The notes under the pieces: model-generated
Databases searched by the model: none
The model's input: only the letters and a program-made list of their open reading frames with translations
What the model was told of the DNA's origin: nothing
In this document: piece by piece, positions 1 to 64,000 of the stretch
Layout of the letters: each line of letters opens with the position of its first letter
Numbering within the stretch: the first letter of the stretch is position 1
Program-made: the position numbers and the translations under genes
DNA from: an uncultured Desulfuromonadaceae bacterium
GTDB taxonomy: Bacteria; SDB-A
Reading direction: 5' to 3'
Length of the DNA: 64,000 nt
Assembly: GCA_964397545.1 (NCBI GenBank)
Contig: CAYNIW010000001.1
Location: forward strand, 24,714 to 88,713

Positions 1-1
1 C

Positions 2-433
2 GGCAACTATTCTTTCAGTCCGATGATGGCTGTTCAGGGAGAACTTCTTTTTACCCAGAAAGGCGCGAAATACAGCTACGGCAACGTAAAAGGTTCTTCT
101 ACTATCAATTACATCAATATTCCAATTCTTCTCAGATTAAACGTCCCCAACCTGACTTTTGGTTTGGCGTTTCTCGGAGGAGTTGACATGGGCGTAAAAG
201 TCTCAGCATCGCGGGAACAAGATGTCGGAGGGACAAAGACGAGCGGAGATTATGAAAACATAAACGGATTCGATATCGGCGCCGCTCTTGGAGCTGAAGC
301 TTGCTACATGAATTTTCTCTTTGAAGCAAGATACATCCACGGATTGACCAATGTTCCGGAAAAAGTAAATAATGTTCAGGCAGAAGCAAAAAATCAGGCT
401 ATCTGCGTCGGAGTCGGTTACCAGATAATGTAA
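2..433 (+). CDS. Outer-membrane beta-barrel (porin-like) protein, C-terminal fragment; the reading frame is open to the window edge
   Basis: Alternating hydrophobic/polar beta-strand pattern, Gly/Tyr-rich, no signal peptide at the first Met, so the gene probably starts upstream of the window. Confidence 0.4.
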   Translation, partial: GNYSFSPMMAVQGELLFTQKGAKYSYGNVKGSSTINYINIPILLRLNVPNLTFGLAFLGGVDMGVKVSASREQDVGGTKTSGDYENINGFDIGAALGAEACYMNFLFEARYIHGLTNVPEKVNNVQAEAKNQAICVGVGYQIM

Positions 434-453
434 TTTTTGATATCTTTGAAAAA

Positions 454-480
454 AGCCGCTCTAATGGGCGGCTTTTTCTT
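454..480 (+). terminator. Rho-independent terminator (stem agccgc/gcggct, 8-nt loop, T-tract)
   Basis: Perfect 6-bp GC-rich stem followed by ttttctt immediately after the stop at 433. Confidence 0.6.
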
Positions 481-489
481 TATCCAGAT

Positions 490-1122
490 ATGATTTCTGA
501 AAAATATTTAATCTCTTCTTACAAAAAATTGAAACCCGAGATAGAAAAATGCTTGACGAAGTTTGAGAAAACCGGAAAAAGTAAAGATGAAGATATTTTC
601 CCGGAGCTCTGTTTCTGCCTTCTAACGCCTCAGTCAAACGCGAAGAGGTGCTGGGGAGCTGTAGAAGAACTTCTGGAGAGAAATCTTCTGTTCGACGGTT
701 CAAAAGAGGAGTTGGCAAAAATTCTAAGGGACAAGACGCGTTTTCACAACTGCAAGGCTGAAAATATTGTCTCGGCGAGAAAACTTCTTCAAAAAATCCG
801 TTTTTGCGGCATGCTGAATATTAAAGACGACCTCCAAATGAGGGCTGAACTCGCCGAAAGAGTCAAAGGGATGGGGTATAAGGAGGCGAGCCATTTCATG
901 AGGAACATAGGCAGAGGAAAGAAAATCGCGATACTCGACAGACACGTATTAAGATTTCTAATGTCTTTCAAAGTATTAGATGAAATTCCAGAAAATCTTT
1001 CTGTAAAAGGATATCTTGAAACAGAAAATTTGTATGTAAATTTTTCAAAAAGAATATCAATACCCCCGGATCATCTTGACATGCTTATATGGTTTCACTC
1101 GACGGGCGAATTCTTCAAATGA
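490..1122 (+). CDS. ogg: N-glycosylase/DNA lyase, 8-oxoguanine DNA glycosylase (Ogg2-type, HhH-GPD)
   Basis: About 210 aa; ILDRHVLRFL-type helix-hairpin-helix region and a size typical of the short archaeal/bacterial Ogg family. Confidence 0.6.
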   Translation: MISEKYLISSYKKLKPEIEKCLTKFEKTGKSKDEDIFPELCFCLLTPQSNAKRCWGAVEELLERNLLFDGSKEELAKILRDKTRFHNCKAENIVSARKLLQKIRFCGMLNIKDDLQMRAELAERVKGMGYKEASHFMRNIGRGKKIAILDRHVLRFLMSFKVLDEIPENLSVKGYLETENLYVNFSKRISIPPDHLDMLIWFHSTGEFFK

Positions 1123-1757
1123 AGAATAAATTTTTTTTATTTTTAATTTTTTCATCTTTAATAATAACAGAACTTTCATCTGGAACTGACGAAGATCCTT
1201 ACAGGAATTACAGCTCATGGAGAAGATTTAAGACGGCTGAGTTCATGTTGTCCGGGGATTGCTGGCGGTTTTCTTTTTTTGAAATATCCACAGGGGGGCT
1301 GAACCGCAAATTCGGCAGAGGTTTTGGCATTGTCGAGGTTAATAAAATTTATGAAAATGACGGTTTTTATAAAGAAACACTTGTAATTTCGGTTTTGCCG
1401 GTCTTTTTATACACTGCTTTTCCTCTGGGCAAAGTGCCTCGCAACATTGATGACAACACCGGCGAAGGAAGAATAGTCATAGTGCCGAAACAGGGATTCT
1501 TTCAATATCCGGCTTGTTTTTATATGAACATGAAACTTGGTCTTTTTTCTATTGCCTACTCCGAAGAGGAAAGGGAATATGCCGTTTCATACTGTTTTTC
1601 CTTTTCATTGGAAAAATCTTTGTGGTATCAGAATTTTTTGGCGCTGGAAGCGGGATACAACGGGTTTCTCTATCCCATTGACGGTAAATGCGCGGGAACT
1701 TACTACATAGGATTATCTTCGGGAGTGTTGTCAAACTGGAAAAGAGTTGATATATAG
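1119..1757 (+). CDS. Hypothetical secreted protein
   Basis: In-frame ATG at 1119 gives MKNKFFLFLIFSSLIITELSSG, a signal-peptide-like N-terminus; no recognisable domain. Confidence 0.45.
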   Translation: MKNKFFLFLIFSSLIITELSSGTDEDPYRNYSSWRRFKTAEFMLSGDCWRFSFFEISTGGLNRKFGRGFGIVEVNKIYENDGFYKETLVISVLPVFLYTAFPLGKVPRNIDDNTGEGRIVIVPKQGFFQYPACFYMNMKLGLFSIAYSEEEREYAVSYCFSFSLEKSLWYQNFLALEAGYNGFLYPIDGKCAGTYYIGLSSGVLSNWKRVDI

Positions 1758-1762
1758 AAAGC

Positions 1763-3400
1763 ATGAAAATTTGTCTTGCTCAGCTGAACACAAAAATAGG
1801 CGATTTTGAAGGAAATTTATATAAAGCAAAGAAAGCCGTTGAAACCGCCGCGAGAAAAGGTTCTGATTTAGTCATCTTCTCGGAATTGTTCATCACCGGA
1901 TATCCTCCCAAAGACCTTCTCGAACAAAAATTTTTTCTCGACAGATCAGAACGCATCTTCGGTGAATACTTAAAACTGTCATCAAGATTTCCTTCGACAT
2001 CCATTGTCTTGGGATGTGTCGAAAAAAACGGAAAAGGCAAAGGGCTGTATAATTCAGCATGCGTTCTTCACGGCGGAAAAAAAATATTCAGCCAGCCGAA
2101 AACCCTTATTCCTTACTACGACGTGTTCGATGAAGTAAGGTATTTCGACTCTTCCGAATCTAGCGAGTTGTTCGTATTCGGGGGGAAAAAGATAGGCCTG
2201 ACAGTGTGCGAAGACGCCTGGTCTGATTCAAAAAATTGGAAAGGAAGCGCACTTTACGAAAAAGACCCGATAGATATTTTGTGCTCAAAAGGAGCGGAGC
2301 TGATAATCAACATTTCGGCTTCTCCTTATTCAGTCGGCAAGGGAAAAAAAAGAAAGGAAATCTTCGGCAATATCGCTAAAAATTACGGAGTCGTATTTAT
2401 TTTTCTCAATCAGGTTGGGGCAAACGACGAATTGATTTTCGACGGCGGCAGTTTTGTTTTTTCTAAAGACGCAAAACCGCTGGTCCTCCTTTCTTCTTTT
2501 GAGGAAGAAATCGCTTTTTATGAAACAGGGAATAAGAAAATCTTGTTAAATAAAGCTGAATTTAGTCAACCCGAAGAAATATATAAAGCGCTGAAACTCG
2601 GAGTCAGGGATTATCTGGGTAAATGCGGATTCAAAAAAGCCGTAATCGGGCTTTCGGGGGGTATTGATTCCGCGGTCACGGCTTGTATTGCCGCTGGAGC
2701 TATCGGCAGAGAAAACCTGACGGGCATAACAATGCCTTCGCGTTTTTCTTCTAAAGGCAGTATCGACGATTCAAAGGCTCTCGCTGAGAACCTGGGTATA
2801 GATTTTATCAAAATACCGATAGAGCAGATATATAATGCTTACCTCTCTTCTTTTGAAACTTATTTCGAGGGCTTGCCGTTCGACGAGACGGAAGAAAATA
2901 TTCAGGCGAGAATAAGGGGCAATTTGCTCATGGCTTTTTCAAACAAGTTCGGTTCAATGCTTCTTTCAACCGGAAACAAAAGCGAACTTGCCGTGGGATA
3001 CTGCACATTATACGGGGATATGAGCGGAGGACTTGCGGTTTTGTCTGATGTCCCGAAGACGACAGTCTATGAACTCGCATCTCATATAAACAAAAAAGAA
3101 AAAATAATTCCTGCGGACACAATATTAAAGCCTCCTTCTGCCGAGTTGAAATTTGATCAAAAAGATCAGGACACATTGCCGCCTTATGAAATTCTTGACA
3201 AAATTCTCGAACTACTGGTTGAAAAAAATCTTTCACCAGATGAAATTGAATCGAGAGGTTTCGACATAAAGACGGTTAATTTCATCGCGGAAAGAGTTTT
3301 TAAAAATGAACATAAAAGGCGTCAAGCCGCGATAGGTTTGAGAATTTCGGAAAAAGCTTTCGGCTCAGGAAGAAGAATGCCGATAGCGGCTTTTTACTAA
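1763..3400 (+). CDS. nadE: Glutamine-dependent NAD+ synthetase (N-terminal CN-hydrolase domain plus C-terminal NAD synthetase domain)
   Basis: Nitrilase-like N-terminal half; PP-loop GLSGGIDSAV in the C-terminal half; 545 aa. Confidence 0.9.
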   Translation: MKICLAQLNTKIGDFEGNLYKAKKAVETAARKGSDLVIFSELFITGYPPKDLLEQKFFLDRSERIFGEYLKLSSRFPSTSIVLGCVEKNGKGKGLYNSACVLHGGKKIFSQPKTLIPYYDVFDEVRYFDSSESSELFVFGGKKIGLTVCEDAWSDSKNWKGSALYEKDPIDILCSKGAELIINISASPYSVGKGKKRKEIFGNIAKNYGVVFIFLNQVGANDELIFDGGSFVFSKDAKPLVLLSSFEEEIAFYETGNKKILLNKAEFSQPEEIYKALKLGVRDYLGKCGFKKAVIGLSGGIDSAVTACIAAGAIGRENLTGITMPSRFSSKGSIDDSKALAENLGIDFIKIPIEQIYNAYLSSFETYFEGLPFDETEENIQARIRGNLLMAFSNKFGSMLLSTGNKSELAVGYCTLYGDMSGGLAVLSDVPKTTVYELASHINKKEKIIPADTILKPPSAELKFDQKDQDTLPPYEILDKILELLVEKNLSPDEIESRGFDIKTVNFIAERVFKNEHKRRQAAIGLRISEKAFGSGRRMPIAAFY

Positions 3401-4083
3401 AGCTGATGATCCCATCTTATAGATTTAAGACCGCAGTTTAAATCTTCAATACTTTTGATTATTTCATGTGAAAGTTTGTCGGCGGGACCACACTGGAACA
3501 GCTTTAAGTATATTTTAAGCCTGACTGTCTTTTCGGAATAATTTTTTTTCACGCTGAAAGTGATTATCTTCATTCTCTGCTTTTTGAGCGCGTCTATAAG
3601 AACCGAGGGTTCAAAAGTCTCGTCGGTTTCGACTATCAGAAATCTGTATGAATCTTTTGTAAATTTTTTTTCGAGTAAATGCATGAACATGAGGGTTATA
3701 ACAGCGATGGAAGTCGAAAAAAAGGCGAGAGAATAATACCCCGATGCAGTTGCCATCCCTATTCCTGCGGTCACCCAAAGAGAGGCCGCAGTTGTAAGGC
3801 CGCGGACATTGAATCCCTCCTTGAGTATTGTTCCCGCTCCGATGAAACCGATGCCCGTCAAAATCTGCGCCGCTATTCTTGAAGGGTCGGCCAATCCTTT
3901 GAAAACCGGATCCAATGCGATTTTTATTGAAATTATCATAAAAAGAGCGGAGCCCAGGCATACAAGGATATGAGTTCTGAATCCCGCCGCTCTCCCGTGA
4001 ATGTCTCTTTCAATACCAATCAGCGCCCCTAATAAAGAGGCAAGCGCGAGTCTTGCAATATATGATGAAAAATATTCAGGCAT
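3397..4083 (-). CDS. mgtC: MgtC/SapB family membrane protein
   Basis: N-terminal LALASLLGALIGIERD motif typical of the MgtC family; multiple TM helices. Confidence 0.75.
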   Translation of the reverse strand: MPEYFSSYIARLALASLLGALIGIERDIHGRAAGFRTHILVCLGSALFMIISIKIALDPVFKGLADPSRIAAQILTGIGFIGAGTILKEGFNVRGLTTAASLWVTAGIGMATASGYYSLAFFSTSIAVITLMFMHLLEKKFTKDSYRFLIVETDETFEPSVLIDALKKQRMKIITFSVKKNYSEKTVRLKIYLKLFQCGPADKLSHEIIKSIEDLNCGLKSIRWDHQL

Positions 4084-4139
4084 TACGAGAATATTATATT
4101 TGTTAAAATCTCAACTGTAAAGGAAACGGAATTTTCATT

Positions 4140-7100
4140 TTAAGGCGCGTCTATTTTTCCGAGGATTTTTCGGACAACCCTCCTTCTCTTAAATCGGGCT
4201 AATTCATGTTCTGTCTTAAATGACCTGCAGTAGTTTCCTATCCAGGACAGACATTTAGTTTTGATTTTGACAAAAACCGCTGGTGAATCCCCGAATACGG
4301 ACAGCAAAGCATTTAACTCGTGGCCTTCTTCCGGCAAAGATTTTGACGATGAAATATAAGGCTTGAGTATGTTTCTCGCAGAGTCGAATTGTCTTTTTTG
4401 GTCTGTTTTCAAGAACACTACTGCCGTTGCAGTTCTGTAGCTGATTTGGAGATCTTCGCTGGTTTCATTTTTCAACTTTGAATAAAGTCTATGAAAATCG
4501 CTTAAATAGGGCTCAAAAGCCTCTATCCTTTGATTTTCAGCACAATGCAGCAGGATAAGCTCTAAAATGTAGAATTCCATGGTTTTTGACTTGAGCTCGC
4601 GAAAGACTTTCTGAGCTTTTTCTAAATATCCAATTGAGCGGGAAATTTTATCTTTATTGTATTCGACTTCCGACAGTCCGAGATTGTAATAGCCTTCGCC
4701 GAGGAGATTGTCAATTTTCAAATTTAGTCTATGGTAGCATTCAAGCCATTGCACTGCTTCTTCATTATTGCCGAATTCGGCAAAATGAGTCGCTATGTTG
4801 TATGAAGTTATGGCTTCACCGAGGCTGTATCCTGTTTTTCTGTCAATGTCGTTGGCTTTTCCATAAGCGGAAAGAGCCTTGTGCGGTTTTCCCATACTGT
4901 CGTATATAACGCCAAGATTGTTGTAATTAGTGGAAAGCAGAGACAAAAGATTCAGTTTAGCAGCCTTTTTTTCAATTTCCAACCGGATTTTGAGAGCTTT
5001 CTCGGGTTGCCCTTTTTCATTTAATATGTCGGCGAGTTTGCCTCTGTAAGAAAGCGAGACGGAATTGTTTTTATTGAGCAGAAGCTTTTTTGCTCTGTCA
5101 AGAATTGTATGGGAGTGGTTGATATCGCCGAGGAAATACAAAGCGTCGGCTTTATTCATCAGAAGTTTGAAAACAAGACCTTTTTCGATTTTGTTGTTTT
5201 TTTTCGCAAGAGAAAGTCCCTTTTCAATAAATGTCAAAGATTCTCTGTAACGGCTTGTTCTTAAAAAATGAGCGGAGATTTCAAGATAAAAAAGCGCTTT
5301 TTCGGATGAATTGAGGGAAAGTGAATTTATTCTGCCGAGAAAAAAAAGTGATTTTTTATGATTGCCGCAAAATCCGTATATTCTTCCTGCTATCATGAGA
5401 TAATCGAACATAAGCTTTTTAGAGGGTGAAAAAAGTCCTTGTCCAATTATTTCTTCACATTTTTCGAGACAGTCTATCGCGTGATGGAAAGAATAACGCT
5501 TCTCGTCGTATTGCGAGGAGAGAAGAAAATACTTAAAAGCTTTTTCGTAATTTTTGGACATTTGGGCATGGTGCGCCATTAATTGTGCGAAAGACATATC
5601 TTTTGATCTGGAGTTTTCAAGATACTTAAACATCTCGCCGTGAAGCCGTATCTTTTCTTCATTTGTTATGCTCGAGTATATAGTGTCTCTTATCATGATG
5701 TGGCAAAAAGAATATTCGCCGTTTGATGTCTGTGAAATGAAATTTTTTTCCGTGGATTCATTGATAGTTAGATTGCCGGAAATGCCTTTAACCGACAGGA
5801 TCATCTCTTTTTGAAAAGTATAACCCGCGACGGATGCCGCCTCCAAAAAGGCTTTTGTTTTGTCTCTCAAAATGTCAAAACGGCTCATTATTATTTCACC
5901 GACGGTTTGGGGGACTGTAAAATTTTCAATCGCTTTACCGGTCCACATATTTTTGTCTTTCCAGAGGATTTTTCTATCTATGAGCATTTTTGTTATCTCC
6001 TCTAAATAAAGAGGATTCCCCTGGCAGTGATCGAGGATTTGAGTTCGCAATTCAGCCGGTATATTTTCGACATTTAAGATAAAAGAAATCAACTCCTGTG
6101 ATTCGGATTTCTGAAGAGGGAACAGTGCGATTTGATGCAGGCGTGAAAATTTAGAAAATTTTCCCATGTATTCTGAAAGGATGTCTCCGGAATCACTCGA
6201 ACGTGAAATCATGACAATCAATGCTTTTTTAGGCGGGAGCTCCCTTGCCAGAACTTCAATGAGGTCCAACAGCGGTTTTTTTGCCCAGTGAAGGTCTTCA
6301 AAGATAAAAATTTTTCTTTTTTTACCGGAGTGTTCAACACTCAGTTTTGAAAGTTCAGCGAGAATTTTCAACAAAAATCTAATCTTCGGTTTTTCAGAAT
6401 CAATGGAAAATTTCCCCGTGAAAAAATCAATAAAAGTGTCCGCGGCAAGGTTATGATAAGAGATGCTGCTCTTTTTAAGAAAATTTCTGAATTTTATGAG
6501 GTCTTTTCGGGTCAGATCTTTAATTGAAAATTCCGGAAGAAGTGATTCAATGAAAGATTTGACACCGCTGAAACTATCCGCCCCGTATGGTATTGATCTG
6601 GCTTTTATGGTTTCTGATCCTTTCCAGACCTTTCTTTTCAATTCTTCCACGAACCTTGTTTTTCCAACGCCGGGTTCTCCCGTGACCAGAAGCATCTTGT
6701 TTGAATTGTCGTTTTTATTAAGAAAATTTATTACAGATAAGAATTCCTTTTCCCTTCCGACAAAAGGAACACTGGCCCATTTTATTCCGCGCCTGCTCTG
6801 TCTTCTTATTTTTTGAGACAAGAGTTTATGAACATCTACAACATTTTTTTTTCCTTTGAATCTGACGCTTTGGACAAACCGAGTGTTGAAAAGATGCGAT
6901 ACGTCTTTCCGGACTTTATGGCTAATGTATATCTGATTTTTTGGGCATATCTGTTGGAGCCGGCTCGCGACATTAATCGCGTCTCCTACTATTGAAAGGG
7001 ATGATTTTCCGTTGACGTCTATTTCTCCGCAGAGGAGGTCGCCGGAGTGGATCCCTATGTGAAAGGAAATCGGAATACCCGCTGATTCGGTGAGAATCGC

Positions 7101-7364
7101 GGAAGATTTCCTTATTTCAAGGGCTGATAAGACAGCTCTCTCATCCTGATTTTCCAGGGATAAAGGCGCTCCGAAGGCAAAGACTATCTGATCTCCCACA
7201 GTCTGATATAAAAAGCCTCCAAATTTTTTCGCGATTTTATCGGCTCTGCAGAAGACAAGTTCGAGAATTTTTTTTACTTTTTCCGGGTCATTGTTTTCAG
7301 CTATGGATGAAAATCCTGCTATGTCCACAAAAAGAAGAGAGCAAAATCTACGGGATGTCTTCAT
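4140..7364 (-). CDS. Class III adenylate/guanylate cyclase domain protein with AAA/STAND-type NTPase and C-terminal TPR repeats
   Basis: N-terminal cyclase motifs FVDIAGFS, TVGDQIV, GIHSGDLLCGEI, VGDAINVASRLQ; Walker A GEPGVGKT; long TPR-like C-terminal half; 1074 aa. Confidence 0.75.
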   Translation of the reverse strand: MKTSRRFCSLLFVDIAGFSSIAENNDPEKVKKILELVFCRADKIAKKFGGFLYQTVGDQIVFAFGAPLSLENQDERAVLSALEIRKSSAILTESAGIPISFHIGIHSGDLLCGEIDVNGKSSLSIVGDAINVASRLQQICPKNQIYISHKVRKDVSHLFNTRFVQSVRFKGKKNVVDVHKLLSQKIRRQSRRGIKWASVPFVGREKEFLSVINFLNKNDNSNKMLLVTGEPGVGKTRFVEELKRKVWKGSETIKARSIPYGADSFSGVKSFIESLLPEFSIKDLTRKDLIKFRNFLKKSSISYHNLAADTFIDFFTGKFSIDSEKPKIRFLLKILAELSKLSVEHSGKKRKIFIFEDLHWAKKPLLDLIEVLARELPPKKALIVMISRSSDSGDILSEYMGKFSKFSRLHQIALFPLQKSESQELISFILNVENIPAELRTQILDHCQGNPLYLEEITKMLIDRKILWKDKNMWTGKAIENFTVPQTVGEIIMSRFDILRDKTKAFLEAASVAGYTFQKEMILSVKGISGNLTINESTEKNFISQTSNGEYSFCHIMIRDTIYSSITNEEKIRLHGEMFKYLENSRSKDMSFAQLMAHHAQMSKNYEKAFKYFLLSSQYDEKRYSFHHAIDCLEKCEEIIGQGLFSPSKKLMFDYLMIAGRIYGFCGNHKKSLFFLGRINSLSLNSSEKALFYLEISAHFLRTSRYRESLTFIEKGLSLAKKNNKIEKGLVFKLLMNKADALYFLGDINHSHTILDRAKKLLLNKNNSVSLSYRGKLADILNEKGQPEKALKIRLEIEKKAAKLNLLSLLSTNYNNLGVIYDSMGKPHKALSAYGKANDIDRKTGYSLGEAITSYNIATHFAEFGNNEEAVQWLECYHRLNLKIDNLLGEGYYNLGLSEVEYNKDKISRSIGYLEKAQKVFRELKSKTMEFYILELILLHCAENQRIEAFEPYLSDFHRLYSKLKNETSEDLQISYRTATAVVFLKTDQKRQFDSARNILKPYISSSKSLPEEGHELNALLSVFGDSPAVFVKIKTKCLSWIGNYCRSFKTEHELARFKRRRVVRKILGKIDAP

Positions 7365-7371
7365 CCTTTTT

Positions 7372-10300
7372 TCAGAATCTGAATTCAGCCCAGATGTTTA
7401 AACCTACGTTCCTTATTTTTCTGCCTGTCTGCCTGTCTTCATTTATAGTGTATATGCCGTTCATTCCGCCGGTCACGTTCTGTGAAAAGTTATATGAAGC
7501 CGTGGGAGCGACTGAATAGTTTGATCTGAAAGAAACTATTTCTCCAGAAGTCCTGTACATTTCTTTCGCAGTACTGTAATTGTAAGCAAGAGAAAAAGTC
7601 ATAAGGCTGTTGAAGCGCAATGTCCTCCCGAAAAAAGGAAGACCGCCGGGAGCCGAAAAACTGTAGCTCACTGTCGCGGAATAAGAGTTGTTGAGCTGTC
7701 TGAGATATGTCTTTATTACACCGAGATTATCAATATCTGTCTGGGATCTCGTGGTCGAAAAATTGGTCAGGAAACCTTTCTTCCATCTGACCTGAAAAGA
7801 AACAAGCGGAGACATGTCGAGAGCCAGAGTAGTTCGCGTAGGTTCCTGATTTTCAGGTCCGGATTTCGATCTTGTCGTAGTAAAACCTGTTGAAATTGTC
7901 GAATTTTCAATAGCGTCAAGTTTCATAAATTTTTGAATATTCAGAAGGCTGACCGTTAATCGGGGCCATACTGTTGTTTCCGTGTATGTCATGTTGCCGA
8001 CATTTCCGCCGAAATTCCGGGACCAATTAAAGTGAACACCGGCAGTCAGGTTCGTAAAATTCAATCCGGAATTGCCAGAAAAACTGTATAACCATCCGAA
8101 ATAATCATTCGGAGAGACGTATTTCCCTGTCTCTTCGGGGTCCACATTTTCCAAGAAACCAAGCTGATATCTCCAGTCCGGAAGAGAAGTAAGTCTGTAG
8201 AGCCGGGTTGTTCTCGTCCTTGAAACGGTCAGGTTCAAAGGGGAAAGGTTCCTGCCGAATTTACCGAAATTCATTAAAAACCATTGCGGTGAGCCAGGCG
8301 AGGACAAAGAATCCTTGCTTTCATCCCTTATCTTTCCTATAAATTCGAAGGGCTGAACGAAACTGACTGTTGTGTTGAAGGATAGAGTGTTTGTATTGGA
8401 AACATTGTATATATCGGCAGTGTCGTAAGGCATTCTCAGCTCCGGGCGCGTATCTTCAGTATAGTTCGTTTCGAAAGTCACTGTCGGCCTGATGAAAGAC
8501 AAGGGAAGGGGACTGTATCTTGCCGTCACTCTCTGGGATTTGATTATCTGCCTTCCGAGCATATAGTCGGAGATCTCAAGATCCCGGTTTTGAGTGAGAG
8601 AATATGTGAAACTCATCGGTTTTAATAAGTTGTAGCCCAGCGTCAGAGTGGTATTGAGATTTCTCTGCAGAAGGCTCGCTAGAAGCTGACCTGAGGTGTC
8701 GGGTATGAGATGGGAAGTGACTTTTGTGTAAGAATATGTGGACGTGAAGCTTATAATATTCAAGAATGTTCCTATTTCCTGTCCAGCAAACCTCAAGGGT
8801 TTTACCGTTGGGTTATGGGACCATGTGTATGTGGCTGTTTTGACCCAATTGGAATCCGCTCTGTTATATGTTATGTTGTTGTTGTTGGACCAGGAATAAT
8901 TGAATCTCGAATGGTCTATCATCAGCGACACAAGGGTATTTAAGGATTTGCCGGATTTAGAGAGAGAGAATGAAAAGTGCCTTGTCTCGGATGACGATGA
9001 TTGTTCTCTCGACTCTTCGGGATTGAGCCTTATGTCTGATCCCGGGTAGAATTTTGGATAACTGTTGGTTTTCGAATAAGAAGCGGTCAGAGGGAATGAC
9101 AGCATCCATCTCGAAGGAAAAATTTTTCCCCCTTGGAAAGTAGCGTTTCCGGAATAATTTAAGGCAGTGGAGCCGCTTCCCCGCTCTTCGGTTATCCTCT
9201 GGTAGTCGGCGTCGACCTTGTAACCCGCGAGATTGACGGACAGGACATCTCCAAAAGTCATCCCCACATTTATATTTGTCGCCAAACCTCTTTCTCTGTA
9301 TGGCGAGACGAGCCTCAGATCGTTCATCCATATTTCGCCGTCAAGACCCATGGTCTGATTTTCGTTGACGACGCTCAGTGTCGTCCTGTTTATTTTAGTG
9401 AGAGAAGGTTTGTTCGCTCCGTAGGTGGTTATGTAATAATTCCCCGAATTCCAAGTTCCGGTTGTGTCTCCTTCGACTGTTTTTTTAAGATCAATAAACT
9501 TATCAAACTCAATTGACAATTCCTGCCATCCGTTGGGAATTGGCGTTCTGTATTCGTAATAGGAAAGGGTATCTCCGCCGAATTTTATAGAAAAATATCC
9601 ATCCTGTCCGTCTCCGTGGACATACAGAAGCATCTTTCTGTAATTATTGTAGTTGTCAGCCATGACAGTGGAGTAATAACAGCTTGCGGTTCTTCTGTAG
9701 CCTATGTTTCTCAGGACAAAAGCGAGGGATTGCTCTCTTTTTGTGTTGCCGTAATTGTCCCTTCCGGGGTCGAATGGAGGATAATACCCCGGATCATCGT
9801 AGTTATTTCTTGTCGTCACTTCGAAAAATTCTTCCGGGATGGGAATCGCTGTCGAGTCCGCTGAATAGATGTCGTTTCTCTTCCATCTGTTTCCTGAAAC
9901 GGAAATTCCTCCGAAGACAACAGAGTCTGTCCCGGTGAATCCGTCTATCCATATTCTTGCGTATCTTACTCTTTCCCAGTCAGGAGATCCGACATAGGTT
10001 CCTACGCCGCTGTCGTGAAGAGGTATCTTGAATAACCTCCAGCCGTTGCCTCTGTCTATGTCGAGAAACAAAGTGTCATCCACGGAAAATGAATATTCGA
10101 CGAAGTCTCTGGACATGTTGAGGATTCCGTCTCCGTTGAGGTCTTCCGTGTCGAGAATTTTGTTGTTTTCAGTGCCCTTGAGCTGTCTGTATGTGGACTG
10201 GTTTACGTCGTCAGGATAGTCGTCGTTCCATTCGTCTCCCGGTATGCGGTCCGCGTCTTTTCCCGCCACTCCGTCGAGTCCCACGTCTTCGCCTATATCG

Positions 10301-13038
10301 AGAACGCCGTTTCGGTTTCTGTCTTCAGTGTTCAATAAACCGTTCCAGCCCCCGATAGAGTCGTTGACGCCCGTTCTTCTCGCAACATCTTCTGTAATAT
10401 TGTATCCCAGGTCAATATTTACGTTTCCTCTTTCGCCGTAAACCCAGACTTCAAGATACCTGAACTGAGTAAGGTCAGCTCCAGTTTTTGAAATGCACTG
10501 CTGGACTGAGACATAGGATGAAGGCGATCCGTTTCTCGGTTCGATGACGAGGCTGAGGACCTGAATGTTGTCGTTTCTCTCCTGCTCGGGAAGATTCGGG
10601 TAAAGGTTGCCTTTTGTGAACCAGTCGTTGGGGCTGTACCAATATACCCGGCCGAGGTCCGAAGTATCTTTATAGACGGGAGAACTGCCGATAATATCGT
10701 CGGGGACACTTCCGAAGTGCCAATTCGCTCTGCTGACGCCGAGGTTCAGAGACATTTTGTTTCCATCCATGTCGTCGAGATAGACAAATCCCTTTGTGTT
10801 CGGATTCGGCATAGAGACGGCTACGGCTCCCCTGATTGTCAGAAGAGACGGGGCGGTTGTGCTAATCAAAGGCAGAATGTCCACAGCTTTAGTCATTATT
10901 GAAGGCCTGAAAGTCATGTTAGCGTCAATAGTAGCCATTGTAATATTTCTCGGTTCATTTCCGAGTTGTGGATGTTCTTCTTTTGTGCTGATACTGCGAT
11001 ACATTGCAGTAGCGCCGATGTTAATCGCCGGCGACACGTTGTAATTGAATCTCACACCGAGAAGGGATTTGTCCGCCAAGCTTATAAAAGGCGCGTATTG
11101 AAAATCAATATTTACTACGGCATTTACGTCGTTGACTTTGTCCGTTATGAAAGTGATTATTCCGATGTCGTAGTCAATAGTATAGTCAATATTGCGGACA
11201 AGTCTTTCTCCGTTTACTGTTACGACTTCGGATCCTTCGAGGATGTTCATCGCTCCGAGAGAGAAAACAGACCTGACACCTTTGTAAGAGAGGACGAGTT
11301 TGTATTTTCTACCGACGTTTGTCGAAGTCGTATCGTAGATTATGGAGTCCGGATCGAGAAGGACAGTGCTGGAGAAAGGGAACTGCAGTGTATCTGGAAA
11401 TGATATGAATCCTCTGTCGTAATCTACATATCCGTCGTCTATGTATCCATTGTCGTCATCATCTAGCCCAAGCAGTCTCAGGTAAGTGGTCCCTCCCTGT
11501 GTTTCTTCATCTGTTCCGGAACCCGTATTGTGTTTGTATATTTTAAGCTCAAAACTGCCGGGAACGACTGCCGTCGATCTGAGAGAGTACCTGTTTCTTA
11601 TCTGAAGATCCCAAGTCGGGTAATATGTCCTTTCGACTAAAGGCTTGAGGACTTTTATATCTATCGTCTGGGAAGTGTCATAGACGTCCTGAACAGTTCC
11701 AACCGTGTCCACCCGTATTACCTGCCCCCCCGGAGCATTTCTTCTGTTTATGACGTAGCAAACACCGAGTGCGTTATTTTCATTGAGAGGGATCCTGAGT
11801 TCGAGGACTTTGCTCTGGTAGTTGAATATGAAAAAGTTGTTTGTTCCCGCTTCCTGAGGGTCGAAATAACCCAGGGGCAGAACGGTGTCAGGGTAAGGGG
11901 AGGCAGTATAGAAGCGAAGTCTTCCCTTAATCGCCCCGGTGAGGGCGTTGTTTGTTCCGTTGTTGTCGTCAACCCATACAATCAGTTTTGTTATCGTATC
12001 GTATGGATTGATGTCGCCGATGGAATCGCCCGGCAAACCTAGTCTGAAATACTGTCGTCTTATGTAATCGGTGTCCCAGAGGACTAAAGTATCTACTGTC
12101 GCTCTGCCCACGAAAGTTCTGCGTTCTGATTTGCCCTCTTCTTTTGAAGCAATTGCAATGATATTTATCCCTGCTATCTGCATTTCTGATTTTATTCCGA
12201 AAAGGCCCATCTGTATTGGAGGCATTCCGATAAGTTCCGTCCCAGGAAGAGAGAGCTGAGTGTGTCCCATTTCTATCAGGTGGATGATTTCATCCTGTTC
12301 TCCCATATATTGAAGCCTTATCTTGTTTTTCAGGTCTGCCTGAGCTTCGCTGTTGTGATCGACGAAGACGTTGATTTTCTCCCCTATCGTCCCCTGAAGG
12401 TTTACATTGAGCTGTTGCTTCATCTCGAGCTCGGGAAGAAAGTCATTTTGGCTGTATTCTGTCTGAATCGCATTCAGGTCAGTTGACTGACTCCCTCCGA
12501 ACTGAATTCGCTGTGACCCGCTGATTTTCAGATTTCCGCCTTGGCCTATAAAGCCGGCAATAGCCCTGGGCATTCTGATAGGCAGTTCAATGTCGGGTAT
12601 CAGACCCTGATTTGAAAGGGTCTGCTGCTGTTGAAGGTAGGAAACAGTGTAGCTTGCGAGTTTATCCTTCAAAGTAGTAGTGTATGCGTAAGATTTATAG
12701 TCTTCTACCGACTTGATGTCTTGTGTCCACAGGACGAGAGAGTCGAAATATGCTTCTTCTATTAGAATACCCCTGTCGGGAAGAATAGTCTGTCTGAATT
12801 TAAGTTTTGAAAAGTTTCTGAACAGATAATCTCTCATCATATTTTCTATAGGGGAATGAAAACCGGTTTCCTGAGCGACTAAAACCGAATTGAGCCCCGC
12901 GGTGAACAGGACAGCTCGGAGTATAAAGATCAGAAAAATAAATCTATGAGCTTTTTTCAATATTTTTTTTTTTGCAGTCAATAGCTGAAAATAGCTTATT
13001 AAATACGGTTTTATAATTTTCATTGAAACCAAAACCAA
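7372..13038 (-). CDS. sprA: Giant outer-membrane beta-barrel protein, SprA-like (candidate T9SS translocon)
   Basis: 1888 aa; signal-peptide-like N-terminus; Y/N/T/S/G-rich strand-like sequence throughout; Asp-rich calcium-binding-like stretches; terminal aromatic residue (...WAEFRF); a T9SS C-terminal-domain cargo is present elsewhere in the window. Start could also be the in-frame Met at 13023. Confidence 0.5.
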   Translation of the reverse strand: MVLVSMKIIKPYLISYFQLLTAKKKILKKAHRFIFLIFILRAVLFTAGLNSVLVAQETGFHSPIENMMRDYLFRNFSKLKFRQTILPDRGILIEEAYFDSLVLWTQDIKSVEDYKSYAYTTTLKDKLASYTVSYLQQQQTLSNQGLIPDIELPIRMPRAIAGFIGQGGNLKISGSQRIQFGGSQSTDLNAIQTEYSQNDFLPELEMKQQLNVNLQGTIGEKINVFVDHNSEAQADLKNKIRLQYMGEQDEIIHLIEMGHTQLSLPGTELIGMPPIQMGLFGIKSEMQIAGINIIAIASKEEGKSERRTFVGRATVDTLVLWDTDYIRRQYFRLGLPGDSIGDINPYDTITKLIVWVDDNNGTNNALTGAIKGRLRFYTASPYPDTVLPLGYFDPQEAGTNNFFIFNYQSKVLELRIPLNENNALGVCYVINRRNAPGGQVIRVDTVGTVQDVYDTSQTIDIKVLKPLVERTYYPTWDLQIRNRYSLRSTAVVPGSFELKIYKHNTGSGTDEETQGGTTYLRLLGLDDDDNGYIDDGYVDYDRGFISFPDTLQFPFSSTVLLDPDSIIYDTTSTNVGRKYKLVLSYKGVRSVFSLGAMNILEGSEVVTVNGERLVRNIDYTIDYDIGIITFITDKVNDVNAVVNIDFQYAPFISLADKSLLGVRFNYNVSPAINIGATAMYRSISTKEEHPQLGNEPRNITMATIDANMTFRPSIMTKAVDILPLISTTAPSLLTIRGAVAVSMPNPNTKGFVYLDDMDGNKMSLNLGVSRANWHFGSVPDDIIGSSPVYKDTSDLGRVYWYSPNDWFTKGNLYPNLPEQERNDNIQVLSLVIEPRNGSPSSYVSVQQCISKTGADLTQFRYLEVWVYGERGNVNIDLGYNITEDVARRTGVNDSIGGWNGLLNTEDRNRNGVLDIGEDVGLDGVAGKDADRIPGDEWNDDYPDDVNQSTYRQLKGTENNKILDTEDLNGDGILNMSRDFVEYSFSVDDTLFLDIDRGNGWRLFKIPLHDSGVGTYVGSPDWERVRYARIWIDGFTGTDSVVFGGISVSGNRWKRNDIYSADSTAIPIPEEFFEVTTRNNYDDPGYYPPFDPGRDNYGNTKREQSLAFVLRNIGYRRTASCYYSTVMADNYNNYRKMLLYVHGDGQDGYFSIKFGGDTLSYYEYRTPIPNGWQELSIEFDKFIDLKKTVEGDTTGTWNSGNYYITTYGANKPSLTKINRTTLSVVNENQTMGLDGEIWMNDLRLVSPYRERGLATNINVGMTFGDVLSVNLAGYKVDADYQRITEERGSGSTALNYSGNATFQGGKIFPSRWMLSFPLTASYSKTNSYPKFYPGSDIRLNPEESREQSSSSETRHFSFSLSKSGKSLNTLVSLMIDHSRFNYSWSNNNNITYNRADSNWVKTATYTWSHNPTVKPLRFAGQEIGTFLNIISFTSTYSYTKVTSHLIPDTSGQLLASLLQRNLNTTLTLGYNLLKPMSFTYSLTQNRDLEISDYMLGRQIIKSQRVTARYSPLPLSFIRPTVTFETNYTEDTRPELRMPYDTADIYNVSNTNTLSFNTTVSFVQPFEFIGKIRDESKDSLSSPGSPQWFLMNFGKFGRNLSPLNLTVSRTRTTRLYRLTSLPDWRYQLGFLENVDPEETGKYVSPNDYFGWLYSFSGNSGLNFTNLTAGVHFNWSRNFGGNVGNMTYTETTVWPRLTVSLLNIQKFMKLDAIENSTISTGFTTTRSKSGPENQEPTRTTLALDMSPLVSFQVRWKKGFLTNFSTTRSQTDIDNLGVIKTYLRQLNNSYSATVSYSFSAPGGLPFFGRTLRFNSLMTFSLAYNYSTAKEMYRTSGEIVSFRSNYSVAPTASYNFSQNVTGGMNGIYTINEDRQTGRKIRNVGLNIWAEFRF

Positions 13039-13870
13039 GCGCTTTCCTGTTGCATGCTTTCACGCATTCACCGCATAGAAAGCAATTTCCGGAAGTAACA
13101 GCTTTTTCAATAGGCAGTTCGATGGGACATGCTTTTTCACAGAGCCCGCAAGACGTGCAAGCCTCCTTATTAATCCGGACTCTTATTAAACTGAACCTGC
13201 CGAAAAAAGAAAATACAGCGCCGACCGGACACGCCAGTCTGCAAAACGGCCTTTTCGAATAAATAGAAAAAACGAGAAAGGCGAGCAGAATCGAAAGCTT
13301 AAGGGAAAACATGGATTGGGCCAGATCCCTCAGCGACCCGGAGGCGGTTCCGAAAGCAATAAGAGGTATTCCCGCTTCGAAAGAACCCACAGGGCAAAGT
13401 TTACAAAACCACGGCTCTCCTGTGACGGAAGGCAGGAAAACAATCATTGAAAAAAAAACAAGATATTTAACGTTGGTGACAGGGTGAGGAATTTTTATCT
13501 TTAGAGTTTTAATCCGGTTGAGAAGCGCCTGGACAAGTCCGAAAGGGCAAAGCCAGCCGCAGACGAGTTTGCCTAATAAAAGTGAAATCGAGATAAGAAA
13601 ACCGAAAGCAAAGCGAGGAACAACCGTCGCTCCAGCGAGATGCCTGTATGTGAAAATGTGCTGTGTTACTCCTACAGGACAGGAAAATGTCGCCGAAGGA
13701 CAACTGTGGCAGTTGATGAAAGGAGTACAAAATCGCTTGGCTGAGCCCGTGTAAATTCCCTGGCTGAATCCTTTTAAGTAGCTGTTGAAAACGAAAAAAG
13801 AAAGCCCTCCGAAAAGAAAACGAATTTTTAAGAGAATTCTCATCATTCTATTCCTATGCATGAAAGACAT
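12944..13870 (-). CDS. 4Fe-4S binding membrane protein (NapH/MauN-like polyferredoxin)
   Basis: Repeated CPFG/CPVG membrane motifs and two CxxCxxCxxxCP ferredoxin motifs (CTSCGLCEKACP, CFLCGECVKACN). Its 3' end overlaps the annotated sprA-like start by about 90 nt. Confidence 0.65.
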   Translation of the reverse strand: MSFMHRNRMMRILLKIRFLFGGLSFFVFNSYLKGFSQGIYTGSAKRFCTPFINCHSCPSATFSCPVGVTQHIFTYRHLAGATVVPRFAFGFLISISLLLGKLVCGWLCPFGLVQALLNRIKTLKIKIPHPVTNVKYLVFFSMIVFLPSVTGEPWFCKLCPVGSFEAGIPLIAFGTASGSLRDLAQSMFSLKLSILLAFLVFSIYSKRPFCRLACPVGAVFSFFGRFSLIRVRINKEACTSCGLCEKACPIELPIEKAVTSGNCFLCGECVKACNRKALGFGFNENYKTVFNKLFSAIDCKKKNIEKSS

Positions 13871-14183
13871 ATACGCGAGGCATAGGATTTATATTCGGAA
13901 AGCTCGGAGGTGATTATTGATTTACTCGAATGAGAAGACCCCGATAAAAGCAGTTTAATAGAAATAATCAGCAGATAAATAAACATCAAAAGCTTAAGAT
14001 ATGCGAGTTTTTTGTTTCGGGAAAAACAGAGGATTATTAAAAACGAGGCTAGGACAAAAATGGGGTATAAAACGAAAGAAGGGACGTTGAAAGGAAAGAT
14101 TATTTTTGAAAAAACATCTAAAAAATGGACAAAGTAATCGAGTATATTCATAAAAAAAAGACTTCTCTATGTGAGGGTTACTT

Positions 14184-14375
14184 TCAATCCTTTGACTTTT
14201 TTTTGAAAAAAGGGAAAGCAGCGAAAATTAAAACGCCGATTGCCAGCAAAATCCAGAAAGCTTCCAGATTTGTTCCCCGGATTACGAACCTGGACCCCGT
14301 GAAAACAGTGACCAGTTTCAGAGCAATACCGGCGGTAAAAATCACCGCCCCAGTTATCAAATCGCCTTTTTTCAT
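14184..14375 (-). CDS. Small hypothetical membrane protein (two predicted TM helices)
   Basis: 63-aa ORF with two hydrophobic helices and a lysine-rich tail; no homology recognised. Confidence 0.3.
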   Translation of the reverse strand: MKKGDLITGAVIFTAGIALKLVTVFTGSRFVIRGTNLEAFWILLAIGVLIFAAFPFFKKKSKD

Positions 14376-14516
14376 AACTTCAAGAATTGTTCCTCGTTAA
14401 AAAACAAAAATTCTTGCAAAACAATCAGAAAACATATACACTCAGGGCGGCTTAAAGTCAACATAAAATCACTTTTGATGCGGATTCGGCGCGTTTGTTT
14501 GTCTTATGGTTTATTC

Positions 14517-14544
14517 TTGACACTTGTATGCTGTATGGTAAAAT
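14517..14544 (+). promoter_or_regulatory. Sigma70-like promoter upstream of secD (-35 ttgaca, 16-nt spacer, -10 taaaat)
   Basis: Consensus -35 at 14517-14522 and near-consensus -10 at 14539-14544, about 60 nt upstream of the secD start; GGAGGGAGG ribosome-binding site follows. Confidence 0.45.
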
Positions 14545-14604
14545 GTCGGCTTTATCATTAGATCTAAATCCAAATAAATGCCGAAGGAGGGAGGACCCCT
14601 TATT

Positions 14605-16125
14605 ATGAAGAAAAATCAGTTGTGGAAGCTAATTATCATTACGGCGGCAATAGGCATATCTCTTTTTCAGCTGTCTTTCTCTTACAGATATTACAGTCTG
14701 CCGAGAGAACAGAGGTATCTGCCTGAAAACGCCTCGCTTAGGATGAGATCAGTTAAGCTCGGACTGGATCTCGAGGGAGGGTCTCATTTTCTTCTCGCTG
14801 TTGATACGACAGGAGAAGGAGGCCCTGATATGGTAAATCAGGTCGTTGAAATACTGAGGAGCCGCGTAGATAAATACGGAGTGAGCGAACCTATAATTGA
14901 AGTCCAGGGAAAAAACAATATAGTTATTGAACTGCCCGGGGAGATGGATCCGACTATAGCGAAAAAACTAATCGGAACAACTGCAACTCTCGACTTTCGC
15001 GTCGTGAAGAGGACAGAGGAACTCAGAAGCGTCATAGACCGGATAGACAGGGAAAATGAAGGAAGATTTTCAGCGCTTCTCAAAACATTTCCCGGCGGTT
15101 ACAGCGTTATATGCCGGGCCGACGACTGGAAGATGCTCGATTCAATGGTTGTCTCCGCGAGGGAGAAAGGGATAGCCGACTCGGCTTCCGGCAGGATACT
15201 CCTCTGGAGCGTCGTCGAAGAAGGCAAAGACCACGGAATACCGGACTACAGGGAACTGCTTCTTGTCAGCTCAGTGCCTGAAATACTCGGAGCTTCTATA
15301 GTCTCGGCGAGAGCCGCTCTCGGAACGAGCAACAGCCAGACTGAACCGAGGGTGGACCTTGAAATAGGCGGAATGGCAAGGGCTGACTGGGCGAGGGTGA
15401 CTTCTGATAATATCGGAAACAGAATAGCAATAGTCCTCGACAGTGAGGTTTTTTCCGCTCCCGTCGTCAACAGTGCCTCTACAACGGGTAAATCGACGAT
15501 AACATTGGGGCGCGGAACTTTAGACGACGCAAAAGCGCTGGCTTCAGTTCTGCAGGCAGGAAGAATGCCGGCGAGGGCGGATATAGAGGAGAGCTTCGTT
15601 ATCGGTCCAAGCCTTGGGGCGGATTCGATTAGAACGGGCATCAAGAGCCTTTTGATAGCCGCCGCTGTGATAATGCTCGTTATGCTCATATATTACAGGC
15701 TCAGCGGTCTTGTCGCTGATTTCGCTTTGGTCCTGAACATGCTGTTTTTGCTCGCCATTCTCTCGGCTTTCAACCTCACTCTTACTCTTCCCGGCATAGC
15801 GGGTCTTGTTCTTGTAATCGGGACGGCGGTTGACGCGAATGTTTTAATTTTCGAGAGAATAAGGGAGGAACTTGCTCAGAACAAGTCCGTTAAAAAAGCC
15901 GTCGATACGGGTTTTTCGAAAGCTTTTATAACGATTCTTGACGCTAACGTGACAACCCTGCTTTCTGCTCTAATCCTCTGGTGGTTCGGAAAAGGTCCGA
16001 TCAGAGGATTTGCAGTAACTCTCAGCGTGGGGTTAATCGCTAACGTCTTCACTGCCGTTTTTATCAGCCGTTTTGTTTTCGACAATTTGCTGACAAAGGC
16101 GAACTCACAGAAGCTGAGCATATAG
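14605..16125 (+). CDS. secD: Protein translocase subunit SecD
   Basis: N-terminal TM helix, large periplasmic domain and C-terminal 6-TM bundle typical of SecD; start chosen at MKKNQ (14605), downstream of the RBS, rather than the first ATG at 14578. Confidence 0.85.
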   Translation: MKKNQLWKLIIITAAIGISLFQLSFSYRYYSLPREQRYLPENASLRMRSVKLGLDLEGGSHFLLAVDTTGEGGPDMVNQVVEILRSRVDKYGVSEPIIEVQGKNNIVIELPGEMDPTIAKKLIGTTATLDFRVVKRTEELRSVIDRIDRENEGRFSALLKTFPGGYSVICRADDWKMLDSMVVSAREKGIADSASGRILLWSVVEEGKDHGIPDYRELLLVSSVPEILGASIVSARAALGTSNSQTEPRVDLEIGGMARADWARVTSDNIGNRIAIVLDSEVFSAPVVNSASTTGKSTITLGRGTLDDAKALASVLQAGRMPARADIEESFVIGPSLGADSIRTGIKSLLIAAAVIMLVMLIYYRLSGLVADFALVLNMLFLLAILSAFNLTLTLPGIAGLVLVIGTAVDANVLIFERIREELAQNKSVKKAVDTGFSKAFITILDANVTTLLSALILWWFGKGPIRGFAVTLSVGLIANVFTAVFISRFVFDNLLTKANSQKLSI

Positions 16126-16138
16126 GAGGATGGTGGCG

Positions 16139-19942
<3,804 letters not shown>

Positions 19943-20021
19943 TTTGCAGGAATAATTTATTAAAATATAAAATCGTATTTTTTTGCCTATAATTTGAATA
20001 AGAAGAAAAGCGGGAGGAATA

Positions 20022-21218
20022 ATGAAAGTCCTTGTGATAAACAGCGGCAGTTCATCAATTAAGTATCAACTCATAGAAACGGAGGATGAAAACTGCCTCG
20101 CGTCGGGACTTATAGAAAGGATTTCTCTCCCAGTCGGTATTATCTCTCATAAAAAACACGGAGAGCTGTCTCACAAAGAGGAGACTCCCGTGAAAGACCA
20201 TCAGGCGGGTCTCGACATGATGCTGAAACTGCTTCTTCACGAAAAGCACGGCGTTATAAAATCTTACAGGGAAATTGACGCCATAGGACACAGAGTAGTC
20301 CACGGAGGAGAGAAATTCACTCACTCTGTTAAAATTGACGACAAAGTCATGGAAGCACTTGAAGGATCCACATATCTGGCGCCCCTGCACAACCCGGCGA
20401 ATATATTAGGAATAAAAGCCGCAAGGCACCTTTTGCCTGACATACCCAATATAGCTGTATTTGACACGGCTTTTCATCAGACAATGCCGAAGGTCGCTTA
20501 TATCTACGCGCTCCCCTATGAATTTTACGAGAAAAGGGGGATTAGAAAATACGGATTTCACGGAACAAGCCATCAGTATGTCGCCATCAAAGCCGCTGAA
20601 ACCCTTAATATCCCATACGATAAAATTTGCGCGATAACATGCCATCTCGGCAACGGATGCAGTATAGCGGCTGTGAAAGACGGTAAAAGCGTTGACACAA
20701 GCCTCGGTTACGGGACTATGTGCGGACTGGTCATGGGAACCAGAGCGGGGGATATTGATCCTGCCATAATAGTTTCAATGGTTGAAGAGCTTAAACTTAC
20801 GCCTTCTGAAATAAAAACCATCTTATACAAACAGAGCGGCCTGCTGGGTCTTTCAGGAGTGTCAAGCGACATGAGAGACATAGAAAAAGAAGAAGAAAAA
20901 AACAACGAAAGGGCGAAAATTGCTCTCGATATTTTTGCCGACAGAGTGAGGAAATACATAGGCGCTTACGCCGTAACTCTCGGAAAAGTCGACGCTATAG
21001 TCTTCACAGCCGGGATAGGCGAGAACGGATGGGAAATCAGGGAAAGAATTTGCCGCGGGCTTGAAGCGATGGGAGCTCATCTCGACATAGAAAAAAACAA
21101 AATCAGAGGTAAACTGGCGGTCGTTTCACAAGACGAAAGCCCCGTAAAGATATTATCAATTCCCACGAACGAAGAAATGATGATAGCGAAAGAGACGGTA
21201 AAAATCCTGTCTGAATAG
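20022..21218 (+). CDS. ackA: Acetate kinase
   Basis: MKVLVINSGSSSIKYQL N-terminus and conserved AckA motifs throughout. Confidence 0.9.
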   Translation: MKVLVINSGSSSIKYQLIETEDENCLASGLIERISLPVGIISHKKHGELSHKEETPVKDHQAGLDMMLKLLLHEKHGVIKSYREIDAIGHRVVHGGEKFTHSVKIDDKVMEALEGSTYLAPLHNPANILGIKAARHLLPDIPNIAVFDTAFHQTMPKVAYIYALPYEFYEKRGIRKYGFHGTSHQYVAIKAAETLNIPYDKICAITCHLGNGCSIAAVKDGKSVDTSLGYGTMCGLVMGTRAGDIDPAIIVSMVEELKLTPSEIKTILYKQSGLLGLSGVSSDMRDIEKEEEKNNERAKIALDIFADRVRKYIGAYAVTLGKVDAIVFTAGIGENGWEIRERICRGLEAMGAHLDIEKNKIRGKLAVVSQDESPVKILSIPTNEEMMIAKETVKILSE

Positions 21219-21222
21219 TGAG

Positions 21223-21810
21223 TCATCCCGACGGAGGGGGATCCTCCGATTCTTCTTTTTTTTCGCGTTTTCTCTTTCTTCTTCTTATCTGAAAGAAAAA
21301 ACCTGCCAGTGAGGCGGCTAAAGCCGCAGAAGCTGATATTTTAATATCCAGGGAATGTTTTGCAAGAAGCGTGAATCCAAGAAACAATAAAACGGCTCCG
21401 GCAAGTGACAGCCAAGCGGATAGCATAAACCTTCTGAAAACAACCGTTAATATTCCTGCTATCAGGGATATTGAAACAGAAACCGAGGGATGGATCTTCA
21501 GAAAAATAGCTAAAAAAGCGAAAGGAAAAAGACAGCCGATAAAGAAAATGGCGATTGTCCTGTATAGGAAAAACGTGACGGAGAAAACACAAGCTCCTGT
21601 AAATGATGCAATAATTATCAAGACATAATTCTGGGAGAAATTGACACCCGCCATTCCTCCGAAAAAAAAGCCGGATAAAAGACCGGTGAAAAACAAAAAA
21701 TATTTGAATATTTTGTTGCCGAAAAAAGACGTGACAATTCCAAAAAAACTTAAAACTATGCCTGTCAGAAGAGAATAAGAAGTCAAAAAGGGCTTTAGGT
21801 ATTCAAGCAT
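21223..21810 (-). CDS. Hypothetical integral membrane protein with a basic/acidic C-terminal tail
   Basis: Multiple hydrophobic helices; RRRKRKREKKEESED tail; no recognised domain. Confidence 0.4.
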   Translation of the reverse strand: MLEYLKPFLTSYSLLTGIVLSFFGIVTSFFGNKIFKYFLFFTGLLSGFFFGGMAGVNFSQNYVLIIIASFTGACVFSVTFFLYRTIAIFFIGCLFPFAFLAIFLKIHPSVSVSISLIAGILTVVFRRFMLSAWLSLAGAVLLFLGFTLLAKHSLDIKISASAALAASLAGFFFQIRRRKRKREKKEESEDPPPSG

Positions 21811-22351
21811 TCAGGACTATCCGGACTGCTTCGCTGATATCTTTTGCGGTTAAGAAGGCTTTTTTCGGGACATTTGATTGGGATAAAACGTCTTTTCCGT
21901 ATCCGGTCATGACGAGTATGAAACGAATTTCTGTCTTGACGGAAAGCATCAGGTCGGAATAATCATCACCGATTATCCATGAACGGGAAAGATCTATTCC
22001 TAAAAGCGCGCAAGCTGAATCTATCATGCCTCTTTCGGGTTTTCTGAAACCCGAATGGTGAGCAGGAGCGGAGGGGTCGTAGAAAATACCGTCGAGTCTT
22101 GCCGGATATAGTAAATCCTCCATTTTACTGGACACAAGAAAAAGTTCTCTGAAGGAAAAATATCCTCTTCCTATACCGGACTGATTGCTGATTATCACAG
22201 TTAAAAATCCTGCTTCGTTCAATTTCATAACAGAGTCGCGGGCGCCTTCAATAAGCTCTGTCTGGGAGGGATCCCTGAGATAGGGAACCGGTTTTAATAT
22301 TGTGCCGTCTCTGTCGAGAAATACAGCGGGTTTTGTGTCTTTATTTATCAT
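21803..22351 (-). CDS. gmhB: D-glycero-D-manno-heptose 1,7-bisphosphate phosphatase (HAD family)
   Basis: FLDRDGT HAD motif I; about 180 aa; sits next to heptosyltransferases. Confidence 0.7.
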   Translation of the reverse strand: MINKDTKPAVFLDRDGTILKPVPYLRDPSQTELIEGARDSVMKLNEAGFLTVIISNQSGIGRGYFSFRELFLVSSKMEDLLYPARLDGIFYDPSAPAHHSGFRKPERGMIDSACALLGIDLSRSWIIGDDYSDLMLSVKTEIRFILVMTGYGKDVLSQSNVPKKAFLTAKDISEAVRIVLNA

Positions 22352-22369
22352 GCTGAAATTTTAAGCTTT

Positions 22370-23347
22370 TTAAACCGATACTTCAAGATTTACTATATCC
22401 ATTACGGCTTTATAGACTTCATCTACCGATATGATTTTCATGCATTCGGTGTCTTTTTTAGGGCATTTTTTTTCGAAACACGGACTGCAGGGCAGGTCTT
22501 TGAAAATTACGACGCTCCTGCCGCCTCCCCAGGGAGATGTCCATACCGGCGAGCTTGAGCCGAAAAGGGAGACTGTGCTCACGCCGAGAGAGGAGGCAAG
22601 GTGCATGCTACCTGTGTCTCCCGATATCAGAACGGATGCTTTAGAAAGGATAAATGGCAGGTCTTTTAAGTCTGTTCTTGATGACAAATTGACGACTCCT
22701 TGACAAAGGTTTTCCCATCCCGACAGATTCCTGACTCCTATGAGGACGACTTTTTTTGTATTTTTTATCTTTTGAATTAACTCCATCCATTTTCGATCTT
22801 CCCACATCTTTGTTTCTCCGTAAGCGGCGCCGGGGTCAATCGCGACGAAACCTTTCAATGGTTCAAAAATTTTTGCCGTTTTCTCCGTTGGTTTTGGAAT
22901 CCAGAAAGAAATCATACCGGGAGGAGGAGACGAGAGGTGCTTTTGGAATAATCTGAAGTAGTTGTATCTGAAGTGTTCCTTTTTGTGGTCTTTGAGCTTA
23001 TATTTTTTTGTCAGGAGAAAACCCCTCGAGTCGCTGGAGTAACCTATCCTCTCTTTTATTCCAGCCAAAAAGACAAGAAGGGCGGATGAAAAAGACTTAG
23101 GCAATATATAGCATTGATCCGGAGATTCCTTTTTTAATGAAGAAACCGCCCTGAAAAATCCGCAAAAATTTTTGTTTACCGAAATGAATGAATCTGAACC
23201 GGGAAAATCTTTGAAAAGCCCTTCGAGCGATTTTCTGCCTATCAGTATTACAGAAGCATTGATGTTTTCATTCTTAATCCAGCTGATAACAGAAGAAGTT
23301 ACAACCGCGTCTCCCAGATGATTAGGAAGATATATGGCTATTTTCAA
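22370..23347 (-). CDS. Glycosyltransferase family 9 (LPS heptosyltransferase, WaaF/WaaC-like)
   Basis: N-terminal LGDAVVTSS and C-terminal GDTGSMHLA motifs typical of GT9 heptosyltransferases. Confidence 0.75.
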   Translation of the reverse strand: MKIAIYLPNHLGDAVVTSSVISWIKNENINASVILIGRKSLEGLFKDFPGSDSFISVNKNFCGFFRAVSSLKKESPDQCYILPKSFSSALLVFLAGIKERIGYSSDSRGFLLTKKYKLKDHKKEHFRYNYFRLFQKHLSSPPPGMISFWIPKPTEKTAKIFEPLKGFVAIDPGAAYGETKMWEDRKWMELIQKIKNTKKVVLIGVRNLSGWENLCQGVVNLSSRTDLKDLPFILSKASVLISGDTGSMHLASSLGVSTVSLFGSSSPVWTSPWGGGRSVVIFKDLPCSPCFEKKCPKKDTECMKIISVDEVYKAVMDIVNLEVSV

Positions 23348-24299
23348 TGATTTCTTTCGCTTTAATGAATATCATATCCGAAGAAAAATATTTTTTGCAG
23401 GCAAAAAGATTTTTTTCGCATTTATTTCTGCCGTGAAGCGAGCATGGAGAGCATTCGAGATCCGGAACGAGCGTCACCGAGTCTTTTCTCCACGGCTTGA
23501 ATCCGAAAAAAGGCGAGGTGGAACAGAAAACTGCGACCACCGGGGTTCCGACAGCTTCCGATACGTGCATCGGTCCGGAGTCGCTTGTAATAAGAACAGA
23601 AGATATACTGAGAACGGCTTTTAGGTCTTCGAGATCGGATGTTTTTCCTCTCATGTCAATATCAACCGGAATGTTAAACGAGTTTTTTGGACCTAAAAGC
23701 AGTGTTTTAACTCCGGACAGAGAAAGTTTTTTTGACACTGAGGAGGCTGTTTCCTGGTCAATCATTTTTGATCTGACGGCAGAATGACAGTGAATGGCGG
23801 CGATCAAGCCTTTTCCGGTAATTTTCAAATTTTTTTTTATTGCTCTTTGTTCTACGAAAAGTTTTGGTTCTGGGGAGGGTTTTGTGCTGAAACCCAGTTT
23901 TTGAAGAGACTCCGCGTAAGCTCTGTAAGTGAAAAAATCAAAATTGCTTCCGGCTCTTAAACGAACTACGCTTCTCCTGTATCTTTTTTTTGAATCATAG
24001 CGCGCAATTTTTTTTCCGATGAGAGCGGACAAGGCAAATGTCCTCAATTTGAGGTGGGCGTCTATAACGAAATCCGGAGAACAAGACTTAATCTCTTTAG
24101 CGTGAGAGAACAATGATATGGGGGAGTCGTCTCTGAGGAAGAACATTTTTTCTACTCTCGGGTCGCCTTTATAGAGGTTTTCGTATTCTTTTCTCGTTGC
24201 AAAAAAACAGCTTTGCCCTTCGTTTTTAATCGCTTGAAAAAGAGAGGAAAGAAGAACAACATCACCGAGCCGGCCATACCTTAGAACGGCAATGTTCAT
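23322..24299 (-). CDS. Glycosyltransferase family 9 (LPS heptosyltransferase)
   Basis: RLGDVVLLSS and SDSGPMHVSEAVG GT9 motifs; start set at the internal Met (MNIAVLRY, 24299), which fits GT9 N-termini. Confidence 0.7.
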   Translation of the reverse strand: MNIAVLRYGRLGDVVLLSSLFQAIKNEGQSCFFATRKEYENLYKGDPRVEKMFFLRDDSPISLFSHAKEIKSCSPDFVIDAHLKLRTFALSALIGKKIARYDSKKRYRRSVVRLRAGSNFDFFTYRAYAESLQKLGFSTKPSPEPKLFVEQRAIKKNLKITGKGLIAAIHCHSAVRSKMIDQETASSVSKKLSLSGVKTLLLGPKNSFNIPVDIDMRGKTSDLEDLKAVLSISSVLITSDSGPMHVSEAVGTPVVAVFCSTSPFFGFKPWRKDSVTLVPDLECSPCSLHGRNKCEKNLFACKKYFSSDMIFIKAKEIIENSHISS

Positions 24300-24697
24300 C
24301 AGTATTGCCAGAAATTGTGCAGACCGGAGGAAAACTCGTATGAGATGCCGGAAAAAACGCCGGCAAGGGCGCTGAAAAGCATAATGCTTAACCATAAAAG
24401 GCCGGCAAATGAAAGAAGAAGGAGGGAATACAATAAGGTTTTATACTTAAAATGCCTTTCGATGTCCGGCGGAAGAAAACGGAGATTTTTACTCTCTTCC
24501 TGAACAGCCCCAAGGGAACCTGAAGCGGAAAAAAGCTGAGAGCCGGATATTATCTGCAGAACTCCGAAGACGACAGTCAGAGGAAAAAAGCACATTAAGG
24601 TTCCGAAGATTATCTCCAGTATTGCACATGATTTCATCCAGAAACTCTTCATGGGAAGGTCTTCTTTTTTTGAAACTTCAGCTGATTCATAGGGCAA
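24299..24697 (-). CDS. Hypothetical small membrane protein
   Basis: Hydrophobic helices; first gene of the minus-strand LPS-core cluster; no recognised domain. Confidence 0.3.
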   Translation of the reverse strand: MPYESAEVSKKEDLPMKSFWMKSCAILEIIFGTLMCFFPLTVVFGVLQIISGSQLFSASGSLGAVQEESKNLRFLPPDIERHFKYKTLLYSLLLLSFAGLLWLSIMLFSALAGVFSGISYEFSSGLHNFWQY

Positions 24698-24753
24698 TTC
24701 ACTTCTCCTTATAATACAAAAACCTCGATTTAGATTATACTTAAGAGAGGATA

Positions 24754-25215
24754 ATGGGTAAAGTTTTTTTTGTTGTATTTTATGGTATATCTGATAAAAT
24801 AAAGGTTATGAGAGATTATTCAGACTTTTTTAACGAGGAGTTCGGCGACTATCTCGATTCTGATGGATTCGTAAAAGCGAGAAACTCCATTGGAAAGAAA
24901 CTTCGTGAACTCTGCGAAACCAATGTCAGAAACCTTGAGCTTCTTACCGAGACCAAAATAAGGATATATGAGGATTTTCATGCTCATTCTTCTTCCCTTG
25001 CGGAAATAATATGTCAGATGCCGGAAAACCTTTATAAAAAAGGCGTGGATCTGGCAACGAAAATTATATTCTGCGGAATTCTTTCGAGAGTCATGGGAAC
25101 AGAAGACAGCTTCGACGAGAACATTTCGGATTTTTTCGAATGCGTCATATTCCACATAGCGGTAATAGGCAGAAAACAAAGAGATCTCAAGAAAAAAAAT
25201 CTCGACCAGAACTGA
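24754..25215 (+). CDS. Hypothetical protein
   Basis: 153-aa ORF, no recognised motif. Confidence 0.3.
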   Translation: MGKVFFVVFYGISDKIKVMRDYSDFFNEEFGDYLDSDGFVKARNSIGKKLRELCETNVRNLELLTETKIRIYEDFHAHSSSLAEIICQMPENLYKKGVDLATKIIFCGILSRVMGTEDSFDENISDFFECVIFHIAVIGRKQRDLKKKNLDQN

Positions 25216-25404
25216 ATTACTTGATTTATGCCGTAAATCCTGCCCTGTCTCTGCGGTGTTTATTTCCACCAAGTTTTGGCTAAGAGAAATATAAGCAGGT
25301 GTCTTTTCATATTGCTTTGAAAGTCTCTATAGCCGATAATCTAAAAGTTGAATGAAATTTTTTTAGTTTTTTGATCAAACTTCTGTTATGAAAAGGAGGA
25401 AATA

Positions 25405-25866
25405 GTGATACCCTTTATTCTGTCTCTCTTATCACAATATACATCCTCTGGCAGTTACGATTATGACACCGAAGGTATTGCCGGAACTTTTATGGCTCTC
25501 GGTATAATTTGGATAATTGTGATAGGGCTTCTGTATCTTGCGGTTTTCGTCTTTCAGATTATCGTGTTGTGGAGAATATTCGCCAAAACCGGTTATTCCG
25601 GCGCTCTGAGCCTCTTTGTGCTTTTGCCGGGCTTAGGACATCTTGTTCTTCTCATATTTTCTCTTGTCTTGGCGTTTTCTAAGTGGCCGATAGAGAAAGA
25701 GCTCGAGGATTACAAAATGAGGCTTTACGGAAAACCTTACAACGCCCAGGGCTCTCAGGGGACTAACATCTATTTCCAACAGCAAAATCCTCAGCAGCAG
25801 ACTCCGCAGCAGCAAAAGCCCCAGCAACAGACGCCGCCCCCGCCTCCCCCGCCTCCGACAGCTTAG
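25405..25866 (+). CDS. Small membrane protein with a Gln/Pro-rich low-complexity C-terminal tail
   Basis: GTG start with aaggagg RBS; two TM helices; tail QQQNPQQQTPQQQKPQQQTPPPPPPPP. Confidence 0.45.
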   Translation: MIPFILSLLSQYTSSGSYDYDTEGIAGTFMALGIIWIIVIGLLYLAVFVFQIIVLWRIFAKTGYSGALSLFVLLPGLGHLVLLIFSLVLAFSKWPIEKELEDYKMRLYGKPYNAQGSQGTNIYFQQQNPQQQTPQQQKPQQQTPPPPPPPPTA

Positions 25867-25895
25867 ATTAGGAAAAACATAAAAAAGGAGAAAAG

Positions 25896-26408
25896 ATGAA
25901 AATACTGCTGATCTTTTCCTTGCTTTCATCTCTTTCATTAGCCGCAAACACTGCGCCCTTGCTGAGGTTTGGAACAACGGTATCGCTCTGGGATCCTCCA
26001 GGAGACGCAAATTATGCACCTATAATCGAATCATGGGCAGAGTATTATGTTTTATCTGTTTTTTCTCTCAGAGGGACGGGTGCATATTCCACGTGGTCCC
26101 ATGACACGATCACTTATACTCACAGGAGAGGGACCCTCGACGCGATATTCAGGCCTGATATCGGGACGGGTTTTGAAGTTGGATTAGGCGGAGGTCTCGG
26201 ATTCTATGAAACTAAAACCTCCATAACAGGAGACGAAGACGAAGGGACTCTGGGAATACAGGCGCTCGGAGACCTGAATTACGCAATTTCAAATAATATC
26301 GGCCTCAATTTTGCGGCAAGGGCGATAGTTCCTGATCTGAACAAGTCATCTGAAATACTGTGGCAGTTCGGCGGAGGCATCACGGGGGAACTTCAGCTCG
26401 GCTACTGA
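25896..26408 (+). CDS. Small outer-membrane beta-barrel protein
   Basis: Signal peptide MKILLIFSLLSSLSLAANTA; Gly/aromatic-rich strands; C-terminal ...LQLGY. Confidence 0.5.
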   Translation: MKILLIFSLLSSLSLAANTAPLLRFGTTVSLWDPPGDANYAPIIESWAEYYVLSVFSLRGTGAYSTWSHDTITYTHRRGTLDAIFRPDIGTGFEVGLGGGLGFYETKTSITGDEDEGTLGIQALGDLNYAISNNIGLNFAARAIVPDLNKSSEILWQFGGGITGELQLGY

Positions 26409-26409
26409 A

Positions 26410-27681
26410 ATGACTCTTCAGCCGGTCAGAGGAATGCGGGATTTCTATCCCGAGGATATGAGAAAAAGAGAGTGGCTTTTTTCCGTTTGGCGGGAAGCGT
26501 CTCTTCTTTACGGTTTTGAACCTTATGACGCGCCGGTAGTGGAAAACCTCGACCTTCTCAGGAGGAAAGCAGGCGAAGATATTGCCGAACAGCTCTACTC
26601 ATTCAAAGATAAATCCGGGAGAGAGATAGCTCTAAGAGCTGAAATGACCCCTTCACTCGCGAGAATGATCGCTTCTCGGCAGAATTCAATATCTATGCCC
26701 GCTAAATGGTATGCCTTAGCGCAGTGTTTCAGGTATGAAAGAATGACGAAAGGCAGAAAAAGAGAGCACTTTCAGTGGAATGCCGATATACTCGGCGTAG
26801 ACGACATTTCGGCGGAAACAGAGATAATCTCCCTTCTCGTTTTCGCTTTGAAAAAAATGGGATTTAGCAGTGAAGACGTTGTCGTCAGGATAAACAGCAG
26901 AAAAATAATTGAAGAGATACTGAGCAAAGTCGGCGTTCCATCTGAGCTGTTCTCTCAAACCATGATAATCATTGATAAAAAAGACAAAATTCCTTCAGAA
27001 GAACTTAAACTTATGCTGGGTGAAGTTCCTTTGAAAAGAGATATGCCGGAAAGGATTCTCGAAGCGGTCGAAAAATGTTCCTCGGGCGGGGCAAGAGATT
27101 TTTTGGGCGATGGAGAAAATATAAGGCAAATTGACGCTCTTATCGAAAACTTAGGAGATTTTTCCGAATTTGTCAGGTTTGACGTTTCTGTTGTGAGAGG
27201 CCTTTCTTACTACACCGGTATTGTTTTCGAGGCGTTCGGTAAAAAAGCCGGCAAAAGGGCAATAGCGGGTGGAGGTAGATACGCAAGCCTTCTTGAAAAA
27301 ATCGGAGGAGCTCCTCTTTCCGGTGTAGGTTTCGGATTCGGAGATGTCGTAATACTGGATGTTCTGGAAGAATCCGGAAAAATTCCGTTTACAGGAATGA
27401 ACCTCGATTACTATATTATCCCCTATTCCAAAGACCATTTGCCCCATGCTTTTGAAATAGCCCGGCATGTTCGGGACAAAGGTTTTTCGGCTGATATAGA
27501 TTTTAAGTGCAGAAAAGTAAAAACCGCTTTGTCGGAAGGATCAAAAAAAAACGCCTTGTTCTGCGTGATGATTTTCCCGGAAGAACTCAAAGACGGCATG
27601 ATAAAATTAAAAAACATGAAGACGAAGGAAGAAAAGACCTTATCTGCCGACGAGTTTTTTGACAGCAGTATATCAACCTGA
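26410..27681 (+). CDS. hisS: Histidine--tRNA ligase
   Basis: N-terminal PVRGMRDFYPEDM and class II aaRS motifs. Confidence 0.9.
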   Translation: MTLQPVRGMRDFYPEDMRKREWLFSVWREASLLYGFEPYDAPVVENLDLLRRKAGEDIAEQLYSFKDKSGREIALRAEMTPSLARMIASRQNSISMPAKWYALAQCFRYERMTKGRKREHFQWNADILGVDDISAETEIISLLVFALKKMGFSSEDVVVRINSRKIIEEILSKVGVPSELFSQTMIIIDKKDKIPSEELKLMLGEVPLKRDMPERILEAVEKCSSGGARDFLGDGENIRQIDALIENLGDFSEFVRFDVSVVRGLSYYTGIVFEAFGKKAGKRAIAGGGRYASLLEKIGGAPLSGVGFGFGDVVILDVLEESGKIPFTGMNLDYYIIPYSKDHLPHAFEIARHVRDKGFSADIDFKCRKVKTALSEGSKKNALFCVMIFPEELKDGMIKLKNMKTKEEKTLSADEFFDSSIST

Positions 27682-27719
27682 AATGACACTTTCACAGCTT
27701 AATAGAGAAAACCCCTAAA

Positions 27720-29540
27720 ATGGAATATACGCAAGTAGCGGTAATTGGCGGCGGCCATGCCGGGTGCGAAGCCGCGATAGCGGCTTCAAAAATCGCCTCG
27801 GAAGTTTTTTTAGTGACGGCTCAGGCTGAGAAAATCGGCCATCTCTCCTGCAATCCAGCTGTAGGAGGGCAGGCGAAAAGCCATCTCGTTCATGAAATTG
27901 ATTTTCTCGGAGGAGCGATAGGTTTTGTCGCCGATCAATCCGGAATACAATTCAGGACACTCAGAGCAGGAAGGGGCCCGGCTCTCAGGGCTTTGAGAAT
28001 CCAGGTTGACAGAAGCCTTTTCATAAAAAACATCCAAAGAGAGATATTTTCAAAAAACAACATAAAAGTTGTAAGGGCAGAAGCGACCGGTATTGTCACG
28101 GAAAGCGGCAGAATTAAGGCAATCGAGACCACCGAAGGGCTTATAAAATGCGATTCCGCTGTTTTAGCTCCCGGAACTTTTCTCAACGGAATAATGTTCA
28201 CGGGTTTTGAAAAGATAGAAGGAGGCAGAAGAGGAGACCATACATCTGTTTTACTCAGTAAAGATATGTCTGAAAAAGGATTTATTCTCGAAAGGCTAAA
28301 AACGGGGACATGTCCGAGAATTGACGGAAGGACTGTAGATTATTCCCAAATGACGGAACAGAAGGGTGATGAAAATCCCTATCCTTTTTCCTGGCGTTCC
28401 GAAAGAAAAAGTTTGAAAAATTATGTTTCCTGTTTTGTAACAAAAACGGAACTTGGGACTCACGATATAATAAGAAAGAACATTGACAGAAGCCCTCTTT
28501 TTTCGGGCATGATAACAGGAAAAGGGCCTCCTTTCTGCCCTTCAATAGAAGATAAGGTAATGAGGTTCGGCGACAGATCGGGACATCCGGTTTATGTCGA
28601 ACCCGAAGGACTCGAAGATGACTTAAAATATCTCGCCGGCCTTTCGACTTCACTCCCTTGCGATGTTCAGGAAGAGATACTCAAAAGCATTCGCGGACTG
28701 CAGGATGCCGTAATTGTAGTTCCCGGTTATGCAGTAGAATACGATTATATCCAGCCTACAAACCTTTACCCGACTCTGGAGACAAAGCTCGTATCGGGAT
28801 TATTCACCGCAGGTCAGATAAACGGAACGTCAGGATATGAGGAAGCCGCCGGCCAGGGAGTTGTTGCCGGAATAAACGCCGCATCCTTCGCCGAAGGGCT
28901 TGAAAAAATCTTGATAAGAAGAGACCAAGCTTATATAGGAGTAATGATAGACGATCTCGTAAGCAGAGGCGTCAACGAACCATACAGGCTTTTCACTTCA
29001 CGCGCCGAATACAGATTGCTGTTGAGGAAAGACAACGCAGGGCAGAGACTTTTAGAAATATCGGAAAAATACGGACTAATTCAAAGAGAACAAACCCAAA
29101 GTATTAGAAATCTCGAAAAAGAAGCCCAGGAAATCATGAGTAAACTCAGAAAAAAGTTTTTGATATCTTCTATCAAGTCCGGCAGGGAAAAAACTGAAGA
29201 AATTCCCTTCATAGCCGAAGCATTTTCCGGAATGTCGGACAAACAGCGCGAATACGTCGCCCAAAGAATTGAATCGGAGATAATTTACGACGGTTACATT
29301 CAGCATCAAATAGAAGAAGCGTCTAAAATGAAACTCTATGAAGACATGGAAATTCCGGAAGGAATAGATTTTTGGAGCATTAAGAATGTATCCAATTCAG
29401 CCAAAGAAATGTTCTCAAACGTAAAACCGGCCAACATCGGTCAAGCTTCGAGACTGCCGGATGTTTCTCCTTCTGATATCTTTTCGCTCATGGTCAAAAT
29501 ACAATGTATTAGAAAAACTGGTCTTGACAAAAAACACTAA
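27720..29540 (+). CDS. mnmG: tRNA uridine 5-carboxymethylaminomethyl modification enzyme MnmG (GidA)
   Basis: FAD-binding [13 protein letters not shown]-terminus; 606 aa; MnmG-typical sequence throughout. Confidence 0.9.
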
Positions 29541-29654
29541 TGCCGATAAAATACAAATCTTTGAATTTTTACGCGAAAAGGCTTTCCTGTTAAAGTCTTA
29601 AGATGGTCTGCCGGAGGCGATCGTCTTGTCATATATCATAAAAGGAGCGCTTAA

Positions 29655-30083
29655 GTGAAAACGTATGTGCCTAAGCAAGGCGAAATAACTAAAAAATGGG
29701 TGGTAGTCGACGCCAAAGATAAGCCTCTCGGAAGAATCGCATCCGGAATAGCGAAAATCCTGCGAGGAAAAACTAAACCTAATTTCACGCCGTTTCTCGA
29801 CTGTGGAGACAATGTTATATGCATTAATGCCGAAAAAGTCATGTTGACAGGTAAAAAACTCGACCAGAAAATCTATTGGAGACATTCCGGATATATAAGC
29901 GGCCTCACCTTGAGAACAGCAAGACAAGTCCTTCAGAGAAACCCCGAAAGAGTTATCGAAAAAGCAGTTAAGGGTATGCTGCCTAAAGGGCCTCTCGGAA
30001 GAAAAATGCTGAAAAACTTAAAAGTCTGCAAAGGAAGCCAGCACAGACACTCTGCGCAGAAGCCCGAACAGATAAGCATTTAG
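29655..30083 (+). CDS. rplM: 50S ribosomal protein L13
   Basis: GTG start with aaaggag RBS; [29 protein letters not shown] matches L13. Confidence 0.9.
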
Positions 30084-30093
30084 GAGGAAGAAA

Positions 30094-30498
30094 GTGACTG
30101 AAGAGATTCAGAAAGCGGAAAATATAAACACCGGCAGGAGAAAAACTGCCGTCGCGAGGGTCAGGCTCGTCCCGGGTTCAGGCAAAAGAATGATAAACGG
30201 AAGGAGATTCGGCGATTACTTTAAGAGAGGAAGCGTGCTGACTCATATTGAATCCCCTTTGAAGATGATGAATCTTAGTGAAAAATTCGATGTGCTCGCT
30301 AAAGTTCACGGAGGAGGAGTCACTGGCCAGGCCGGAGCCCTTCAGCTCGGTATATCGCGTTCAATAGCAAAGCTTTTCCCGGAGAAAAAGGCGGAATTGA
30401 GAAAACACGGCTTTTTGACAAGAAACGCCAAAGTCGTCGAAAGGAAAAAGTACGGAAGGCCGAAAGCCAGAAAAAGATTTCAGTTTTCCAAGAGGTAA
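30094..30498 (+). CDS. rpsI: 30S ribosomal protein S9
   Basis: GTG start after aggagg; C-terminal ...RKRFQFSKR typical of S9. Confidence 0.9.
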   Translation: MTEEIQKAENINTGRRKTAVARVRLVPGSGKRMINGRRFGDYFKRGSVLTHIESPLKMMNLSEKFDVLAKVHGGGVTGQAGALQLGISRSIAKLFPEKKAELRKHGFLTRNAKVVERKKYGRPKARKRFQFSKR

Positions 30499-30599
30499 TA
30501 GCACACAAAAAATCACATGGCTTGAGCCCGTTTGGGTCCTGATAATATCAGGTTGGCGGGCGATGACGGTCATGGTCGGAGAACCCAAAAGGAGGATTA

Positions 30600-31370
30600 A
30601 TGCTCAATATCGAGATCACCGAGCTTCTTAAAGCCGGCGCCCACTTCGGGCACAAGACAGACAGATGGAATCCCAAGATGAAACCCTATATTTTCGACGT
30701 CAGGCAGGGGACTCATATAATCAACATCAGAAAAACAGTTTCCGGGCTTGAACACGCGTCGAATTTTCTGGGGAAAATATCTTCTCAAAACAAATCAGTT
30801 CTTTTCGTGGGAACGAAAAGACAGGCAAGGCCCATCATAGTTGCTGAAGCCGAAAGAGCCGGTGTTTTCAGCGTAACCGAGAGGTGGCTCGGCGGAACGC
30901 TGACTAATTTTAAAACGATAAGAAACAGCGTTTCAAAACTGAAGGAACTCGAAAAACAGCTTCACGAAAAAGGATCCGAAAGACTGACAAAAAAAGAAAT
31001 ACTCATGCTTCAGAAAAAGAGAGAAAAACTTGAAAGATACCTGAGCGGCATTAAAGAAATGGACATGCTTCCATCGGCTGTCTTTGTCGTAGACGTAAAA
31101 CACGAGAGCATAGCTGTTCATGAATCCAAAATCCTCGGAATTCCTGTCGTGGGAATTGTGGACACAAATTCGGACCCCGACCCTATAGATTATATTATTC
31201 CGGCGAATGACGACGCGATGAGATCCGTCGCTCTCATAGCCCAATATCTCGCCGACGCTATCTTACTTGGGAAAACACAGCATAAAGATGAAGAACCTGT
31301 CCCAGAAAAAGACGGTGATAGCGATATAGAAGAAGAGATACTGGAGAAAATTGATCTTATCCAATCCTGA
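30600..31370 (+). CDS. rpsB: 30S ribosomal protein S2
   Basis: LLKAGAHFGHKTDRWNPKM N-terminal signature of S2. Confidence 0.9.
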   Translation: MLNIEITELLKAGAHFGHKTDRWNPKMKPYIFDVRQGTHIINIRKTVSGLEHASNFLGKISSQNKSVLFVGTKRQARPIIVAEAERAGVFSVTERWLGGTLTNFKTIRNSVSKLKELEKQLHEKGSERLTKKEILMLQKKREKLERYLSGIKEMDMLPSAVFVVDVKHESIAVHESKILGIPVVGIVDTNSDPDPIDYIIPANDDAMRSVALIAQYLADAILLGKTQHKDEEPVPEKDGDSDIEEEILEKIDLIQS

Positions 31371-31405
31371 AATATTTTTCGGGAATTCAATAACAGGAGG
31401 GTAAA

Positions 31406-32005
31406 GTGCCTGAAAAAGACGCTAATATGGAGAAAGTAAAAGAATTGCGAAGAATTACCGACGCAGGAATAAAAGAATGCAAAGCGACTCTCGAAGAAGC
31501 CGGTTATGATGTCGAAAAAGCGGTTAAAATTCTAAGGGAAAAAGGCATAGCAAAAGCGGACAATAAAAGCGGCAGGACCACGAAAGAAGGCATGATTTCG
31601 TGCTATCTTCATCAAAATAAAATTGCAGGCTTAGTCGAACTCGCCTGCGAAACGGATTTTGTGGCGAGGACAGAAATTTTTCAGTCTCTTGCCAAAGATC
31701 TTGCAATTCAGGTTGTAACCTCATCTCCGAAAGCCCTGAAAAGAGAAGATCTGTCGCCCGAATTAATTCAAACCGAAAGAGAAATCTATTTCAATCAGGA
31801 AAAACAGGCTGGAAAACCGGACAAGATAATCCAAAAGATAGTCGACGGTAAAATAGAGAAGTTTTACAAAGAAGCCTGTTTTTACGACCAACCTTTTTAC
31901 AAAGACGATTCTAAAACGGTCGAACAGGTGGTCAAAGAGGTAATTGCCAAAACAGGAGAAAACATAATTATAAGAAGATTCTACAGGATGCAGTTGGGAG
32001 AATGA
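31406..32005 (+). CDS. tsf: Elongation factor Ts
   Basis: GTG start with aggagg RBS; VKELRRITDAGIKECKATL UBA-like N-terminus; short EF-Ts form. Confidence 0.85.
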   Translation: MPEKDANMEKVKELRRITDAGIKECKATLEEAGYDVEKAVKILREKGIAKADNKSGRTTKEGMISCYLHQNKIAGLVELACETDFVARTEIFQSLAKDLAIQVVTSSPKALKREDLSPELIQTEREIYFNQEKQAGKPDKIIQKIVDGKIEKFYKEACFYDQPFYKDDSKTVEQVVKEVIAKTGENIIIRRFYRMQLGE

Positions 32006-32715
32006 TGAACGAGCAATACAGCAGGGTGATGATAAAACTGAGCGGTGAGGCTATCGGAGAACAGGGCAAAGTCATCTCTCCTGAACTTGTCCGTCATATA
32101 TCCAGCGAAATTGAAGATGTATCGAAAAAAGGAGTATCGATAGGGCTCGTAATCGGGGCTGGAAATATTTTTCGAGGCCAGGAAATAATACTGAGCCTCG
32201 GCATAGAAAGAGTTGTCGCGGATCAAGTGGGAATGCTTGCCACGATGATCAACGCTCTACTTTTCAAAGAAGTCCTGTTGGAAAAAGGAATTAAAACTTC
32301 AATACTTTCCGCTCTCGATGTCCCTCAGTTGGCTGAAGTCTATACACCTCAAAAAGCATGGGAATATATGGTCGGCGGGACATGCGTTATTTTTGCCGGC
32401 GGAACAGGAAACCCATTTTTTACCACCGACACCGCCGCGGCCCTCAGAGCCGCAGAAGTCAAAGCCGAGATACTAATAAAGGCAACTAAAGTCGACGGAG
32501 TTTACGACAAGGACCCGAATTGCAATCCTGATGCGAAAAAATTTGACAAGTTGTCATACCTTGACGTAATCAACAAGGGTCTGAAAGTAATGGATTCTAC
32601 AGCCATTTCACTCTGCAGGGAGAACAATATCCCTATAATGGTTTACAATATGTATGTGAAAGGGAATCTGTCCGCCGCTGTTTTCAATAAAAGCGTAGGC
32701 ACTCTTATTATGTGA
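32002..32715 (+). CDS. pyrH: UMP kinase
   Basis: RVMIKLSGEA N-terminus and amino-acid-kinase fold motifs; 4-nt overlap with tsf. Confidence 0.9.
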   Translation: MMNEQYSRVMIKLSGEAIGEQGKVISPELVRHISSEIEDVSKKGVSIGLVIGAGNIFRGQEIILSLGIERVVADQVGMLATMINALLFKEVLLEKGIKTSILSALDVPQLAEVYTPQKAWEYMVGGTCVIFAGGTGNPFFTTDTAAALRAAEVKAEILIKATKVDGVYDKDPNCNPDAKKFDKLSYLDVINKGLKVMDSTAISLCRENNIPIMVYNMYVKGNLSAAVFNKSVGTLIM

Positions 32716-32724
32716 GGAGGTTAA

Positions 32725-33288
32725 ATGCCCGATCTCAAAAATCTTATCTCTGCTGAAAGAGAAAAAATGGAGAAATGCATGGAGCATTTCAAAGGGCTCT
32801 TGGCCAAAATTCAGACGGGAAGAGCTGTTCCTGCACTGCTCGAAGGAATTACTGTTAATTACTACGGAACCGAAACGCCCGTTAGACAGTTGTGCAACGT
32901 GACGGTTCCTGAACCCAGAATGATCGTCCTGCAGCCTTACGATAAATCAATAATCGGAGAAATAGAAAAAGCAGTGTCCGCATCAAATATAGGTGTAAAT
33001 CCTCAGAGTGACGGCAAAGTAATAAGGCTTGCCTTTCCAATGCTTTCTGAAGAGAGAAGGGATGAATCTGTCAGGCATGTGAAAAAAATTGGAGAGGATA
33101 CCAAGACTGCCGTGAGAAACATCAGGCATCAGTTTATAAATCAGGCAAAAAAAATGCTGAAAGAAAGTGAAATTTCTGATGATGAACACGAACGCTATAA
33201 TGAAGAAATTCAATCCTTGACAAACGAGTTTATCAACGAAACAGACAAGCTTATATTGAACAAGGAAAAAGAGATAAAGACGATCTGA
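32725..33288 (+). CDS. frr: Ribosome recycling factor
   Basis: 187 aa, typical Frr sequence, in the conserved position after pyrH. Confidence 0.9.
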   Translation: MPDLKNLISAEREKMEKCMEHFKGLLAKIQTGRAVPALLEGITVNYYGTETPVRQLCNVTVPEPRMIVLQPYDKSIIGEIEKAVSASNIGVNPQSDGKVIRLAFPMLSEERRDESVRHVKKIGEDTKTAVRNIRHQFINQAKKMLKESEISDDEHERYNEEIQSLTNEFINETDKLILNKEKEIKTI

Positions 33289-33291
33289 AAT

Positions 33292-34011
33292 ATGCCCGGC
33301 GCACGGATTAAAGACGAACTGATTAAACCGGTTCATGTCGGTATAATTATGGACGGCAACGGCAGATGGGCTAAGGAAAGAAAACTACCGAGGGTTTCGG
33401 GTCATGTCGAAGGGGTTAACGCGGTCCGCAGGATTGTAAGGCATTCAGGCAAAGTGGGCCTGAAAAATCTCACACTTTATGCTTTCTCCACTGAAAACTG
33501 GAAAAGGCCGTCCGAAGAGGTCGGTTTTTTGATGAAGTTGTTCAGAAAACTCATCAGATCTGAAATAGATGAACTCATGGAGAACGATGTTAAACTGAGT
33601 TTTATAGGCAGAAAGGACTCTCTCAGCAAAAGCATACAAAAAGAAATGGATGCCGCGACCGAGAGAACCCAGAATAACAAAGGGTTAAACCTTATTATAG
33701 CTATTTCATACGGAGGAAGAGACGAGATTATTTCCGCAGTAAATAAAGCGGCAAAGAGCATGGCTGAAGGAAAAATAAAGGAAATTGATGAAAACAGATT
33801 CAAGGAATTCCTTTTTACAAAAGACATTCCGGATCCCGACCTGGTAATTAGAACCAGCGGAGAGAAAAGACTTTCAAACTTTCTGATATTCCAGTCAGCA
33901 TACTCCGAACTCTTTTTTTCAAATAAATACTGGCCGGATTTCAAAGAAGAGGATTTGGATGACGCAATAGAGGATTTTTCAAAAAGAAAAAGAAGGTTCG
34001 GCAGAATTTGA
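33292..34011 (+). CDS. uppS: Isoprenyl transferase (undecaprenyl diphosphate synthase)
   Basis: HVGIIMDGNGRWA cis-prenyltransferase motif. Confidence 0.9.
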   Translation: MPGARIKDELIKPVHVGIIMDGNGRWAKERKLPRVSGHVEGVNAVRRIVRHSGKVGLKNLTLYAFSTENWKRPSEEVGFLMKLFRKLIRSEIDELMENDVKLSFIGRKDSLSKSIQKEMDAATERTQNNKGLNLIIAISYGGRDEIISAVNKAAKSMAEGKIKEIDENRFKEFLFTKDIPDPDLVIRTSGEKRLSNFLIFQSAYSELFFSNKYWPDFKEEDLDDAIEDFSKRKRRFGRI

Positions 34012-34883
34012 CCAGAAATTTCACTGATAAAAAGAATTTATTTTCAAGAATAGCTGTCGCAGTCGTCTTTATCCCTCTGATTATATTTTTTATCGCAAGG
34101 GGCGGGTTTTATTTTTTCATTCCGCTCTTGATAACTGCTCTGATTTCCTCAGCGGAAGCATACAACATAGCGCAAAAAGCGCTCGGTATAGAAAAAGGGA
34201 AAGACAGTAAAATCAGATATGTCTTTGTGATATCCGGAATATGCATTCTTCTTGCCAACACTTATTTTACCGGAGTTCATCCGCTCCTGGTATCGGCATT
34301 TGTATTTTTCCTTTTTTTCGTGGAAGTGGTCACGGAGAAACCGGAGCATTTCGCAAGAAGAATTTCTTCAGTCATATACGCTATAGTCTATGTTTCGTGG
34401 GGCTTTTCAAGCCTTTCTCTGCTCAGAAAAGCAGGTGATAACAGCCCGGCAGGCGACAGCTTGGGGATTTATCTGGTATGCCTTGCCTTCACTATAGCCT
34501 GGTCTTCGGACACCTTCGGTTTTATTTTCGGTTATATTTTCGGAAAAAAGCCTTTGATTCCCTCTATCAGCCCCAAAAAAACAGTTGAAGGCAGTATAGG
34601 TGGACTGGCAGGAGCTTTGGCAGGCGCCGCTATTCTCAAACTGATACAGGTTAGGCTCTGCCCTTCTCTTTACTTTCCGTGGTCTTTTATTGTTATATGC
34701 GGTGTTTTGGGCGGAATAGCCTCTCAGCTCGGCGATCTTGTTGAATCGATGATGAAAAGAGACGCGAAGATAGACCAATCCTCTCTGATTCTTCCGGGAC
34801 ACGGAGGCTTGCTTGACAGGTTTGACAGCGTTTTCTTCGCCGCTTTTGTAGTCTATTTCATGCACAGTTTCCTGATGGTATAG
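34008..34883 (+). CDS. cdsA: Phosphatidate cytidylyltransferase
   Basis: Multi-TM protein with C-terminal CdsA signature (PKKTVEGSIGGLAG ... GHGGLLDRFDS). Confidence 0.85.
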   Translation: MTRNFTDKKNLFSRIAVAVVFIPLIIFFIARGGFYFFIPLLITALISSAEAYNIAQKALGIEKGKDSKIRYVFVISGICILLANTYFTGVHPLLVSAFVFFLFFVEVVTEKPEHFARRISSVIYAIVYVSWGFSSLSLLRKAGDNSPAGDSLGIYLVCLAFTIAWSSDTFGFIFGYIFGKKPLIPSISPKKTVEGSIGGLAGALAGAAILKLIQVRLCPSLYFPWSFIVICGVLGGIASQLGDLVESMMKRDAKIDQSSLILPGHGGLLDRFDSVFFAAFVVYFMHSFLMV

Positions 34884-34886
34884 AAG

Positions 34887-36026
34887 ATGAATTTGGTCAT
34901 TCTCGGAGCGACTGGGTCTATCGGGAGGTCAGCCCTCGAAGTTGTTGAAAAAAACAGGGACAAGTTCAGAATTACAGCCGTTTCGGCGAACAGAAACATT
35001 GATCTTCTCCTGGATATTGCAAAAAGATTCAATGTGCCGAAGGTGATAATAACTGATCCTAAATTCCCAGGATTTAGAAAAATTGAGAAAAACGAAAGAC
35101 CTCAGATTTTTGCCGGAATCGAAACAGCGGCGGAAATATGCGGCGGAAGCGATGTAGATATAGTCCTCAACGCGGTGGTCGGAAGCGCAGGTTATCTGCC
35201 CACGAAGAAAGCGCTTCTTTCAGGAAAAACCGTAGCTCTAGCTAACAAGGAAACTATGGTCGCTTACGGGGAAGTCATAAACCTGATACTCGCGGAGGGA
35301 AAAGGCAGAATAATTCCCGTAGACAGCGAACACAGCGCTGTTTTCCAGCTCCTGGAAAACAAGAAAAGAGAAGAACTGGAAAAAATAATTCTCACTGCCT
35401 CCGGCGGACCCCTTAGAAATCATAAAGATCCTGCCAACGCCACCGTGGAAGAAGTTTTAAGGCATCCTACATGGAACATGGGACCAAAAATCACTGTGGA
35501 TTCAGCCTCGCTCGCGAACAAGGGACTGGAGGTAATAGAAGCCGCGAGACTTTTCAACGTAGACTCCTCTAAAATTGATGTCGTCGTCCATCCTTCATCC
35601 GTCATACATTCTCTCGTGGAGCTCAAAGACGGCTCCATAGTCGCTCAACTTGCTCATCCCGACATGAAACTTCCGATACAATACGCCTTGAATTACCCTG
35701 AGAGGCAGAATAGACAGATAAAAAGGCTGTCTCTTTGGGATGTTTCGCCTCTTGAATTTTTCAAACCGGATAAAGAGAAATTTCCGCTTCTTTCACACGC
35801 TTATGAAGCTCTCGATACGGGAGGGACGATGCCTGCTGTCTTCAACGCCGTCAATGAAGAAGCTGTAAGTTTGTTTCTCGAAAAAAAAATTAAATTCGGA
35901 GACATAAACACTCTTGTCCGCAGGACAATGGATATCCACAAAGCAGACTCTGCGGAAGAAAAGGCGATCCTTGAGGCGGACAGATGGGCGAGAGAACAGG
36001 TTTTAATCTACTCGGAGAAGAAATGA
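34887..36026 (+). CDS. dxr: 1-deoxy-D-xylulose 5-phosphate reductoisomerase
   Basis: ILGATGSIGRSAL NADPH-binding N-terminus and Dxr motifs. Confidence 0.9.
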   Translation: MNLVILGATGSIGRSALEVVEKNRDKFRITAVSANRNIDLLLDIAKRFNVPKVIITDPKFPGFRKIEKNERPQIFAGIETAAEICGGSDVDIVLNAVVGSAGYLPTKKALLSGKTVALANKETMVAYGEVINLILAEGKGRIIPVDSEHSAVFQLLENKKREELEKIILTASGGPLRNHKDPANATVEEVLRHPTWNMGPKITVDSASLANKGLEVIEAARLFNVDSSKIDVVVHPSSVIHSLVELKDGSIVAQLAHPDMKLPIQYALNYPERQNRQIKRLSLWDVSPLEFFKPDKEKFPLLSHAYEALDTGGTMPAVFNAVNEEAVSLFLEKKIKFGDINTLVRRTMDIHKADSAEEKAILEADRWAREQVLIYSEKK

Positions 36027-37429
36027 ATTTTATTTCCACAGCCGTTCTTCTTGGAGTGCTGATATCATTTCATGAATTCGGCCATTTTATTTTCGCGAGA
36101 CTTTTCAAAGTTTCAGTTCCGAAATTTTCTCTCGGTTTCGGTCCAAAATTAATCGGTTTCAATCTCGGAGGGACTTTTTTTCAAATTTCCGCTTTTCCTC
36201 TCGGAGGATACGTCAAAATGAAAGGAGAAGCAGAAAACCAGGAATCAAAGGAAAGTTTGGACAAAGACGATTTCAGAGCAAAAAATTTTGTTCAGAAAAC
36301 GCTTATAGTCTTCGCGGGGCCGCTTTTCAACATATTTTTGGCTCAGCTCCTGATTTTCACGGCAAACCTAATGATGAGCGGCTTTTATATTCCCACGACG
36401 AAACTGGGCAGGATTTTTGAAACTTCTTCTTCCTGGGAAGCCGGTTTGAGATCCGGAGATTCGATCTTGGCTGTAAAAGGCCATAATGTTTCGAGCTGGG
36501 GAGACGTGGAGGAAGTCATGGCCGGTTCGGTTGGAGACCCTGTTGAAGTATCTGCTCTGCGTAATACAGACGGTGCTGATTCGCTGTTTATTCTTTCTGT
36601 TGAGCCGGATACTCAGGATGCCTTGATGAGGGGGCTCAATCCTCTTCTTCCCGCATTGATAGGAGAAATATCCGGGAAACCGGCAGAAGAAGCGGGATTT
36701 CAATCCGGCGATTCTGTTGTTTTCATTGTCCCCGTTGGCGGTATAGACGAGGAAGAGATGAAGTCTCTCTCATCAAAGGGTTTTGACATGTCTTATTTTG
36801 ACACAGCTACCTTCGAGGTTTTTACAAACAAAGAAAATGAGAATTTGTTATCCGGATACGAAGTAAAATATTGGCAGGACCTGTCGATTCTCATAAATTC
36901 TCTGAAAAGCGAGGATTATTTTGTAGGAATCAAAAGAGGGAACCGGCAGATTTTATCTAATATCAAACCGGTCGAAACGGGCGGAAGGAAAATAATCGGA
37001 ATAAGCATAGACTTGCCAACAAAAAGACTCGGCGCTGTCCGGGCTTTTTCAATGTCCCTGGAACAAATGAAGATGACGTTGGTAATCCTGACAAAAATTC
37101 CAAGGATGATAGCCGAAAAAAAAATAACAGTCAGAGAAACCTTCGGCGGACCTGTAAGGGTTTTTCAGGAAACTTCCAGAGCCGCAAAGATGGGATTCGA
37201 CACTTTTTTGTTTCTGGCGGGATTTATATCTCTTAATCTGGCAATATTCAATCTTTTACCTATACTTCCTCTCGACGGAGGGCATATATTCATCTATCTG
37301 ATAGAAACCCTGACGAGAAAGAAAATTCCGACTAAAGTTTTAAGAGGACTTCAGGCGGCAGGTTTTTCACTTCTTTTGTTTTTCGCGATTCTAGTCACGG
37401 CAAACGACCTTTTGAATATTTTTCTGTGA
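36023..37429 (+). CDS. rseP: RIP metalloprotease RseP (site-2 protease) with PDZ domain
   Basis: HEFGHFIFAR zinc motif in TM1; PDZ domain; start at ATG 36023 overlapping the dxr stop. Confidence 0.85.
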   Translation: MNFISTAVLLGVLISFHEFGHFIFARLFKVSVPKFSLGFGPKLIGFNLGGTFFQISAFPLGGYVKMKGEAENQESKESLDKDDFRAKNFVQKTLIVFAGPLFNIFLAQLLIFTANLMMSGFYIPTTKLGRIFETSSSWEAGLRSGDSILAVKGHNVSSWGDVEEVMAGSVGDPVEVSALRNTDGADSLFILSVEPDTQDALMRGLNPLLPALIGEISGKPAEEAGFQSGDSVVFIVPVGGIDEEEMKSLSSKGFDMSYFDTATFEVFTNKENENLLSGYEVKYWQDLSILINSLKSEDYFVGIKRGNRQILSNIKPVETGGRKIIGISIDLPTKRLGAVRAFSMSLEQMKMTLVILTKIPRMIAEKKITVRETFGGPVRVFQETSRAAKMGFDTFLFLAGFISLNLAIFNLLPILPLDGGHIFIYLIETLTRKKIPTKVLRGLQAAGFSLLLFFAILVTANDLLNIFL

Positions 37430-38685
37430 AAAAAGCTTCAATTATTCTTGTAGGGGACGAACTTCTCGACGGCAGCAGGATAGACGAAAACGGACCGTTT
37501 ATTGAAACTCGGTTGACTGACGCGGGTTTCAAAGTTATTTCCCTGACGGTTGTTCCCGATGATAATAACAAAATAGTGCATTCTTTCGAAAGATGCTCCA
37601 AAGAGTCGGATATGACGTTAGTCGCTGGAGGGCTTGGACCGACCAGCGATGACCTGACAAGAAAAGCGGCTTCAGAATTTTTCGGGAAAAAACTCGTAAA
37701 ATATGACAAAGCGCAAGCTCATATCGAAAGTATTTTCAAAAAAAGAAATGTCATTATGGCACCGGAGAATGATATTCAATCCATGATTCCGGAAGAATCC
37801 CGGTTATGGATAAATCCATCCGGAACTGCATGCCCTTTTGAGTGCGTCAAGAATGGAAGACGATTTGTTTTTCTTCCCGGAGTCCATTCGGAAGTCAGAG
37901 AGATTTTTAATTTTTGCCTCAACGAGTATTTAACCGAAGTATCGAAAAAAGCAAAAAAGAAGCGTTATCTCGTAAGAACTTTCGGTATTTCAGAGTCGGC
38001 GGCTTACGGCATTTTATCGAAAAATAGAAATCTTTTCGAAAAAGCAAAAATTTCTTTTCTGCCTCAGAGTCCCGGGGTGGACATCAAGATTGAGGAAAAA
38101 GAGGATTATATTAACCCTGCCGAAATTCGCGACGAGATCATCGAATCCTTGAAAGACTGGGTCTGGTGCGCCGGAGACAAGACAATCCAGGAAGTAATCG
38201 CGTCGTTTCTTAATGGACTGAATATGACAATTTCTGTGGCAGAGAGCTGCACGGGGGGGTATATTTCTAATATGCTCACGGATGTTCCCGGTTCTTCGGA
38301 TTACTTTAAGTTTTCCGCAGTGACATACAGCGATGATTCCAAAATTAAAATTCTCGGTATAGAAAAAGAGACACTGGCTTTGAAAGGAAGCGTCAGCAGA
38401 GAAACGGCTGTTTCTATGGCTTATAGAATCAGAAAGATTGCCGGAACCGACCTTGGCCTTTCTTCAACCGGTATAGCAGGACCGGGCGGCGGGTCAACTG
38501 AGAAACCTGTGGGTCTTCTTTTTACTGGAATAAGCTCGAAGAAAAAACTTGGGGCTGAAAAATTTTTGGGATTTGCGGACAGATCAAAAAATAAAAGATG
38601 GTTTTCATTTTTTGCTTTGGATTTTCTAAGGAGGCATCTTATCGGAGAATTCGGCCTTAAAATGGAAGATTGTATCTTTGACTAA
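37426..38685 (+). CDS. cinA: CinA family competence/damage-inducible protein (NMN deamidase-type)
   Basis: N-terminal MoCF-biosynthesis-like domain (IILVGDELLDG) and C-terminal CinA domain. Confidence 0.8.
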   Translation: MKKASIILVGDELLDGSRIDENGPFIETRLTDAGFKVISLTVVPDDNNKIVHSFERCSKESDMTLVAGGLGPTSDDLTRKAASEFFGKKLVKYDKAQAHIESIFKKRNVIMAPENDIQSMIPEESRLWINPSGTACPFECVKNGRRFVFLPGVHSEVREIFNFCLNEYLTEVSKKAKKKRYLVRTFGISESAAYGILSKNRNLFEKAKISFLPQSPGVDIKIEEKEDYINPAEIRDEIIESLKDWVWCAGDKTIQEVIASFLNGLNMTISVAESCTGGYISNMLTDVPGSSDYFKFSAVTYSDDSKIKILGIEKETLALKGSVSRETAVSMAYRIRKIAGTDLGLSSTGIAGPGGGSTEKPVGLLFTGISSKKKLGAEKFLGFADRSKNKRWFSFFALDFLRRHLIGEFGLKMEDCIFD

Positions 38686-39745
38686 GAAAAATCTGGTAAT
38701 TCTTTTCGGCGGAAAGTCCACGGAACACGAGATTTCGGTCTTATCTGCGGAATTTGTCTATAAGTCAGCTGACAAATCGGCTTTCAATACTATGCTTGTC
38801 CAAATAGACAAACACGGAAAATGGAATCTCGGGTCTGAGAATGTTTTCAAAGGTTCTAAAAAAAGCCTTATGGAAAAAGTATTCCCTGTGCCTCTGGGAA
38901 AAGGAACTTATCTTGTTTCTACTGAAAACACTTCAAAAAGAATAAGAGCGGATGTTTTTTTTCCCGTGCTCCACGGACCTCTCGGCGAAGACGGGACGGT
39001 TCAAGGGCTTTTTAAGATGCTCGATGTCCCTTTCGTAGGGTCGGGAGTCCTGGGATCAGCCGTTTCAATGGACAAAGAAGCGTCAAAAAAACTTCTTTTT
39101 CAGAGCGGACTGCCTGTATGCAGATACATTTCATGCGGCAGAAATGAAAAAATTTCTTTCAAGAGGGCGGTGAAAGAACTCGGACTGCCCATGTTCGTAA
39201 AACCTTCTTCCGCCGGTTCTTCAGTCGGTGTCGGAAAAGTTAAAAACGAAAAAGATTATTATAAAATGAAAGAAGAAGCTCATAAATATTGCGATAAGAT
39301 AATTTTTGAGGAATTCGTCGAAGGCAGGGAAATAGAATGCGCGGTTCTCGGCAATGAAAAACCTGTAGCTTCTGTCCCGGGAGAGATTGTCCTCAGTTCC
39401 GAATTCTATTCATACGAAGCCAAATACATACTTAAAGACGCAGCCCAAATTGTGTTTCCGGCGGACCTGCCGAAGCCTGTCTGTAATAAAATCCGTTCTC
39501 TTGCCGTTGAAGCATTTAAAACGCTTTACTGCGAAGGAATGGCGAGGGTGGACTTTTTTGTCGGAAAAAAAGGAATATACGTAAACGAACTTAACACAAT
39601 TCCCGGTTTTACTTCCATAAGCATGTATCCGAAGTTATGGGAGGCGAGCGGAATAGGTTCAGGGGAATTAATCGGCAGGCTTGTCGAACTCGCATTTGAA
39701 AGGCATCAAAATGAAAAGGCGTTGCTCAGGGCGTATATGAGATGA
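38678..39745 (+). CDS. ddl: D-alanine--D-alanine ligase
   Basis: ATP-grasp fold with Ddl-typical N-terminus (LVILFGGKSTEHEISV). Confidence 0.85.
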   Translation: MTKKNLVILFGGKSTEHEISVLSAEFVYKSADKSAFNTMLVQIDKHGKWNLGSENVFKGSKKSLMEKVFPVPLGKGTYLVSTENTSKRIRADVFFPVLHGPLGEDGTVQGLFKMLDVPFVGSGVLGSAVSMDKEASKKLLFQSGLPVCRYISCGRNEKISFKRAVKELGLPMFVKPSSAGSSVGVGKVKNEKDYYKMKEEAHKYCDKIIFEEFVEGREIECAVLGNEKPVASVPGEIVLSSEFYSYEAKYILKDAAQIVFPADLPKPVCNKIRSLAVEAFKTLYCEGMARVDFFVGKKGIYVNELNTIPGFTSISMYPKLWEASGIGSGELIGRLVELAFERHQNEKALLRAYMR

Positions 39746-40725
39746 AAAAAAATAAAATTATATTGACCGGCGGCGCAGGTTTTATAGGCAGCTGTGTCCT
39801 CTCTCTGCTGAACGGAAAAGGAATACAAGACATTCTCGTCGTCGACAATCTCGGAAAAGAAGAAAAATGGCGAAATCTGACGGGTAAACGTTTTGAAGAC
39901 TATATGAATAAAGACCATTTCATTAAATCTCTCGAAAATGGTTTTTTTGACGGACTCGTCGATTCTGTCATTCACATGGGGGCTTGTTCTTCGACGACGG
40001 AGACTGACGGCGAATACATTATGCGCAATAATTATTCTTATTCAAAAATACTCGCGTCCTGGTGCGTTGAAAACGGTGTAAGATTCATATACGCAAGCAG
40101 TGGAGCGACATACGGAGACGGGTCTAAAGGATTCTGCGACGAAGATTCTGCCACGTTGGTGCTTAAACCCTCCAACTTATACGGATTTTCAAAAGCAACT
40201 TTCGACAATTGGGCAATTCTTTCCGGCGCAGTGAGCAAAATTGCGGGACTTAAATTTTTCAACGTATTTGGGCCCAATGAATACCACAAAGGCGAAATGT
40301 CGAGCGTCGCGTTCAAAGCTTATCTCAGTATAAAGGAGAAAGGCTATGTCGAGCTTTTCGAGACCTGCGACGAAAAATACGAAAACGGCATGCAGATGAG
40401 AGATTTTGTTTACGTCAAAAACTGCCTGAAAATAATATGGTGGCTGCTTCAAAACAGAAACGTGTGCGGCATCTACAACGCGGGAACCGGAAAACCGAGG
40501 ACATGGATAGATCTGGCGAAGTCTGTTTTTTCAGCGATGGGCATAAAAGAGGACATAAGGTTCCGCAAAATGCCGAGTGAACTATTCGGCAAATACCAGA
40601 ACTACACATGCGCGGACATAAAAAAATTAAAAAGCGCCGGATACAATGGAAAATTTTCTGAACTTGAAGAAAGTGTAAAAGACTATGTCCGGAACTACCT
40701 CGAAAAAGATTTTGCCGTCTTCTGA
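39742..40725 (+). CDS. hldD: ADP-L-glycero-D-manno-heptose 6-epimerase
   Basis: IILTGGAGFIGS ... ILVVDNL closely parallels the HldD/RfaD N-terminus; 327 aa. Confidence 0.85.
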   Translation: MKKNKIILTGGAGFIGSCVLSLLNGKGIQDILVVDNLGKEEKWRNLTGKRFEDYMNKDHFIKSLENGFFDGLVDSVIHMGACSSTTETDGEYIMRNNYSYSKILASWCVENGVRFIYASSGATYGDGSKGFCDEDSATLVLKPSNLYGFSKATFDNWAILSGAVSKIAGLKFFNVFGPNEYHKGEMSSVAFKAYLSIKEKGYVELFETCDEKYENGMQMRDFVYVKNCLKIIWWLLQNRNVCGIYNAGTGKPRTWIDLAKSVFSAMGIKEDIRFRKMPSELFGKYQNYTCADIKKLKSAGYNGKFSELEESVKDYVRNYLEKDFAVF

Positions 40726-40729
40726 TAAA

Positions 40730-41476
40730 ATGCCTGAAAAACGCAGTTTTCCTAAAGTTTTAGTAAAAATATTCGACGATGTTTCAAACGCCTTTTCTTT
40801 GGCTTCGGAAAGAGGATGGACTGTTTCGAAAAGCGGAAATTATTCCATAGATGTAACCGGGAAAGACGGTATCGTTGATTTTTTCAAATCGAAAGACAGC
40901 CAATTTACCGGAGTTTTTCCGCAAATCAGCGCTGGTGATTCTTTATTTCTCTTAAGCTGTGCGGGGGCGGACTTAAAAAAAGCCGCTTTAGACCCCGTTT
41001 TATATTCCCTTCTCGTTTTTACGGGCAAAGACGGGACAGTCCGTTTTCAAAATCTGTCGGATACAGTAAATGAAACTCCTACCTCCGAACTCTTCTGCCA
41101 TCTTCTCGTCCAGGGAGTATTAAAAGAAAAAAAGCCGGAACACAAAGCAGTCCTCCATCTTCACGCCCCCGAGACGGCGGCTTTCTCCTCTTTGTATTTT
41201 CTTGACAAATCTTTTAGAAAAAAAACAGAAATGATTTTGGACAAAATTTCAAAAGTTCACTCCGCAATGGGAACAACAAGGGGCTCCTCGTTTCTGGATT
41301 TCATTGAGGCAGGATCCGAGAAACTCGCCTTTGAGACAGCCGGAATTTTCAGTGAAAATTTTTTTGTATCCTGGGCGGGGCACGGAGCTCTCTGTTCGGG
41401 AAAAGACTTGACCCATGCCTTTGAAAGAATCCAGTTTATGAACTGGGTTTTTGAGGTAATTCTCAAAACAACTTAA
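40730..41476 (+). CDS. Class II aldolase/adducin-like domain protein (tentative)
   Basis: HxH motif (AVLHLHAPETAAFSS) and downstream GHGALCSG resemble class II aldolase zinc-site elements; N-terminal 100 aa unassigned; start at internal ATG 40730. Confidence 0.4.
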   Translation: MPEKRSFPKVLVKIFDDVSNAFSLASERGWTVSKSGNYSIDVTGKDGIVDFFKSKDSQFTGVFPQISAGDSLFLLSCAGADLKKAALDPVLYSLLVFTGKDGTVRFQNLSDTVNETPTSELFCHLLVQGVLKEKKPEHKAVLHLHAPETAAFSSLYFLDKSFRKKTEMILDKISKVHSAMGTTRGSSFLDFIEAGSEKLAFETAGIFSENFFVSWAGHGALCSGKDLTHAFERIQFMNWVFEVILKTT

Positions 41477-41488
41477 AAAGAGGAACGC

Positions 41489-42883
41489 ATGGATATATTT
41501 TTCACAAACACTCTCTCCGGCAAAAAAGAAGTTTTTAAACCCCTTGAAAAAGGAAAAGCCGGGATATACACGTGCGGTTTGACCGTTTATAACTACGCGC
41601 ACATAGGAAATCTTCGTGCTTACGTGTTTTCTGACATCCTCAGAAGAACTCTCGAGTTCAACGGATACGAAGTCAAACATGTCATGAATATAACGGATGT
41701 GGGGCATCTGACTGACGACGCGGACGAAGGAGAAGATAAACTCGAAAAAGGCGCGAAGAGGGAGAAAAAAACTCCGCTGGAAATCGCAAGGTTCTACGAG
41801 GAAAAGTTTGTAAAAGACCTTAAAATGATGAATATTCTCATGCCGCAGACCATGCCGAGAGCTACGGAACATGTAGAGGAGATGATAGAACTCGTTAAAA
41901 AGCTTCAAGACAATGGGTTTACATATATAGCCGGCGGCAATGTATATTTCGACACTTCAAAATTCGATGGATACAGAAATTTGGCCAAGCTCGAAAAAGA
42001 CCCTGAAAAACAGATATCGAGAGTTGAGAAGGATGCTTTTAAAAAACATCCCTTTGACTTTGTCCTTTGGTTCACGAGATACAAATACGAAAAACACTCT
42101 ATGCTGTGGGATTCTCCATGGGGAAGAGGTTTTCCCGGTTGGCATATAGAATGCTCGGCGATGGCTTCAGAATACCTCGGAGAGTATATAGATATTCACA
42201 CAGGAGGCATAGACCATATCCCAGTCCACCATACGAATGAAATCGCGCAGAGCGAATGCGCCTTCGGGCACAGATGGGTCAACTACTGGATGCATTCAGA
42301 CTGGCTCGTGGTCGGAGAAGGCGAAAAGATGGCAAAGTCAAAAGAGAATTTTTTAAGGCTTAAAACCCTAACAGACGCCGGCTACGACGCTCTCGACTAC
42401 AGATATTTTCTCTTGAGCGCTCATTACAGAAAACAAATCGAATTCACTTATGAAGCTCTCGACGGGGCGAGAAACGCTCTAAAAAAAATAAGAAACAGAA
42501 CGGAAGAACTCGCTAAATCTGCCGGAGACGGCTATCCCGAGGATACCGATACCGGGTATTTAGTCCAATTTACCCGTGAAATTAACGATGATTTGAACAC
42601 CCCCAGAGCTCTCGCGGTCATGTGGGAGGCTTTATCTGACAACATTCTGAGAGAGCCTGAAAAATTATCACTCTTAAAGAGATTCGACGAGGTCTTAGGG
42701 CTCGATTTCTTTGCATCCGTGGATGTTGAAATACCAGGTGAGATAAAAGATATGCTCCTTGAAAGAGAAAAAGCCCGAAACAGCAGGGATTTTGTCACAG
42801 CAGACAAGCTGAGAAAAGAGATTGAAGACAGAGGATACGAAGTTCTCGACGGAAAAGACGGCACTAAAGTCAGAAAATCATAG
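41489..42883 (+). CDS. cysS: Cysteine--tRNA ligase
   Basis: HIGN (HIGH-type) and KMAKS (KMSKS-type) class I motifs; zinc-site cysteines. Confidence 0.9.
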   Translation: MDIFFTNTLSGKKEVFKPLEKGKAGIYTCGLTVYNYAHIGNLRAYVFSDILRRTLEFNGYEVKHVMNITDVGHLTDDADEGEDKLEKGAKREKKTPLEIARFYEEKFVKDLKMMNILMPQTMPRATEHVEEMIELVKKLQDNGFTYIAGGNVYFDTSKFDGYRNLAKLEKDPEKQISRVEKDAFKKHPFDFVLWFTRYKYEKHSMLWDSPWGRGFPGWHIECSAMASEYLGEYIDIHTGGIDHIPVHHTNEIAQSECAFGHRWVNYWMHSDWLVVGEGEKMAKSKENFLRLKTLTDAGYDALDYRYFLLSAHYRKQIEFTYEALDGARNALKKIRNRTEELAKSAGDGYPEDTDTGYLVQFTREINDDLNTPRALAVMWEALSDNILREPEKLSLLKRFDEVLGLDFFASVDVEIPGEIKDMLLEREKARNSRDFVTADKLRKEIEDRGYEVLDGKDGTKVRKS

Positions 42884-42935
42884 AGCAGGAATAAAACATT
42901 CTTTTCTGCAGTAAGAGATATAAAAGGAGGCGGAA

Positions 42936-44672
42936 ATGAAAGGAAGAACTTGGACGGCTTTAATGCTCGCGGTCTCTCTGGTGTCGTTTTTCTGCACGCC
43001 GAAAGAGATAATCAAAGAAAAAGTAGACGACTGGCAGTATTCCATAGACAGTTTTGAGGACGAGGAATACCTGAAAAGGTCATTCGGCGGAAGTCAAATG
43101 TCGTCGCCTGTGATGACAGGAGGAAGGTCTCAGATTTCTTATGAAAACTTCGCCCCCGATGACGAACTGGGATTTTCCGTCGGCGGTGCCAAAGACATCA
43201 ACAATTTCAGGGAAAATATAGAAAACGGATATCTGCCTCTGCCGACAGACATAACTGTAGAAGGCATATATTACGATTATTTTTTCGAGACTGGAATGAC
43301 AAAACCATGTGAAAAACTTTTCTGCCCCTCATACAGCAGAGCCGTGTCTTATGACCCTTTCACGGGGGAACCTGTTTACTATCTCTCGGTCGGTCTCAAT
43401 TCAGGTTTGAAAGAGAGCGATTTTTCGAGAAAGAAGCTGAACATCGTAGTCGTTCTCGATATTTCAGGATCCATGGATTCACCTTTCAACAGGTATTATT
43501 ACGACAGGTTCGGCAACACGCAGGAGGTTGAAGATGAAGAGGATTTCGACAAGTCCAAGATGGAGATAGCCAATTTGGCGGTGGTAGATCTCATGGAACA
43601 TCTGGGGCCGGAAGACAGACTCGGCGTAGTTCTCTTTGACGACATGGGATATCTCGCAAAACCTTTGAGAAGAGTAGATGAGACCGACATGGAGAGCATA
43701 AAGGGGCACATCCTTGAAGTAACAGCTCGCGGCGGAACGAACATGGAAGCAGGAATGATGATAGCGACGGCTCTTTTCGACAGTCTGGAAAACCTCGACA
43801 TGTCCGAATACGAAAACAGAGTTATTTTCCTTACAGACGCGATGCCCAATACAGGCTCGACTGACGAGAACAGCCTTTTCGGAATGTTTAGTAAGAATTC
43901 GGAAAGAGGAGTATTCACTACTTTCATAGGTGTTGGTGTAGATCTGAACACGGAACTCGTCGAAATACTGACAAAGATAAAGGGGGCGAATTACTTCAGC
44001 GTCCATTCACCTTCCGCTTTCAGAGAGCAGATGGACGAAAATTTCGATTTCATGGTGACCCCGCTCGTATTTGACCTTGAGCTCGTTTTAGAGGCGGAAG
44101 GATTCGAGATAGAAAAAGTTTACGGCTCCCCGGAAGCTGACCTCGCCACGGGAGAGATAATGAAAGTCAACACGCTTTTTCCTTCAAAGAGGACTGAAGG
44201 TGAGACAAGAGGCGGCCTCGTCCTTCTCAGGCTGAAAAAGACTTCCGAAGACGGAGAAATCTCCTTGAGTGTTTCATACGAAGACAGAAACGGAATAAAA
44301 GACGGAGAGACCCAGTCCATTGAATTCAGCTCTTCTGAAGAGGAATACTATGAAAACTCCGGCATAAGAAAAGGAATCCTTCTGGCAAGATTTGTCGAAC
44401 TGTCAAAGAGCTGGCTGGCAGATGAAAGGGCGCAGGGCTTATATCTCGAAGACGCGCCTCTCGTGTCGAGAGGTTCCGGCATAACAGTTTTCGACGAGAG
44501 AAAACTCGAACTCGGAAGATGGGAGAGACAGTCCATGTCCCTCAGCGTGTCTTCCCACTATACAGAATTATTTGAGGATTTCGGGGATTATTTTGAAAGA
44601 GAAGCTATGGCTATAGGCGACACGGCGCTTTCAAGAGAGCTCGATATAATCAGAAAACTTTCAAGCATGTAA
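42936..44672 (+). CDS. von Willebrand factor A domain lipoprotein
   Basis: Lipoprotein-like signal peptide with Cys; MIDAS motif LDISGSMDS; 578 aa. Confidence 0.7.
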   Translation: MKGRTWTALMLAVSLVSFFCTPKEIIKEKVDDWQYSIDSFEDEEYLKRSFGGSQMSSPVMTGGRSQISYENFAPDDELGFSVGGAKDINNFRENIENGYLPLPTDITVEGIYYDYFFETGMTKPCEKLFCPSYSRAVSYDPFTGEPVYYLSVGLNSGLKESDFSRKKLNIVVVLDISGSMDSPFNRYYYDRFGNTQEVEDEEDFDKSKMEIANLAVVDLMEHLGPEDRLGVVLFDDMGYLAKPLRRVDETDMESIKGHILEVTARGGTNMEAGMMIATALFDSLENLDMSEYENRVIFLTDAMPNTGSTDENSLFGMFSKNSERGVFTTFIGVGVDLNTELVEILTKIKGANYFSVHSPSAFREQMDENFDFMVTPLVFDLELVLEAEGFEIEKVYGSPEADLATGEIMKVNTLFPSKRTEGETRGGLVLLRLKKTSEDGEISLSVSYEDRNGIKDGETQSIEFSSSEEEYYENSGIRKGILLARFVELSKSWLADERAQGLYLEDAPLVSRGSGITVFDERKLELGRWERQSMSLSVSSHYTELFEDFGDYFEREAMAIGDTALSRELDIIRKLSSM

Positions 44673-44680
44673 AATTTTAA

Positions 44681-44705
44681 AAAGGCGCGGGTCTTCCGCG
44701 CCTTT
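44681..44705 (+). terminator. GC-rich hairpin after the VWA gene (candidate terminator)
   Basis: Stem aaaggcgcgg/ccgcgccttt with 5-nt loop just after the stop at 44672; weak T-tract. Confidence 0.45.
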
Positions 44706-44757
44706 AACAATCCAGCATAACAGGATACAAGAATCAATGATGCATTTGATAACAGAT

Positions 44758-44803
44758 CTTTGTCTGACAAGACTTATGTCTGGCAAGACCTTTGTCTGAG
44801 AAG
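44758..44803. repeat. Three tandem imperfect repeats of about 16 bp (tgtctgRcaagac-type)
   Basis: ctttgtctgacaagac / ttatgtctggcaagacc / tttgtctgagaag read directly from the sequence, between convergent genes. Confidence 0.55.
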
Positions 44804-44827
44804 TGTTTATTTGAATGGAAATATGGA

Positions 44828-44851
44828 AAGGGCGGGATGAACCCGCCCTTT
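44828..44851 (-). terminator. Hairpin terminator downstream of the T9SS cargo gene
   Basis: Stem aaagggcggg/cccgcccttt with loop atgaa just after the minus-strand stop at 44860. Confidence 0.5.
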
Positions 44852-44859
44852 AGATAAGT

Positions 44860-46878
44860 TTAGTTGACTCTTGTAAATTTGCCAGTGAAAATGTTCGAGC
44901 CGGCAGTCACTTTGTAGAAATAGACGCCGTTTGAGACATTTTCGGAGTTCCACGAAAGAACTGAAGCCTGATTGACGGTTCCGGTGAAAGGAACAGCCAC
45001 AAGCCTTCCCGTCGCGTCGAAAACCTCGAAACTGACCGACGAAGAAGAAGGAACTGTAACAGCGAGTCTCAAGATACTTCCGACCTGCGCGAGAGACCTT
45101 ACCGAGAAAGTTTCAGGAGCGGCTATCGGATTTTCTTCGACTGCGTTGGGTATCCTGATTGTGACATCGTCAATATAGAATCCGGGATAGGCCACAGAGC
45201 CGTCGGATCCGAAATCCCACTGCAGCCATATTGTCTGTCCGCCGTAGGAAGAAAGATCCATCATATACTGGTTCCATGCGTTCATTCCGGCTACGTGTCC
45301 CGTCCATATCGCCTGTCCGTTGAGCGGATTTGAAGTGTTCGCCGTTCCAGTGTATGCTGGTGTTACGCCGTTGAAAATCGAGAAAGTGGTTCCGTCGGTG
45401 GAAATCTTCATGTTTCCGCCGTCGTAGCTGGCTTCGGTGTCCCACCACATCCAGAAGAAGCATTCCGCGACTGACATGTCGGCAGGAAGCGTTATTCCTG
45501 GGGTCGTAAGCTGGGCGTTTGCACTGTTCGGATAGTTTCCCGCAAGAACGGTAGCCCATACGTTGGATCCGCTATGTGCCGCTCCGGGTCCTGAAGTCGG
45601 TGCTCCCCACTGCCAGACATTCGCCGTTCCCGTTACCGTCATGTCTCCGCTGTCGGCTTCAAAGTCCTCGACGTAGAGATCGACGAACAGGAAAGTGTGG
45701 AAGTCAACCATTACGGTGTCGTTGCCGGGAGCTAGACCGGGTTCTGTGATGAAGGTGGCAGTGAAGTTGTGCCTATACCACCAGGATGTCCAGGTCGGAA
45801 ATACGCAGTGGAAAGAATCTCCGACTGCGAGGTTCGAAACCTGAATGGATTCAGAGTAAATTACGCCCGAAACCGATTCTTCTATTGTCAGATATGTCCA
45901 GAAAGACTGAGGTCCTGAACTCGTAGCGGAATTGAAGACCCAGCATTCAGGAGTCATGGGAGTCGCCGGAGGATAGAAGCCCTCGACGGGAACATCAACA
46001 TGGAGAATTCCGACGTCGTCCATAGAAAGAGCTATGGCGTAAGCAAAGTCCTGGTCTCCCTGGCAGAATCCGATAAGACAGGGGCCGAAACCGAGGAAGT
46101 TGGGGTAGTAATCTCCCCCGCCTGCCATTTTGTTTGTAAACCCGGCGGCAAAAGCCGGAACGGCGCAGTAGAGGGTTTCTCTCGTCCAAGTTCCGTTGTG
46201 GTAGTTGAGGCCGAACCATGTGCATTCCCATCCGCCTGGGTTTGTCACCTGTCCGTGATACCACACTTTGTCGTTTTCCGGAACCAGAGCTGATCCGTAA
46301 ACGGCATAATCACCTGTTCCGCTCCAGGGTGAACCGCTCTTCTGAAATCTTCCCATGGAAGTGCCGAAGTTTCCTGTCCAGAAAGTGTCTCCTGGGACCC
46401 AAGCCATTGCCCTGTTGGGGTTGGACTGTCCCGTATATGTGTTGACCTGAGTCATCGAAAAAGGCGATAGACCCACGACGTAACCTCTGACTCCTGTCCC
46501 TGACTGGTCTCCGGCGTAGATCGTGTCGCCGGCGTCTCTGTCCATGTCTCTGTGCCCCCATGTTCCGGCGGCCTGTCCTGTCTGATTGACAGAGGCGACA
46601 TATGTTCCTGATACGTAGTTTATCAGAAGAAAAACAGGCTGTGCTGTGTTGGCGTCTGTGATTATCATGAGAGAGTCGTCTATGACCTCGACTCCGAGGA
46701 GTCTGTTGCTCGCGACTCCGCCGAGTCCTTCAACGACGAGAGACCACACCAACGGCAGTTCTATGGCGTCGTTGTTATCCGGTAGAGAAGGGATGAAAGG
46801 CGCTCTGTCGGTGTTGTCGTTAGCGAGCATCGGCGCGGCAATCATGGCGAAAACCGCAAGTATTACCATTAACCTCAT
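44860..46878 (-). CDS. Secreted protein with type IX secretion C-terminal sorting domain (T9SS cargo)
   Basis: N-terminal signal peptide; C-terminal ~80 aa carries CTD hallmarks FEVFDATGRLV ... GVYFYKV ... GKFTRVN; 672 aa. Confidence 0.75.
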   Translation of the reverse strand: MRLMVILAVFAMIAAPMLANDNTDRAPFIPSLPDNNDAIELPLVWSLVVEGLGGVASNRLLGVEVIDDSLMIITDANTAQPVFLLINYVSGTYVASVNQTGQAAGTWGHRDMDRDAGDTIYAGDQSGTGVRGYVVGLSPFSMTQVNTYTGQSNPNRAMAWVPGDTFWTGNFGTSMGRFQKSGSPWSGTGDYAVYGSALVPENDKVWYHGQVTNPGGWECTWFGLNYHNGTWTRETLYCAVPAFAAGFTNKMAGGGDYYPNFLGFGPCLIGFCQGDQDFAYAIALSMDDVGILHVDVPVEGFYPPATPMTPECWVFNSATSSGPQSFWTYLTIEESVSGVIYSESIQVSNLAVGDSFHCVFPTWTSWWYRHNFTATFITEPGLAPGNDTVMVDFHTFLFVDLYVEDFEADSGDMTVTGTANVWQWGAPTSGPGAAHSGSNVWATVLAGNYPNSANAQLTTPGITLPADMSVAECFFWMWWDTEASYDGGNMKISTDGTTFSIFNGVTPAYTGTANTSNPLNGQAIWTGHVAGMNAWNQYMMDLSSYGGQTIWLQWDFGSDGSVAYPGFYIDDVTIRIPNAVEENPIAAPETFSVRSLAQVGSILRLAVTVPSSSSVSFEVFDATGRLVAVPFTGTVNQASVLSWNSENVSNGVYFYKVTAGSNIFTGKFTRVN

Positions 46879-47021
46879 TCGTCCTCCTTTGATTAGGTTC
46901 TTTTACCTGCTGTCTAATACTGTCTGTAAATTATCGGAAGGATTAGGCAAAAATGTCAAGCGTAATTTAATTTAACCTGGGATTGTCTTTGTTGTTTTTT
47001 TGCTGTTATACTGAACGGGTC

Positions 47022-48542
47022 ATGTTCTACGATATCGCGGTCATAATCCTCTATTCGGCGGCTGTAATTGCCGTCGGTTATTTTGCCGGGAAAAAAGAGT
47101 CATCCGCCGAAGACTTCTTTTTAGCCCGGAGGACAATGAAGTGGTGGGCTGTCACAATCTCTGTTTATGCGACTGCCCTCTCGGCGATGACTTTCATAGG
47201 CGTCCCCGGTTCTGTTGTCGCGCCGGGAGGCGATTTTAACTATCTTCAACTCGCCTTCGGCGACCTTTTTGCCAGAGTTTTCGTATCTTTTATAATGCTG
47301 AAGGCGTTTTACGGCAGAAAAGTTATGACCCCCTACGAATTTCTGGGAATTAGATTCGGTAGAGCCACATGGGTATCGTCTTCGGCAGTATACATAGTAA
47401 GTAGAATTCTTGCAAGCTCTGTCAGACTCGCGGCTTGTGCAATCGGACTCTCTGTGATATTCGGCATCTCCTTCGGGGCGTCAGTTTTCTATGTCTGCGT
47501 GATAGCGCTTTTATACACCTCTTTTGGAGGTATAAAAGCCGTGATTTGGACCGATTTTTTTCAGTTCTGCCTTTTCATCGCCGCCGCTATTTTCACGGTA
47601 GCTTTCATTTTCAAGTCGCTGCCCCATGGTTTCGCGGAATTTTTTTCCTTAGGCGTCCAGGAGGGAAAATTCACGATTTTTCACCTGTCATTCGACAGCT
47701 CATCTCCGGATTTTATATTCAATTTCTCAAGCTCGAAGTCATTTCTCGCCGGATCCCTTTTCGGTTTTTTCACGACTCTGGCAGTCATGGGGACAGATCA
47801 GGATTTTGTCCAGCGGACCCTGACCTGCAAAAATCTCGGAGACAGCAGAAAAGCCCTTATGTATTCGGCTCTTTTGAATTTTCCCGTAACTTTACTTTTT
47901 TTGACAGTCGGCGCGGCGCTTTTTGCCTACTATAAAGTTATGCCCCACGACTCTGTCGCGGCGTCATACCTTTCCCAAAATCCTGATTATCTTTTCCCGT
48001 ATTTCATAAAAACCGTCCTTCCTCCGGGAGCGAGAGGGCTTTTGATAGCCGGGCTTCTCGCCGCGGCAATGTCTTCAATAGACTCTTCCGCCAATTCTCT
48101 TGCCTCGTCTTTTTTCAGGGATATTCTGAAAAATTTCTGCACTATCGCTGAAAAAAAATCCGTGCTAATCGCAAGAGGGCTCGTAATAATTTTCGTGGCA
48201 ATTCTCGGCGTCGTCGCGATTTTCTTCGGCAGAACCCAGTCCGTCCTGTGGCTCGGTTTCAAGGTCTTCGGATATTCCTACGGCGCTCTGCTCGGGGTCA
48301 TGCTCGCGGCAATAGCCACAAAAAGAAGAGGCAAAGACGTCTTAAACGTCTTTTCAATGGTTTCGAGTTTTTTACTGGTGGTTTTCATGACAACCCAGAA
48401 TATCGGAATTCTCACTCCGGTGCGTTCTTTTCTCCTCAGGCCGCTGGGTGTAGATATGATAGCATGGCCATGGTCAATAATACTCGGCACTTTTTGGACT
48501 TTCTTTACAGTCATCCTGTTCAGTGACAAAAAAACAAATTGA
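47022..48542 (+). CDS. Sodium:solute symporter family transporter
   Basis: About 13 TM helices with SSF-like N-terminal region; start at internal ATG 47022 (MFYDIAV). Confidence 0.75.
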   Translation: MFYDIAVIILYSAAVIAVGYFAGKKESSAEDFFLARRTMKWWAVTISVYATALSAMTFIGVPGSVVAPGGDFNYLQLAFGDLFARVFVSFIMLKAFYGRKVMTPYEFLGIRFGRATWVSSSAVYIVSRILASSVRLAACAIGLSVIFGISFGASVFYVCVIALLYTSFGGIKAVIWTDFFQFCLFIAAAIFTVAFIFKSLPHGFAEFFSLGVQEGKFTIFHLSFDSSSPDFIFNFSSSKSFLAGSLFGFFTTLAVMGTDQDFVQRTLTCKNLGDSRKALMYSALLNFPVTLLFLTVGAALFAYYKVMPHDSVAASYLSQNPDYLFPYFIKTVLPPGARGLLIAGLLAAAMSSIDSSANSLASSFFRDILKNFCTIAEKKSVLIARGLVIIFVAILGVVAIFFGRTQSVLWLGFKVFGYSYGALLGVMLAAIATKRRGKDVLNVFSMVSSFLLVVFMTTQNIGILTPVRSFLLRPLGVDMIAWPWSIILGTFWTFFTVILFSDKKTN

Positions 48543-48558
48543 AAAATCCTGAGTCAAG

Positions 48559-50520
48559 ATGAAACCCTTCAAGCTCCTGATAGATTACGAAAAAGAACTC
48601 AACGAAGAACAGCTTGACGCCGTCCGTCATGTTGACGGCCCGCTTCTTGTTATAGCAGGCGCGGGAAGCGGAAAGACAAGAACACTCGTCTACAGGGTCG
48701 CTTTTCTCGTCGAAAACAGAATACAGGCTCAGAACATACTGCTGTTGACTTTCACAAGAAAAGCCGCTCAGGAGATGCTCAGAAGAGCTTCGACGCTTCT
48801 CGACGAGAGGTGTTCAAACGTAGCGGGAGGAACTTACCATTCTTTTTCATATCTTATTCTCAGAAAATACGCTGACAGGATAGGATTCAAAAGAGGTTTT
48901 ACGGTTCTCGACAGGTCGGATTCGGAAGATCTGATAAACCTGATAAGAGCCGATATTGGCCTCTCTTCGAAAGAGACGAGGTTTCCGAGAAAAGACACCC
49001 TCGGAGACATATTCAGCAAAGCAGCCAACTGTCTTACAGACGCGACGGCAATCGTAGAAAAACAGTATCCTCAGTTTTACCATCTCTCTGAGGATATTGA
49101 AGTCGTGAGAAAAAGATATGAAGAGACCAAAAAAGAGGACAACCTCATGGATTACGACGACCTGCTCGTCTACCTGAAAGAGCTTTTGGAAAAAAACCCG
49201 GGGACAAGAGAAAAGCTGAGTTCTTTTTACAGATATATCATGGTGGATGAATATCAGGACACAAACAAAATTCAGTCCCGAATAACATCTCTGCTCGCTT
49301 CCGGGCACGGCAATGTCATGGCGGTCGGAGACGATTCACAGAGCATATATTCCTTCAGAGGGGCAAATTTCAAAAACATCATGGATTTTCCCAATCTTTT
49401 TCCGGGAACAAAAATTGTGACCATAGAGAAGAACTACAGAAGCACAGCGCCAATTCTCAATCTGACAAACGAAATAATTTCTTTTGCATCAGAGAAATAT
49501 TCAAAAAAACTCAGAACAGACATCAGAGGGGGAAGAAAACCTTTTTTTGTCGAAACTCAGGATGAAAACGAACAGTCACGTTTTGTATCTTATAAAATAC
49601 TCGAACTTCGTGAAGAAGGAGTCTCTCTCAACGAAATGGCTGTCCTGTTCAGAGCGGGGTGGCATTCAAACGACCTTGAGCTGGAGCTTAAAAAATTCGG
49701 AATCCCGTTCAGAAAGTTCGGAGGGATAAAGTTCACCGATGCTTCCCACGTAAAAGACGTTTTGGCTTATCTTAAGGCTTTCAAAAATCCGAAAGATTCA
49801 GTCAGCTGGTTCAGGATTCTCAAGCTGATAGAAGGGATAGGTTCCAAGACAGCTCAAATCCTGCACGCGGAGGTAGGACGAAATGGCGGCATAGAAAAGG
49901 TTGAAAAAAAACTTTATTCGTCTAAAATCTACTGTTCGGTCCTGGAAGAGCTGAAAAAAACCGCTTCTTTTGTGAACGACGAGACGACAAGGGCTTCAGA
50001 TGCCGTAAGAACCGTTCTCGATTTTTACAGAGAAATTTTCATGAGAGTTTACAGCGAAGATTATCCCAAAAGAGCCAACGATTTAGATTCGCTCGTCATC
50101 GTAGCCGAAAGATATTCCTCCGTTGAGGAGTTTTTGACCGATCTGACTCTCGAGCCTATAGAGAGGAGCCAGGCCGGGACGACGAGAGAAAATGACGAAG
50201 ACGAAATACTGACGCTCTCGACTGTCCATTCGGCGAAAGGGCTTGAGTGGAATTCTGTCTTCATACTTCAGCTTGTAGACGGATATTTTCCTTCTTCATA
50301 TTGTTTCGAGGAGCCCGAGGAAATGGAGGAGGAGAGAAGGCTTTTATACGTTGCGGCGACGAGGGCGAAGAGAAATCTTTATCTCGTAAAGCCGGGATAC
50401 CTCAACCCCGCGAGGAATTATTTCGGGTTCAGCTATTACGGCACTTCGCAGGTTTCGAGGTTCTTATCAGAGGGAAGAATTCTTCAGGATTTTGTCGAGA
50501 GGGTTAACGCTGATGTCTGA
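48559..50520 (+). CDS. uvrD: ATP-dependent DNA helicase, UvrD/PcrA/Rep family
   Basis: LNEEQLDAV ... AGAGSGKT Walker A, motif II MVDEYQDT, C-terminal helicase domain. Confidence 0.85.
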   Translation: MKPFKLLIDYEKELNEEQLDAVRHVDGPLLVIAGAGSGKTRTLVYRVAFLVENRIQAQNILLLTFTRKAAQEMLRRASTLLDERCSNVAGGTYHSFSYLILRKYADRIGFKRGFTVLDRSDSEDLINLIRADIGLSSKETRFPRKDTLGDIFSKAANCLTDATAIVEKQYPQFYHLSEDIEVVRKRYEETKKEDNLMDYDDLLVYLKELLEKNPGTREKLSSFYRYIMVDEYQDTNKIQSRITSLLASGHGNVMAVGDDSQSIYSFRGANFKNIMDFPNLFPGTKIVTIEKNYRSTAPILNLTNEIISFASEKYSKKLRTDIRGGRKPFFVETQDENEQSRFVSYKILELREEGVSLNEMAVLFRAGWHSNDLELELKKFGIPFRKFGGIKFTDASHVKDVLAYLKAFKNPKDSVSWFRILKLIEGIGSKTAQILHAEVGRNGGIEKVEKKLYSSKIYCSVLEELKKTASFVNDETTRASDAVRTVLDFYREIFMRVYSEDYPKRANDLDSLVIVAERYSSVEEFLTDLTLEPIERSQAGTTRENDEDEILTLSTVHSAKGLEWNSVFILQLVDGYFPSSYCFEEPEEMEEERRLLYVAATRAKRNLYLVKPGYLNPARNYFGFSYYGTSQVSRFLSEGRILQDFVERVNADV

Positions 50521-51430
50521 GGGCACAATTAAAGAAGTCTGCGGAAAGATAGTATCCGGTCTCAAGAATCTGGGTGCTGAGGTCTCAAAAGAAAAAGCTA
50601 TAGCGAACGGAGTCCAGTTTTACGTAGAGAGTCCTTTGGGGAAGGGTCATGTCCGGGTATATTCGAATAAAAAAAAAGGAACGGTGATTGACTGTTCACA
50701 GATAGACAGCGCGGAGCTCGCTGAAGCTGTCAAGCAAATCGGAAGCGGCAGTGCTCCCTTTTTTAGGAAAGAAAAAAAAGAAATGGAATATCCCATTATC
50801 GGAAGCGACGAGTCAGGCAAGGGGGATCTTTTCGGTCCTCTCGTCTGCGCGTCTGTTTTCGCCGACGAGCCGGATCTGTTAAAGCTTTCCAAAATGAACG
50901 TCAGGGATTCGAAAAAAAACAGCGATACTGCCAATCTCGCCTTATCCGATAATATAAAAAAATTTTTAGGGACGAAATCTCAAACGCTGATTCTGTCTCC
51001 CTGCGAGTATAACAAAACTTACGCAGAATTGGCAAAAAAAGGGAAAAACTTAAACGACCTGCTCTGTGAATGCCATAGACAATGCATTCTGGGACTTGCC
51101 AAGAGGCACAAGCCCAAGACAGTGGTTGTAGATAAATTTTCTTCATGTTCTTTTGACGGAGAAATTTTTGAAAGAACAGTGTTTTCATACAGAGCGGAAG
51201 AAAACCCTGTTGTAGCGGCGGCATCGGTCCTGGCGAGAGCGGCTTTTCTGACGGAGATTAAAAAAATGTCTCAAAAATACAAAATTGCAATACCGACGGG
51301 CTCGTCGGAAAAAGCGTATTTAGCCGCAGTCAGGCTCGCCCAAAAACGGGGCAAAGACGAATTGCCAATGGCGCTGAAGACCAATTTTAAGACCGCGGCA
51401 AAGGTCTTGTCCTCTATTTTCTCGACATAA
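50513..51430 (+). CDS. rnhC: Ribonuclease HIII
   Basis: N-terminal TBP-like domain followed by RNase H fold with IGSDESGKGDLFGPLV catalytic motif; start at ATG 50513 overlapping the uvrD stop. Confidence 0.7.
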   Translation: MSEGTIKEVCGKIVSGLKNLGAEVSKEKAIANGVQFYVESPLGKGHVRVYSNKKKGTVIDCSQIDSAELAEAVKQIGSGSAPFFRKEKKEMEYPIIGSDESGKGDLFGPLVCASVFADEPDLLKLSKMNVRDSKKNSDTANLALSDNIKKFLGTKSQTLILSPCEYNKTYAELAKKGKNLNDLLCECHRQCILGLAKRHKPKTVVVDKFSSCSFDGEIFERTVFSYRAEENPVVAAASVLARAAFLTEIKKMSQKYKIAIPTGSSEKAYLAAVRLAQKRGKDELPMALKTNFKTAAKVLSSIFST

Positions 51431-51478
51431 GAAGGGGAAAAAGAGTAAAATTCATTTTAAGATAAAAAAGGAGATTTA

Positions 51479-52780
51479 ATGCCTGTAACCGCGGTAGTAG
51501 GAGCCAATTGGGGAGATGAGGGGAAGGGAAAAATGACGGATTATTTCGCAAAAAATTCCGACATAGTAGTTCGATTTCAGGGGGGAAACAACGCGGGGCA
51601 TACCATAATTAACGATTTCGGAAAGTTTGCACTTCATCTTCTGCCTTCCGGTGTGTTCTACGGTCACGTCACTAATGTCCTGGGCCCCGGAGTGGCTCTG
51701 AACATAAGAAGTTTCATCCAAGAGCTCGAGATGCTCGGAAAAAGCGGCGTCCCGGCGCCAAAAATACTCGTGTCTGACAGGGCTCAGGTCGTAATGCCTT
51801 ATCACCTGCTCTTTGACGCATGCGAAGAAGAGAGGCTGAAGGAGAAAAAATTCGGTTCGACGAAATCGGGAATCGCGCCTTTTTATTCGGACAAATACCT
51901 CAAGACGGGAATAGAAGTGTCACAGCTTTTCGACAGAAAAAATCTTTCTGATGCGGTGAGAAAAACAGTGGAGATAAGAAATGTAGTGCTCCAAAATCTT
52001 TACGGAAAAAAATCTCTCGAAGCAGAAGAGATTATTGAGGAAATGGAAAGACAGGCGGAAATAATAAAACCTTTTCTCGCTGACACGACAATATTTTTGA
52101 GAAACGCTCTTGATGAAAAGAAAAAAATACTCCTCGAGGGACAGCTCGGGACTTTGAGAGATCCCGATCACGGTATCTATCCTTATTCTACTTCTTCTTC
52201 ACCTTTGGCGGGTTTCGCCGCCGTTGGAGCTGGTGTCCCCCCTTACGAAATAAAAGAAGTGGTTGCCGTTGTAAAGGCTTATTCAACCTGCGTCGGAAGC
52301 GGACCTTTTGCCACGGAGATATTCGGCGAAGAAGCCGAAGAGCTGAGAAAAAGAGGAGGAGACGCCGGAGAATACGGAGCGACTACGGGCAGACCCCGCA
52401 GAATGGGCTGGTTCGACTGCGTCGCGACGAGATACGGATGCATGGTTCAGGGAGCGACGCAGGCTGTCCTGACAAATCTCGATGTCCTCGGTTATCTTGA
52501 AAAAATACCTTTATGCACCGCATACGATACGGAAAAGGGCAGTAAAATAAAAAACTTTCCGACGACGACAGTCCTCCAAAAATGCCTGCCAGTCTATGAA
52601 TATATGGAGGGATGGAAAAAAGACGTCTCAAAAACGGAGAAATTCGAAGACCTTCCCGACGAGGCGAAAAGGTATCTGGAAAGGATAGAGAAAGAAATCC
52701 GAATCCCTGTGTCATGGGTGTCTGTTGGACCTAGGCGCGCCGAGCTCATAAAAAGAGACGGCGCGCGCATATTCAGCTGA
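51479..52780 (+). CDS. purA: Adenylosuccinate synthetase
   Basis: GANWGDEGKGK P-loop and GGNNAGHT motifs. Confidence 0.9.
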   Translation: MPVTAVVGANWGDEGKGKMTDYFAKNSDIVVRFQGGNNAGHTIINDFGKFALHLLPSGVFYGHVTNVLGPGVALNIRSFIQELEMLGKSGVPAPKILVSDRAQVVMPYHLLFDACEEERLKEKKFGSTKSGIAPFYSDKYLKTGIEVSQLFDRKNLSDAVRKTVEIRNVVLQNLYGKKSLEAEEIIEEMERQAEIIKPFLADTTIFLRNALDEKKKILLEGQLGTLRDPDHGIYPYSTSSSPLAGFAAVGAGVPPYEIKEVVAVVKAYSTCVGSGPFATEIFGEEAEELRKRGGDAGEYGATTGRPRRMGWFDCVATRYGCMVQGATQAVLTNLDVLGYLEKIPLCTAYDTEKGSKIKNFPTTTVLQKCLPVYEYMEGWKKDVSKTEKFEDLPDEAKRYLERIEKEIRIPVSWVSVGPRRAELIKRDGARIFS

Positions 52781-52809
52781 AAATTTCAGAATTTTCGTCA
52801 GAACTTTCG

Positions 52810-53739
52810 TCAGAAAAGAGACAGATAAATTTTAGCTCTCTCTTCGGCAGGACCTTTCATGCCTGTGTAAAAATTCGTGAAAGTTATGGTTCCGCCGTTT
52901 GTCCCCCCCTCTTTCCACCTGAAGGCTACGGGAGATTCGGAAAGCCATTGACTGCCATCAACCGGAACGGTCGCGCGTATGAGGACGGTAGTCCCTGTCT
53001 GGACCATGCTAATCGGCGGGAAGGGCATCGCGAATACGACCCCAATTGTTCCTCCTGTGTATTCGGAGAGTTCCGAGTCTAATTCAACAGAAGTGGCGGT
53101 TCCCGCCACGCCTTCTCTCGTGTCTCTCTCGAACCTTCCCGGGAACATGTTCTGAAGCCAGAAATAAGCGTTGCCGGAGACGTAGAGGTAGTTGCCCTGC
53201 TGTTCTGCCCAGTTTTTAAGTTCGGCAGGATAAGAGGTCGCGGCATAACCGCTGTCGGAGACCAAAAAGACGTATTTTCTCTGGTTCAGATGGGAGGCGT
53301 TGAGGTCGGGGAGTCTCACTGAGTCATAGGCAATGCCGGCGGTTTTCAGGACTCCCGGCAGTTCGTCCCAAAAATATTTTCCGTAGACGACGAGAAAGTA
53401 TCCGCTCGTCGGGACTGTTGAATTGAGCGTCCTCGAAGACGTGTCGTTTTTGACGACGGTCACAGTCGCAGAAGCCGTGAAGACGCCCTTTGTCGCCGTC
53501 AGAACCTGATCGCCTGCGGGGACATTCTGAAGGAAGAAATAGCCGTCGGAGCCGGTCGTCGCGGTTACATTACCCGCCGTCACAGTGGCGCCGGGAACGG
53601 GCATTCCACCCGAGGGAAGGCGGAAATAACCGTCTATACAGCCGGCGTTGGTCGGCTGGGTAGGAGAGGAATCTTTTGTGCATGATGAGAAGGCAAAAAG
53701 AGCCAAAACGGCGATTGCCAAGATAGAAATATTTTTCAT
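52810..53739 (-). CDS. Secreted protein with carboxypeptidase-regulatory-like beta-sandwich domain, probable lipoprotein
   Basis: Start at ATG 53739 with aggagga RBS gives MKNISILAIAVLALFAFSSC lipoprotein signal; GATVTAGNVTATTGSDGYFFLQNVPAG region. Confidence 0.5.
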   Translation of the reverse strand: MKNISILAIAVLALFAFSSCTKDSSPTQPTNAGCIDGYFRLPSGGMPVPGATVTAGNVTATTGSDGYFFLQNVPAGDQVLTATKGVFTASATVTVVKNDTSSRTLNSTVPTSGYFLVVYGKYFWDELPGVLKTAGIAYDSVRLPDLNASHLNQRKYVFLVSDSGYAATSYPAELKNWAEQQGNYLYVSGNAYFWLQNMFPGRFERDTREGVAGTATSVELDSELSEYTGGTIGVVFAMPFPPISMVQTGTTVLIRATVPVDGSQWLSESPVAFRWKEGGTNGGTITFTNFYTGMKGPAEERAKIYLSLF

Positions 53740-53804
53740 CTGTCCTCCTTTTTGTTTAAGTCTAAAAAATTCTAACACAGACGGCATGTAAACTGAATGT
53801 CTCA

Positions 53805-54929
53805 TTATTTGACGGCGGTAAAAAGTTCGCTGACAGAGACGTTGTAGTGCAGTCTGTTGACGGTTGAAGCTATTCTCTTTGAAAGGCTGTGGAACTTGAC
53901 GAAATCGAGCTCAAGAATTTCGGGTATCTGGGGTATTGTGTCGGTGACGTGCATTTCCCTGAGCCCGTATTTTTCGTGAGCCTCGAGGAGCCCGGCGAGA
54001 TGTTTCTTTTTCATCTTAAGATGTGATATTGCGACATATATATCCTCTATGCCGTGGTTTGTATAAAGGTTTTTAGTCACGTTCAGAAAAGAACTGCCGG
54101 TCACTGTTTCGTCGTCTGTGATGAGGGCTGTTTTTTTTTCTTCGAGGTCGCCGATTACACCGAGCATGTCTGATTTGTCTTTGCTTTGGCGGAACTTGTT
54201 GACGATAGCGTGCGATATGCCCATGGCATCGGCAAAATGTATGGTGAACTTGGCTCCTCCGGAATCTGTTGAAACCGCTACCGCATCCTTTCGGTCTTTG
54301 AAAGAGGAAAAAATTTCAAGAAAAAGATCGAGGCCGCTGAGGGCGACAAGAGTCATGTCTGGTTCGTAGAGGCCGAAAAGAGAAAGAGCGTGAGGATGAT
54401 ATGTCAGGTGGATGTTTGCTCCCGCGACTTTGAGCTGGTCGGCGAAAAGCTTGGCGAGAGTGGCTTCCCTTTTCATAAAAGTCGGTTTGTCCTGCCTTGA
54501 ATAAGGAGAATAAGGCGTGACGACCGTAATTGTCTGAGCCCTGTGAGCTTTAAGTGTCCTTACTGCCTGCAGTAGCTGTTGGAGGTTTTCGTTTACAGTT
54601 TTGCCAGAGATGTTTTCGTGAATACACTGAAAAATAAAAGCGTTGGAACCCGCGACGTGCCTTGTGAGGCGCGGGCAGGTCTCCGAATCTTCGAAAATCA
54701 TCGTCAGAGGTTTTTCAAAGGTTCCGATTAAAGGTATCTCTTTCAGGTCGCTTCCGTTTATCCTCAGCATTTCCTCGTAATGTTCCTTCACGGATAAAGC
54801 GAGAGGGACTCCTGAATTGCAGGCGACAAACAAAAGCCAGCCGTTAGGCCCCAGCAGAAGGCGGCTCTTTGTCTTTTCGAATCTTTCCGGAGCAATGAAG
54901 TTTTGACTGAACTTGTCCATGTTTATCAT
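53805..54929 (-). CDS. Ribose-phosphate pyrophosphokinase (PRPP synthetase) family protein, divergent
   Basis: Parallels Prs in PYSPYSRQDK, HPHA, AVSTDSGG, TDDETVTGSS and TDTIPQ, but has an N-terminal extension and an altered PRPP-binding loop (VTGSS in place of DTGGT). Confidence 0.55.
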   Translation of the reverse strand: MINMDKFSQNFIAPERFEKTKSRLLLGPNGWLLFVACNSGVPLALSVKEHYEEMLRINGSDLKEIPLIGTFEKPLTMIFEDSETCPRLTRHVAGSNAFIFQCIHENISGKTVNENLQQLLQAVRTLKAHRAQTITVVTPYSPYSRQDKPTFMKREATLAKLFADQLKVAGANIHLTYHPHALSLFGLYEPDMTLVALSGLDLFLEIFSSFKDRKDAVAVSTDSGGAKFTIHFADAMGISHAIVNKFRQSKDKSDMLGVIGDLEEKKTALITDDETVTGSSFLNVTKNLYTNHGIEDIYVAISHLKMKKKHLAGLLEAHEKYGLREMHVTDTIPQIPEILELDFVKFHSLSKRIASTVNRLHYNVSVSELFTAVK

Positions 54930-54948
54930 TTATACCTCCATATTAAAT

Positions 54949-56310
54949 TTATGTCCCGGCGGGTTTCGTGTATGACCTGTAAAAATTCCTTCTGTATCCG
55001 TGAGAAGAGACTATTTTTCTGTAGGGAATGAAAAGATATGCGTTTGCCGCCGCCCTTCCGAGGACGACAGCCGCGGCGGCGGCATAAATCCCTACCATGT
55101 CGAAAAATTTTATCGCCGACAGCATAGTCAGAACTATTACTGCAACTTCCGTAGCTGTGGCGACCGTTATCGGATAAGTAAGCCTTGAATTGACGAGAAC
55201 GGACCTCTGCCAGGCGAGGAGAGAAGTCAAAGCAGGCATGAAAGAGAGTATGGCAAAAGGTATAGCCGTGAGAAAGAGCAGTTCACCGGAGAGGAACGAC
55301 ACGTGCTTGAACCACAGAAATGACAGAGGAGTTATTGATAAAACAGCTGGGATGATGCTGGTTATGAGTCCGAGTTTGAACACGAAATTTCTCAGAGGTA
55401 TGAAGTTTTCGTATTTTGCCCCAAGAAGGGCGAGACCCGCTTCCTGAAACGAAAAACCGAAACTTCTGAAGATAAAAACTAAAGCGTTAATGACGGGAAG
55501 AACAGCAAGGGATTCTATTGACATGCGTGATTTAGCCAGGAAAAAGGTCAGCAGAGGGTTTATTCCGAGAATAAGATACGACGTCATAGCGAGAGGATAG
55601 TAAAATGAGATTATCTCGCGCAAACCGAGCGTTTTGCCTTCCAGAGGCTCCGAAGTGACTTTTTTTACTGCTTTAACGCTCATAAGCCTTGTCGCGGCGG
55701 CTTCGAGCATCACTCCAGCTGAAAGGGAAGCGGCTCCGACAGAAGCTCCGGAGATGTCGGTAAAGAGAAAGAGAAAAATTCCAGTGACGGACATGACAAA
55801 AAGCCTGACGAAAGTTCCTGCGGCGACTTTTTTTGTCTGTCCCTGTCTAATGAGGATACCCTGATAAAATCGTCTGTATCCTATGGCTCCTGCCCACGGA
55901 AGCATCAAAATGGAAGAGGAATGTGCGAGAGAAGCGATTTGGGAGTTCAGTTTGAGGACATCTTTCGCGAGAAATTTAAATATGAATGGAACATTGATAA
56001 AGACGTGAAGAATTGTGACTGCGGCTATAATTGTAAATATGAAATTTCTAAGAGATATGTATTTTTTTCTGTCGTTGACGAGCGCCACCGAAGCAGACAA
56101 TATCATAACGACAGGCGCTTCAACGAGCAGAGCTATTGAAAAAGCGACTCCGTATGCGGCGAGATTGTATTTAGCGTCGTGAATTCTCCCGATTATAGCC
56201 GTTATGAAAGGAGCTTCCGACGCCATCATGAGCCATGTAAAAGAAAGGGGAAGCCAGAAGGCGAAAATCTGTCTTGAGGTCAATCCCTTTTCTTTTTCCG
56301 AATTCGGCAT
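54949..56310 (-). CDS. MOP-superfamily (MATE-like) exporter or flippase
   Basis: 453 aa, about 12 TM helices, MATE-like N-terminal region (ITAIIGRIHDAKYNLAAYGVAFSI). Confidence 0.5.
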   Translation of the reverse strand: MPNSEKEKGLTSRQIFAFWLPLSFTWLMMASEAPFITAIIGRIHDAKYNLAAYGVAFSIALLVEAPVVMILSASVALVNDRKKYISLRNFIFTIIAAVTILHVFINVPFIFKFLAKDVLKLNSQIASLAHSSSILMLPWAGAIGYRRFYQGILIRQGQTKKVAAGTFVRLFVMSVTGIFLFLFTDISGASVGAASLSAGVMLEAAATRLMSVKAVKKVTSEPLEGKTLGLREIISFYYPLAMTSYLILGINPLLTFFLAKSRMSIESLAVLPVINALVFIFRSFGFSFQEAGLALLGAKYENFIPLRNFVFKLGLITSIIPAVLSITPLSFLWFKHVSFLSGELLFLTAIPFAILSFMPALTSLLAWQRSVLVNSRLTYPITVATATEVAVIVLTMLSAIKFFDMVGIYAAAAAVVLGRAAANAYLFIPYRKIVSSHGYRRNFYRSYTKPAGT

Positions 56311-56387
56311 GCTTTAGATTAAAAAGGCATAGCTCAATGTTGTCAAATTTATTTTTATGGTTATATTTCATGGAAAAGGAGGTTTTA

Positions 56388-56621
56388 GTGTCAGTTAAAA
56401 TTTATACTACGCCTACATGTTCTTACTGCAATTCCGTAAAAACATATCTGCGTCAGAAAGGCATTTCATTCAGCGAAGTTGACGTGTCGAAAAATCAGAC
56501 GGCGGCAGATGAGATGGTCAGAAAGAGCAATCAATACGGAGTCCCTGTTATAGATGCCAACGGAAAGATAATTGTGGGTTTCAACAAACCAGCTCTCGAC
56601 AGAGCATTGAATTTAACCTGA
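56388..56621 (+). CDS. Glutaredoxin-like protein (thioredoxin fold, CxxC)
   Basis: CSYC active site, about 77 aa; GTG start at 56388 five nt after aaaggagg RBS. The upstream ATG at 56370 would overlap the RBS. Confidence 0.65.
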   Translation: MSVKIYTTPTCSYCNSVKTYLRQKGISFSEVDVSKNQTAADEMVRKSNQYGVPVIDANGKIIVGFNKPALDRALNLT

Positions 56622-56642
56622 ACTTTTGATGTATTTAGATCC

Positions 56643-58157
56643 TTAGATTTTGTCAATAATAGGATTCATGCTTCCGTCGGAAGGGCAGGAGGAGAGAACT
56701 TCTATCTGCGGCGAAACTTCGTGATCCTCGGGAATAAAAGGCGTCTTTTCTCTGATAAACTCCTGTATGAGCGACGTTCCTCTGCCGAGTTTTTCTCTTT
56801 TCTGACAGAGATCTACTGCCCTTGACGCCGAAAGAAACTCGATGGCAATAATTTTTGATACGAGTTCTGCTGATTCGAGGCATTTAAGTGAAGCGTTTGA
56901 TCCGAAACTGACATGATCCTCTCTCCCTGCAGAGGTGGGTATTGAATCCGAAGAGCAGGGATTTGCCTTGCTTTTGACAAGATTCAGAAGGGATGCGGCG
57001 GTCAGATGGGCTATCATATATCCGGATTCGACACCGGGTTCAGACGCGAGAAATGGAGGCAGTCCGCTTCTTTTGTCGTCGAGTATTAAGTCTATTCTTC
57101 TCTCCGATATTGCCGCTATATTGGAAAGCGCGAGAGAAAGAGAATCCATGGCGAAAGCTATGGGCTGGCCGTGAAAATTACCCCCGGACAGTATTTCGCC
57201 TTCTTCGGGAAAAACTATCGGGTTGTCCGTCACAGAATTTATCTCTACGCAGAGTGTTTTTTCGACGGACGCGAGAGCGTCCTTTAGGACTCCATGGACC
57301 TGCGGCATGCACCTTAAGGAATACGGATCCTGAACTCTGCGGTGGGATTCCGAACCGACGTTGGAACTGCCGCCGATGAACTTCCGGATGTTCTCCGCCG
57401 ATTGCATCTGGCCCGGATACGCTCTGAGCGCATGGATTTTTTGGTCGAAAGCTTCAGGCCTTCCGTCTAAGGCTTCGAGGGTCAAGGCTCCGGACATATC
57501 GCAGGAAAGGGATAAATTTTTCGCCTTGAAGAAAGAGAGGATACCGAGCGCAGTCATGAACTGAGTCCCGTTTAAGAGGGCGAGACCTTCTTTCGCCTTG
57601 AGGACGAGAGGCTTTAGCCCTGTTTTTGAAAAAAAATTTTGAGCCCGTATTTTTTCTCCTCTGAAAAATATCTCTCCCCTTCCGATAAGGCAGAGGGCGA
57701 GATGCGCGAGAGGGGCGAGGTCTCCCGACGCGCCTACCGATCCGAGAGAGGGAACGGCGGGGTAGGCTCTGAAGTTTAGGAAATCTTTGAGAAGCAGGAG
57801 AACATCGGTGCGGACGCCTGAATGGCCTTTTGCCATGACGCAGGCACGCAGAAACATCATCGCCCGGACAGCCTCCTCTGATAAAAGGGGTCCTGTCCCG
57901 CAGGAGTGGGAGAGGACGAGGTTCAGCTGGAGTTTGTCTATCATTGAAGCGGATATCTTTTTCTCGGCCAAAGAACCGAATCCAGTGTTTATGCCGTAAA
58001 CGGATGTCTTTCCTGAAGCGGCTTTCTCGACCGCGGACCTCGCTTTTTTTACTTTTTCAAGCGCGCTTTGGGTTATATCGACTTCAGCCATTCCCATCGA
58101 GACTTTAATCACTTCTTCAAGGGTTGTGTTTTTTTCAGATATAAAGACTTTTTTCAC
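56643..58157 (-). CDS. hutH: Histidine ammonia-lyase
   Basis: MIO-forming Ala-Ser-Gly triad within GSVGASGDLAPLAHLA; 504 aa. Confidence 0.85.
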   Translation of the reverse strand: MKKVFISEKNTTLEEVIKVSMGMAEVDITQSALEKVKKARSAVEKAASGKTSVYGINTGFGSLAEKKISASMIDKLQLNLVLSHSCGTGPLLSEEAVRAMMFLRACVMAKGHSGVRTDVLLLLKDFLNFRAYPAVPSLGSVGASGDLAPLAHLALCLIGRGEIFFRGEKIRAQNFFSKTGLKPLVLKAKEGLALLNGTQFMTALGILSFFKAKNLSLSCDMSGALTLEALDGRPEAFDQKIHALRAYPGQMQSAENIRKFIGGSSNVGSESHRRVQDPYSLRCMPQVHGVLKDALASVEKTLCVEINSVTDNPIVFPEEGEILSGGNFHGQPIAFAMDSLSLALSNIAAISERRIDLILDDKRSGLPPFLASEPGVESGYMIAHLTAASLLNLVKSKANPCSSDSIPTSAGREDHVSFGSNASLKCLESAELVSKIIAIEFLSASRAVDLCQKREKLGRGTSLIQEFIREKTPFIPEDHEVSPQIEVLSSCPSDGSMNPIIDKI

Positions 58158-58494
58158 AAAATCCTCCGTTTAAATGATAAAAAATATTTTATCAAATTAT
58201 CAGACCAAAAGAATACAAAAAACAGAAAAATCCACTGCGAAAGACTATCCGGTGTCATATATCTATACGAATTTAATAAGAAAGGACCAGATATTTTATG
58301 GTTACATAAAAAGCGTAACACGAAGAAAAATAAATTAAAGAAGAGGATTTAACCGCGAATTAACCTAAAAAGAAAATTAATGAATATACAAAATACTTAT
58401 CCAGAAAAGATCTCTTTTCCAAATCTACGTCTCTATAAAAAAAAGCACAGCCGCGCCGCTGACAGCAAACGCATGTAATAAATCGTTTTCTTTA

Positions 58495-59331
58495 TTATAT
58501 CTTTATTTGAAATACAAGAAAATATCCGTTGAAATGATGTTTCAATTTGAATGAAGTAAATATTTTTATTTCTTTTCTTGTAAAAGTTTTGTCCATTTTG
58601 TTTAAAGCAGTTTCCTTGTCAGTTTCAGAATGATATGGTAAAATGAAATTCAAAGTATTATCTGAAATTTCAGGGTATTTTTTTTCATTGAGTATGTTTC
58701 CTTCGGCTTTTACTTCAGTCATAATACGAAATCGAAGCTTCACCGATGCTTTATTAACATTTCTAACTTTGCTAAAATTTTCCTGTTCTGAAAATATTGA
58801 TGTTAACAATTCTTTGATTTTTGGCGTAATTTTTATATGTCTTTCAGTTAATCGTTCATTTAATACCTGTGAAAACGACGAACTGATAAGTTCTCTGGTT
58901 TGTATGGTTTCAAAGAAACTGCCATGAATCAATGCTATTTTTTGAGATGCCTTTTTTTTATTTTTACCTCTAACTAGATAATATACTTCTCTAATAGGTA
59001 ACGAATAAATATTATCTCCTGCGTCAACCATTTGTTGTCTAATGATACTATTTTCACCTTTTATAACTTTTTCAATTTCTTTTTTCCCTGTTGGAATAGT
59101 AGAATTAAATGAAGAAACAGTATAAGTATCGCTATCCTTAAGTTCTATTAACTCTCCACCAGTAAAAAGAGAATTATTAGATGTAAGTCTAATAGCTAAA
59201 TCAGGGAATTGACCTTTGTTTTGACATGATAACAATGAAGTATCAAAAGGAAAATCCTCTAATTTTACAATATTAATAAATTGTTTCTTTTGTAAAACCA
59301 AAGACTTGAAAAAATGATAAATAGAATACAT
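58495..59331 (-). CDS. Candidate Type II restriction endonuclease (PD-(D/E)xK-like), cognate of the adjacent methyltransferase
   Basis: Start overlaps the methyltransferase stop (TAATG); possible PD ... ELK catalytic motif (FPDLA ... GGELIELK); AT-rich codon usage; no other recognisable domain. Confidence 0.4.
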   Translation of the reverse strand: MYSIYHFFKSLVLQKKQFINIVKLEDFPFDTSLLSCQNKGQFPDLAIRLTSNNSLFTGGELIELKDSDTYTVSSFNSTIPTGKKEIEKVIKGENSIIRQQMVDAGDNIYSLPIREVYYLVRGKNKKKASQKIALIHGSFFETIQTRELISSSFSQVLNERLTERHIKITPKIKELLTSIFSEQENFSKVRNVNKASVKLRFRIMTEVKAEGNILNEKKYPEISDNTLNFILPYHSETDKETALNKMDKTFTRKEIKIFTSFKLKHHFNGYFLVFQIKI

Positions 59332-60209
59332 TAGCCGCCAAATAATAATGGTAATTGAGTAGTATTTTTGTTTTGAACTTCAAAATTATCACCCCAAATA
59401 TCATTCAAATTTTCAGTACATATATAATCTTTATAGTACTTTTGAATAAGATCGGATTCTCTTAGATTTTGCAAACGTTCTTTAATACAATTTGCATTTT
59501 CAGGATCAATTTCAATTCCTATTGAATTACGATGAAGTTGATGTGCTACGACTAATGTTGTTCCTGTTCCAGCAAAAGGATCAAAAACAAAATCACCAAC
59601 TTTTGATGACGTTAAAATTATTCGCAATAGTAATGCTATGGGTGCTTGTTGTTTATGCAATCTTTCTCCGCTTTTATTTCTAATTGCTTCATTCCCCGCA
59701 AAATATCCTGAAGTTAATTCCCTGATATCGTCCCAAACATCTGTTACATAAACTCCATTTTCTCGTTGTATTTTGAAACTTGCAGGCAATTCAGGTTCTA
59801 TTCGCAAACGATGAAAGGTATTTACTTTTTCACCTTTGGTTGCATAAACAATTATTTGGAAATGTTTTCCATATTTATTTGCAACTGGTACTGCTGATGT
59901 CTTTTTTTTCCAGACAATCAAATTTTGAAATATCCACCCAGTTTCTCGTAATATTTTTAATACAAATTCCGTATTTTTTTCACGTTGCATAAAATAAATA
60001 GCTCCGCCTATGTTTGTTATTTCATTAACATGTTGGCAAACTTTTTTCATCATTTTCCAGTATTCCTGCTCGCTCATATTATCATTATGAAATGCATAGT
60101 CCTTTTGCTGATTAAAAGGAGGATCTAAAAAAGTCAAATCAACATTTTGAGAAATCATTTTTTTCTCAAATGCGATTAAGCAATCATTATTTATTATTGT
60201 GAAATTCAT
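59331..60209 (-). CDS. Site-specific DNA methyltransferase, beta-class amino-methyltransferase (N6-adenine or N4-cytosine)
   Basis: Motif IV DPPF near the N-terminus and motif I FDPFAGTGTT near the C-terminus; that order defines the beta class. Confidence 0.75.
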   Translation of the reverse strand: MNFTIINNDCLIAFEKKMISQNVDLTFLDPPFNQQKDYAFHNDNMSEQEYWKMMKKVCQHVNEITNIGGAIYFMQREKNTEFVLKILRETGWIFQNLIVWKKKTSAVPVANKYGKHFQIIVYATKGEKVNTFHRLRIEPELPASFKIQRENGVYVTDVWDDIRELTSGYFAGNEAIRNKSGERLHKQQAPIALLLRIILTSSKVGDFVFDPFAGTGTTLVVAHQLHRNSIGIEIDPENANCIKERLQNLRESDLIQKYYKDYICTENLNDIWGDNFEVQNKNTTQLPLLFGG

Positions 60210-60439
60210 AATTGTTTATTTTAAGAACAGGTGACGATTTATTTTTTTTGAATTGTTGAAATAATAAACAGTAAAGAAATGATTAGGCATTTCACCTTCC
60301 TTGTAGTTTATAAAGAGAATAATAGAACCAAGACAAACACAAGTCAAATAAGGATTTTACTGTTTAATCCTCGCTAACCATAACTTGTTTTTTTAATTTC
60401 GGAATATGTTATTACTAGATTTGACTCAGGATTTTAACA

Positions 60440-60483
60440 TCTCATCGAGGAGAATTGACAAAATCTGTCAATAGTCAAGACCA
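60440..60483. repeat. 44-bp imperfect direct repeat, copy A (flanks the brnTA cassette)
   Basis: atctcatcgaggagaattgacaaaatctgtcaatagtcaagacc; about 84 percent identical to copy B at 61162-61205 in the same orientation. Confidence 0.6.
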
Positions 60484-60492
60484 GAAAAAATA

Positions 60493-60750
60493 TTACTGTC
60501 TGACTTGATAATGCAAAGTATATTTATCGAGAACCGTTTTTATCATTGTCTGATATGGAACCCCTGCTTTCTTTGCTTTCCTTTTAAAAAAATCTATGCT
60601 TTTTTTACTTAATAGAATTGTAATCTTAACGGTTTCTTCTTTTTTAACCAAATTTTCCGGCGCCGGAAGAAAATCTTCTATTACTTCAGAAGCAAGAACC
60701 GCTTCAGATACATATTTTGGGGCTTTTTTATATGTTATTTTTTTCTTCAT
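60493..60750 (-). CDS. brnA: BrnA-family antitoxin (DUF4415-like)
   Basis: 85 aa; C-terminal ...SIDFFKRKAKKAGVPYQTMIKTVLDKY fits the BrnA signature; immediately downstream of, and overlapping, a BrnT-like reading frame. Confidence 0.65.
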   Translation of the reverse strand: MKKKITYKKAPKYVSEAVLASEVIEDFLPAPENLVKKEETVKITILLSKKSIDFFKRKAKKAGVPYQTMIKTVLDKYTLHYQVRQ

Positions 60751-61006
60751 GCTTTTTTCTCCCTTCTCTCCAATATCCCGCTCCGAATATCCTGATTTTT
60801 TGATCCCTTATTGTAAATCTGACAGTTAAAATATCATTATCAATTTTTCCAAAACAGAAATATCTTTTTTCTCTTTTCGTTGAATGTTTTATATCAAGTG
60901 TTATTACTCTTTTTATATCAAAAAAAGCATTTTGAGCTTAAGAAAATGAAATTCCATGTTTTTGAATGTTTTCAATGTTTTTTACATCATCCCATTCAAA
61001 CTGCAT
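60728..61006 (-). pseudogene. brnT: BrnT-family toxin (DUF497-like) interrupted by an in-frame TAA at codon 23
   Basis: Manual translation of the minus strand gives MQFEWDDVKNIENIQKHGISFS*AQNAFFDIKRVITLDIKHSTKREKRYFCFGKIDNDILTVRFTIRDQKIRIFGAGYWREGRKKHEEKNNI, which fits the BrnT pattern across the stop (plus-strand tta at 60938-60940). Confidence 0.55.
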
Positions 61007-61161
61007 AATGACTAATATACATAATAAATACCATATATCAATACATATTTAATTTAAAAAACAATAAAAAATGTAATTTTAAATTGCGTCCAGCAATTTC
61101 AAAGGCTGTGTAGCTTTACGAGTTTAATATGAGAAGATATTCAACAAAACGGTTTATCATT

Positions 61162-61205
61162 ATCTCGTCGAGGGGAATCGTCAGAATCTGTCAAATGTCA
61201 AGACC
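61162..61205. repeat. 44-bp imperfect direct repeat, copy B (flanks the brnTA cassette)
   Basis: atctcgtcgaggggaatcgtcagaatctgtcaaatgtcaagacc; pairs with copy A at 60440-60483. Confidence 0.6.
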
Positions 61206-61275
61206 TGGCACCTAATCATAAATGTGATTTGTTAATTTAAAATTTTAAGATAAGAAAATTTAAACCACAAAGGTT

Positions 61276-61547
61276 TACTTATTTACCAAAGTAAAAAATC
61301 TTATTTACCTAAGTAAATAAGAGAGCTACAGGAAGGAGTAAATCATAAATGATTTTAATCTTATTTGCCTTCGGCAATTAAGAGAGCTACAAGAAGTAAA
61401 ACCAAAACTCACAAATTTCTTTTATTCACTTCGTGAAGGAAAAATGTATTCATTTTTCCCTTCGTGAAGGGATAAAGCAACGATTTATCCCGCTTCGTGG
61501 TGGAAATTGTATTTGTATTTATTATTAAGAAAAGATATCCACCGCGA
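61276..61547. repeat. Repeat- and hairpin-rich non-coding region: about 61-bp tandem duplication plus three consecutive perfect stem-loops
   Basis: Tandem units aatcttatttacctaagtaaataagagagctacagg... and aatcttatttgccttcggcaattaagagagctacaag...; hairpins at about 61438-61459, 61469-61491 and 61529-61547; recurring cttcgtgaagg motif. Confidence 0.5.
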
Positions 61548-61583
61548 AGGGCGGTGGTAGAAATATTCTTTGTCTTTTTTTCT

Positions 61584-61922
61584 TCAGCAGGTCAGATGTA
61601 AGGCGGCGGCGGTTTTGTGTTTTTCCGATATTTCGTTGAACTTAGCCGCGGCTGAAACTGAATAGAAAACTAAAACTTCACAGCCGAGAGAGGAGAATTG
61701 GTCGAAAACCGATCTTTCGACTTTCATCATGCCGAAAAAACCAGTGCCTATGACGAGAAACTCGGGGCTGTAATCTTTTACTTCCCTGAGGTCTTGGACC
61801 GATAGAAAATGCCCTTTTTCGCGGATCCAGGGGCAAATAACCTTCTCTCCGAGAATAAGTAAGTCCTTTACGTAAGTTTTTTTGTCAACTGTGATTTTCC
61901 CGAATGAATAGTCCTCTATCAT
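61584..61922 (-). CDS. Mth938-like domain protein (DUF498 family)
   Basis: 112 aa ending ...AAALHLTC with the pattern typical of Mth938-like proteins. Confidence 0.6.
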   Translation of the reverse strand: MIEDYSFGKITVDKKTYVKDLLILGEKVICPWIREKGHFLSVQDLREVKDYSPEFLVIGTGFFGMMKVERSVFDQFSSLGCEVLVFYSVSAAAKFNEISEKHKTAAALHLTC

Positions 61923-63466
61923 CTGTTTTTTCCGAGATAAAAAGAATAAAAACCCTCCGCGATAAGAAGCAGGAGGAGAATAAAAGTCAAAAAAGGGCTC
62001 ATGTCGTAGAGAACTTGCTTTTCAGCCCTGCGGATCATCTCATCAAGAGAGACCTCGTTGGCGAAAGAAAAAGAATCGGGGAAAAAATCCGAATTGCGTT
62101 CTTCCTGAGAGACAAAAGGGAACAGGTAGAAGCATCCTTGGTCATCGAACAAAGGGTTCAAAAAGATAAGAGGAAAGTCCCCACGCAGGTAAAGTGTTGA
62201 ATTTCCGGGGTTGAACGCGAAGATTAAGGCGTCTGAGCTTTTAATAACCGCGGGTCTTCCGTCGTCGAACCTGTTCAATATGTGGGCTGACAGATTATTA
62301 ACGTCGCCGGTGCATAAAGAGACCCTCGAAGAGACGACGGTTCCGAGAAAACCCTGAAAACCCTGTCTGATTACAGCAGGGCTGAGTCCGCTGTCGCGGA
62401 CAGAAACTTTGTATGAGGATTCGATATAATTTCCTATTTTCTTTCCGTCGTCGAGAAAAAAACATTTTTTTGCATTTTCAGGGAAGTTGAAATTAAAATC
62501 AATTTTCTGTGATTCATCGACAAAGACGAGAAAAGCATCTTCCGGCGAGAAAACCCTTTGAACCGAACCCCTCTGAAAAACAGAAGAAATACGGTTGTAG
62601 ATTTCCGTGTTGTTTGAAAATATACCGACTTTTTCTATCGGTTTTATCACTATGAATAATGTTTCGGCGTCGGATCTGAAAAACAGGGTTTCAGCGGCTG
62701 AGGCGACATGAACGGGCAGAAAAATTCCTTCTTCGGCATCCAAAAAAGTGTCAATGCCTGAATATGAGAAATTTATATTAAAACCGGGATTTGTCTGAAT
62801 AAAAATAAATGAAGTGTCGCCCATTACAGCCCATCCCGGGAATCGCGGAAATTTTACGGAAAATAAATACTGTTTTTCAGGATACGCTATGCAGTCGAAA
62901 AAAAAAGACAAATCATCCATTTTTCTCCAGGACACCTTTTGTCTGTCGGTTATGAGGAACAGGTTTTCTGCTTCTTTTTCCCTGCACAGAAGAACTGAAA
63001 GAGGTATGTCCGCAGTTCCGTCTTTTTCGCGGGGAGATGATAAAATGTCATAAAAACTTTCACCTGCTATTATCTGGGTCCTGCCCATACCCGTCACGCA
63101 AACCGCTTCGACAAGCTTCAGTAGTTTTTCCATTTCCGGTCTTTTGTCGTATATTCCGCTTCTCACTACGCTCTCTGAGATGTCCGCAACGAGAAAGCTT
63201 TTCGTCACCGTCCCAGTGAAAGGGAATTTGATGTTTGTGACAGGCCTTGAAAAAGCGGCGGCAATGCAGAGTATGACGAGAATTCTGAGTATGAGCTGAA
63301 TAATTTCCCTGAGCCGGAATTTTTTTCTCATGGGTATGCCCGAGTCTGGTATAAGACAAGATGCCGGAAAAAGAATTTCCTTTTTTCCGAACTTTCTCAT
63401 GAGATGGAATATGACGGGAAAGACAGCCGCGGCGGAGAGAAACAAAAACAAAGGGTTCAGGAACAT
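61919..63466 (-). CDS. BatA-like membrane protein (N-terminal double-TM domain, degenerate VWA-like region, C-terminal TM helix)
   Basis: N-terminal LNPLFLFLSAAAVFPVIFHLMRK double-TM segment as in BatA; DxSxS-like LVADISESV after TM2; hydrophobic C-terminus. Confidence 0.45.
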   Translation of the reverse strand: MFLNPLFLFLSAAAVFPVIFHLMRKFGKKEILFPASCLIPDSGIPMRKKFRLREIIQLILRILVILCIAAAFSRPVTNIKFPFTGTVTKSFLVADISESVVRSGIYDKRPEMEKLLKLVEAVCVTGMGRTQIIAGESFYDILSSPREKDGTADIPLSVLLCREKEAENLFLITDRQKVSWRKMDDLSFFFDCIAYPEKQYLFSVKFPRFPGWAVMGDTSFIFIQTNPGFNINFSYSGIDTFLDAEEGIFLPVHVASAAETLFFRSDAETLFIVIKPIEKVGIFSNNTEIYNRISSVFQRGSVQRVFSPEDAFLVFVDESQKIDFNFNFPENAKKCFFLDDGKKIGNYIESSYKVSVRDSGLSPAVIRQGFQGFLGTVVSSRVSLCTGDVNNLSAHILNRFDDGRPAVIKSSDALIFAFNPGNSTLYLRGDFPLIFLNPLFDDQGCFYLFPFVSQEERNSDFFPDSFSFANEVSLDEMIRRAEKQVLYDMSPFLTFILLLLLIAEGFYSFYLGKNR

Positions 63467-63969
63467 TTTTCAGACCAGAGTATTGAATAAAAGCCTTTTT
63501 CCTCGACATTCACATTTTTGAATATGTGCTTCATCCTCTGAGCATACCCTGCCGTCCTGTGGACGACAAAAGCCGCTCTTCCGCCTTTTTTAAGAGATAA
63601 AAAAGCTTCTTTGAGAATAAAATCAGCCACAGAGCCCCCGAAATGAGTCGGAGGGTTGGAAACAAAAAAATCCGCCTTTCCGTGGAGTCTTTGAGGGATA
63701 TGGTCTTCGAAAATAACCTCGCAGTTGCCGGTTTCGTTAATAGAAGCGTTGTATTTACAGCATTTAATTGAAATAAGGTTGTTTTCTATGAGATGGCATC
63801 TGCCGGTCTTTTTAGAAAAATAAATTCCTATCGCGCCGTATCCTGATCCGAAATCTATAAGGGTCGAATCTTTTTCGGGGAAGACATTCTCGATTAAAAT
63901 TTTTGTCCCTTCGTCTATCTTTTTTCTCGAAAAAACACCTGGTAGCGTTTTGAAAGACAAATCGTCCAA
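63457..63969 (-). CDS. Class I SAM-dependent methyltransferase (small-domain RsmC/RsmD-like)
   Basis: SAM motif IDFGSGYGAIGI and substrate-binding NPPTH (NPPxH-type) motif. Confidence 0.6.
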   Translation of the reverse strand: MDDLSFKTLPGVFSRKKIDEGTKILIENVFPEKDSTLIDFGSGYGAIGIYFSKKTGRCHLIENNLISIKCCKYNASINETGNCEVIFEDHIPQRLHGKADFFVSNPPTHFGGSVADFILKEAFLSLKKGGRAAFVVHRTAGYAQRMKHIFKNVNVEEKGFYSILWSEKCS

Positions 63970-64000
63970 AACAATCTTTCGGCTGAAATCATGCGTTTCC

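What the first reader, a model, noticed from the sequence alone, without database searches (positions are those of the whole stretch)
4140..13038. SprA-like giant outer-membrane protein followed, with an 8-bp gap, by an adenylate-cyclase/AAA/TPR signalling protein
The 1888-aa candidate T9SS translocon ends at 7372 and the cyclase-STAND-TPR gene starts at 7364 on the same strand, so they are probably co-transcribed. Linking a T9SS or gliding translocon to a cyclic-nucleotide-generating STAND NTPase would be an unusual regulatory arrangement; the cyclase retains its metal-binding Asp residues and Walker A motif. The sprA call itself is moderate-confidence.
Basis: partly seen in the sequence, partly recalled or inferred. 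Interest (0 to 1): 0.5.

Follow-up and report, generated by a model that had tools for sequence, protein, structure and literature searches.

The report
SprA translocon gene abutting cyclase-STAND gene
In an uncultured WOR-3 bacterium, a genuine type IX secretion pore gene (sprA) sits 7 bases upstream of a gene for a cytoplasmic cyclic-nucleotide-making sensor, but the pairing occurs in only one small clade, so it looks like inherited gene order rather than a demonstrated new way of controlling secretion.

Summary
Both genes lie on the minus strand. sprA runs 13023..7372, its TGA is followed by a 7-nt spacer, and the ATG of a 1074-aa cyclase/STAND/TPR gene is at 7364 (gene 7364..4140).

The large protein passes the NCBIfam SprA/Sov equivalog model (432 bits, cutoff 200). 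It is collinear with solved F. johnsoniae SprA.

The downstream protein is a class III cyclase with intact metal-binding and transition-state residues. Its substrate-specifying pair is non-canonical (Gln/Ser). It is fused to a MalT-type STAND NTPase and about 11 TPR hairpins, and it is cytoplasmic.

The pair, with 5-8 nt spacing, recurs in six WOR-3 lineages (SprA at least 62% identical), but so does the whole SecDF-to-NadE block. The pair is absent in:
- a lineage nested in that clade by the SprA tree (L025);
- nine more distant lineages whose sprA 3' flank could be read (two further loci are cut off inside sprA).

Two populations that are 95% identical at the nucleotide level through sprA drop to 65% exactly at the cyclase ATG.

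Co-transcription is plausible. Regulation of T9SS by cyclic nucleotide is unsupported. Both proteins are new members of known families. Interest is low to moderate.

The parts
14184..14375 (-). Small ORF (63 aa, two hydrophobic segments); first gene of the same-strand cluster
   Evidence: A 60-64 aa ORF sits at the same position in L002, L004, L007 and L009. No Pfam or NCBIfam search was run on this ORF.
13843..14151 (-). Small hydrophobic ORF (102 aa), overlapping the next gene by 28 nt
   Evidence: tblastn finds it at 44-88% identity at the same position in L001-L007. No Pfam family at E<=1e-5 and no PADLOC match.
12944..13870 (-). NapH/MauN-like polytopic ferredoxin (Fer4_5 x2 plus a 4Fe-4S dicluster), immediately upstream of sprA and overlapping it
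   Evidence: PF12801 at 77.5 bits. TIGR02163 at 85 bits, below its cutoff of 213. Conserved upstream of sprA in all clade members including L025.
7372..13023 (-). sprA/sov: short-form (about 1870-1888 aa) T9SS outer-membrane translocon. The start is ambiguous (13038 TTG, 13023 ATG or 12981 TTG).
   Evidence: TIGR04189 at 432 bits, cutoff 200. PF14349 at 57.5 bits. Collinear with F. johnsoniae SprA 6H3I over residues 198-1356. dN/dS 0.044 against L028.
7365..7371 (-). 7-nt spacer AAAAAGG between the sprA TGA and the cyclase ATG
   Evidence: The spacer is 8, 7, 6 and 5 nt in L002, L004, L007 and L009, and its sequence is not conserved.
6810..7364 (-). Class III nucleotide cyclase domain (aa 1-185)
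   Evidence: PF00211 at 68 bits. Aligned to Cya2 2W01 and CyaB 3R5G. D14, D58, N131 and R135 are invariant; Q54 and S124 sit at the substrate-specifying positions. The model superposes on solved cyclases at TMt 0.85-0.93, rmsd about 1.8 A.
5955..6773 (-). STAND (AAA_16/MalT-type) P-loop NTPase (aa 198-470)
   Evidence: PF13191 at 50 bits. Walker A G229-T236 and Walker B E356-D357-L-H-W are invariant in 60 homologues. The best fold match is 6MFV, a STAND-TPR protein, at E 1e-12.
4140..5954 (-). Helical/winged-helix linker (aa 471-640) and TPR superhelix (aa 641-1074), plus the stop codon
   Evidence: TPR_12 at 53 bits. The AlphaFold model has pLDDT 88.8 and shows paired helices from 568 to 1072. 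This is the fastest-evolving part of the protein (dN/dS 0.205).
4093..4121 (-). Promoter-like TTTACA-17-TATAAT between the cyclase stop and mgtC, marking the probable 3' limit of the sprA-cyclase transcription unit
   Evidence: 11 of 12 consensus matches. A TATAAT 7-12 nt before the mgtC start is kept in L028, L002 and L007.
44860..46878 (-). T9SS substrate elsewhere in the window: a 672-aa protein with an InhA-like MAM domain and a C-terminal type A sorting domain. It shows the organism has T9SS cargo.
   Evidence: TIGR04183 at 35.1 bits, cutoff 23, at residues 607-668. PF20773.

Best explanation
This is a lineage-specific, same-strand gene cluster of a candidate division WOR-3 bacterium: two small membrane ORFs, a NapH-like ferredoxin, sprA, and a cyclase-STAND-TPR gene. 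Its last two genes are a real short-form SprA/Sov T9SS translocon and a cytoplasmic multidomain nucleotide cyclase. Shown: both family assignments, the intact catalytic and P-loop residues, purifying selection on both genes, and the 5-8 nt spacing in six lineages. Inferred: the cyclase gene is transcribed as the terminal gene of the sprA transcript. Reasons are that the spacer has no room for signals, the nearest promoter-like match inside sprA is about 1.1 kb upstream, and mgtC downstream has its own conserved -10 element. Translation probably starts by re-initiation or SD-independent initiation. Inferred by analogy with MalT-type STAND proteins: the protein works as a switch. The TPR array binds an unknown cytoplasmic ligand or protein, NTP-dependent oligomerisation of the STAND module brings two N-terminal cyclase domains together, and a cyclic nucleotide is made. 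Which nucleotide is uncertain because of the Gln54/Ser124 pair. The link to SprA is most probably no more than shared transcription inherited as gene order within one WOR-3 subclade. The two proteins act in different compartments (outer membrane versus cytoplasm). The pairing has been broken in a nested lineage, and the two genes have separate recombination histories.
For: Family assignments. Residues. Organism: L001 and L029 come from a WOR-3 MAG. Adjacency with 5-8 nt spacing in the window, L028, L002/3, L004-6, L007/8 and L009/10. The whole block (SecF-SecD, small ORFs, NapH-like, SprA, cyclase, MgtC, NadE) is syntenic in the same loci. Pair absent in L025, where SprA is 66% identical, the NapH-like gene is kept upstream, and NJ bootstrap places it inside the clade 100/100. 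Other downstream neighbours in more distant sprA loci are Band_7, PBP2, YceG, RimP-NusA-IF2 and aldolase. A generic family member (P0011) has no T9SS neighbour. Nucleotide identity between L002 and L004 drops from 95% to 65% at the cyclase ATG; amino-acid identity is SprA 97% against cyclase 59%. dN/dS is 0.044 for SprA and 0.18 for the cyclase. mgtC -10 element. Published T9SS regulation is PorXY/SigP, and the word 'cyclic' does not occur in the review PMC5445135.
Against: The junction stayed tight while the cyclase diverged to 32-34% identity. Genes were gained or lost just downstream of the cyclase but never between sprA and the cyclase. In two lineages that span the deepest split of the clade (L004-6, L009/10), the gene after the cyclase is an orthologous BNR-type protein (45% identity). 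In L004 it carries a T9SS type A sorting domain. The ancestral order may therefore have been translocon, cyclase, cargo, which is thematically suggestive. No transcript data exist. The rest of the genome could not be examined for cNMP receptors. The SprA tree used to place L025 may not equal the organism tree, because this block recombines.
Confidence: 0.55

Rival explanations
1. The cyclase-STAND-TPR protein is a dedicated regulator of the T9SS. It is co-expressed with the translocon, senses a cytoplasmic cue such as cargo load or envelope state, and emits a cyclic nucleotide that tunes secretion, gliding or cargo gene expression through an unidentified cNMP receptor.
For: The 5-8 nt spacing is conserved while the cyclase sequence diverged to 32-34% identity. 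An orthologous BNR-type cargo gene lies directly after the cyclase in L004-6 and L009/10; the type A sorting domain is above its cutoff in L004. Catalytic residues are intact and the gene is under purifying selection.
Against: The pair is restricted to one subclade. It is lost in the nested lineage L025 and absent from the nine more distant lineages whose sprA 3' flank is readable. The surrounding housekeeping genes are equally syntenic, so conservation is not specific to the pair. A recombination breakpoint lies exactly at the junction, so SprA and cyclase alleles are freely re-assorted. No cNMP-binding, CRP-like or other T9SS gene was found among the window ORFs scanned. No cyclic-nucleotide control of T9SS appears in the literature searched.
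Confidence: 0.17
2. The cyclase-STAND-TPR protein is a conflict or immune sensor of the kind proposed for cyclase-STAND fusions. The TPR array recognises an invader protein and the cyclase produces an alarm nucleotide. Its position after sprA is incidental.
For: The allele diverges abruptly (59% aa) between two populations whose flanking genes are 87-99% identical. It is the fastest-evolving gene of the block, with the TPR part fastest. It shows weak similarity to PycC models, 55 bits. A 2026 preprint defines an 'immune clade 1' of cNMP cyclases fused to STAND NTPases (doi 10.64898/2026.08.12.744502).
Against: It occupies the same chromosomal position in a housekeeping context across deep divergence, not in a defence island. 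dN/dS of 0.18 indicates ordinary purifying selection. No cNMP-binding effector (TIR or TM) is adjacent. NadE shows the same allele jump (64%), so the mosaic is explained by plain recombination. The PycC score is below the generic PF00211 score. The NTPase is AAA_16/MalT-type, not NACHT or AP-ATPase; NB-ARC scores 21.5 bits, below its cutoff.
Confidence: 0.1
3. The two genes are adjacent but not co-transcribed. A promoter inside the 3' part of sprA drives the cyclase independently, so even the transcriptional link does not exist.
For: Consensus scans cannot exclude non-sigma-70 (FCB-type) promoters. The recombination breakpoint at the ATG shows that the cyclase gene behaves as an independent module. 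The cyclase gene is lost independently in L025.
Against: There is no promoter-like match within about 1.1 kb upstream of the ATG on the minus strand, and no convincing terminator. The only hairpin, at 7366-7353, spans the start codon and is not conserved. The spacer is 5-8 nt in all six lineages.
Confidence: 0.15

Closest known systems
SprA/Sov, the T9SS outer-membrane translocon (F. johnsoniae SprA, PDB 6H3I/6H3J; NCBIfam TIGR04189)
   Same: Scores above the equivalog cutoff (432 against 200 bits). Has collinear homology over most of its length to the solved protein. Has an N-terminal signal-like sequence. T9SS type A cargo is encoded in the same window.
   Different: About 1870-1888 aa against 2403 aa, with only about 25% local identity to Bacteroidota SprA. 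It belongs to a short form found in WOR-3, TA06, Latescibacterota and related MAGs. Its barrel architecture and its partners (PorV, plug, PPI) were not examined.
Mycobacterium tuberculosis Rv0386 (and Rv1358, Rv2488c): class III cyclase + MalT-type ATPase + TPR + LuxR HTH
   Same: Same N-to-C order of cyclase, STAND ATPase and TPR, and similar length (1085 aa). Rv0386 also has Gln at the first substrate-specifying position, and its guanylyl cyclase side activity is attributed to a Gln-Asn pair (preprint 10.1101/2024.03.06.583649; the Q57/N106 detail is from my own knowledge of Castro et al. 2005).
   Different: The window protein has no C-terminal HTH (no such Pfam hit), so it has no built-in transcriptional output. 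Its second specificity residue is Ser, not Asn. It comes from a different phylum.
PH0952-type STAND-TPR protein (PDB 6MFV) and MalT-like STAND switches
   Same: Best structural match for the NTPase-helical-TPR part (Foldseek E 1e-12 over 781 columns). Walker A and B motifs are intact.
   Different: 6MFV has no cyclase effector. The global TM-score is low (0.19-0.29), which indicates a different relative domain arrangement.
Pycsar PycC cyclases and the proposed cyclase-STAND 'immune clade 1'
   Same: Class III cyclase fold with weak PycC HMM hits (55 bits). It is a cyclase fused to a STAND NTPase, as in the preprint's immune clade.
   Different: No adjacent cNMP-binding effector. Stable syntenic position among housekeeping genes. 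AAA_16-type rather than NACHT or AP-ATPase. The PycC score is lower than the generic cyclase score.
PorXY-SigP regulation of T9SS genes in Porphyromonas gingivalis
   Different: PorX/PorY are a two-component system acting through an ECF sigma factor (PMC5445135). No nucleotide cyclase is involved, and nothing here shows regulation.

Membership tests
SprA/Sov T9SS translocon (TIGR04189) | Whole-protein score above the curated equivalog cutoff | tested here: met
   432 bits against a cutoff of 200, E 4.9e-129. PF14349 SprA_N at 57.5 bits against 27.
SprA/Sov T9SS translocon (TIGR04189) | Collinear homology to the experimentally solved SprA | tested here: met
   6H3I_A at E 8.9e-33 with the single sequence and 5e-45 with the profile. 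Four collinear segments map residues 198-1356 to 168-1633.
SprA/Sov T9SS translocon (TIGR04189) | Giant (36-strand) outer-membrane beta-barrel | not tested
   At 1883 aa the protein exceeds the 1200-aa limit of the structure predictor. It is about 500 aa shorter than F. johnsoniae SprA.
SprA/Sov T9SS translocon (TIGR04189) | The organism has T9SS substrates and other T9SS components | tested here: inconclusive
   One type A CTD cargo in the window (TIGR04183 at 35 bits against 23) and one in relative L004 (40 bits). No GldKLMN, PorV or PorU was found among the window ORFs scanned. The rest of the genome was not available.
Class III adenylate/guanylate cyclase (PF00211) | Domain score above gathering threshold, and the cyclase fold | tested here: met
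   68.2 bits against 21.9. The model superposes on 2W01, 5OYH and 3R5G at TMt 0.85-0.93.
Class III adenylate/guanylate cyclase (PF00211) | Two metal-binding Asp residues plus the transition-state Asn and Arg | tested here: met
   D14, D58, N131 and R135 are invariant in 6 orthologues and at least 98% conserved in 60 homologues.
Class III adenylate/guanylate cyclase (PF00211) | Canonical substrate-specifying pair (Lys + Asp/Thr for ATP; Glu + Cys/Ser/Gly for GTP) | tested here: not met
   Q54 aligns with K of CyaB and E of Cya2. S124 aligns with T of CyaB and G of Cya2, and is F in P0006. Activity is likely, but the nucleotide made is undetermined.
STAND NTPase, AAA_16/MalT-like | P-loop domain above threshold with Walker A and Walker B, followed by a helical/winged-helix module and a repeat sensor | tested here: met
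   PF13191 at 50.3 bits against 32.6. GxPGxGKT and EDLHW are invariant. The model and the 6MFV match.
Pycsar (PycC + cNMP-activated effector) | An adjacent effector gene with a cNMP-binding domain fused to TIR or TM | tested here: not met
   The neighbours are SprA and MgtC (or a BNR-type protein). No PADLOC hit for the neighbours and no cNMP_binding domain in any locus gene list.
TOMM system kinase/cyclase fusion (TIGR03903) | Score above the equivalog cutoff | tested here: not met
   160.6 bits against a cutoff of 705.75. No kinase domain is present.
Rv0386-type cyclase-ATPase-TPR-LuxR regulators | C-terminal LuxR-type HTH DNA-binding domain | tested here: not met
   No HTH family among the Pfam hits. 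The model is TPR-like helical hairpins to the C-terminus.

The most novel reading that the evidence does not exclude
In this WOR-3 subclade the T9SS translocon, a cytoplasmic cNMP-generating STAND sensor and (ancestrally) a T9SS cargo gene form one functional module. The sensor is made in step with SprA and uses a cyclic nucleotide, possibly not cAMP given the Gln/Ser specificity pair, to couple secretion capacity to cargo expression. This would be the first second-messenger control of a type IX system, and it would lie outside Bacteroidota.
Probability: 0.12. Interest if true: 0.6.

Novelty: new member of a known kind. Interest (0 to 1): 0.3.

Why it matters
If the coupling were functional, it would add cyclic-nucleotide signalling to the short list of T9SS regulators, which so far is PorXY/SigP. 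It would also give an entry point into T9SS biology in uncultured FCB-group phyla. As the evidence stands, the value is more modest. It documents a confidently assigned short-form SprA in WOR-3 together with T9SS cargo. It adds a well-modelled cyclase-STAND-TPR protein with a non-canonical specificity pair. It also serves as a caution: tight, conserved spacing within a syntenic clade does not by itself show functional coupling.

Tried and rejected
- The genome-contig scan with SprA returned only one locus (L001), and it is cut off inside sprA.
- Exact look-ups of the window cyclase and of P0001 found nothing.
- Rfam found no RNA family in the window.
- The small hairpin over the cyclase start codon (7366-7353) was considered as a translational attenuator. 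I rejected it because it is not conserved in L002, L004, L007 or L009.
- The PycC hits in PADLOC were treated as generic class III similarity, because they score below PF00211 and no effector is adjacent.
- The TOMM kinase/cyclase hit is far below its cutoff.
- A weak TIGR02217 phage-tail hit within SprA (18.7 bits against 136.65) was ignored.
- Literature searches for WOR-3 plus T9SS, and for SprA plus cAMP, gave nothing relevant.
- The held text of PMC2447327 was only partial and gave no usable passage.
- dN/dS for the L002/L004 cyclase pair was not computed, because at 65% nucleotide identity synonymous sites are presumably saturated.
Full report
**1. What is in the sequence**

Both genes are on the minus strand.

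- The large ORF runs 13038..7372 (1888 aa from a TTG).
- More plausible starts are ATG 13023 (1883 aa, the start called in the near-identical contig L028) or TTG 12981 (1869 aa, P0121). Each precedes a signal-peptide-like stretch.
- The sprA TGA occupies 7374-7372. A 7-nt spacer AAAAAGG follows, and the ATG of the 1074-aa ORF (7364..4140) comes next.
Otherwise the coordinates are right.

**2. Identity of the large protein**

- It passes NCBI's equivalog model for the T9SS translocon Sov/SprA: TIGR04189 at 432 bits against a cutoff of 200, E 5e-129. Pfam SprA_N scores 57 bits.
- It is collinear with solved F. johnsoniae SprA (6H3I) over residues 198-1356.
- Its homologues are called SprA in WOR-3, KSB1, Cloacimonadota, Ignavibacteria and other MAGs.
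- It is a short form (about 1.85 kaa against 2.4 kaa).
- The window also encodes a T9SS substrate, a 672-aa protein at 44860..46878 with a type A sorting domain above its cutoff.
- The sprA call is therefore sound. The barrel architecture itself was not modelled because the protein is too long for the predictor.

**3. Identity of the downstream protein**

- Pfam finds a class III cyclase domain (aa 8-175, 68 bits), AAA_16 (aa 200-384, 50 bits) and TPR_12.
- No signal peptide or transmembrane segment is evident, so it is cytoplasmic.
- A 60-sequence AlphaFold model is confident (pLDDT 88.8, pTM 0.80).
- The cyclase domain superposes on solved cyclases at TMt 0.85-0.93.
- The remainder best matches the STAND-TPR protein 6MFV.
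- The metal-binding residues D14 and D58 and the transition-state residues N131 and R135 are invariant in the six orthologues and at least 98% conserved in 60 homologues. The same holds for Walker A (GxPGxGKT) and Walker B (EDLHW).
- The substrate-specifying pair is non-canonical. Q54 aligns with Lys of CyaB and Glu of Cya2. S124 aligns with Thr and Gly respectively. In the wider family Lys/Thr dominates: 39 of 60 have Lys and 25 of 60 have Thr.
- The enzyme is thus probably active, but the nucleotide it cyclises cannot be read from the sequence.
- M. tuberculosis Rv0386 has the same cyclase-ATPase-TPR order and also has Gln at the first position. It has a guanylyl cyclase side activity, but it ends in a LuxR HTH, which is absent here.

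**4. Organism and relatives**

- The closest genome record is a candidate division WOR-3 MAG (L001 and L029, GCA_016929715.1).
- Orthologues of the cyclase exist at 83, 55, 51, 47 and 32-34% identity.
- Below that level the hits are generic family members at about 25% identity, from Chloroflexota, Actinomycetota and others.

**5. Is the adjacency conserved?**

In the window and in L028, L002/3, L004-6, L007/8 and L009/10, sprA is followed after 5-8 nt by the cyclase gene. The spacer sequence is not conserved and has no consistent Shine-Dalgarno motif.

The same loci share the whole neighbourhood. SecF-SecD lie on the opposite strand. Then come two small membrane ORFs, a NapH-like Fer4_5 protein, sprA and the cyclase. 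Next, in some loci only, comes a BNR-type protein, followed by MgtC (absent from L009/10). NadE on the opposite strand closes the block. Conservation of the pair therefore cannot be separated from general synteny.

Outside this group the pair is absent:
- L021 (SprA 38% identical) has Band_7 downstream.
- L022 (33%) has PBP2.
- L024 (34%) has a convergent YceG.
- L011, L014, L015, L016 and L017 (about 29%) have RimP-NusA-IF2.
- L018 and L019 have a convergent aldolase.
- L012 and L013 are cut off inside sprA and say nothing either way.

The most telling case is L025. Its SprA is 66% identical and the NapH-like gene is still upstream, but sprA is followed by a small ORF, a GNAT and a Mut7-C gene. 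In an SprA neighbour-joining tree, L025 falls inside the clade with L009 outside, in 100 of 100 bootstraps. The simplest reading is loss or relocation of the cyclase in that lineage.

A generic family member (P0011) sits among ribosomal-protein and peptidase genes.

**6. Separate evolutionary histories**

- Between L002 and L004, nucleotide identity is 92-99% across SecF, SecD, the NapH-like gene and all of sprA. It falls to about 65% within 100 nt of the cyclase ATG.
- At the protein level the identities are SecD 99, SprA 97, NapH-like 95, cyclase 59, MgtC 87, NadE 64, hyp217 89, Ogg 81 and OMP 92%.
- Each arrangement was assembled independently more than once (L002/L003; L004/L005/L006), so a chimeric assembly is unlikely.
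- A recombination breakpoint therefore coincides with the junction. sprA and cyclase alleles are re-assorted, which is not what a co-adapted pair would predict. The position of the cyclase gene is nonetheless kept.
- In the unsaturated pair window/L028 (dS about 0.45-0.5), dN/dS is 0.044 for sprA and 0.18 for the cyclase. The TPR part is 0.205 and NadE is 0.17. The cyclase is a functional gene under ordinary, looser constraint.

**7. Transcription unit**

- The spacer cannot hold a promoter or terminator.
- The nearest promoter-like match on the minus strand is about 1.1 kb inside sprA.
- The only hairpin at the junction spans the start codon and is not conserved.
- Between the cyclase stop and mgtC there is an 11/12 match, TTTACA-17-TATAAT. 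A TATAAT 7-12 nt before the mgtC start is conserved in relatives.
- The cyclase is therefore probably the last gene of the sprA transcript, and mgtC is probably separate. This is inference; no transcript data were available.

**8. One point in favour of a T9SS theme**

In L004-6 and in L009/10, the gene after the cyclase is an orthologous BNR-type protein (45% identity, E 2e-139). These two lineages lie on either side of the clade's deepest split. The L004 copy carries a T9SS type A sorting domain above its cutoff. The L009 copy has only a weak, sub-threshold FlgD_ig-like hit at its C-terminus. The ancestral order may thus have been translocon, cyclase, cargo. This is suggestive but weak, because the cargo gene has its own long upstream region and ribosome-binding site.

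**9. Interpretation**

The best-supported reading (confidence about 0.55) has three parts:
- A genuine sprA and a genuine, probably active cyclase-STAND-TPR switch are co-transcribed in one WOR-3 subclade.
- The switch would work like other STAND proteins. TPR-mediated sensing leads to NTP-dependent oligomerisation, then cyclase dimerisation and cNMP output.
- The link to T9SS is inherited gene order rather than a dedicated regulatory mechanism.

The rivals are:
- A true cNMP-T9SS regulatory module, about 0.17.
- An immune or conflict STAND sensor, about 0.10. The allele jump, a weak PycC similarity and a 2026 preprint describing cyclase-STAND 'immune clade 1' prompt it. Stable synteny, the lack of an effector and the equal allele jump in NadE argue against it.
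- Adjacency without co-transcription, about 0.15.

Known T9SS regulation is PorXY-SigP. The 2017 review does not contain the word 'cyclic', and literature searches found no link between WOR-3 or cAMP and T9SS.

**10. Verdict**

Both proteins are new members of known families. The pairing is clade-restricted and of unproven significance. Interest is 0.3.

Noticed in passing
L002:9990-10200 versus L004:9990-10200 (equivalent to window about 7364): Two WOR-3 populations are about 95% identical in nucleotides across SecF, SecD, the NapH-like gene and sprA, then drop to about 65% exactly at the cyclase start codon. The cyclase (59% aa) and NadE (64% aa) are divergent islands among genes that are 81-99% identical. 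This is a recombination or allele-replacement mosaic.
   Followed up: partly
L004:13343-14959 and L009:12651-14051: An orthologous BNR-type protein (45% identity) follows the cyclase in two deeply separated lineages. The L004 copy has a T9SS type A sorting domain above its cutoff; the L009 copy has only a weak FlgD_ig-like C-terminal hit. The gene is absent from the window, L028, L002 and L007, which implies repeated loss or replacement at this spot.
   Followed up: partly
window 12944-14375 (minus strand): Two small hydrophobic ORFs (63 and 102 aa) and a NapH/MauN-like polytopic 4Fe-4S protein overlap one another and the sprA start. The NapH-like/sprA link persists even in L025, where the cyclase is gone. 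A membrane ferredoxin in an operon with sprA is unexplained.
   Followed up: partly
window 4093-4121 (minus strand): A near-consensus sigma-70-like promoter lies about 10 nt before the mgtC start, and its TATAAT is conserved in relatives. This suggests a leaderless or very short-leader mgtC mRNA.
   Followed up: partly
window 58000-62000: A low-GC island (0.30-0.32 against 0.42-0.50 around it) carries an N6/N4 DNA methylase (59331-60209, minus strand). An abutting 278-aa ORF with no family match (58495-59331) could be its restriction partner. This is probably a horizontally acquired R-M system.
   Followed up: no
window 44860-46878 (minus strand): A 672-aa protein with an InhA-like MAM domain and a T9SS type A C-terminal sorting domain. 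It is a T9SS substrate about 32 kb from sprA.
   Followed up: partly
P0006 / L009:8923-9003: The most distant orthologue, and many generic family members, carry an N-terminal zinc-ribbon (CxxC...CxxC; PF13240) ahead of the cyclase domain. The window lineage has lost it.
   Followed up: no
L019, L021, L024 (upstream of sprA): In several distant lineages sprA is transcribed divergently from lptF/lptG (LPS export permease genes). This recurring outer-membrane-biogenesis neighbourhood is absent from the window clade.
   Followed up: no
L001 and L029 (GCA_016929715.1 contigs 40 and 27) versus L028: The public MAG is broken inside sprA, whereas a Logan assembly of SRR13394437 joins the two pieces. 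In L028 the gene caller did not call the NapH-like gene upstream of sprA, although the DNA aligns to the window there at 86-90% identity.
   Followed up: partly
window 42936-44672 and 61919-63466: VWA-domain and BatA-like (aerotolerance operon type) proteins are present. The rest of the window is housekeeping: TGT, acetate kinase, HisRS, MnmG, S2-Tsf-PyrH-RRF, UppS, Dxr, RseP, Ddl, CysRS, PurA and histidine ammonia-lyase.
   Followed up: no

Follow-up and report, generated by a model that had tools for sequence, protein, structure and literature searches.

In an uncultured Desulfuromonadaceae bacterium, a gene for a divergent homologue of PRPP synthase (Prs) lies between the genes for a membrane transporter and a secreted lipoprotein. 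This raises the question of whether the Prs homologue belongs to a special pathway or makes PRPP for the cell as a whole. The original prediction, made from the sequence of a 64,000-nucleotide stretch of one contig (here called the window), held that the protein is probably not the housekeeping Prs, and that the three genes could make and export a phosphoribosyl-derived metabolite or glycoconjugate. Along the minus strand, the locus is composed of the following features.

54949 to 56310, minus strand: gene for a MOP-fold membrane protein of 453 aa (from the list of open reading frames).
54930 to 54948, minus strand: intergenic spacer of 19 nt, in which a GGAGG ribosome-binding site precedes the ATG of Prs by 7 nt (read from the sequence).
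53805 to 54929, minus strand: gene for a long-form ribose-phosphate diphosphokinase (PRPP synthase) homologue of 374 aa (TIGR01251 match, AF2 fold and residue map).
53740 to 53804, minus strand: intergenic spacer of 65 nt, in which an AAGGAGG ribosome-binding site precedes the ATG of the lipoprotein gene by 6 nt.
52810 to 53739, minus strand: gene for a predicted lipoprotein of 309 aa (lipobox Cys and PF13620 match).

All three minus-strand open reading frames are present where they had been predicted. The gaps between them had been given as 21 and 66 bp and were measured as 19 and 65 nt. The exact figures did not hold, but the tight spacing did, and the difference is trivial. Both ribosome-binding sites are strong. 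No terminator-like hairpin was found in the 65-nt spacer between the Prs and lipoprotein genes (53740–53804), and a scan for promoters and terminators gave counts no higher than expected from shuffled sequence. The three genes lie close together in one direction and are probably transcribed together, in agreement with the operon proposed earlier. The search against Rfam over the whole 64-kb window revealed neither a PRPP or purine riboswitch nor any other RNA family, and no tRNAs were found in the window.

We determined the family to which the 374-aa protein belongs using profile HMMs. It scored 143.1 bits against TIGR01251 (ribose-phosphate diphosphokinase), above the curated cutoff of 113, and more distant long-form relatives also clear this cutoff (137–222 bits). 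The score against the class I model PRK01259 was 137 bits, below the cutoff of 297, and the Prs equivalog HMMs gave 76–113 bits, far below all their cutoffs (296–536). The protein is therefore divergent, as had been proposed: it falls under every equivalog cutoff and within a separate long-form clade. A long Prs of the PRK06827 type (NF005299) was considered and rejected, with 73 bits for the window protein and 59–106 bits for its long-form relatives against a cutoff of 327. The best PDB sequence matches were B. subtilis and human Prs, with an E value of about 1e-27. The AF2 model (pLDDT 82.8) shows a complete Prs fold, built of two PRT-type alpha/beta domains in tandem, and the top 50 Foldseek matches of this model were all Prs, with a target TM-score of 0.80–0.86. 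Thus, the fold is the same as in the class I enzymes of E. coli, B. subtilis and human (PRPS1; EC 2.7.6.1), although the identity to them is only about 27–31%. In contrast to class I Prs, the window protein carries an N-terminal extension, noted in the original prediction, of about 31 residues relative to E. coli Prs, and an additional insert of about 16 residues before the flag region. The extension contains the clade-conserved motif F-I-x-P-E and is modelled by AF2 with moderate confidence (pLDDT about 58–65). To our knowledge, an N-terminal extension of this kind does not occur in class II or class III PRPP synthases.

We mapped the residues of the 374-aa protein using the numbering of E. 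coli Prs as the reference. The positions discussed below are encoded as follows.

54837 to 54929, minus strand: N-terminal extension, residues 1–31, absent from canonical Prs (alignments).
54486 to 54497, minus strand: RQDK motif, R145–K148, equivalent to E. coli R96–R99 (translation and alignment).
54387 to 54398, minus strand: HPHA motif, in which H180 is equivalent to E. coli H131 and H178 stands in place of D129.
54189 to 54197, minus strand: KFR of the catalytic flexible loop, K245-F-R247, with the two basic residues equivalent to E. coli K194 and R196.
54090 to 54116, minus strand: ribose-5-phosphate loop DDETVTGSS, D272–S280 (translation and alignment).

The RQDK, HPHA and DD-rich motifs, noted as Prs backbone motifs in the original prediction, were all confirmed by translation. 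The E. coli residues F35, D37, E39, R96, Q97, D98, H131, D170, K194, R196, D220, D221 and T225 are kept; R99 is K, as in human PRPS1, and T228 is replaced conservatively by S. All these positions are invariant or nearly so across 24 family members. In the ATP/Mg site, the equivalents F79, D81, R145, Q146, D147, K148 and H180 are invariant in these members, and so is the whole DDETVTGSS loop. The ribose 5-phosphate (R5P) site is represented by D222, D272, D273, T277 and S280, the last being a conservative change. K245 and R247 do not vary in any of the aligned sequences; their counterparts K194 and R196 have a catalytic role in the flexible loop of the E. coli enzyme. With the exception of D224, the residues of the ATP, Mg, R5P and catalytic-loop sites are thus those of class I Prs. 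The RQDK and F-x-D-x-E-T flag motifs of human PRPS1 and the C-terminal SVSxLF motif of class I Prs are also present. The contact residues for ATP and R5P were taken from studies of Prs enzymes (PMC9232217, PMC5395218). In E. coli Prs, R96–R99 bind the ATP phosphates, with a role described for R99, and H131 is a ligand of Mg and of the ATP phosphate (PMC9232217).

A catalytically dead regulatory subunit, like the human PRPP synthetase-associated proteins, would also be divergent in sequence and have extra segments, and PAP1 and PAP2 are among the weaker PDB matches. However, these matches cover the N-terminal half only, and H180, K245, R247, D222, D272 and D273 are all present and do not vary. 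On the strength of these catalytic residues we rejected an inactive PAP-like subunit, which we consider extremely improbable.

The ribose-5-phosphate loop reads VTGSS where E. coli Prs has DTGGT. This replacement was correctly noted in the original prediction, but it is a weak argument against a housekeeping role. T225, D220, D221 and D170 are kept, and T228 is replaced conservatively by S. The only changed R5P contact in the loop is D224, which is V276 in the window protein and is invariant in the long-form family. Among 127 Prs cluster representatives, ordinary-length ones included, this position reads D, S, A, T, G, L or V, so Asp at this site is not strictly family-defining. For M. smegmatis Prs, the modelled R5P contacts include the equivalent Asp234 (PMC5395218). 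V276 and H178 (D129 in E. coli) are both family-invariant, and so represent a fixed, non-random departure near the ribose and Mg sites.

The class I allosteric site is not preserved. The positions of E. coli R49, R102, E133 and S149 are occupied by A93, F151, L182 and L200. R102, E133 and S149 are allosteric-site residues in the E. coli enzyme, and R49 is conserved in class I Prs (PMC9232217). Almost all canonical-length representatives in our set have R at the R49 position, but the long-form clade does not. Because the residues that contact the allosteric nucleotide in class I Prs are lost, regulation of the long-form protein would be expected to differ from that of class I. PRPP synthases of class II (from plants) and class III (from archaea) are not known to show allosteric ADP inhibition of the class I type, and the window protein resembles them in lacking the class I allosteric-site residues. 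It has no specific sequence affinity to these classes, however: the match to Sulfolobus Prs (4twb) is marginal, with an E value of 3e-5 compared with about 1e-27 for class I.

The long-form protein could be an active paralogue that works beside a canonical Prs and has altered chemistry or regulation, using another sugar-phosphate acceptor, nucleotide donor or metal. The invariance of the D224V and D129H changes, the conservation of the extension and the insert, the replaced allosteric positions and the scores under all equivalog cutoffs are consistent with this. Moreover, phage Prs-like enzymes use ADP-ribose in NAD reconstitution, and so the fold can change its acceptor. We compared the window protein with 50,697 phage records using tblastn, and a phage-type NAD-reconstitution enzyme was rejected: only the canonical core was matched (residues 79–370), at less than 30% identity, which indicates no special relation to phage Prs. 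No Nampt-like neighbour was found near Prs in the window or in the loci of relatives. Apart from the D224 position, which varies naturally, the contacts to R5P and ATP are all in place, and the transketolase and NadC gene contexts described below fit ordinary R5P-to-PRPP chemistry. Therefore, we regard an enzyme of altered function as unlikely and favor a working PRPP synthase.

We examined the distribution of the long-form clade, whose members share the N-terminal extension of about 30 aa, the insert and the loss of the class I allosteric residues. About 60 clusters at 50% identity make up the clade, whose members occur in the lineage of the window, in MAGs of the Chitinispirillia/Fibrobacterota type and in a small number of further groups. 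A single copy of the gene per genome was found in 41 GTDB species loci. No second Prs homologue was found in the 64-kb window or in 56 loci of relatives (724 kb, with flanks of ±10 kb); a canonical prs may be present elsewhere in the same genome, alongside the long-form gene. Orthologues at 60–66% identity have entirely different neighbours of a housekeeping type. In about 20 Chitinispirillia-type species, the gene order is DksA followed by ThiC-PrmA-Prs-X-NadC-CoaX. In two closer relatives (L005 and L010), Prs shares 8 nt at its start with a transketolase gene. These contexts, too, speak against the view that the protein is not the housekeeping Prs. We found nothing relevant in the literature on a long-form or N-terminally extended class of Prs, on a characterised member of it or, in the genome paper of Chitinispirillum, on Prs.

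The 453-aa membrane protein has a 12-helix, two-bundle MOP fold in the AF2 model (pLDDT 88). MATE transporters rank first among its Foldseek matches in the PDB (TM about 0.7) and MurJ and WzxE come next; all three were found at a probability of 1.0 with TM values of 0.6–0.7. The identity to solved MATE proteins is only 10–16%, and no Pfam family, including MatE (PF01554) and ANKH (PF07260), matched the window protein even at E<=10. Among 30 homologues, seven gave weak ANKH hits (the best 3e-8) and three weak MatE hits. Thus, the description of this protein as a MATE-like or MOP exporter holds at the level of the fold, but not as a Pfam MATE match. We take it to be a distant ANKH/MatE-like transporter of the MOP superfamily. 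The flippases MurJ and WzxE are matched almost as well as MATE, so that the fold assigns neither a substrate class nor a direction of transport. More than 5300 homologues at about 50% identity, spread over several phyla, belong to this family. In three genomes sampled (Aminicenantes, Bacteroidota and one other), the homologue has unrelated neighbours, and Prs is not adjacent. A literature search on bacterial ANKH homologues gave nothing usable. This very large unannotated ANKH-like family is a small lead of its own.

The listed open reading frame of the lipoprotein begins at 53805, and the ATG at 53739 gives MKNISILAIAVLALFAFSSC with a lipobox cysteine. The latter is almost certainly the true start, as in the original prediction, since it lies 6 nt after AAGGAGG and is followed by the lipobox cysteine. 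The N-terminus MKNISILAIAVLALFAFSS-C is a predicted signal peptide ending at the lipobox cysteine C20, a residue shared by 8 of 8 homologues. Residues 44–103 form a CarboxypepD_reg beta-sandwich (PF13620, 34.2 bits against a cutoff of 32.3), which bears out the earlier description of a secreted, carboxypeptidase-regulatory-like protein. A lipobox signal peptide followed by this domain is also characteristic of the CarboxypepD_reg surface lipoproteins of FCB-group bacteria. The window protein differs from them in its C-terminal domain of about 200 aa, for which no convincing Pfam or PDB sequence match was found, and in the size of its family: only nine homologues were found among 5.8 billion proteins. 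A metagenome scan for further loci added nothing to the single JGI contig known before.

We also determined whether the arrangement of the three genes is conserved. The full order of transporter, Prs and lipoprotein was found only in the window, in two relatives (L004 and L008) and in one further WOR-3-labelled MAG. About 40 other Prs loci do not have it, nor do any of the three transporter loci sampled elsewhere, and the transporter lies upstream of Prs in only 5 of 46 loci. The three-gene order is most parsimoniously taken as ancestral in the family-level clade to which the window belongs, and it has partly decayed there: the lipoprotein gene is gone from the locus in three relatives and the transporter gene in two, and in two relatives a transketolase gene stands between the transporter and Prs. 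The neighbours thus vary to a large extent among relatives. The arrangement is inherited within one family-level clade and is not a conserved functional module. The lipoprotein gene, when read in context, lies directly downstream of the long-form Prs in 6 of 6 cases, even where the outer flanks differ. Because of this adjacency, the Prs–lipoprotein pair appears more persistent than chance synteny predicts, and its invariable place after prs is another small lead.

These data bear on the idea that, in this clade only, a dedicated paralogue of Prs passes PRPP, or a phosphoribosyl compound or glycoconjugate derived from it, to the transporter to be exported, with the lipoprotein as an extracytoplasmic partner. 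The tight same-strand spacing with strong ribosome-binding sites and no terminator, the 4-nt overlap of the transporter and Prs genes in L004, the ancestral gene order and the constant adjacency of the lipoprotein are in its favor. The MOP fold is common to the lipid-linked glycan flippases MurJ and WzxE. The weak ANKH matches of the homologues also fit, as mammalian ANKH is linked to the export of nucleotides and pyrophosphate. Finally, PRPP feeds an envelope glycoconjugate in mycobacteria, according to PMC3380012. However, no phosphoribosyl- or glycosyl-transferase able to use PRPP is encoded in the three-gene cluster. The lipoprotein has been lost from the locus in one sublineage and the transporter in another, the transketolase gene separates transporter and Prs in two relatives, transporter homologues occur away from Prs in three other genomes, and Prs orthologues at 60–66% identity have housekeeping neighbours. 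We therefore consider such a dedicated paralogue quite improbable, and the proposed pathway of synthesis and export was not borne out. An envelope pathway of this clade, in which PRPP, or a phosphoribosyl or pyrophosphate compound derived from it, would pass to the transporter and be used, with the help of the lipoprotein, beyond the cytoplasm, seems to us very improbable.

Taken as a whole, the locus probably encodes a working long-form PRPP synthase that serves the general PRPP pool, and its neighbours are then unrelated genes inherited within the clade. The 374-aa protein is predicted from its sequence to carry out the Mg-dependent conversion of ATP and ribose 5-phosphate to PRPP and AMP. 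It would most likely supply the PRPP pool of the cell, in a housekeeping role. Its gene would be co-transcribed with two unrelated envelope genes, those for the ANKH/MATE-like MOP-fold transporter and for the clade-restricted lipoprotein. If this explanation is right, the locus belongs to ordinary central metabolism, and a Prs homologue should not be called non-canonical on account of an altered PRPP-loop residue alone.

It is possible, although we would not call it probable, that the long-form Prs is an unrecognised regulatory class that lacks the class I allosteric sites and is the sole Prs of Chitinispirillia and their relatives. This milder reading is more probable than that of an envelope pathway. 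Since the long-form clade keeps the catalytic machinery but not the residues of class I nucleotide allostery, it could show a different control of PRPP supply, and in this respect the clade may be of modest value for enzymologists.

Three ORFs arranged head to tail make up the locus:
54949-56310, minus strand, membrane protein (transporter), 453 aa
53805-54929, minus strand, homologue of phosphoribosyl pyrophosphate (PRPP) synthase (Prs), 374 aa
52810-53805, minus strand, lipoprotein ORF as listed (probable real extent 52810-53739)

Judging from the sequence, the ATG at 53739 is almost certainly the start codon of the lipoprotein gene, because AAGGAGG lies 6 nt before this codon and the product then begins MKNISILAIAVLALFAFSSC, a signal peptide with the lipobox cysteine at its end. 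The transporter and Prs genes are separated by 19 nt, with GGAGG ahead of the Prs ATG, and the Prs-lipoprotein spacer is 65 nt. A hairpin scan found no terminator-like hairpins above chance between the three genes, and Rfam detected no RNA families in the whole 64-kb window. The prs gene would be on one transcript with the transporter and lipoprotein genes. The locus lies in ordinary chromosomal surroundings. One flank has purA (convergent), a gene of the RNase HII family, uvrD and an SSF symporter gene, and the opposite flank a divergent glutaredoxin gene and a histidine/aromatic ammonia-lyase gene; nadE, secDF, mnmG, dxr, rseP and cysS lie farther away. The window has a single ammonia-lyase gene of this type (56643-58157); in two loci of relatives (L005 13-3368, L010 1039-4393) two divergent ammonia-lyase paralogues flank the glutaredoxin gene.

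The RQDK, HPHA and DDETVTGSS motifs named in the original prediction were all found in the Prs homologue. The protein passes the general Prs model TIGR01251 (143 bits, cutoff 113) and falls far under the cutoff of every equivalog and subfamily Prs model, the 383-residue PRK06827 type included. Among solved structures, B. subtilis Prs and human PRPS1 come closest to it in sequence (~1e-27). The AlphaFold model, built with 24 family sequences as input (pLDDT 83), superposes on the full length of Prs structures with a target TM-score of 0.80-0.86. We aligned E. coli Prs from the annotated MG1655 record to the window protein and mapped the E. coli ligand contacts (PMC9232217).

Residues of E. coli Prs and their state in the window protein
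Adenine site (flag region): F35, D37; kept
RQDR motif: R96, Q97, D98, R99; R, Q and D kept, R99 replaced by K, as in human PRPS1
Mg and ATP phosphates: H131; kept (H180)
Mg-ribose ligand: D170; kept (D222)
Ribose-5-phosphate contacts: D220, D221, T225, T228; D, D and T kept, T228 replaced by S
Catalytic loop: K194, R196; kept (K245, R247)

The mapped ligand and catalytic residues are invariant or nearly so across 24 family members, and it is highly improbable that the protein is a dead regulatory subunit. At the active site, the window protein departs from E. coli Prs at two positions only, with V for D224 and H for D129, and these changes are fixed in the family. VTGSS in place of DTGGT, together with the N-terminal extension, had been taken to mean that the protein is probably not the housekeeping Prs. 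In a feature table of 127 Prs cluster representatives, many sequences of ordinary length have S, A, T, G or L where E. coli has D224. Thus, the VTGSS loop lies inside the natural range of the family and is not a sign of lost or changed function. The protein differs from E. coli Prs in a ~31-residue N-terminal extension bearing an F-I-x-P-E motif, recognisable even in relatives of just 31-44% identity, and from canonical Prs in a ~16-residue insert ahead of the flag region. The nucleotide contacts of E. coli allosteric site 2, R102, E133 and S149, are F, L and L, and R49, conserved in canonical class I sequences, is A. The regulation of the enzyme may be altered.

When 1.84 billion cluster representatives were searched exhaustively with HMMER, no more than 56 hits reached E <= 1e-30. 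They form a graded series of ~350-400 residues, alignable from the N-terminal extension on, down to ~30% identity; ordinary ~315-residue Prs rank under this long-form series at ~90-110 bits. In a neighbour-joining tree the window Prs is nested in the long-form clade, and TIGR01251 was the only model passed by ten long-form relatives tested. In a collection of 5.8 billion proteins, those members of the close family (58-95% identity) that carry a name are entered as ribose-phosphate pyrophosphokinase of Chitinispirillaceae, Chitinivibrionales, 'Fibrobacter sp.' and 'candidate division WOR-3' MAGs. When GTDB was scanned with one genome for each species, 41 long-form loci were found, one copy per genome, with the gene split over two contigs in one MAG. 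A few of the contigs bear the labels Bacteroidales, Spirochaetales, Nanoarchaeia or Woesearchaeota; the last two labels, of DPANN archaea, are those given for the contigs of L045 (2112-3222) and L047 (4192-5307), with long-form Prs of 53% and 43% identity. In the window and in 724 kb of related loci, which cover a small part of each genome, the long-form gene is the only Prs gene. It is unlikely that the protein is a paralogue of changed specificity or regulation working alongside a canonical Prs. The long-form enzyme is probably the general PRPP source of the cell.

Gene order was compared by calling ORFs in 48 fetched loci and clustering them. About 20 Chitinispirillia-type species, the sister clade, share the order BamA-DksA / ThiC-PrmA-Prs-(715-aa unknown)-NadC-CoaX. 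This neighbourhood is a housekeeping one, with a PRPP-consuming enzyme among its genes. The conserved 715-740-aa protein between Prs and NadC has no Pfam match (L001 7468-9615, L002 7236-9464, L020 9444-11591 and five other loci). Within the window's own clade, where Prs is ~67-95% identical to that of the window, a tree of the clade resolves three branches. The order transporter-Prs-lipoprotein occurs in the window, L004, L008 and, from locus tags, a fourth WOR-3-labelled MAG. The second branch (L005, L009, L010) has transporter-(transketolase)-Prs without the lipoprotein, with an 8-nt overlap between the transketolase gene and the start of Prs in L005 and L010. The third (L053, L055) has Prs-lipoprotein with a different upstream gene, that of an EAL/HDOD protein in L053. 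Therefore, the ancestor of this family-level clade probably had the triad, which then decayed on either side. The triad was not found outside this clade in the 48 loci, so that conservation of the arrangement is limited to the clade and partly lost within it.

The membrane protein has no Pfam match. Its family gives >5300 hits at ~50% identity in Ignavibacteria, Calditrichia, Aminicenantes and Bacteroidota, mostly annotated as hypothetical, with a few labelled ANKH or MATE; weak ANKH matches occur in 7 and weak MatE matches in 3 of 30 members. The family is very large and well conserved, yet Pfam barely covers its members. In the AlphaFold model (pLDDT 88) the protein adopts the MOP fold; TM-scores are ~0.7 against MATE transporters and 0.6-0.7 against MurJ and WzxE. 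At all three loci sampled in other genomes (L049-L051, homologue at 5001 to about 6320 in each), the neighbours are unrelated and Prs is not among them. The genes and motifs of the original prediction stand, and its interpretation is mostly unsupported. A pathway that makes and exports a phosphoribosyl-derived product, confined to the window's clade, is improbable: the cluster holds no PRPP-using transferase, Prs orthologues neighbour transketolase or NadC, and the transporter family is not linked to Prs in the three other genomes sampled.

The lipoprotein consists of the lipobox, a CarboxypepD_reg beta-sandwich and a C-terminal domain of ~200 residues, from about 110 to 309, that matches no family. 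The lipobox cysteine is invariant in 8 of 8 homologues. Only 9 relatives were found among 5.8 billion proteins, plus one JGI metagenome locus. The gene lies directly downstream of long-form Prs in all six readable contexts, even with differing outer flanks. Coordinates of family members:
window, 52810-53739, minus strand, lipoprotein
L004 (GCA_016926475.1), 8196-9125, lipoprotein
L008, 2951-3880, lipoprotein
L053, 4241-5188, lipoprotein
L055, 1811-2758, lipoprotein

Prs-lipoprotein is the one persistent linkage at the locus. Vertical descent of two co-transcribed genes in a narrow clade can account for it, and a functional tie between the two proteins may also exist.

Elsewhere in the window, a ~3.4-kb insertion has a GC content of ~0.30, against ~0.46 in its flanks:
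58180-61570, low-GC insertion
58495-59331, 278-aa ORF without Pfam match, abutting the methyltransferase gene
59331-60209, N6/N4 DNA methyltransferase
60493-60750, small ORF

The 278-aa ORF probably encodes the cognate restriction enzyme. L004, a syntenic relative, lacks the insertion and has the flanking genes ~60 bp apart. The window also carries type IX secretion markers, a 1888-aa SprA-like protein and an InhA-like protein with Por_Secre_tail (7372-13038 and 44860-46878), which point to an FCB-group organism. Public records label the nearest relatives 'candidate division WOR-3' or even Desulfuromonas; set against the FCB-type markers, these labels may therefore be unreliable.

Taken together, the findings speak for a working PRPP synthase that belongs to a divergent long-form branch, would probably serve as the general PRPP supply and would share its transcript with two envelope genes. 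The protein is a new and so far uncharacterised member of a known enzyme family, and its gene cluster is lineage-specific.

What the first reader, a model, noticed from the sequence alone, without database searches (positions are those of the whole stretch)
60440..61205. 44-bp imperfect direct repeats bracket the brnTA cassette
Copy A (60440-60483) lies 10 bp beyond the brnA stop and copy B (61162-61205) about 155 bp upstream of the brnT start, same orientation, about 37 of 44 positions identical. Direct repeats delimiting a single small cassette suggest site-specific insertion or excision, for example an integron-like gene cassette or a recombinase target. Alternatively they could be operator sites shared by two promoters.
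Basis: seen in the sequence. Interest (0 to 1): 0.55.

Follow-up and report, generated by a model that had tools for sequence, protein, structure and literature searches.

The report
Conserved repeat bracketing portable brnTA unit
Two real 44-bp direct repeats flank a decayed toxin-antitoxin pair inside a patch of foreign DNA, and they carry a rare, undescribed short DNA motif that also sits at the edges of small portable gene modules in unrelated bacteria, so they are most likely a module-joining site rather than an integron attC or an operator.

Summary
The repeat is real: 60439-60482 and 61162-61205, 37/44 identical, the only two copies in 64 kb (0 of 100 shuffles). Both lie in a 3.4-kb low-GC mosaic island.

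Copy B is the outer end of a ~710-bp unit (B, promoter, brnT, brnA). That unit recurs at ~85% nucleotide identity in a WOR-3 MAG at an unrelated locus. There it is again followed by a repeat-like copy just after the brnA stop.

The repeat core, GGTCTTGAC-NN-TTGACAGATT, recurs in a few metagenomic loci from other phyla. In one it brackets an MNT-HEPN pair. In another it occurs in several copies next to transposase genes.

Three readings failed their tests:
- **Integron attC:** no R''/R' boxes, no conserved fold.
- **Xer/pdif site:** wrong architecture and orientation.
- **brnTA operator:** a separate proximal promoter is conserved in homologs that lack the repeat.

My best reading (about 0.4) is a duplex-DNA junction or recombination site of small accessory modules, now a relic. 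brnT is a pseudogene and no recombinase lies nearby. The enzyme is unknown, the family is small, and no empty-site allele could be found.

The adjacent R-M pair is a captured integron cassette.

The parts
60439..60482 (+). Repeat copy A ('S element'). Read on the minus strand it is GGTCTTGACTATTGACAGATTTTGTCAATTCTCCTCGATGAGAT. It starts 10 nt after the brnA stop and contains a local palindrome TTGACA-N5-TGTCAA.
   Evidence: Its best match in L027 is S2.
61162..61205 (+). Repeat copy B. Minus-strand reading: GGTCTTGACATTTGACAGATTCTGACGATTCCCCTCGACGAGAT. It is the outer (5') end of the portable brnTA unit. The adjoining 61206-61215 (TAGGTGCCAG on the minus strand) matches the flank of the S1 and S3' copies in L027.
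60493..60750 (-). brnA antitoxin gene, intact, 85 aa
60728..61006 (-). brnT toxin pseudogene, with an in-frame TAA at codon 23 (60938-60940)
61014..61041 (-). Proximal brnTA promoter (TTGATA-16-TATATT), embedded in an ATATGTAT repeat motif that is conserved in brnTA homologs
60493..61205 (-). Portable unit (copy B, leader, promoter, brnT, brnA), shared with WOR-3 MAG contig JAFGIG010000050.1 (L027 3548-4251). Homology stops at both edges.
60245..60438 (.). 194-nt filler between copy A and the R-M cassette. It has no homolog and no attC-like fold, and it carries a sigma-70-like site at 60319-60347 on the minus strand.
58416..60244 (-). R-M module (MTase 59331-60209; 278-aa putative REase 58495-59331). 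It is ~90% nt identical to an integron gene cassette in L034-L040.
58416..58492 (-). Left (R''-L'') half of the R-M cassette's attC, with a mutated R'' (TTATTAC). The right half is missing.
61206..61583 (.). Hairpin-rich non-coding stretch of the island. It includes the DUF498 terminator (61539-61557) and CACGAAG units. 61493-61535 matches L027 4317-4359, which lies on the other side of brnTA.
58158..61583 (.). Low-GC (29-35%) mosaic island between hutH and the DUF498 gene, in a 42-52% GC background

Best explanation
Copies A and B are two members of an undescribed short non-coding DNA element, here called S. Read on the minus strand, its core is two tandem TCTTGAC-like heptamers followed by AGATT (GGTCTTGAC-NN-TTGACAGATT). 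In the window copies this is followed, after 13-17 nt, by a CCTCGA box.

Shown: S is conserved as primary sequence and not as a fold. Copy B is the terminal segment of a ~710-bp portable brnTA unit, and copy A is a second S that abuts the other end of that unit. S-core copies occur at the edges of other small accessory modules in unrelated organisms.

Inferred: S is the duplex-DNA site at which such modules are joined to one another or to the chromosome. That is, it is a recombination or end site read by a recombinase or transposase encoded elsewhere, so that integration at a resident S leaves the module bracketed by two S copies in direct orientation. The window locus is a fossil of this process: brnT is dead, copy B has lost the small palindrome that copy A keeps, and no recombinase gene lies within about 8 kb.
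For: 1. The repeat is real and unique to this island.
2. The island is foreign and mosaic. GC falls from ~45% to ~30% over 58.16-61.58 kb, and its R-M part is a separately mobile integron cassette.
3. blastn homology to WOR-3 contig L027 runs from window 61205, the first base of copy B, to 60500, just before the brnA stop. Flanking genes are unrelated. Identity by segment: upstream of B 51%, B 73%, leader 69%, promoter 79%, brnT 92%, brnA 89%, after the stop 55-60%.
4. In L027 the unit is again followed by an S-like copy, S3', 15 nt after the brnA stop, and another copy, S1, sits directly after hsdR. B plus its flank matches S1 and A matches S2, each with 0 of 300 shuffles reaching the score.
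5. There are signs of circular permutation. TAGGTGCCAG lies 5' of the unit in the window but 3' of it in L027, and window 61493-61535 equals L027 4317-4359 on the opposite side of brnTA.
6. Bracketing recurs elsewhere. In L023 an MNT-HEPN pair lies between two direct S-core copies 870 nt apart (0 of 300 shuffles). In L026 there are three full and two partial copies in 4.3 kb: an inverted doublet, a 29-nt inverted pair enclosing an IS1182 transposase, and 62-nt direct repeats around a TonB_C gene.
7. Hits from the collection scans share bases the search pattern did not impose: NN = TC in 5 of 8 independent loci, a GTCA extension in 4, and a CCCCTCGA..AGAT box in Aminicenantes locus L019 (p about 0.005-0.03).
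8. Primary-sequence conservation without structure fits a protein-bound duplex site.
Against: - No recombinase or transposase lies near the window locus (Pfam columns), and none is consistently near other S copies.
- No excision product, empty site or variable allele was found.
- The family is tiny. The raw number of collection hits (3 and 7) is about what 19 fixed bases give by chance, and several hits are chance matches inside coding sequences (L017, L022, L047).
- Outside the imposed core, only L019 resembles the window copies significantly.
- Between the window and L027, S is less conserved (73%) than the genes (89-92%), so it is not under visible constraint there.
- Four other brnTA homolog loci (71-78% aa identity) and the R-M cassette in its other contexts carry no S.
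- S orientation relative to the bracketed genes differs between the window and L023.
Confidence: 0.4

Rival explanations
1. S is a REP/REPIN-like or MITE-like selfish repeat. It spreads on its own, moved by a Y1 (RAYT-type) or other transposase, into intergenic DNA just after genes. On this view its two copies around brnTA are incidental passengers of the foreign DNA and not the sites that moved the cassette.
For: L026 has about one copy per kb, including an inverted doublet with a 31-nt spacer that folds strongly (z = -4.2 as RNA, -4.7 as DNA). One copy lies 25 nt upstream of an ORF starting MPRPLRVEFPGGCYHVINRGN..., which resembles IS200-like/RAYT N-termini. That resemblance is my recollection only and was not confirmed. 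S copies often sit within 0-20 nt of a stop codon, in either orientation.
Against: There are only two copies in 64 kb of this genome, both inside the island. Single copies do not fold. There is no conserved 5' GTAG-type guide plus hairpin. The window/L027 homology edge coincides with the S edge, which independent insertions would not predict. The 45-aa ORF fragment matched nothing in Pfam, NCBIfam or PDB.
Confidence: 0.22
2. S is a regulatory site, either an operator or an unusual promoter, reused in front of two transcription units (brnTA and the R-M genes).
For: On the minus strand both copies lie upstream of genes (155 nt before brnT, 229 nt before the MTase). The core contains two overlapping TTGAC(A/T) -35-like hexamers. 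In L026 a copy ends 29 nt before an ORF start.
Against: No -10 element lies at a usable spacing in any copy, and the promoter scan finds none in S. brnTA's promoter/operator is proximal and is conserved in homologs that lack S. The R-M cassette starts at 60244 and carries no S in its other contexts. In L018, L019 and L023, S faces the 3' end of a convergent gene.
Confidence: 0.12
3. The repeats are integron attC sites, or decayed ones, so that brnTA is an ordinary integron gene cassette.
For: The neighbouring R-M pair is a true integron cassette. TA pairs are common integron cassettes, often in reverse orientation (my background knowledge). ATTCAAC lies about 20 nt from copy B and is conserved in L027. 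S-bearing segments in L020 and L023 end in ..AAC/GTT...
Against: There is no RYYYAAC...GTTRRRY pair in the three intergenic regions. Copy B folds worse than shuffles (z = +1.35 and +1.57), and copy A is not significant. Nine copies share no fold and no covariation. L019, L020 and L023 segments do not fold significantly. Conservation lies in the centre and not in the R boxes. No intI is nearby.
Confidence: 0.07
4. The repeat is a one-off local duplication, for example a target duplication or slippage, or a chance similarity with no wider meaning.
For: There are only two copies, and the wider family is small.
Against: 0 of 100 shuffles give any match. The positional homolog of copy B exists in another genome together with two further S-like copies. 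The core recurs in multi-copy form in L023 and L026.
Confidence: 0.05

Closest known systems
Integron gene cassettes and attC sites
   Same: Small one- or two-gene modules (often TA pairs) hug a short repeat at their boundary. Repeats are in direct orientation along an array. A real integron cassette (R-M) sits next door.
   Different: attC is recognised as a folded single strand with R''/R' boxes (RYYYAAC/GTTRRRY) and a variable centre. S has no R boxes and no conserved fold, and it is conserved in its centre as plain sequence.
Acinetobacter pdif (XerC/XerD) modules
   Same: These are discrete modules, among them BrnT/BrnA and other TA pairs, delimited by short recombination sites and moved by a recombinase encoded elsewhere (PMC7530245).
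   Different: pdif sites are 28 bp (11-6-11) and flank modules in inverse orientation. S is ~44 bp, in direct orientation, and has no 11-6-11 dyad. The only dyad (7-5-7 in copy A) is lost in copy B.
REP/REPIN elements with RAYT transposases
   Same: Both are short intergenic repeats lying close to gene ends. There is an inverted doublet in L026, possibly next to a Y1-type transposase gene.
   Different: REPs are hairpins and occur at tens to hundreds of copies per genome. S singlets do not fold and occur twice in 64 kb, only inside foreign DNA.
Transposon ends or res sites built of repeated recombinase-binding motifs (Tn3-family res beside TA genes, Tn7/Tn402-type ends)
   Same: S is a cluster of 3-4 GTCA(A/G)/TGAC motifs within about 45 bp and is conserved as duplex sequence. 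In L026 a 29-nt inverted pair encloses 3.5 kb that includes a transposase.
   Different: There is no sequence match to any end or res site I could recall. The window copies are direct and not inverted. No cognate enzyme is present. This comparison rests on memory and was not tested.

Membership tests
Integron attC | Complementary R'' (RYYYAAC) and R' (GTTRRRY) boxes 50-150 nt apart | tested here: not met
   A regex scan of 58100-58520, 60190-60520 and 60990-61600 on both strands found 0 candidates.
Integron attC | Imperfect hairpin of the single strand (bottom strand), more stable than chance | tested here: not met
   Copy B z = +1.35 and +1.57; copy A z = -1.5 and -0.9. The alifold consensus over 9 copies is -0.53 kcal/mol with no covariation. 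A true attC from L035 gives z = -3.2 and -4.8 by the same method.
Integron attC | Integron integrase (intI) and attI nearby, or an array of several attC sites (CALIN) | tested here: not met
   Precomputed Pfam for about 8 kb on each side shows no recombinase. Only a half attC remnant is present, at 58416-58492.
Xer/pdif module | 28-bp site with two 11-bp inverted arms and a 6-bp spacer | tested here: not met
   By inspection, the only dyad is TTGACA-N5-TGTCAA in copy A. Copy B has TCGTCA..TGTCAA.
Xer/pdif module | Flanking sites in inverse orientation | tested here: not met
   Copies A and B are direct repeats. The definition is from PMC7530245.
REP/REPIN | High copy number dispersed in the host genome | tested here: not met
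   Two copies in the 64-kb window, both in the island. The rest of the genome was not available.
REP/REPIN | Each unit is an imperfect palindrome, and the mobile form is an inverted doublet | tested here: inconclusive
   Singlets do not fold. One doublet in L026 folds with z = -4.7.
REP/REPIN | Cognate RAYT (Y1 transposase) gene flanked by the repeat | tested here: inconclusive
   None in the window. The 45-aa ORF start beside an S copy in L026 gave no Pfam, NCBIfam or PDB hit.
TIR transposon / MITE | Terminal inverted repeats with a target-site duplication | tested here: not met
   The window copies are direct. No island-scale inverted repeat of note was found.
Described structured RNA (Rfam) | Match to a covariance model | tested here: not met
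   No hit at gathering score in the window. There is nothing over the repeats at E <= 10 or in 7 related loci.
brnTA operator | Site conserved with the operon's promoter across homologs | tested here: not met
   The proximal ATATGTAT..TTGAYA..TATATT region is conserved in L027, L041 and L042. S is absent from L029-L033, L041 and L042.

The most novel reading that the evidence does not exclude
S defines a previously unrecognised, cross-phylum gene-cassette system. Small accessory modules (TA pairs, defence and membrane genes) would be exchanged between genomes through a sequence-specific duplex site built of tandem TCTTGAC heptamers. This site would be read by a still unidentified recombinase. 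The system would be functionally parallel to integrons and pdif modules but mechanistically distinct.
Probability: 0.15. Interest if true: 0.8.

Novelty: new variant of a known kind. Interest (0 to 1): 0.5.

Why it matters
Toxin-antitoxin and restriction-modification genes move between distant bacteria as tiny modules. Outside integrons and Xer/pdif systems, the sites and enzymes that move them are mostly unknown. S is a short motif that marks module edges in uncultivated phyla (a WOR-3-like genome, Aminicenantes, soil bacteria). It fails the tests for both known site types, so it gives a concrete sequence handle for looking for another such system. If S turns out to be only a decaying repeat, the locus is still a clear example of a defence islet assembled from parts of different origin: a captured integron R-M cassette beside a portable brnTA unit whose toxin has died twice independently.

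Tried and rejected
- **attC:** an R-box regex, single-strand folds and a consensus fold were all negative. A candidate attC at 60268-60417 does not fold. My looser attC scan was too noisy to use.
- **Structured RNA or tRNA fragment:** Rfam at gathering score and at E <= 10 gave nothing relevant, ARAGORN found nothing, and E. coli genomes gave no match.
- **Sigma-70 promoter or terminator within S:** none found.
- **Coding explanation:** the core can read SVKSQDL or ..GLDx*. This holds only for chance hits inside real genes (a sigma factor in L017, a phage polymerase in L047) and not for the intergenic copies.
- **Phage or plasmid origin:** three viral-contig scans gave only one in-CDS chance hit. 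PLSDB and phage BLAST gave nothing meaningful.
- **Literature:** no paper contains the 15-mers.
- **Empty-site or variable alleles:**
  - All 16 retrieved Logan contigs of this population are 100% identical to the window over the stretch they share with it.
  - The nearest DUF498 homolog is 60% identical and sits on a 909-bp contig. More distant homologs show no synteny.
- **S as a general 5' leader of every module:** rejected, because the R-M cassette elsewhere lacks S.
- **Island-level terminal inverted repeats:** none convincing.
- **Naming the source organism:** failed, as the exact-protein look-up returned no names.

Full report
**Observation**

The window holds one 44-nt direct-repeat pair, 60439-60482 (copy A) and 61162-61205 (copy B). 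They are 37/44 identical and 723 nt apart.
- A degenerate 44-mer covering both copies matches nowhere else in the 64 kb, even with three mismatches allowed. It matches nothing in 100 shuffles.
- A profile HMM and a local-alignment scan also find no third copy.
- Similarity ends at the 44 nt.
Everything else is as described.

On the minus strand the order is: DUF498 gene, 378 nt of non-coding DNA, copy B, 155 nt, brnT, brnA, 10 nt, copy A, 229 nt, MTase, putative REase, hutH. Pfam confirms BrnT and BrnA. However, brnT carries an in-frame TAA at codon 23.

**Setting**

GC content drops from 42-52% to 29-35% between about 58.16 and 61.58 kb. The repeats therefore lie in a small foreign island between two housekeeping genes. 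About 8 kb on either side contains no integrase, transposase or other recombinase (precomputed Pfam). I retrieved 16 contigs of the same population; each is 100% identical to the window over the stretch it shares with it.

**What the repeats are not**

- **No known RNA.** There is no Rfam family at gathering score or at E <= 10, and no tRNA.
- **No attC-like fold.** As single-stranded DNA, copy B folds worse than shuffled sequence (z = +1.35 and +1.57). Copy A is unremarkable (z = -1.5 and -0.9).
- **No R boxes.** No RYYYAAC...GTTRRRY pair exists in any of the three intergenic regions.
- **No pdif architecture.** pdif sites have an 11-6-11 dyad and flank modules in inverse orientation (PMC7530245). 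Neither feature is present here.
- **Not the brnTA operator.**
  - The operon has a proximal TTGATA-16-TATATT promoter inside an ATATGTAT repeat motif.
  - That region is conserved in brnTA homologs, whether or not they carry the repeat.
  - The promoter/terminator scan finds nothing inside either copy.

**The portable unit**

The closest BrnA homolog (84% aa) is in a candidate division WOR-3 MAG. It sits on contig L027, between a type I hsdR gene and unrelated genes.

blastn homology to the window runs from 61205, the first base of copy B, to 60500, just before the brnA stop. It stops at both ends. Identity by segment:

| Segment | Identity |
|---|---|
| Upstream of B | 51% |
| Copy B | 73% |
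| Leader | 69% |
| Promoter | 79% |
| brnT | 92% |
| brnA | 89% |
| After the brnA stop | 55-60% |

Copy B is thus the terminal part of a ~710-bp unit that exists in two unrelated genomic contexts.

In L027 the unit's own copy (S2) is accompanied by two more S-like copies:
- S1 lies directly after the hsdR stop.
- S3' is truncated and lies 15 nt after the brnA stop, the position copy A has in the window.
- Window B plus its flank matches S1, and window A matches S2, each with 0 of 300 shuffles reaching the score.

Two details look like circular permutation:
- The decamer TAGGTGCCAG lies 5' of the unit in the window and 3' of it in L027.
- Window 61493-61535 matches L027 4317-4359 (91%) on the opposite side of brnTA.

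Copy A and S2 keep a small palindrome through a two-sided change (TTGACA/TGTCAA versus TGACGG/CCGTCA). Copy B and S1 have lost it.

brnT is also inactivated in L027, by an independent 1-nt deletion.

**The wider family, with caveats**

I made one exact-pattern scan each of the genome and metagenome collections, using the 19 bases shared by A and B (AATCTGTCAANNGTCAAGACC). This returned 3 and 7 loci.

That count is about what chance predicts for 19 fixed bases. This is my estimate: 4^19 against roughly 1.2e12 positions. Several hits are chance matches inside genes (L017, probably L022 and L025, and L047 from a viral scan).

The case for a real family rests on features the pattern did not impose:
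- NN is TC in 5 of 8 independent loci, which makes a perfect tandem TCTTGAC-TCTTGAC.
- Four loci share a GTCA extension.
- L026 carries three full and two partial copies in 4.3 kb.
- L023 carries a second, degenerate copy (0 of 300 shuffles).
- The Aminicenantes locus L019 also shares the downstream CCCCTCGA..AGAT box with the window copies (p about 0.005-0.03).

For L018, L020, L023 and L026 only the ~21-nt core is shared with the window.

Contexts of these loci:
- **L023:** the two direct copies lie about 60 nt upstream of the likely MNT start and about 50 nt downstream of the HEPN stop, bracketing a TA pair of a different family.
- **L026:**
  - An inverted doublet has a 31-nt spacer (z = -4.7).
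  - A 29-nt inverted pair encloses a TonB_C gene, an IS1182 transposase and a DoxX gene.
  - A 62-nt direct repeat, beginning with the S 5' part, flanks the TonB_C gene.
  - One copy lies 25 nt upstream of an ORF start that I think resembles Y1/RAYT transposases. It matched no library.
- **L018 and L019:** S sits within 0-20 nt of a stop codon.

Nine copies share no secondary structure (-0.53 kcal/mol, no covarying pair). No paper, plasmid, phage or E. coli genome contains the motif.

**The neighbouring R-M pair**

The MTase has 89-92% aa homologs. At the DNA level, window 60244-58416 is ~90% identical to loci L034-L040, which carry no S.

In those loci the R-M pair is a textbook integron cassette:
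- The upstream sequences differ from contig to contig, but all end ..ACCG|TTATAAGCC.
- Each upstream site begins GCCCATAAC about 135 nt earlier.
- The cassette's own 135-nt attC (TTATAAC...GTTATGG) folds with z = -3.2 and -4.8.

The window keeps only the left half of that attC (58416-58492), with a mutated R''. The 194 nt between copy A and the cassette match nothing and do not fold.

So the island is a mosaic of at least two independently mobile parts. S does not belong to the R-M part.

**Interpretation**

Shown:
- A and B are genuine copies of a short element conserved as sequence and not as a fold.
- B is the end of a portable brnTA unit.
- A second S abuts the other end, both here and in the WOR-3 contig.
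- Core copies bracket or adjoin other small accessory modules elsewhere.

Inferred: S is a duplex-DNA joining site (att-like or end-like) used by an enzyme encoded elsewhere. Integration of an S-bearing module at a resident S would leave two direct copies. I give this about 0.4.

Rivals:

| Rival | Confidence | Main point |
|---|---|---|
| Self-propagating REP/MITE-like repeat | 0.22 | Favoured by L026. Disfavoured by the lack of hairpins, the low copy number here, and the coincidence of the homology edge with the S edge. |
| Regulatory site | 0.12 | Both copies lie upstream of genes, but no -10 element is present and brnTA has its own promoter. |
| Decayed attC | 0.07 | The neighbour is an integron cassette, but S fails the R-box and fold tests. 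|
| Meaningless local duplication | 0.05 | Largely refuted. |

Main weaknesses:
- The family is small.
- No cognate enzyme has been identified.
- No excision or empty-site evidence exists.
- S is no better conserved than the surrounding non-coding DNA between the two brnTA loci.

**Verdict**

The cassette idea is supported in outline. The specific attC and operator mechanisms are not supported. The element fits no described family that I could test. I class it as a new variant of a known kind (a module-boundary repeat), of moderate interest, and it needs a proper profile-based census before more can be claimed.

Noticed in passing
window 60728-61006 (minus strand), stop at 60938-60940; L027 about 3747-4023: brnT is a pseudogene, with GAA changed to TAA at codon 23. 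The WOR-3 homolog keeps GAA but has an independent 1-nt deletion 20 nt upstream. brnA is intact in both, so the toxin was lost twice and the antitoxin was kept.
   Followed up: yes
window 58416-60244; L034-L040: The MTase/REase pair is about 90% nt identical to a genuine integron gene cassette seen behind at least five different upstream cassettes. That cassette has a 135-nt attC (TTATAAC...GTTATGG). The window retains only the left attC half (58416-58492), which now scores as a terminator.
   Followed up: yes
window 58495-59331 (minus strand): The 278-aa ORF, translationally coupled to the MTase (presumed restriction endonuclease), has no Pfam or NCBIfam match.
   Followed up: partly
window 58158-61583: A low-GC (29-35%) islet sits in a 42-52% GC genome, between hutH and a DUF498 gene. 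It is assembled from at least three unrelated pieces.
   Followed up: partly
window 61278-61560; L027 3440-3540 and 4300-4440: A dense run of short hairpins with CTTCGTG/CACGAAG cores (three CACGAAG within 70 nt) and UUCG-type loops. There is no Rfam hit and no tandem period. Window 61493-61535 recurs in L027 on the other side of brnTA.
   Followed up: partly
window 61014-61050; L027 3700-3745; L041 about 185-230; L042 about 2360-2400: A conserved brnTA promoter region, ATATGTATTGA(C/T)ATATGG...ATATGTATA, has repeated ATATGTAT units. It is a likely BrnA operator.
   Followed up: partly
L026 811-872 and 1701-1762; 592-620 and 4166-4194; 4222-4355: 62-nt direct repeats (95% identical) flank a TonB_C gene. 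A 29-nt inverted S pair encloses 3.5 kb that includes an IS1182 transposase. An ORF start resembling Y1/RAYT transposases lies right after an S copy at the contig end.
   Followed up: partly
L020 1-31 and 179-209: 31-nt direct repeats (about 87% identical) flank the roughly 150-nt segment that carries the S copy, downstream of an outer-membrane-like gene.
   Followed up: no
L019 3514-5100: The gene just downstream of the Aminicenantes S copy encodes a 528-aa SEC-C-motif protein. Its C-terminus weakly matches the Xre/ParS antitoxin domain (E = 2.8e-5), another possible TA link.
   Followed up: no

What the first reader, a model, noticed from the sequence alone, without database searches (positions are those of the whole stretch)
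60728..61006. BrnT-like toxin silenced by a single in-frame TAA while the BrnA antitoxin stays intact
The minus-strand frame upstream of brnA reads as a full-length BrnT-like toxin (93 codons, overlapping the brnA start) except for a TAA at codon 23, in the KHG-x-SF region where the next residue is usually Glu, so a single GAA-to-TAA change is the simplest explanation. No alternative start exists downstream of the stop. This would be a domesticated or decaying TA module with an orphaned antitoxin, or alternatively a sequencing error hiding an active toxin.
Basis: seen in the sequence. Interest (0 to 1): 0.6.

Follow-up and report, generated by a model that had tools for sequence, protein, structure and literature searches.

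The report
Nonsense-killed BrnT toxin, intact BrnA antitoxin
A small toxin-antitoxin gene pair, acquired by horizontal transfer in an uncultured bacterium, has lost its toxin to one real stop-codon mutation while the antitoxin gene remains whole; this is an ordinary stage in the decay of such modules.

Summary
The minus strand 61006..60728 reads as a full-length, 92-residue BrnT ribonuclease toxin (Pfam PF04365, E=4e-20, profile 1-74/77). It is interrupted only by TAA at codon 23 (60938-60940). It overlaps an intact 85-aa brnA (60493-60750) by 23 nt, the same geometry as in intact relatives. The stop is not a sequencing error. Ten assemblies from ten separate sequencing runs carry an identical sequence, and no intact allele appears among 5.8 billion protein clusters (closest 78% identity). 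TAA is a normal stop in this organism (15 of 40 long ORFs). Relatives have Glu or Asp at this position, and the relative closest by protein identity has GAA, so one G-to-T change explains the stop. Every family-invariant residue is kept and there is no second lesion, so the inactivation is recent. The truncated peptide lacks two of the five residues needed for RNase activity and the whole beta-sheet. The promoter and the brnA ribosome-binding site survive. The module lies in a 30%-GC islet (genome about 44%) next to a type II restriction-modification pair. The islet sits where a distant relative has a different gene. A 44-nt direct repeat brackets brnTA, and relatives are also repeat-flanked, at least one like an integron cassette. 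Verdict: real, but an ordinary decaying toxin-antitoxin locus. Whether BrnA is still selected is untested.

The parts
60728..61006 (-). brnT pseudogene: a full-length BrnT-family reading frame of 92 sense positions, interrupted once
   Evidence: Translation. Pfam PF04365 E=4.3e-20. Identity of 77-78% to intact 92-aa homologs, with all 31 invariant columns kept.
60938..60940 (-). Premature TAA at codon 23. A G-to-T change on the coding strand corresponds to C-to-A at + strand position 60940.
   Evidence: The homologous codon is GAA in L011/L110/L111 and GAT in L014/L108/L109. The sequence is identical in 10 independent assemblies.
60493..60750 (-). brnA antitoxin gene, intact, 85 aa, ribbon-helix-helix/CopG-like C-terminal part
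   Evidence: PF14384 at 27.0 bits against a cutoff of 26.1, with a weaker CopG_antitoxin hit. It is 64-73% identical and colinear with the BrnA partners of intact relatives. The exact protein is found on at least 24 contigs.
60759..60763 (-). GGGAG Shine-Dalgarno for brnA, 8 nt upstream of its ATG, inside the 3' end of brnT
   Evidence: Read from the sequence. Conserved in L011 and L014.
61014..61041 (-). Promoter-like site TTGATA-16-TATATT. It ends 7 nt before the brnT ATG, which would give a leaderless or nearly leaderless transcript.
   Evidence: Consensus scan, 10 of 12 matches. The homologous block TATTGACATATGGCAnAT.ATATGTATA is conserved directly upstream of ATG in all six relative loci (five distinct upstream sequences; L110 = L111). 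There the -35 is TTGACA.
61162..61205 (+). 44-nt direct repeat, the copy upstream of brnT
   Evidence: the repeat finder D1, 84% identity to the other copy. There are only two copies in the 64-kb window and none expected by chance.
60439..60482 (+). 44-nt direct repeat, the copy 10 nt after the brnA stop. It contains the palindrome TTGACA-N5-TGTCAA.
59331..60209 (-). Type II DNA methyltransferase (N6/N4 class), in the same low-GC islet
   Evidence: PF01555 E=8e-44. PADLOC MTase_II E=2e-37.
58495..59331 (-). 278-aa ORF overlapping the methyltransferase stop by 1 nt. It is a presumed restriction endonuclease with no family assignment.
   Evidence: No Pfam, NCBIfam or PADLOC hit. Of the 5 homolog loci fetched, 4 have an MTase-sized gene abutting or overlapping it upstream: 3 with an N6_N4_Mtase Pfam hit (L103, L104, L105) and one contig-end gene that was not looked up (L107). 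There are more than 1500 homologs. The endonuclease role is inferred from position only.
58200..61540 (.). Low-GC islet (about 29-31% GC against about 44% for the window) holding brnT*, brnA and the restriction-modification pair, between the DUF498 gene and hutH
   Evidence: Composition profile. Terminator-like hairpins at both edges. The relative L023 has DUF498, a 380-aa gene and HAL at the equivalent place. No remnant of that gene is in the window.

Best explanation
This is a type II BrnT/BrnA toxin-antitoxin module that arrived by horizontal transfer in a 3.3-kb low-GC islet. It has since lost its toxin to one nonsense mutation, most simply GAA (Glu23) to TAA. Translation now ends after 22 residues. 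The peptide keeps the equivalents of B. abortus Asp6, Glu7 and Lys9. It lacks the Arg41 and Glu78 equivalents and the four-stranded beta-sheet, so no ribonuclease is made (inferred from family knowledge). The promoter directly upstream of brnT and the separate Shine-Dalgarno of brnA are retained, so BrnA is probably still produced (inferred). With the toxin dead, the module is no longer addictive. BrnA is either drifting towards loss or being kept as a repressor or as an anti-addiction antidote against incoming related brnTA cassettes or plasmids. The lesion is young: nothing else in brnT has decayed. It is fixed in the one clonal population sampled.
For: Shown by tool results. The family assignment and full-length colinearity hold. 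There is a single TAA, with GAA in the relative closest by protein identity. The sequence is identical in 10 assemblies from 10 runs, which also match the window over 3-13.5 kb. No intact allele exists in the 5.8-billion-cluster protein collection; the best hit is 78% identical. TAA ends 15 of 40 long ORFs, and the window is 85% coding under the standard code. The window's BrnT deviates at only 1 column that is at least 90% conserved (Y86H), against 0-4 for intact homologs. brnA is intact and conserved. The promoter scores 10 of 12, and the SD was read from the sequence. The islet is at 30% GC against 44%, and synteny with L023 is broken. From the literature: Asp6, Glu7, Lys9, Arg41 and Glu78 are needed for BrnT RNase activity (PMC5086665), and the alignment to 3U97 places D6/E7/K9 on window D6/D7/K9. 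Toxin-first decay and orphan antitoxins are well documented (PMC2654758, PMC7354431).
Against: Expression of BrnA is not demonstrated. The -35 box is TTGATA rather than the TTGACA seen in all relatives, and both arms of the putative operator inverted repeat differ from the relatives, so the promoter may be weakened. Early termination in brnT could also reduce brnA expression through polarity. All ten assemblies are the same clone, so they show that the T is real but not that it has persisted over evolutionary time. The ancestral codon is inferred from relatives that are only 77-78% identical.
Confidence: 0.85

Rival explanations
1. A sequencing or assembly error: the true codon is GAA and the toxin is active.
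For: A single-base difference is all that separates the sequence from an intact gene.
Against: Ten contigs assembled separately from ten runs (ERR4539748, ERR4519280, ERR4519282, ERR4529291, ERR4539747, ERR4519279, ERR4519284, ERR4519281, ERR4524288, ERR4510095) carry the identical 279-nt sequence and an identical 900-nt surrounding region. No gene caller found an intact protein of this allele anywhere. The site is not in a long homopolymer.
Confidence: 0.02
2. Leaky or programmed read-through of the TAA gives a low, tolerated dose of full-length BrnT, so the module is attenuated rather than dead.
For: The rest of the frame is pristine: all 31 invariant residues are kept and there is one deviation at conserved columns. 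This is also what continued selection on the full-length product would produce.
Against: Recency of the mutation explains the pristine frame equally well. TAA is the standard terminator of 15 of 40 long ORFs here. The context is TAA-G with no recognisable recoding signal, and no Rfam element is nearby. UAA is generally the least leaky stop (general knowledge).
Confidence: 0.04
3. BrnA has been domesticated. The antitoxin is kept under selection, either as an anti-addiction antidote against related cassette- or plasmid-borne BrnT toxins or as a transcription factor, and killing the toxin was the adaptive step.
For: brnA is intact, with its own SD and 50 of 85 columns invariant against partners of intact toxins. 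This brnTA lineage is mobile: relatives are flanked by direct repeats, and one (L109) sits next to a PIN-toxin gene in an attC-like array. More distant BrnT genes occur on 138 plasmids. The anti-addiction model is established for ccd (PMC2654758).
Against: Because the lesion is recent, an intact brnA is expected even under pure neutrality. No second brnT is present in the 64-kb window. There is no comparative series in which brnA outlives brnT, because all available sequences are one clone.
Confidence: 0.25

Closest known systems
BrnT/BrnA of Brucella abortus (Heaton et al. 2012; PDB 3U97), type II toxin-antitoxin system, Pfam PF04365/PF14384
   Same: The two families are the same and the gene order is the same, with the toxin first and the antitoxin overlapping it. 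The N-terminal W-D-(E/D)-x-K motif is conserved.
   Different: Here the toxin frame carries a TAA at codon 23. Sequence similarity to the Brucella protein is low: profile E=0.014 over the first 35 residues only. No biochemical data exist for this lineage.
Decaying chromosomal toxin-antitoxin loci and orphan antitoxins: ccdO157 in E. coli (Mine et al. 2009), the parE pseudogene with intact parD in Caulobacter, and frameshifted yacB with its antitoxin in Shigella
   Same: The toxin is inactivated by a point lesion while the antitoxin ORF remains. The locus sits in a horizontally acquired islet (PMC2654758 and PMC7354431).
   Different: The toxin family and the organism (an uncultured lineage) are different. 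This is a single clonal snapshot, so the order of decay cannot be followed across strains.
Integron gene cassettes carrying toxin-antitoxin modules with their own promoter
   Same: The cassette-like size is similar: 723 bp between repeats, against 795-799 bp in relatives L109 and L108. The module has its own promoter and is bracketed by direct repeats. The relative L109 has attC-like sites, with GGCTAAC and GTTAGCC at the ends.
   Different: The window's 44-nt repeats do not fold better than shuffled sequence. The downstream copy lacks AAC/GTT boxes. No integrase gene lies within 10 kb on either side.

Membership tests
BrnT toxin family (PF04365 / DUF497) | Sequence match to the family profile above the curated threshold over its full length | tested here: met
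   72.2 bits against a cutoff of 34.5, profile positions 1-74 of 77. Identity of 77-78% to 92-aa family members.
BrnT toxin family (PF04365 / DUF497) | An uninterrupted ORF that can encode the whole domain | tested here: not met
   TAA at codon 23 and no downstream in-frame ATG, GTG or TTG. It is therefore a pseudogene of the family, not a functional member.
BrnT toxin family (PF04365 / DUF497) | Residues needed for RNase activity in B. abortus BrnT (Asp6, Glu7, Lys9, Arg41, Glu78) | tested here: inconclusive
   D6, D7 and K9 are aligned directly to 3U97. The alignment to 3U97 stops at residue 35, so the Arg41 and Glu78 equivalents could not be mapped. Invariant R48, R63, R67, R72 and R80 and near-invariant E81 exist in the conceptual frame after the stop.
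BrnT toxin family (PF04365 / DUF497) | Ribonuclease activity and growth inhibition | not testable with these tools
   Requires expression assays.
BrnA antitoxin family (PF14384) | Profile match above the curated threshold and an adjacent, overlapping position downstream of brnT | tested here: met
   27.0 bits against a cutoff of 26.1, which is marginal. The NCBIfam BrnA model scores 21.6 bits, below its cutoff of 60. The 23-nt overlap and 64-73% identity to partners of intact BrnT genes support the assignment.
BrnA antitoxin family (PF14384) | Neutralises BrnT and represses its own promoter | not testable with these tools
   Requires binding and rescue assays.
Integron gene cassette (attC-flanked) | attC sites with R''/L'' and L'/R' boxes (RYYYAAC ... 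GTTRRRY) forming an imperfect hairpin | tested here: not met
   The upstream repeat region has a weak AATTAAC...GTTGAAT arrangement, but its folding energy is worse than shuffles (z=+1.5). The downstream region has no AAC box and z is about -0.7 to -1.0. No formal attC model was available.
Integron gene cassette (attC-flanked) | A nearby integron integrase (intI) or a longer array of similar sites | tested here: not met
   There are only two copies of the repeat in 64 kb. No recombinase appears among the genes called within 10 kb on either side.

The most novel reading that the evidence does not exclude
The 44-nt repeats that bracket brnTA could be recombination sites of an undescribed, integrase-distant cassette system that moves promoter-bearing toxin-antitoxin modules into defence islets. 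On that reading, the orphaned BrnA would be kept as immunity against further cassette-borne BrnT toxins. A core of the repeat (GTCAGGTCTTGACTCTTGACAGATT) recurs in a few unrelated metagenome contigs with conserved bases beyond the search pattern, which hints at a wider element.
Probability: 0.07. Interest if true: 0.45.

Novelty: new member of a known kind. Interest (0 to 1): 0.15.

Why it matters
It matters little beyond annotation. The locus should be recorded as a brnT pseudogene plus an intact brnA, not as an active toxin-antitoxin system or as an orphan antitoxin of unknown origin. It is a clean, datable example of the first step of toxin-antitoxin decay: the toxin is killed by one base change and everything else is still pristine. 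It occurs in an uncultured lineage, and this brnTA lineage appears to travel as repeat-flanked cassettes. If BrnA proved to be under selection, it would add a BrnTA case to the anti-addiction model, which rests on few systems.

Tried and rejected
1. Alternative genetic code or TAA reassignment was rejected. TAA ends 15 of 40 long ORFs and coding density is 85% under table 11.

2. An alternative start after the stop was rejected: there is none.

3. A second brnT or brnA copy in the window was not found.

4. The search for the same locus in related genomes found no close relatives. A scan of genome representatives with the BatA-like neighbour found nothing. The five neighbouring proteins are singleton clusters at 90% identity. 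The closest representative genome has only 59% HAL identity.

5. No remnant of the gene that occupies the islet's place in that relative was found.

6. The 44-nt repeat as an attC site is not supported by folding or box inspection.

7. The 44-nt repeat as part of the restriction-modification mobile unit was rejected. An 87%-identical pair in L103 has an unrelated upstream region.

8. A search for the repeat core found 0 viral hits and 7 metagenome hits (6 distinct sequences; L017 and L020 are the same), at about the chance number and with no common gene context. Five of the 7 hits (4 of the 6 distinct) share extra flanking bases. This is left unexplained.

9. There are no tRNA genes in the window and no Rfam hits near the islet.

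10. BrnT has no relatives in phage records.

Full report
**Observation.** The minus strand from 61006 to 60728 translates as MQFEWDDVKNIENIQKHGISFS*AQNAFFDIKRVITLDIKHSTKREKRYFCFGKIDNDILTVRFTIRDQKIRIFGAGYWREGRKKHEEKNNI*. The only interruption is TAA at codon 23 (60938-60940). With that position masked, the protein matches Pfam BrnT_toxin (PF04365) at E=4.3e-20, covering profile positions 1-74 of 77. The next ORF, 60493-60750 on the same strand, encodes 85 residues and matches BrnA_antitoxin just above the curated threshold (27.0 against 26.1 bits), with a weaker CopG-antitoxin hit. The two frames overlap by 23 nt. No in-frame ATG, GTG or TTG follows the stop.

**Comparison with intact relatives.** A search of 5.8 billion protein clusters returned thousands of BrnT homologs. 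The best are 77-78% identical, and nearly all of the closest are exactly 92 residues long. In an alignment with 29 of them, all 31 invariant columns are kept in the window's conceptual protein. Position 23 is Glu in 14, Asp in 11, Ile in 2, and His and Lys once each. At the DNA level, L011, L014 and L015 have the identical geometry: brnT of 279 nt and brnA of 258 nt with a 23-nt overlap. The homologous codon is GAA in L011 and in L110/L111, and GAT in L014, L108 and L109. A single G-to-T transversion from GAA is therefore the most economical history. The ancestor is inferred from sequences only about 77-78% identical.

**Is the T real?** The exact BrnA protein is encoded on at least 24 contigs in public assemblies. 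Ten loci from ten different runs were fetched. All ten contain the identical 279-nt brnT sequence with TAA and an identical 900-nt surrounding region. Over 3 to 13.5 kb they match the window, with a single mismatch in one locus. This excludes a random sequencing or assembly error. It also shows that all available data come from one clonal strain, so they say nothing about how long the allele has persisted. No intact version of this allele exists in the protein collection. The five neighbouring proteins are singleton clusters at 90% identity. TAA is a normal terminator here, ending 15 of 40 non-overlapping long ORFs, and the window is 85% coding under the standard code.

**Consequence for the protein.** A review of the Brucella abortus work states that Asp6, Glu7, Lys9, Arg41 and Glu78 are needed for BrnT ribonuclease activity. 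It also states that the fold is a four-stranded beta-sheet packed against short helices (PMC5086665). A profile alignment to PDB 3U97 puts D6/E7/K9 on window D6/D7/K9 and Asp23 on the stop position. The 22-residue product therefore lacks two of the five required residues and the whole sheet. I infer a null toxin. This was not tested.

**Age of the lesion.** The window's sequence departs from columns that are at least 90% conserved at only one position (Tyr86 to His). Intact homologs show 0 to 4 such departures. There is no frameshift and no second stop. The inactivation is recent on the scale of sequence drift. Continued selection on a read-through product would give the same picture, but I rate that as unlikely.

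**State of the antitoxin and the expression signals.** BrnA is colinear with the partners of intact toxins and 64-73% identical to them, with 50 of 85 columns invariant. A GGGAG motif lies 8 nt before its ATG, inside brnT, and is conserved in relatives. Directly upstream of the brnT ATG, all six relative loci (five distinct upstream sequences; L110 = L111) share the block TATTGACATATGGCAnAT.ATATGTATA. It reads as a -35 TTGACA and a -10 that ends about 7 nt before the ATG, which implies a leaderless message. The window keeps this block as TTGATA-16-TATATT, 10 of 12 consensus positions. It differs from the relatives in the -35 box and in both arms of a short inverted repeat that may be the operator. 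BrnA production is therefore plausible but unproven.

**Genomic setting.** GC content drops from about 44% to 29-31% between roughly 58200 and 61540. This islet holds brnT*, brnA, a type II N6/N4 DNA methyltransferase (PF01555, E=8e-44; PADLOC MTase_II) and a 278-residue ORF that overlaps the methyltransferase stop. That ORF has no family assignment. It has more than 1500 homologs. In the five loci fetched, four have an MTase-sized gene abutting or overlapping it upstream, three of them with an N6_N4_Mtase Pfam hit. It is presumably the restriction enzyme, but that is inferred from position only. The closest representative genome (59% identity for the adjacent histidine ammonia-lyase) has DUF498, then a 380-residue gene, then HAL at the equivalent place. 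No trace of that gene remains in the window. The islet is therefore a horizontally acquired insertion or replacement. The organism is an uncultured bacterium without close relatives among 185,579 species representatives.

**The flanking repeats.**
- A 44-nt direct repeat (84% identity) brackets brnTA at 61162-61205 and 60439-60482, 723 nt apart. There are no other copies in the window.
- Four of the five relative loci examined with the repeat finder also show direct repeats spaced 0.6-1.9 kb apart around brnTA; the search returned no flanking repeat in the fifth (L011). The sequences are unrelated to the window's repeat, and the spacings are 795 and 799 nt in L109 and L108.
- In L109 the repeats carry GGCTAAC and GTTAGCC at their ends and lie next to a PIN-toxin gene, as expected for attC sites in a cassette array.
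- The window's repeats do not fold better than shuffled sequence. The downstream copy lacks the AAC/GTT boxes. No recombinase gene is within 10 kb.
- An 87%-identical restriction-modification pair elsewhere has an unrelated upstream region.
- The repeats are thus consistent with a cassette-like origin of brnTA, but integron membership is not shown.
- The repeat core gave 0 viral hits and 7 metagenome hits (6 distinct sequences; L017 and L020 are the same), about the number expected by chance. Five of the 7 hits (4 of the 6 distinct) share extra flanking bases, and they have no common gene context. This remains unexplained.

**Comparison with what is known.** Inactivation of the toxin with retention of the antitoxin is a documented route of decay for chromosomal toxin-antitoxin systems. 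Examples are ccdO157, hok/sok, the parE pseudogene and frameshifted yacB. Orphan antitoxins are common, and most are remnants of degraded modules (PMC2654758, PMC7354431). BrnT relatives occur on 138 plasmid records at up to 56% identity and on no phage records. This keeps the anti-addiction reading possible but does not test it.

**Verdict.** It is a new instance of a well-known phenomenon, of low general interest. Its main value is correct annotation and a clean example of the first step of toxin-antitoxin decay.

Noticed in passing
window 61270-61400: The intergenic region upstream of the islet holds a roughly 61-nt duplicated unit (61315-61335 / 61376-61396 and 61297-61310 / 61357-61370). 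It carries AT-rich hairpins of the form CTTATTTAC..GTAAATAAG, with three hairpin copies in all. Their function is unknown; they may be remnants of earlier insertions.
   Followed up: partly
window 61422-61483: There is a tandem 31-nt repeat (71% identity), and each unit contains the palindrome CTTCGTGAAG. It lies just downstream of a terminator-like hairpin after the DUF498 gene (61539-61557).
   Followed up: no
L016, L017/L020, L019, L022 (metagenome contigs): The core of the 44-nt repeat recurs as GTCAGGTCTTGACTCTTGACAGATT. These are GC-rich contigs with no shared gene context (L017 and L020 carry the same sequence), and bases outside the search pattern are conserved. L017 also shares a CCCCTCGAnnGAT tail with the window's upstream copy. 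It may be a small, widespread element or regulatory site.
   Followed up: partly
window 58495-59331 (-): This 278-aa ORF, coupled to the methyltransferase, has no Pfam, NCBIfam or PADLOC family. It nevertheless has more than 1500 homologs, many above 60% identity, with names spanning Bacteroidota, Nitrospirae, Desulfobacteraceae and a nanoarchaeal MAG. It is likely an uncharacterised, highly mobile type II restriction endonuclease family.
   Followed up: partly
window 61007-61045 and L011, L014, L108-L111 upstream of brnT: This brnTA lineage has a strongly conserved promoter block that ends about 7 nt before the ATG, with no Shine-Dalgarno. This suggests the toxin is translated from a leaderless mRNA while brnA uses an internal SD.
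   Followed up: partly
L109 505-725 and 1300-1450; L108 1034-1075 and 1833-1874; L110 2200-2360 and 3949-4113; L014 5072-5925: Close intact relatives of this brnTA sit between long direct repeats. In L109 the repeats look like attC sites next to a PIN-toxin cassette. The lineage seems to circulate as gene cassettes.
   Followed up: partly
window 50493-64000 compared with L001-L010: Several of the independent assemblies break within 60013-60326, which is the 5' part of the methyltransferase gene and the spacer upstream of it. This may reflect low coverage of the 30%-GC islet. No breaks fall inside brnT or brnA.
   Followed up: no
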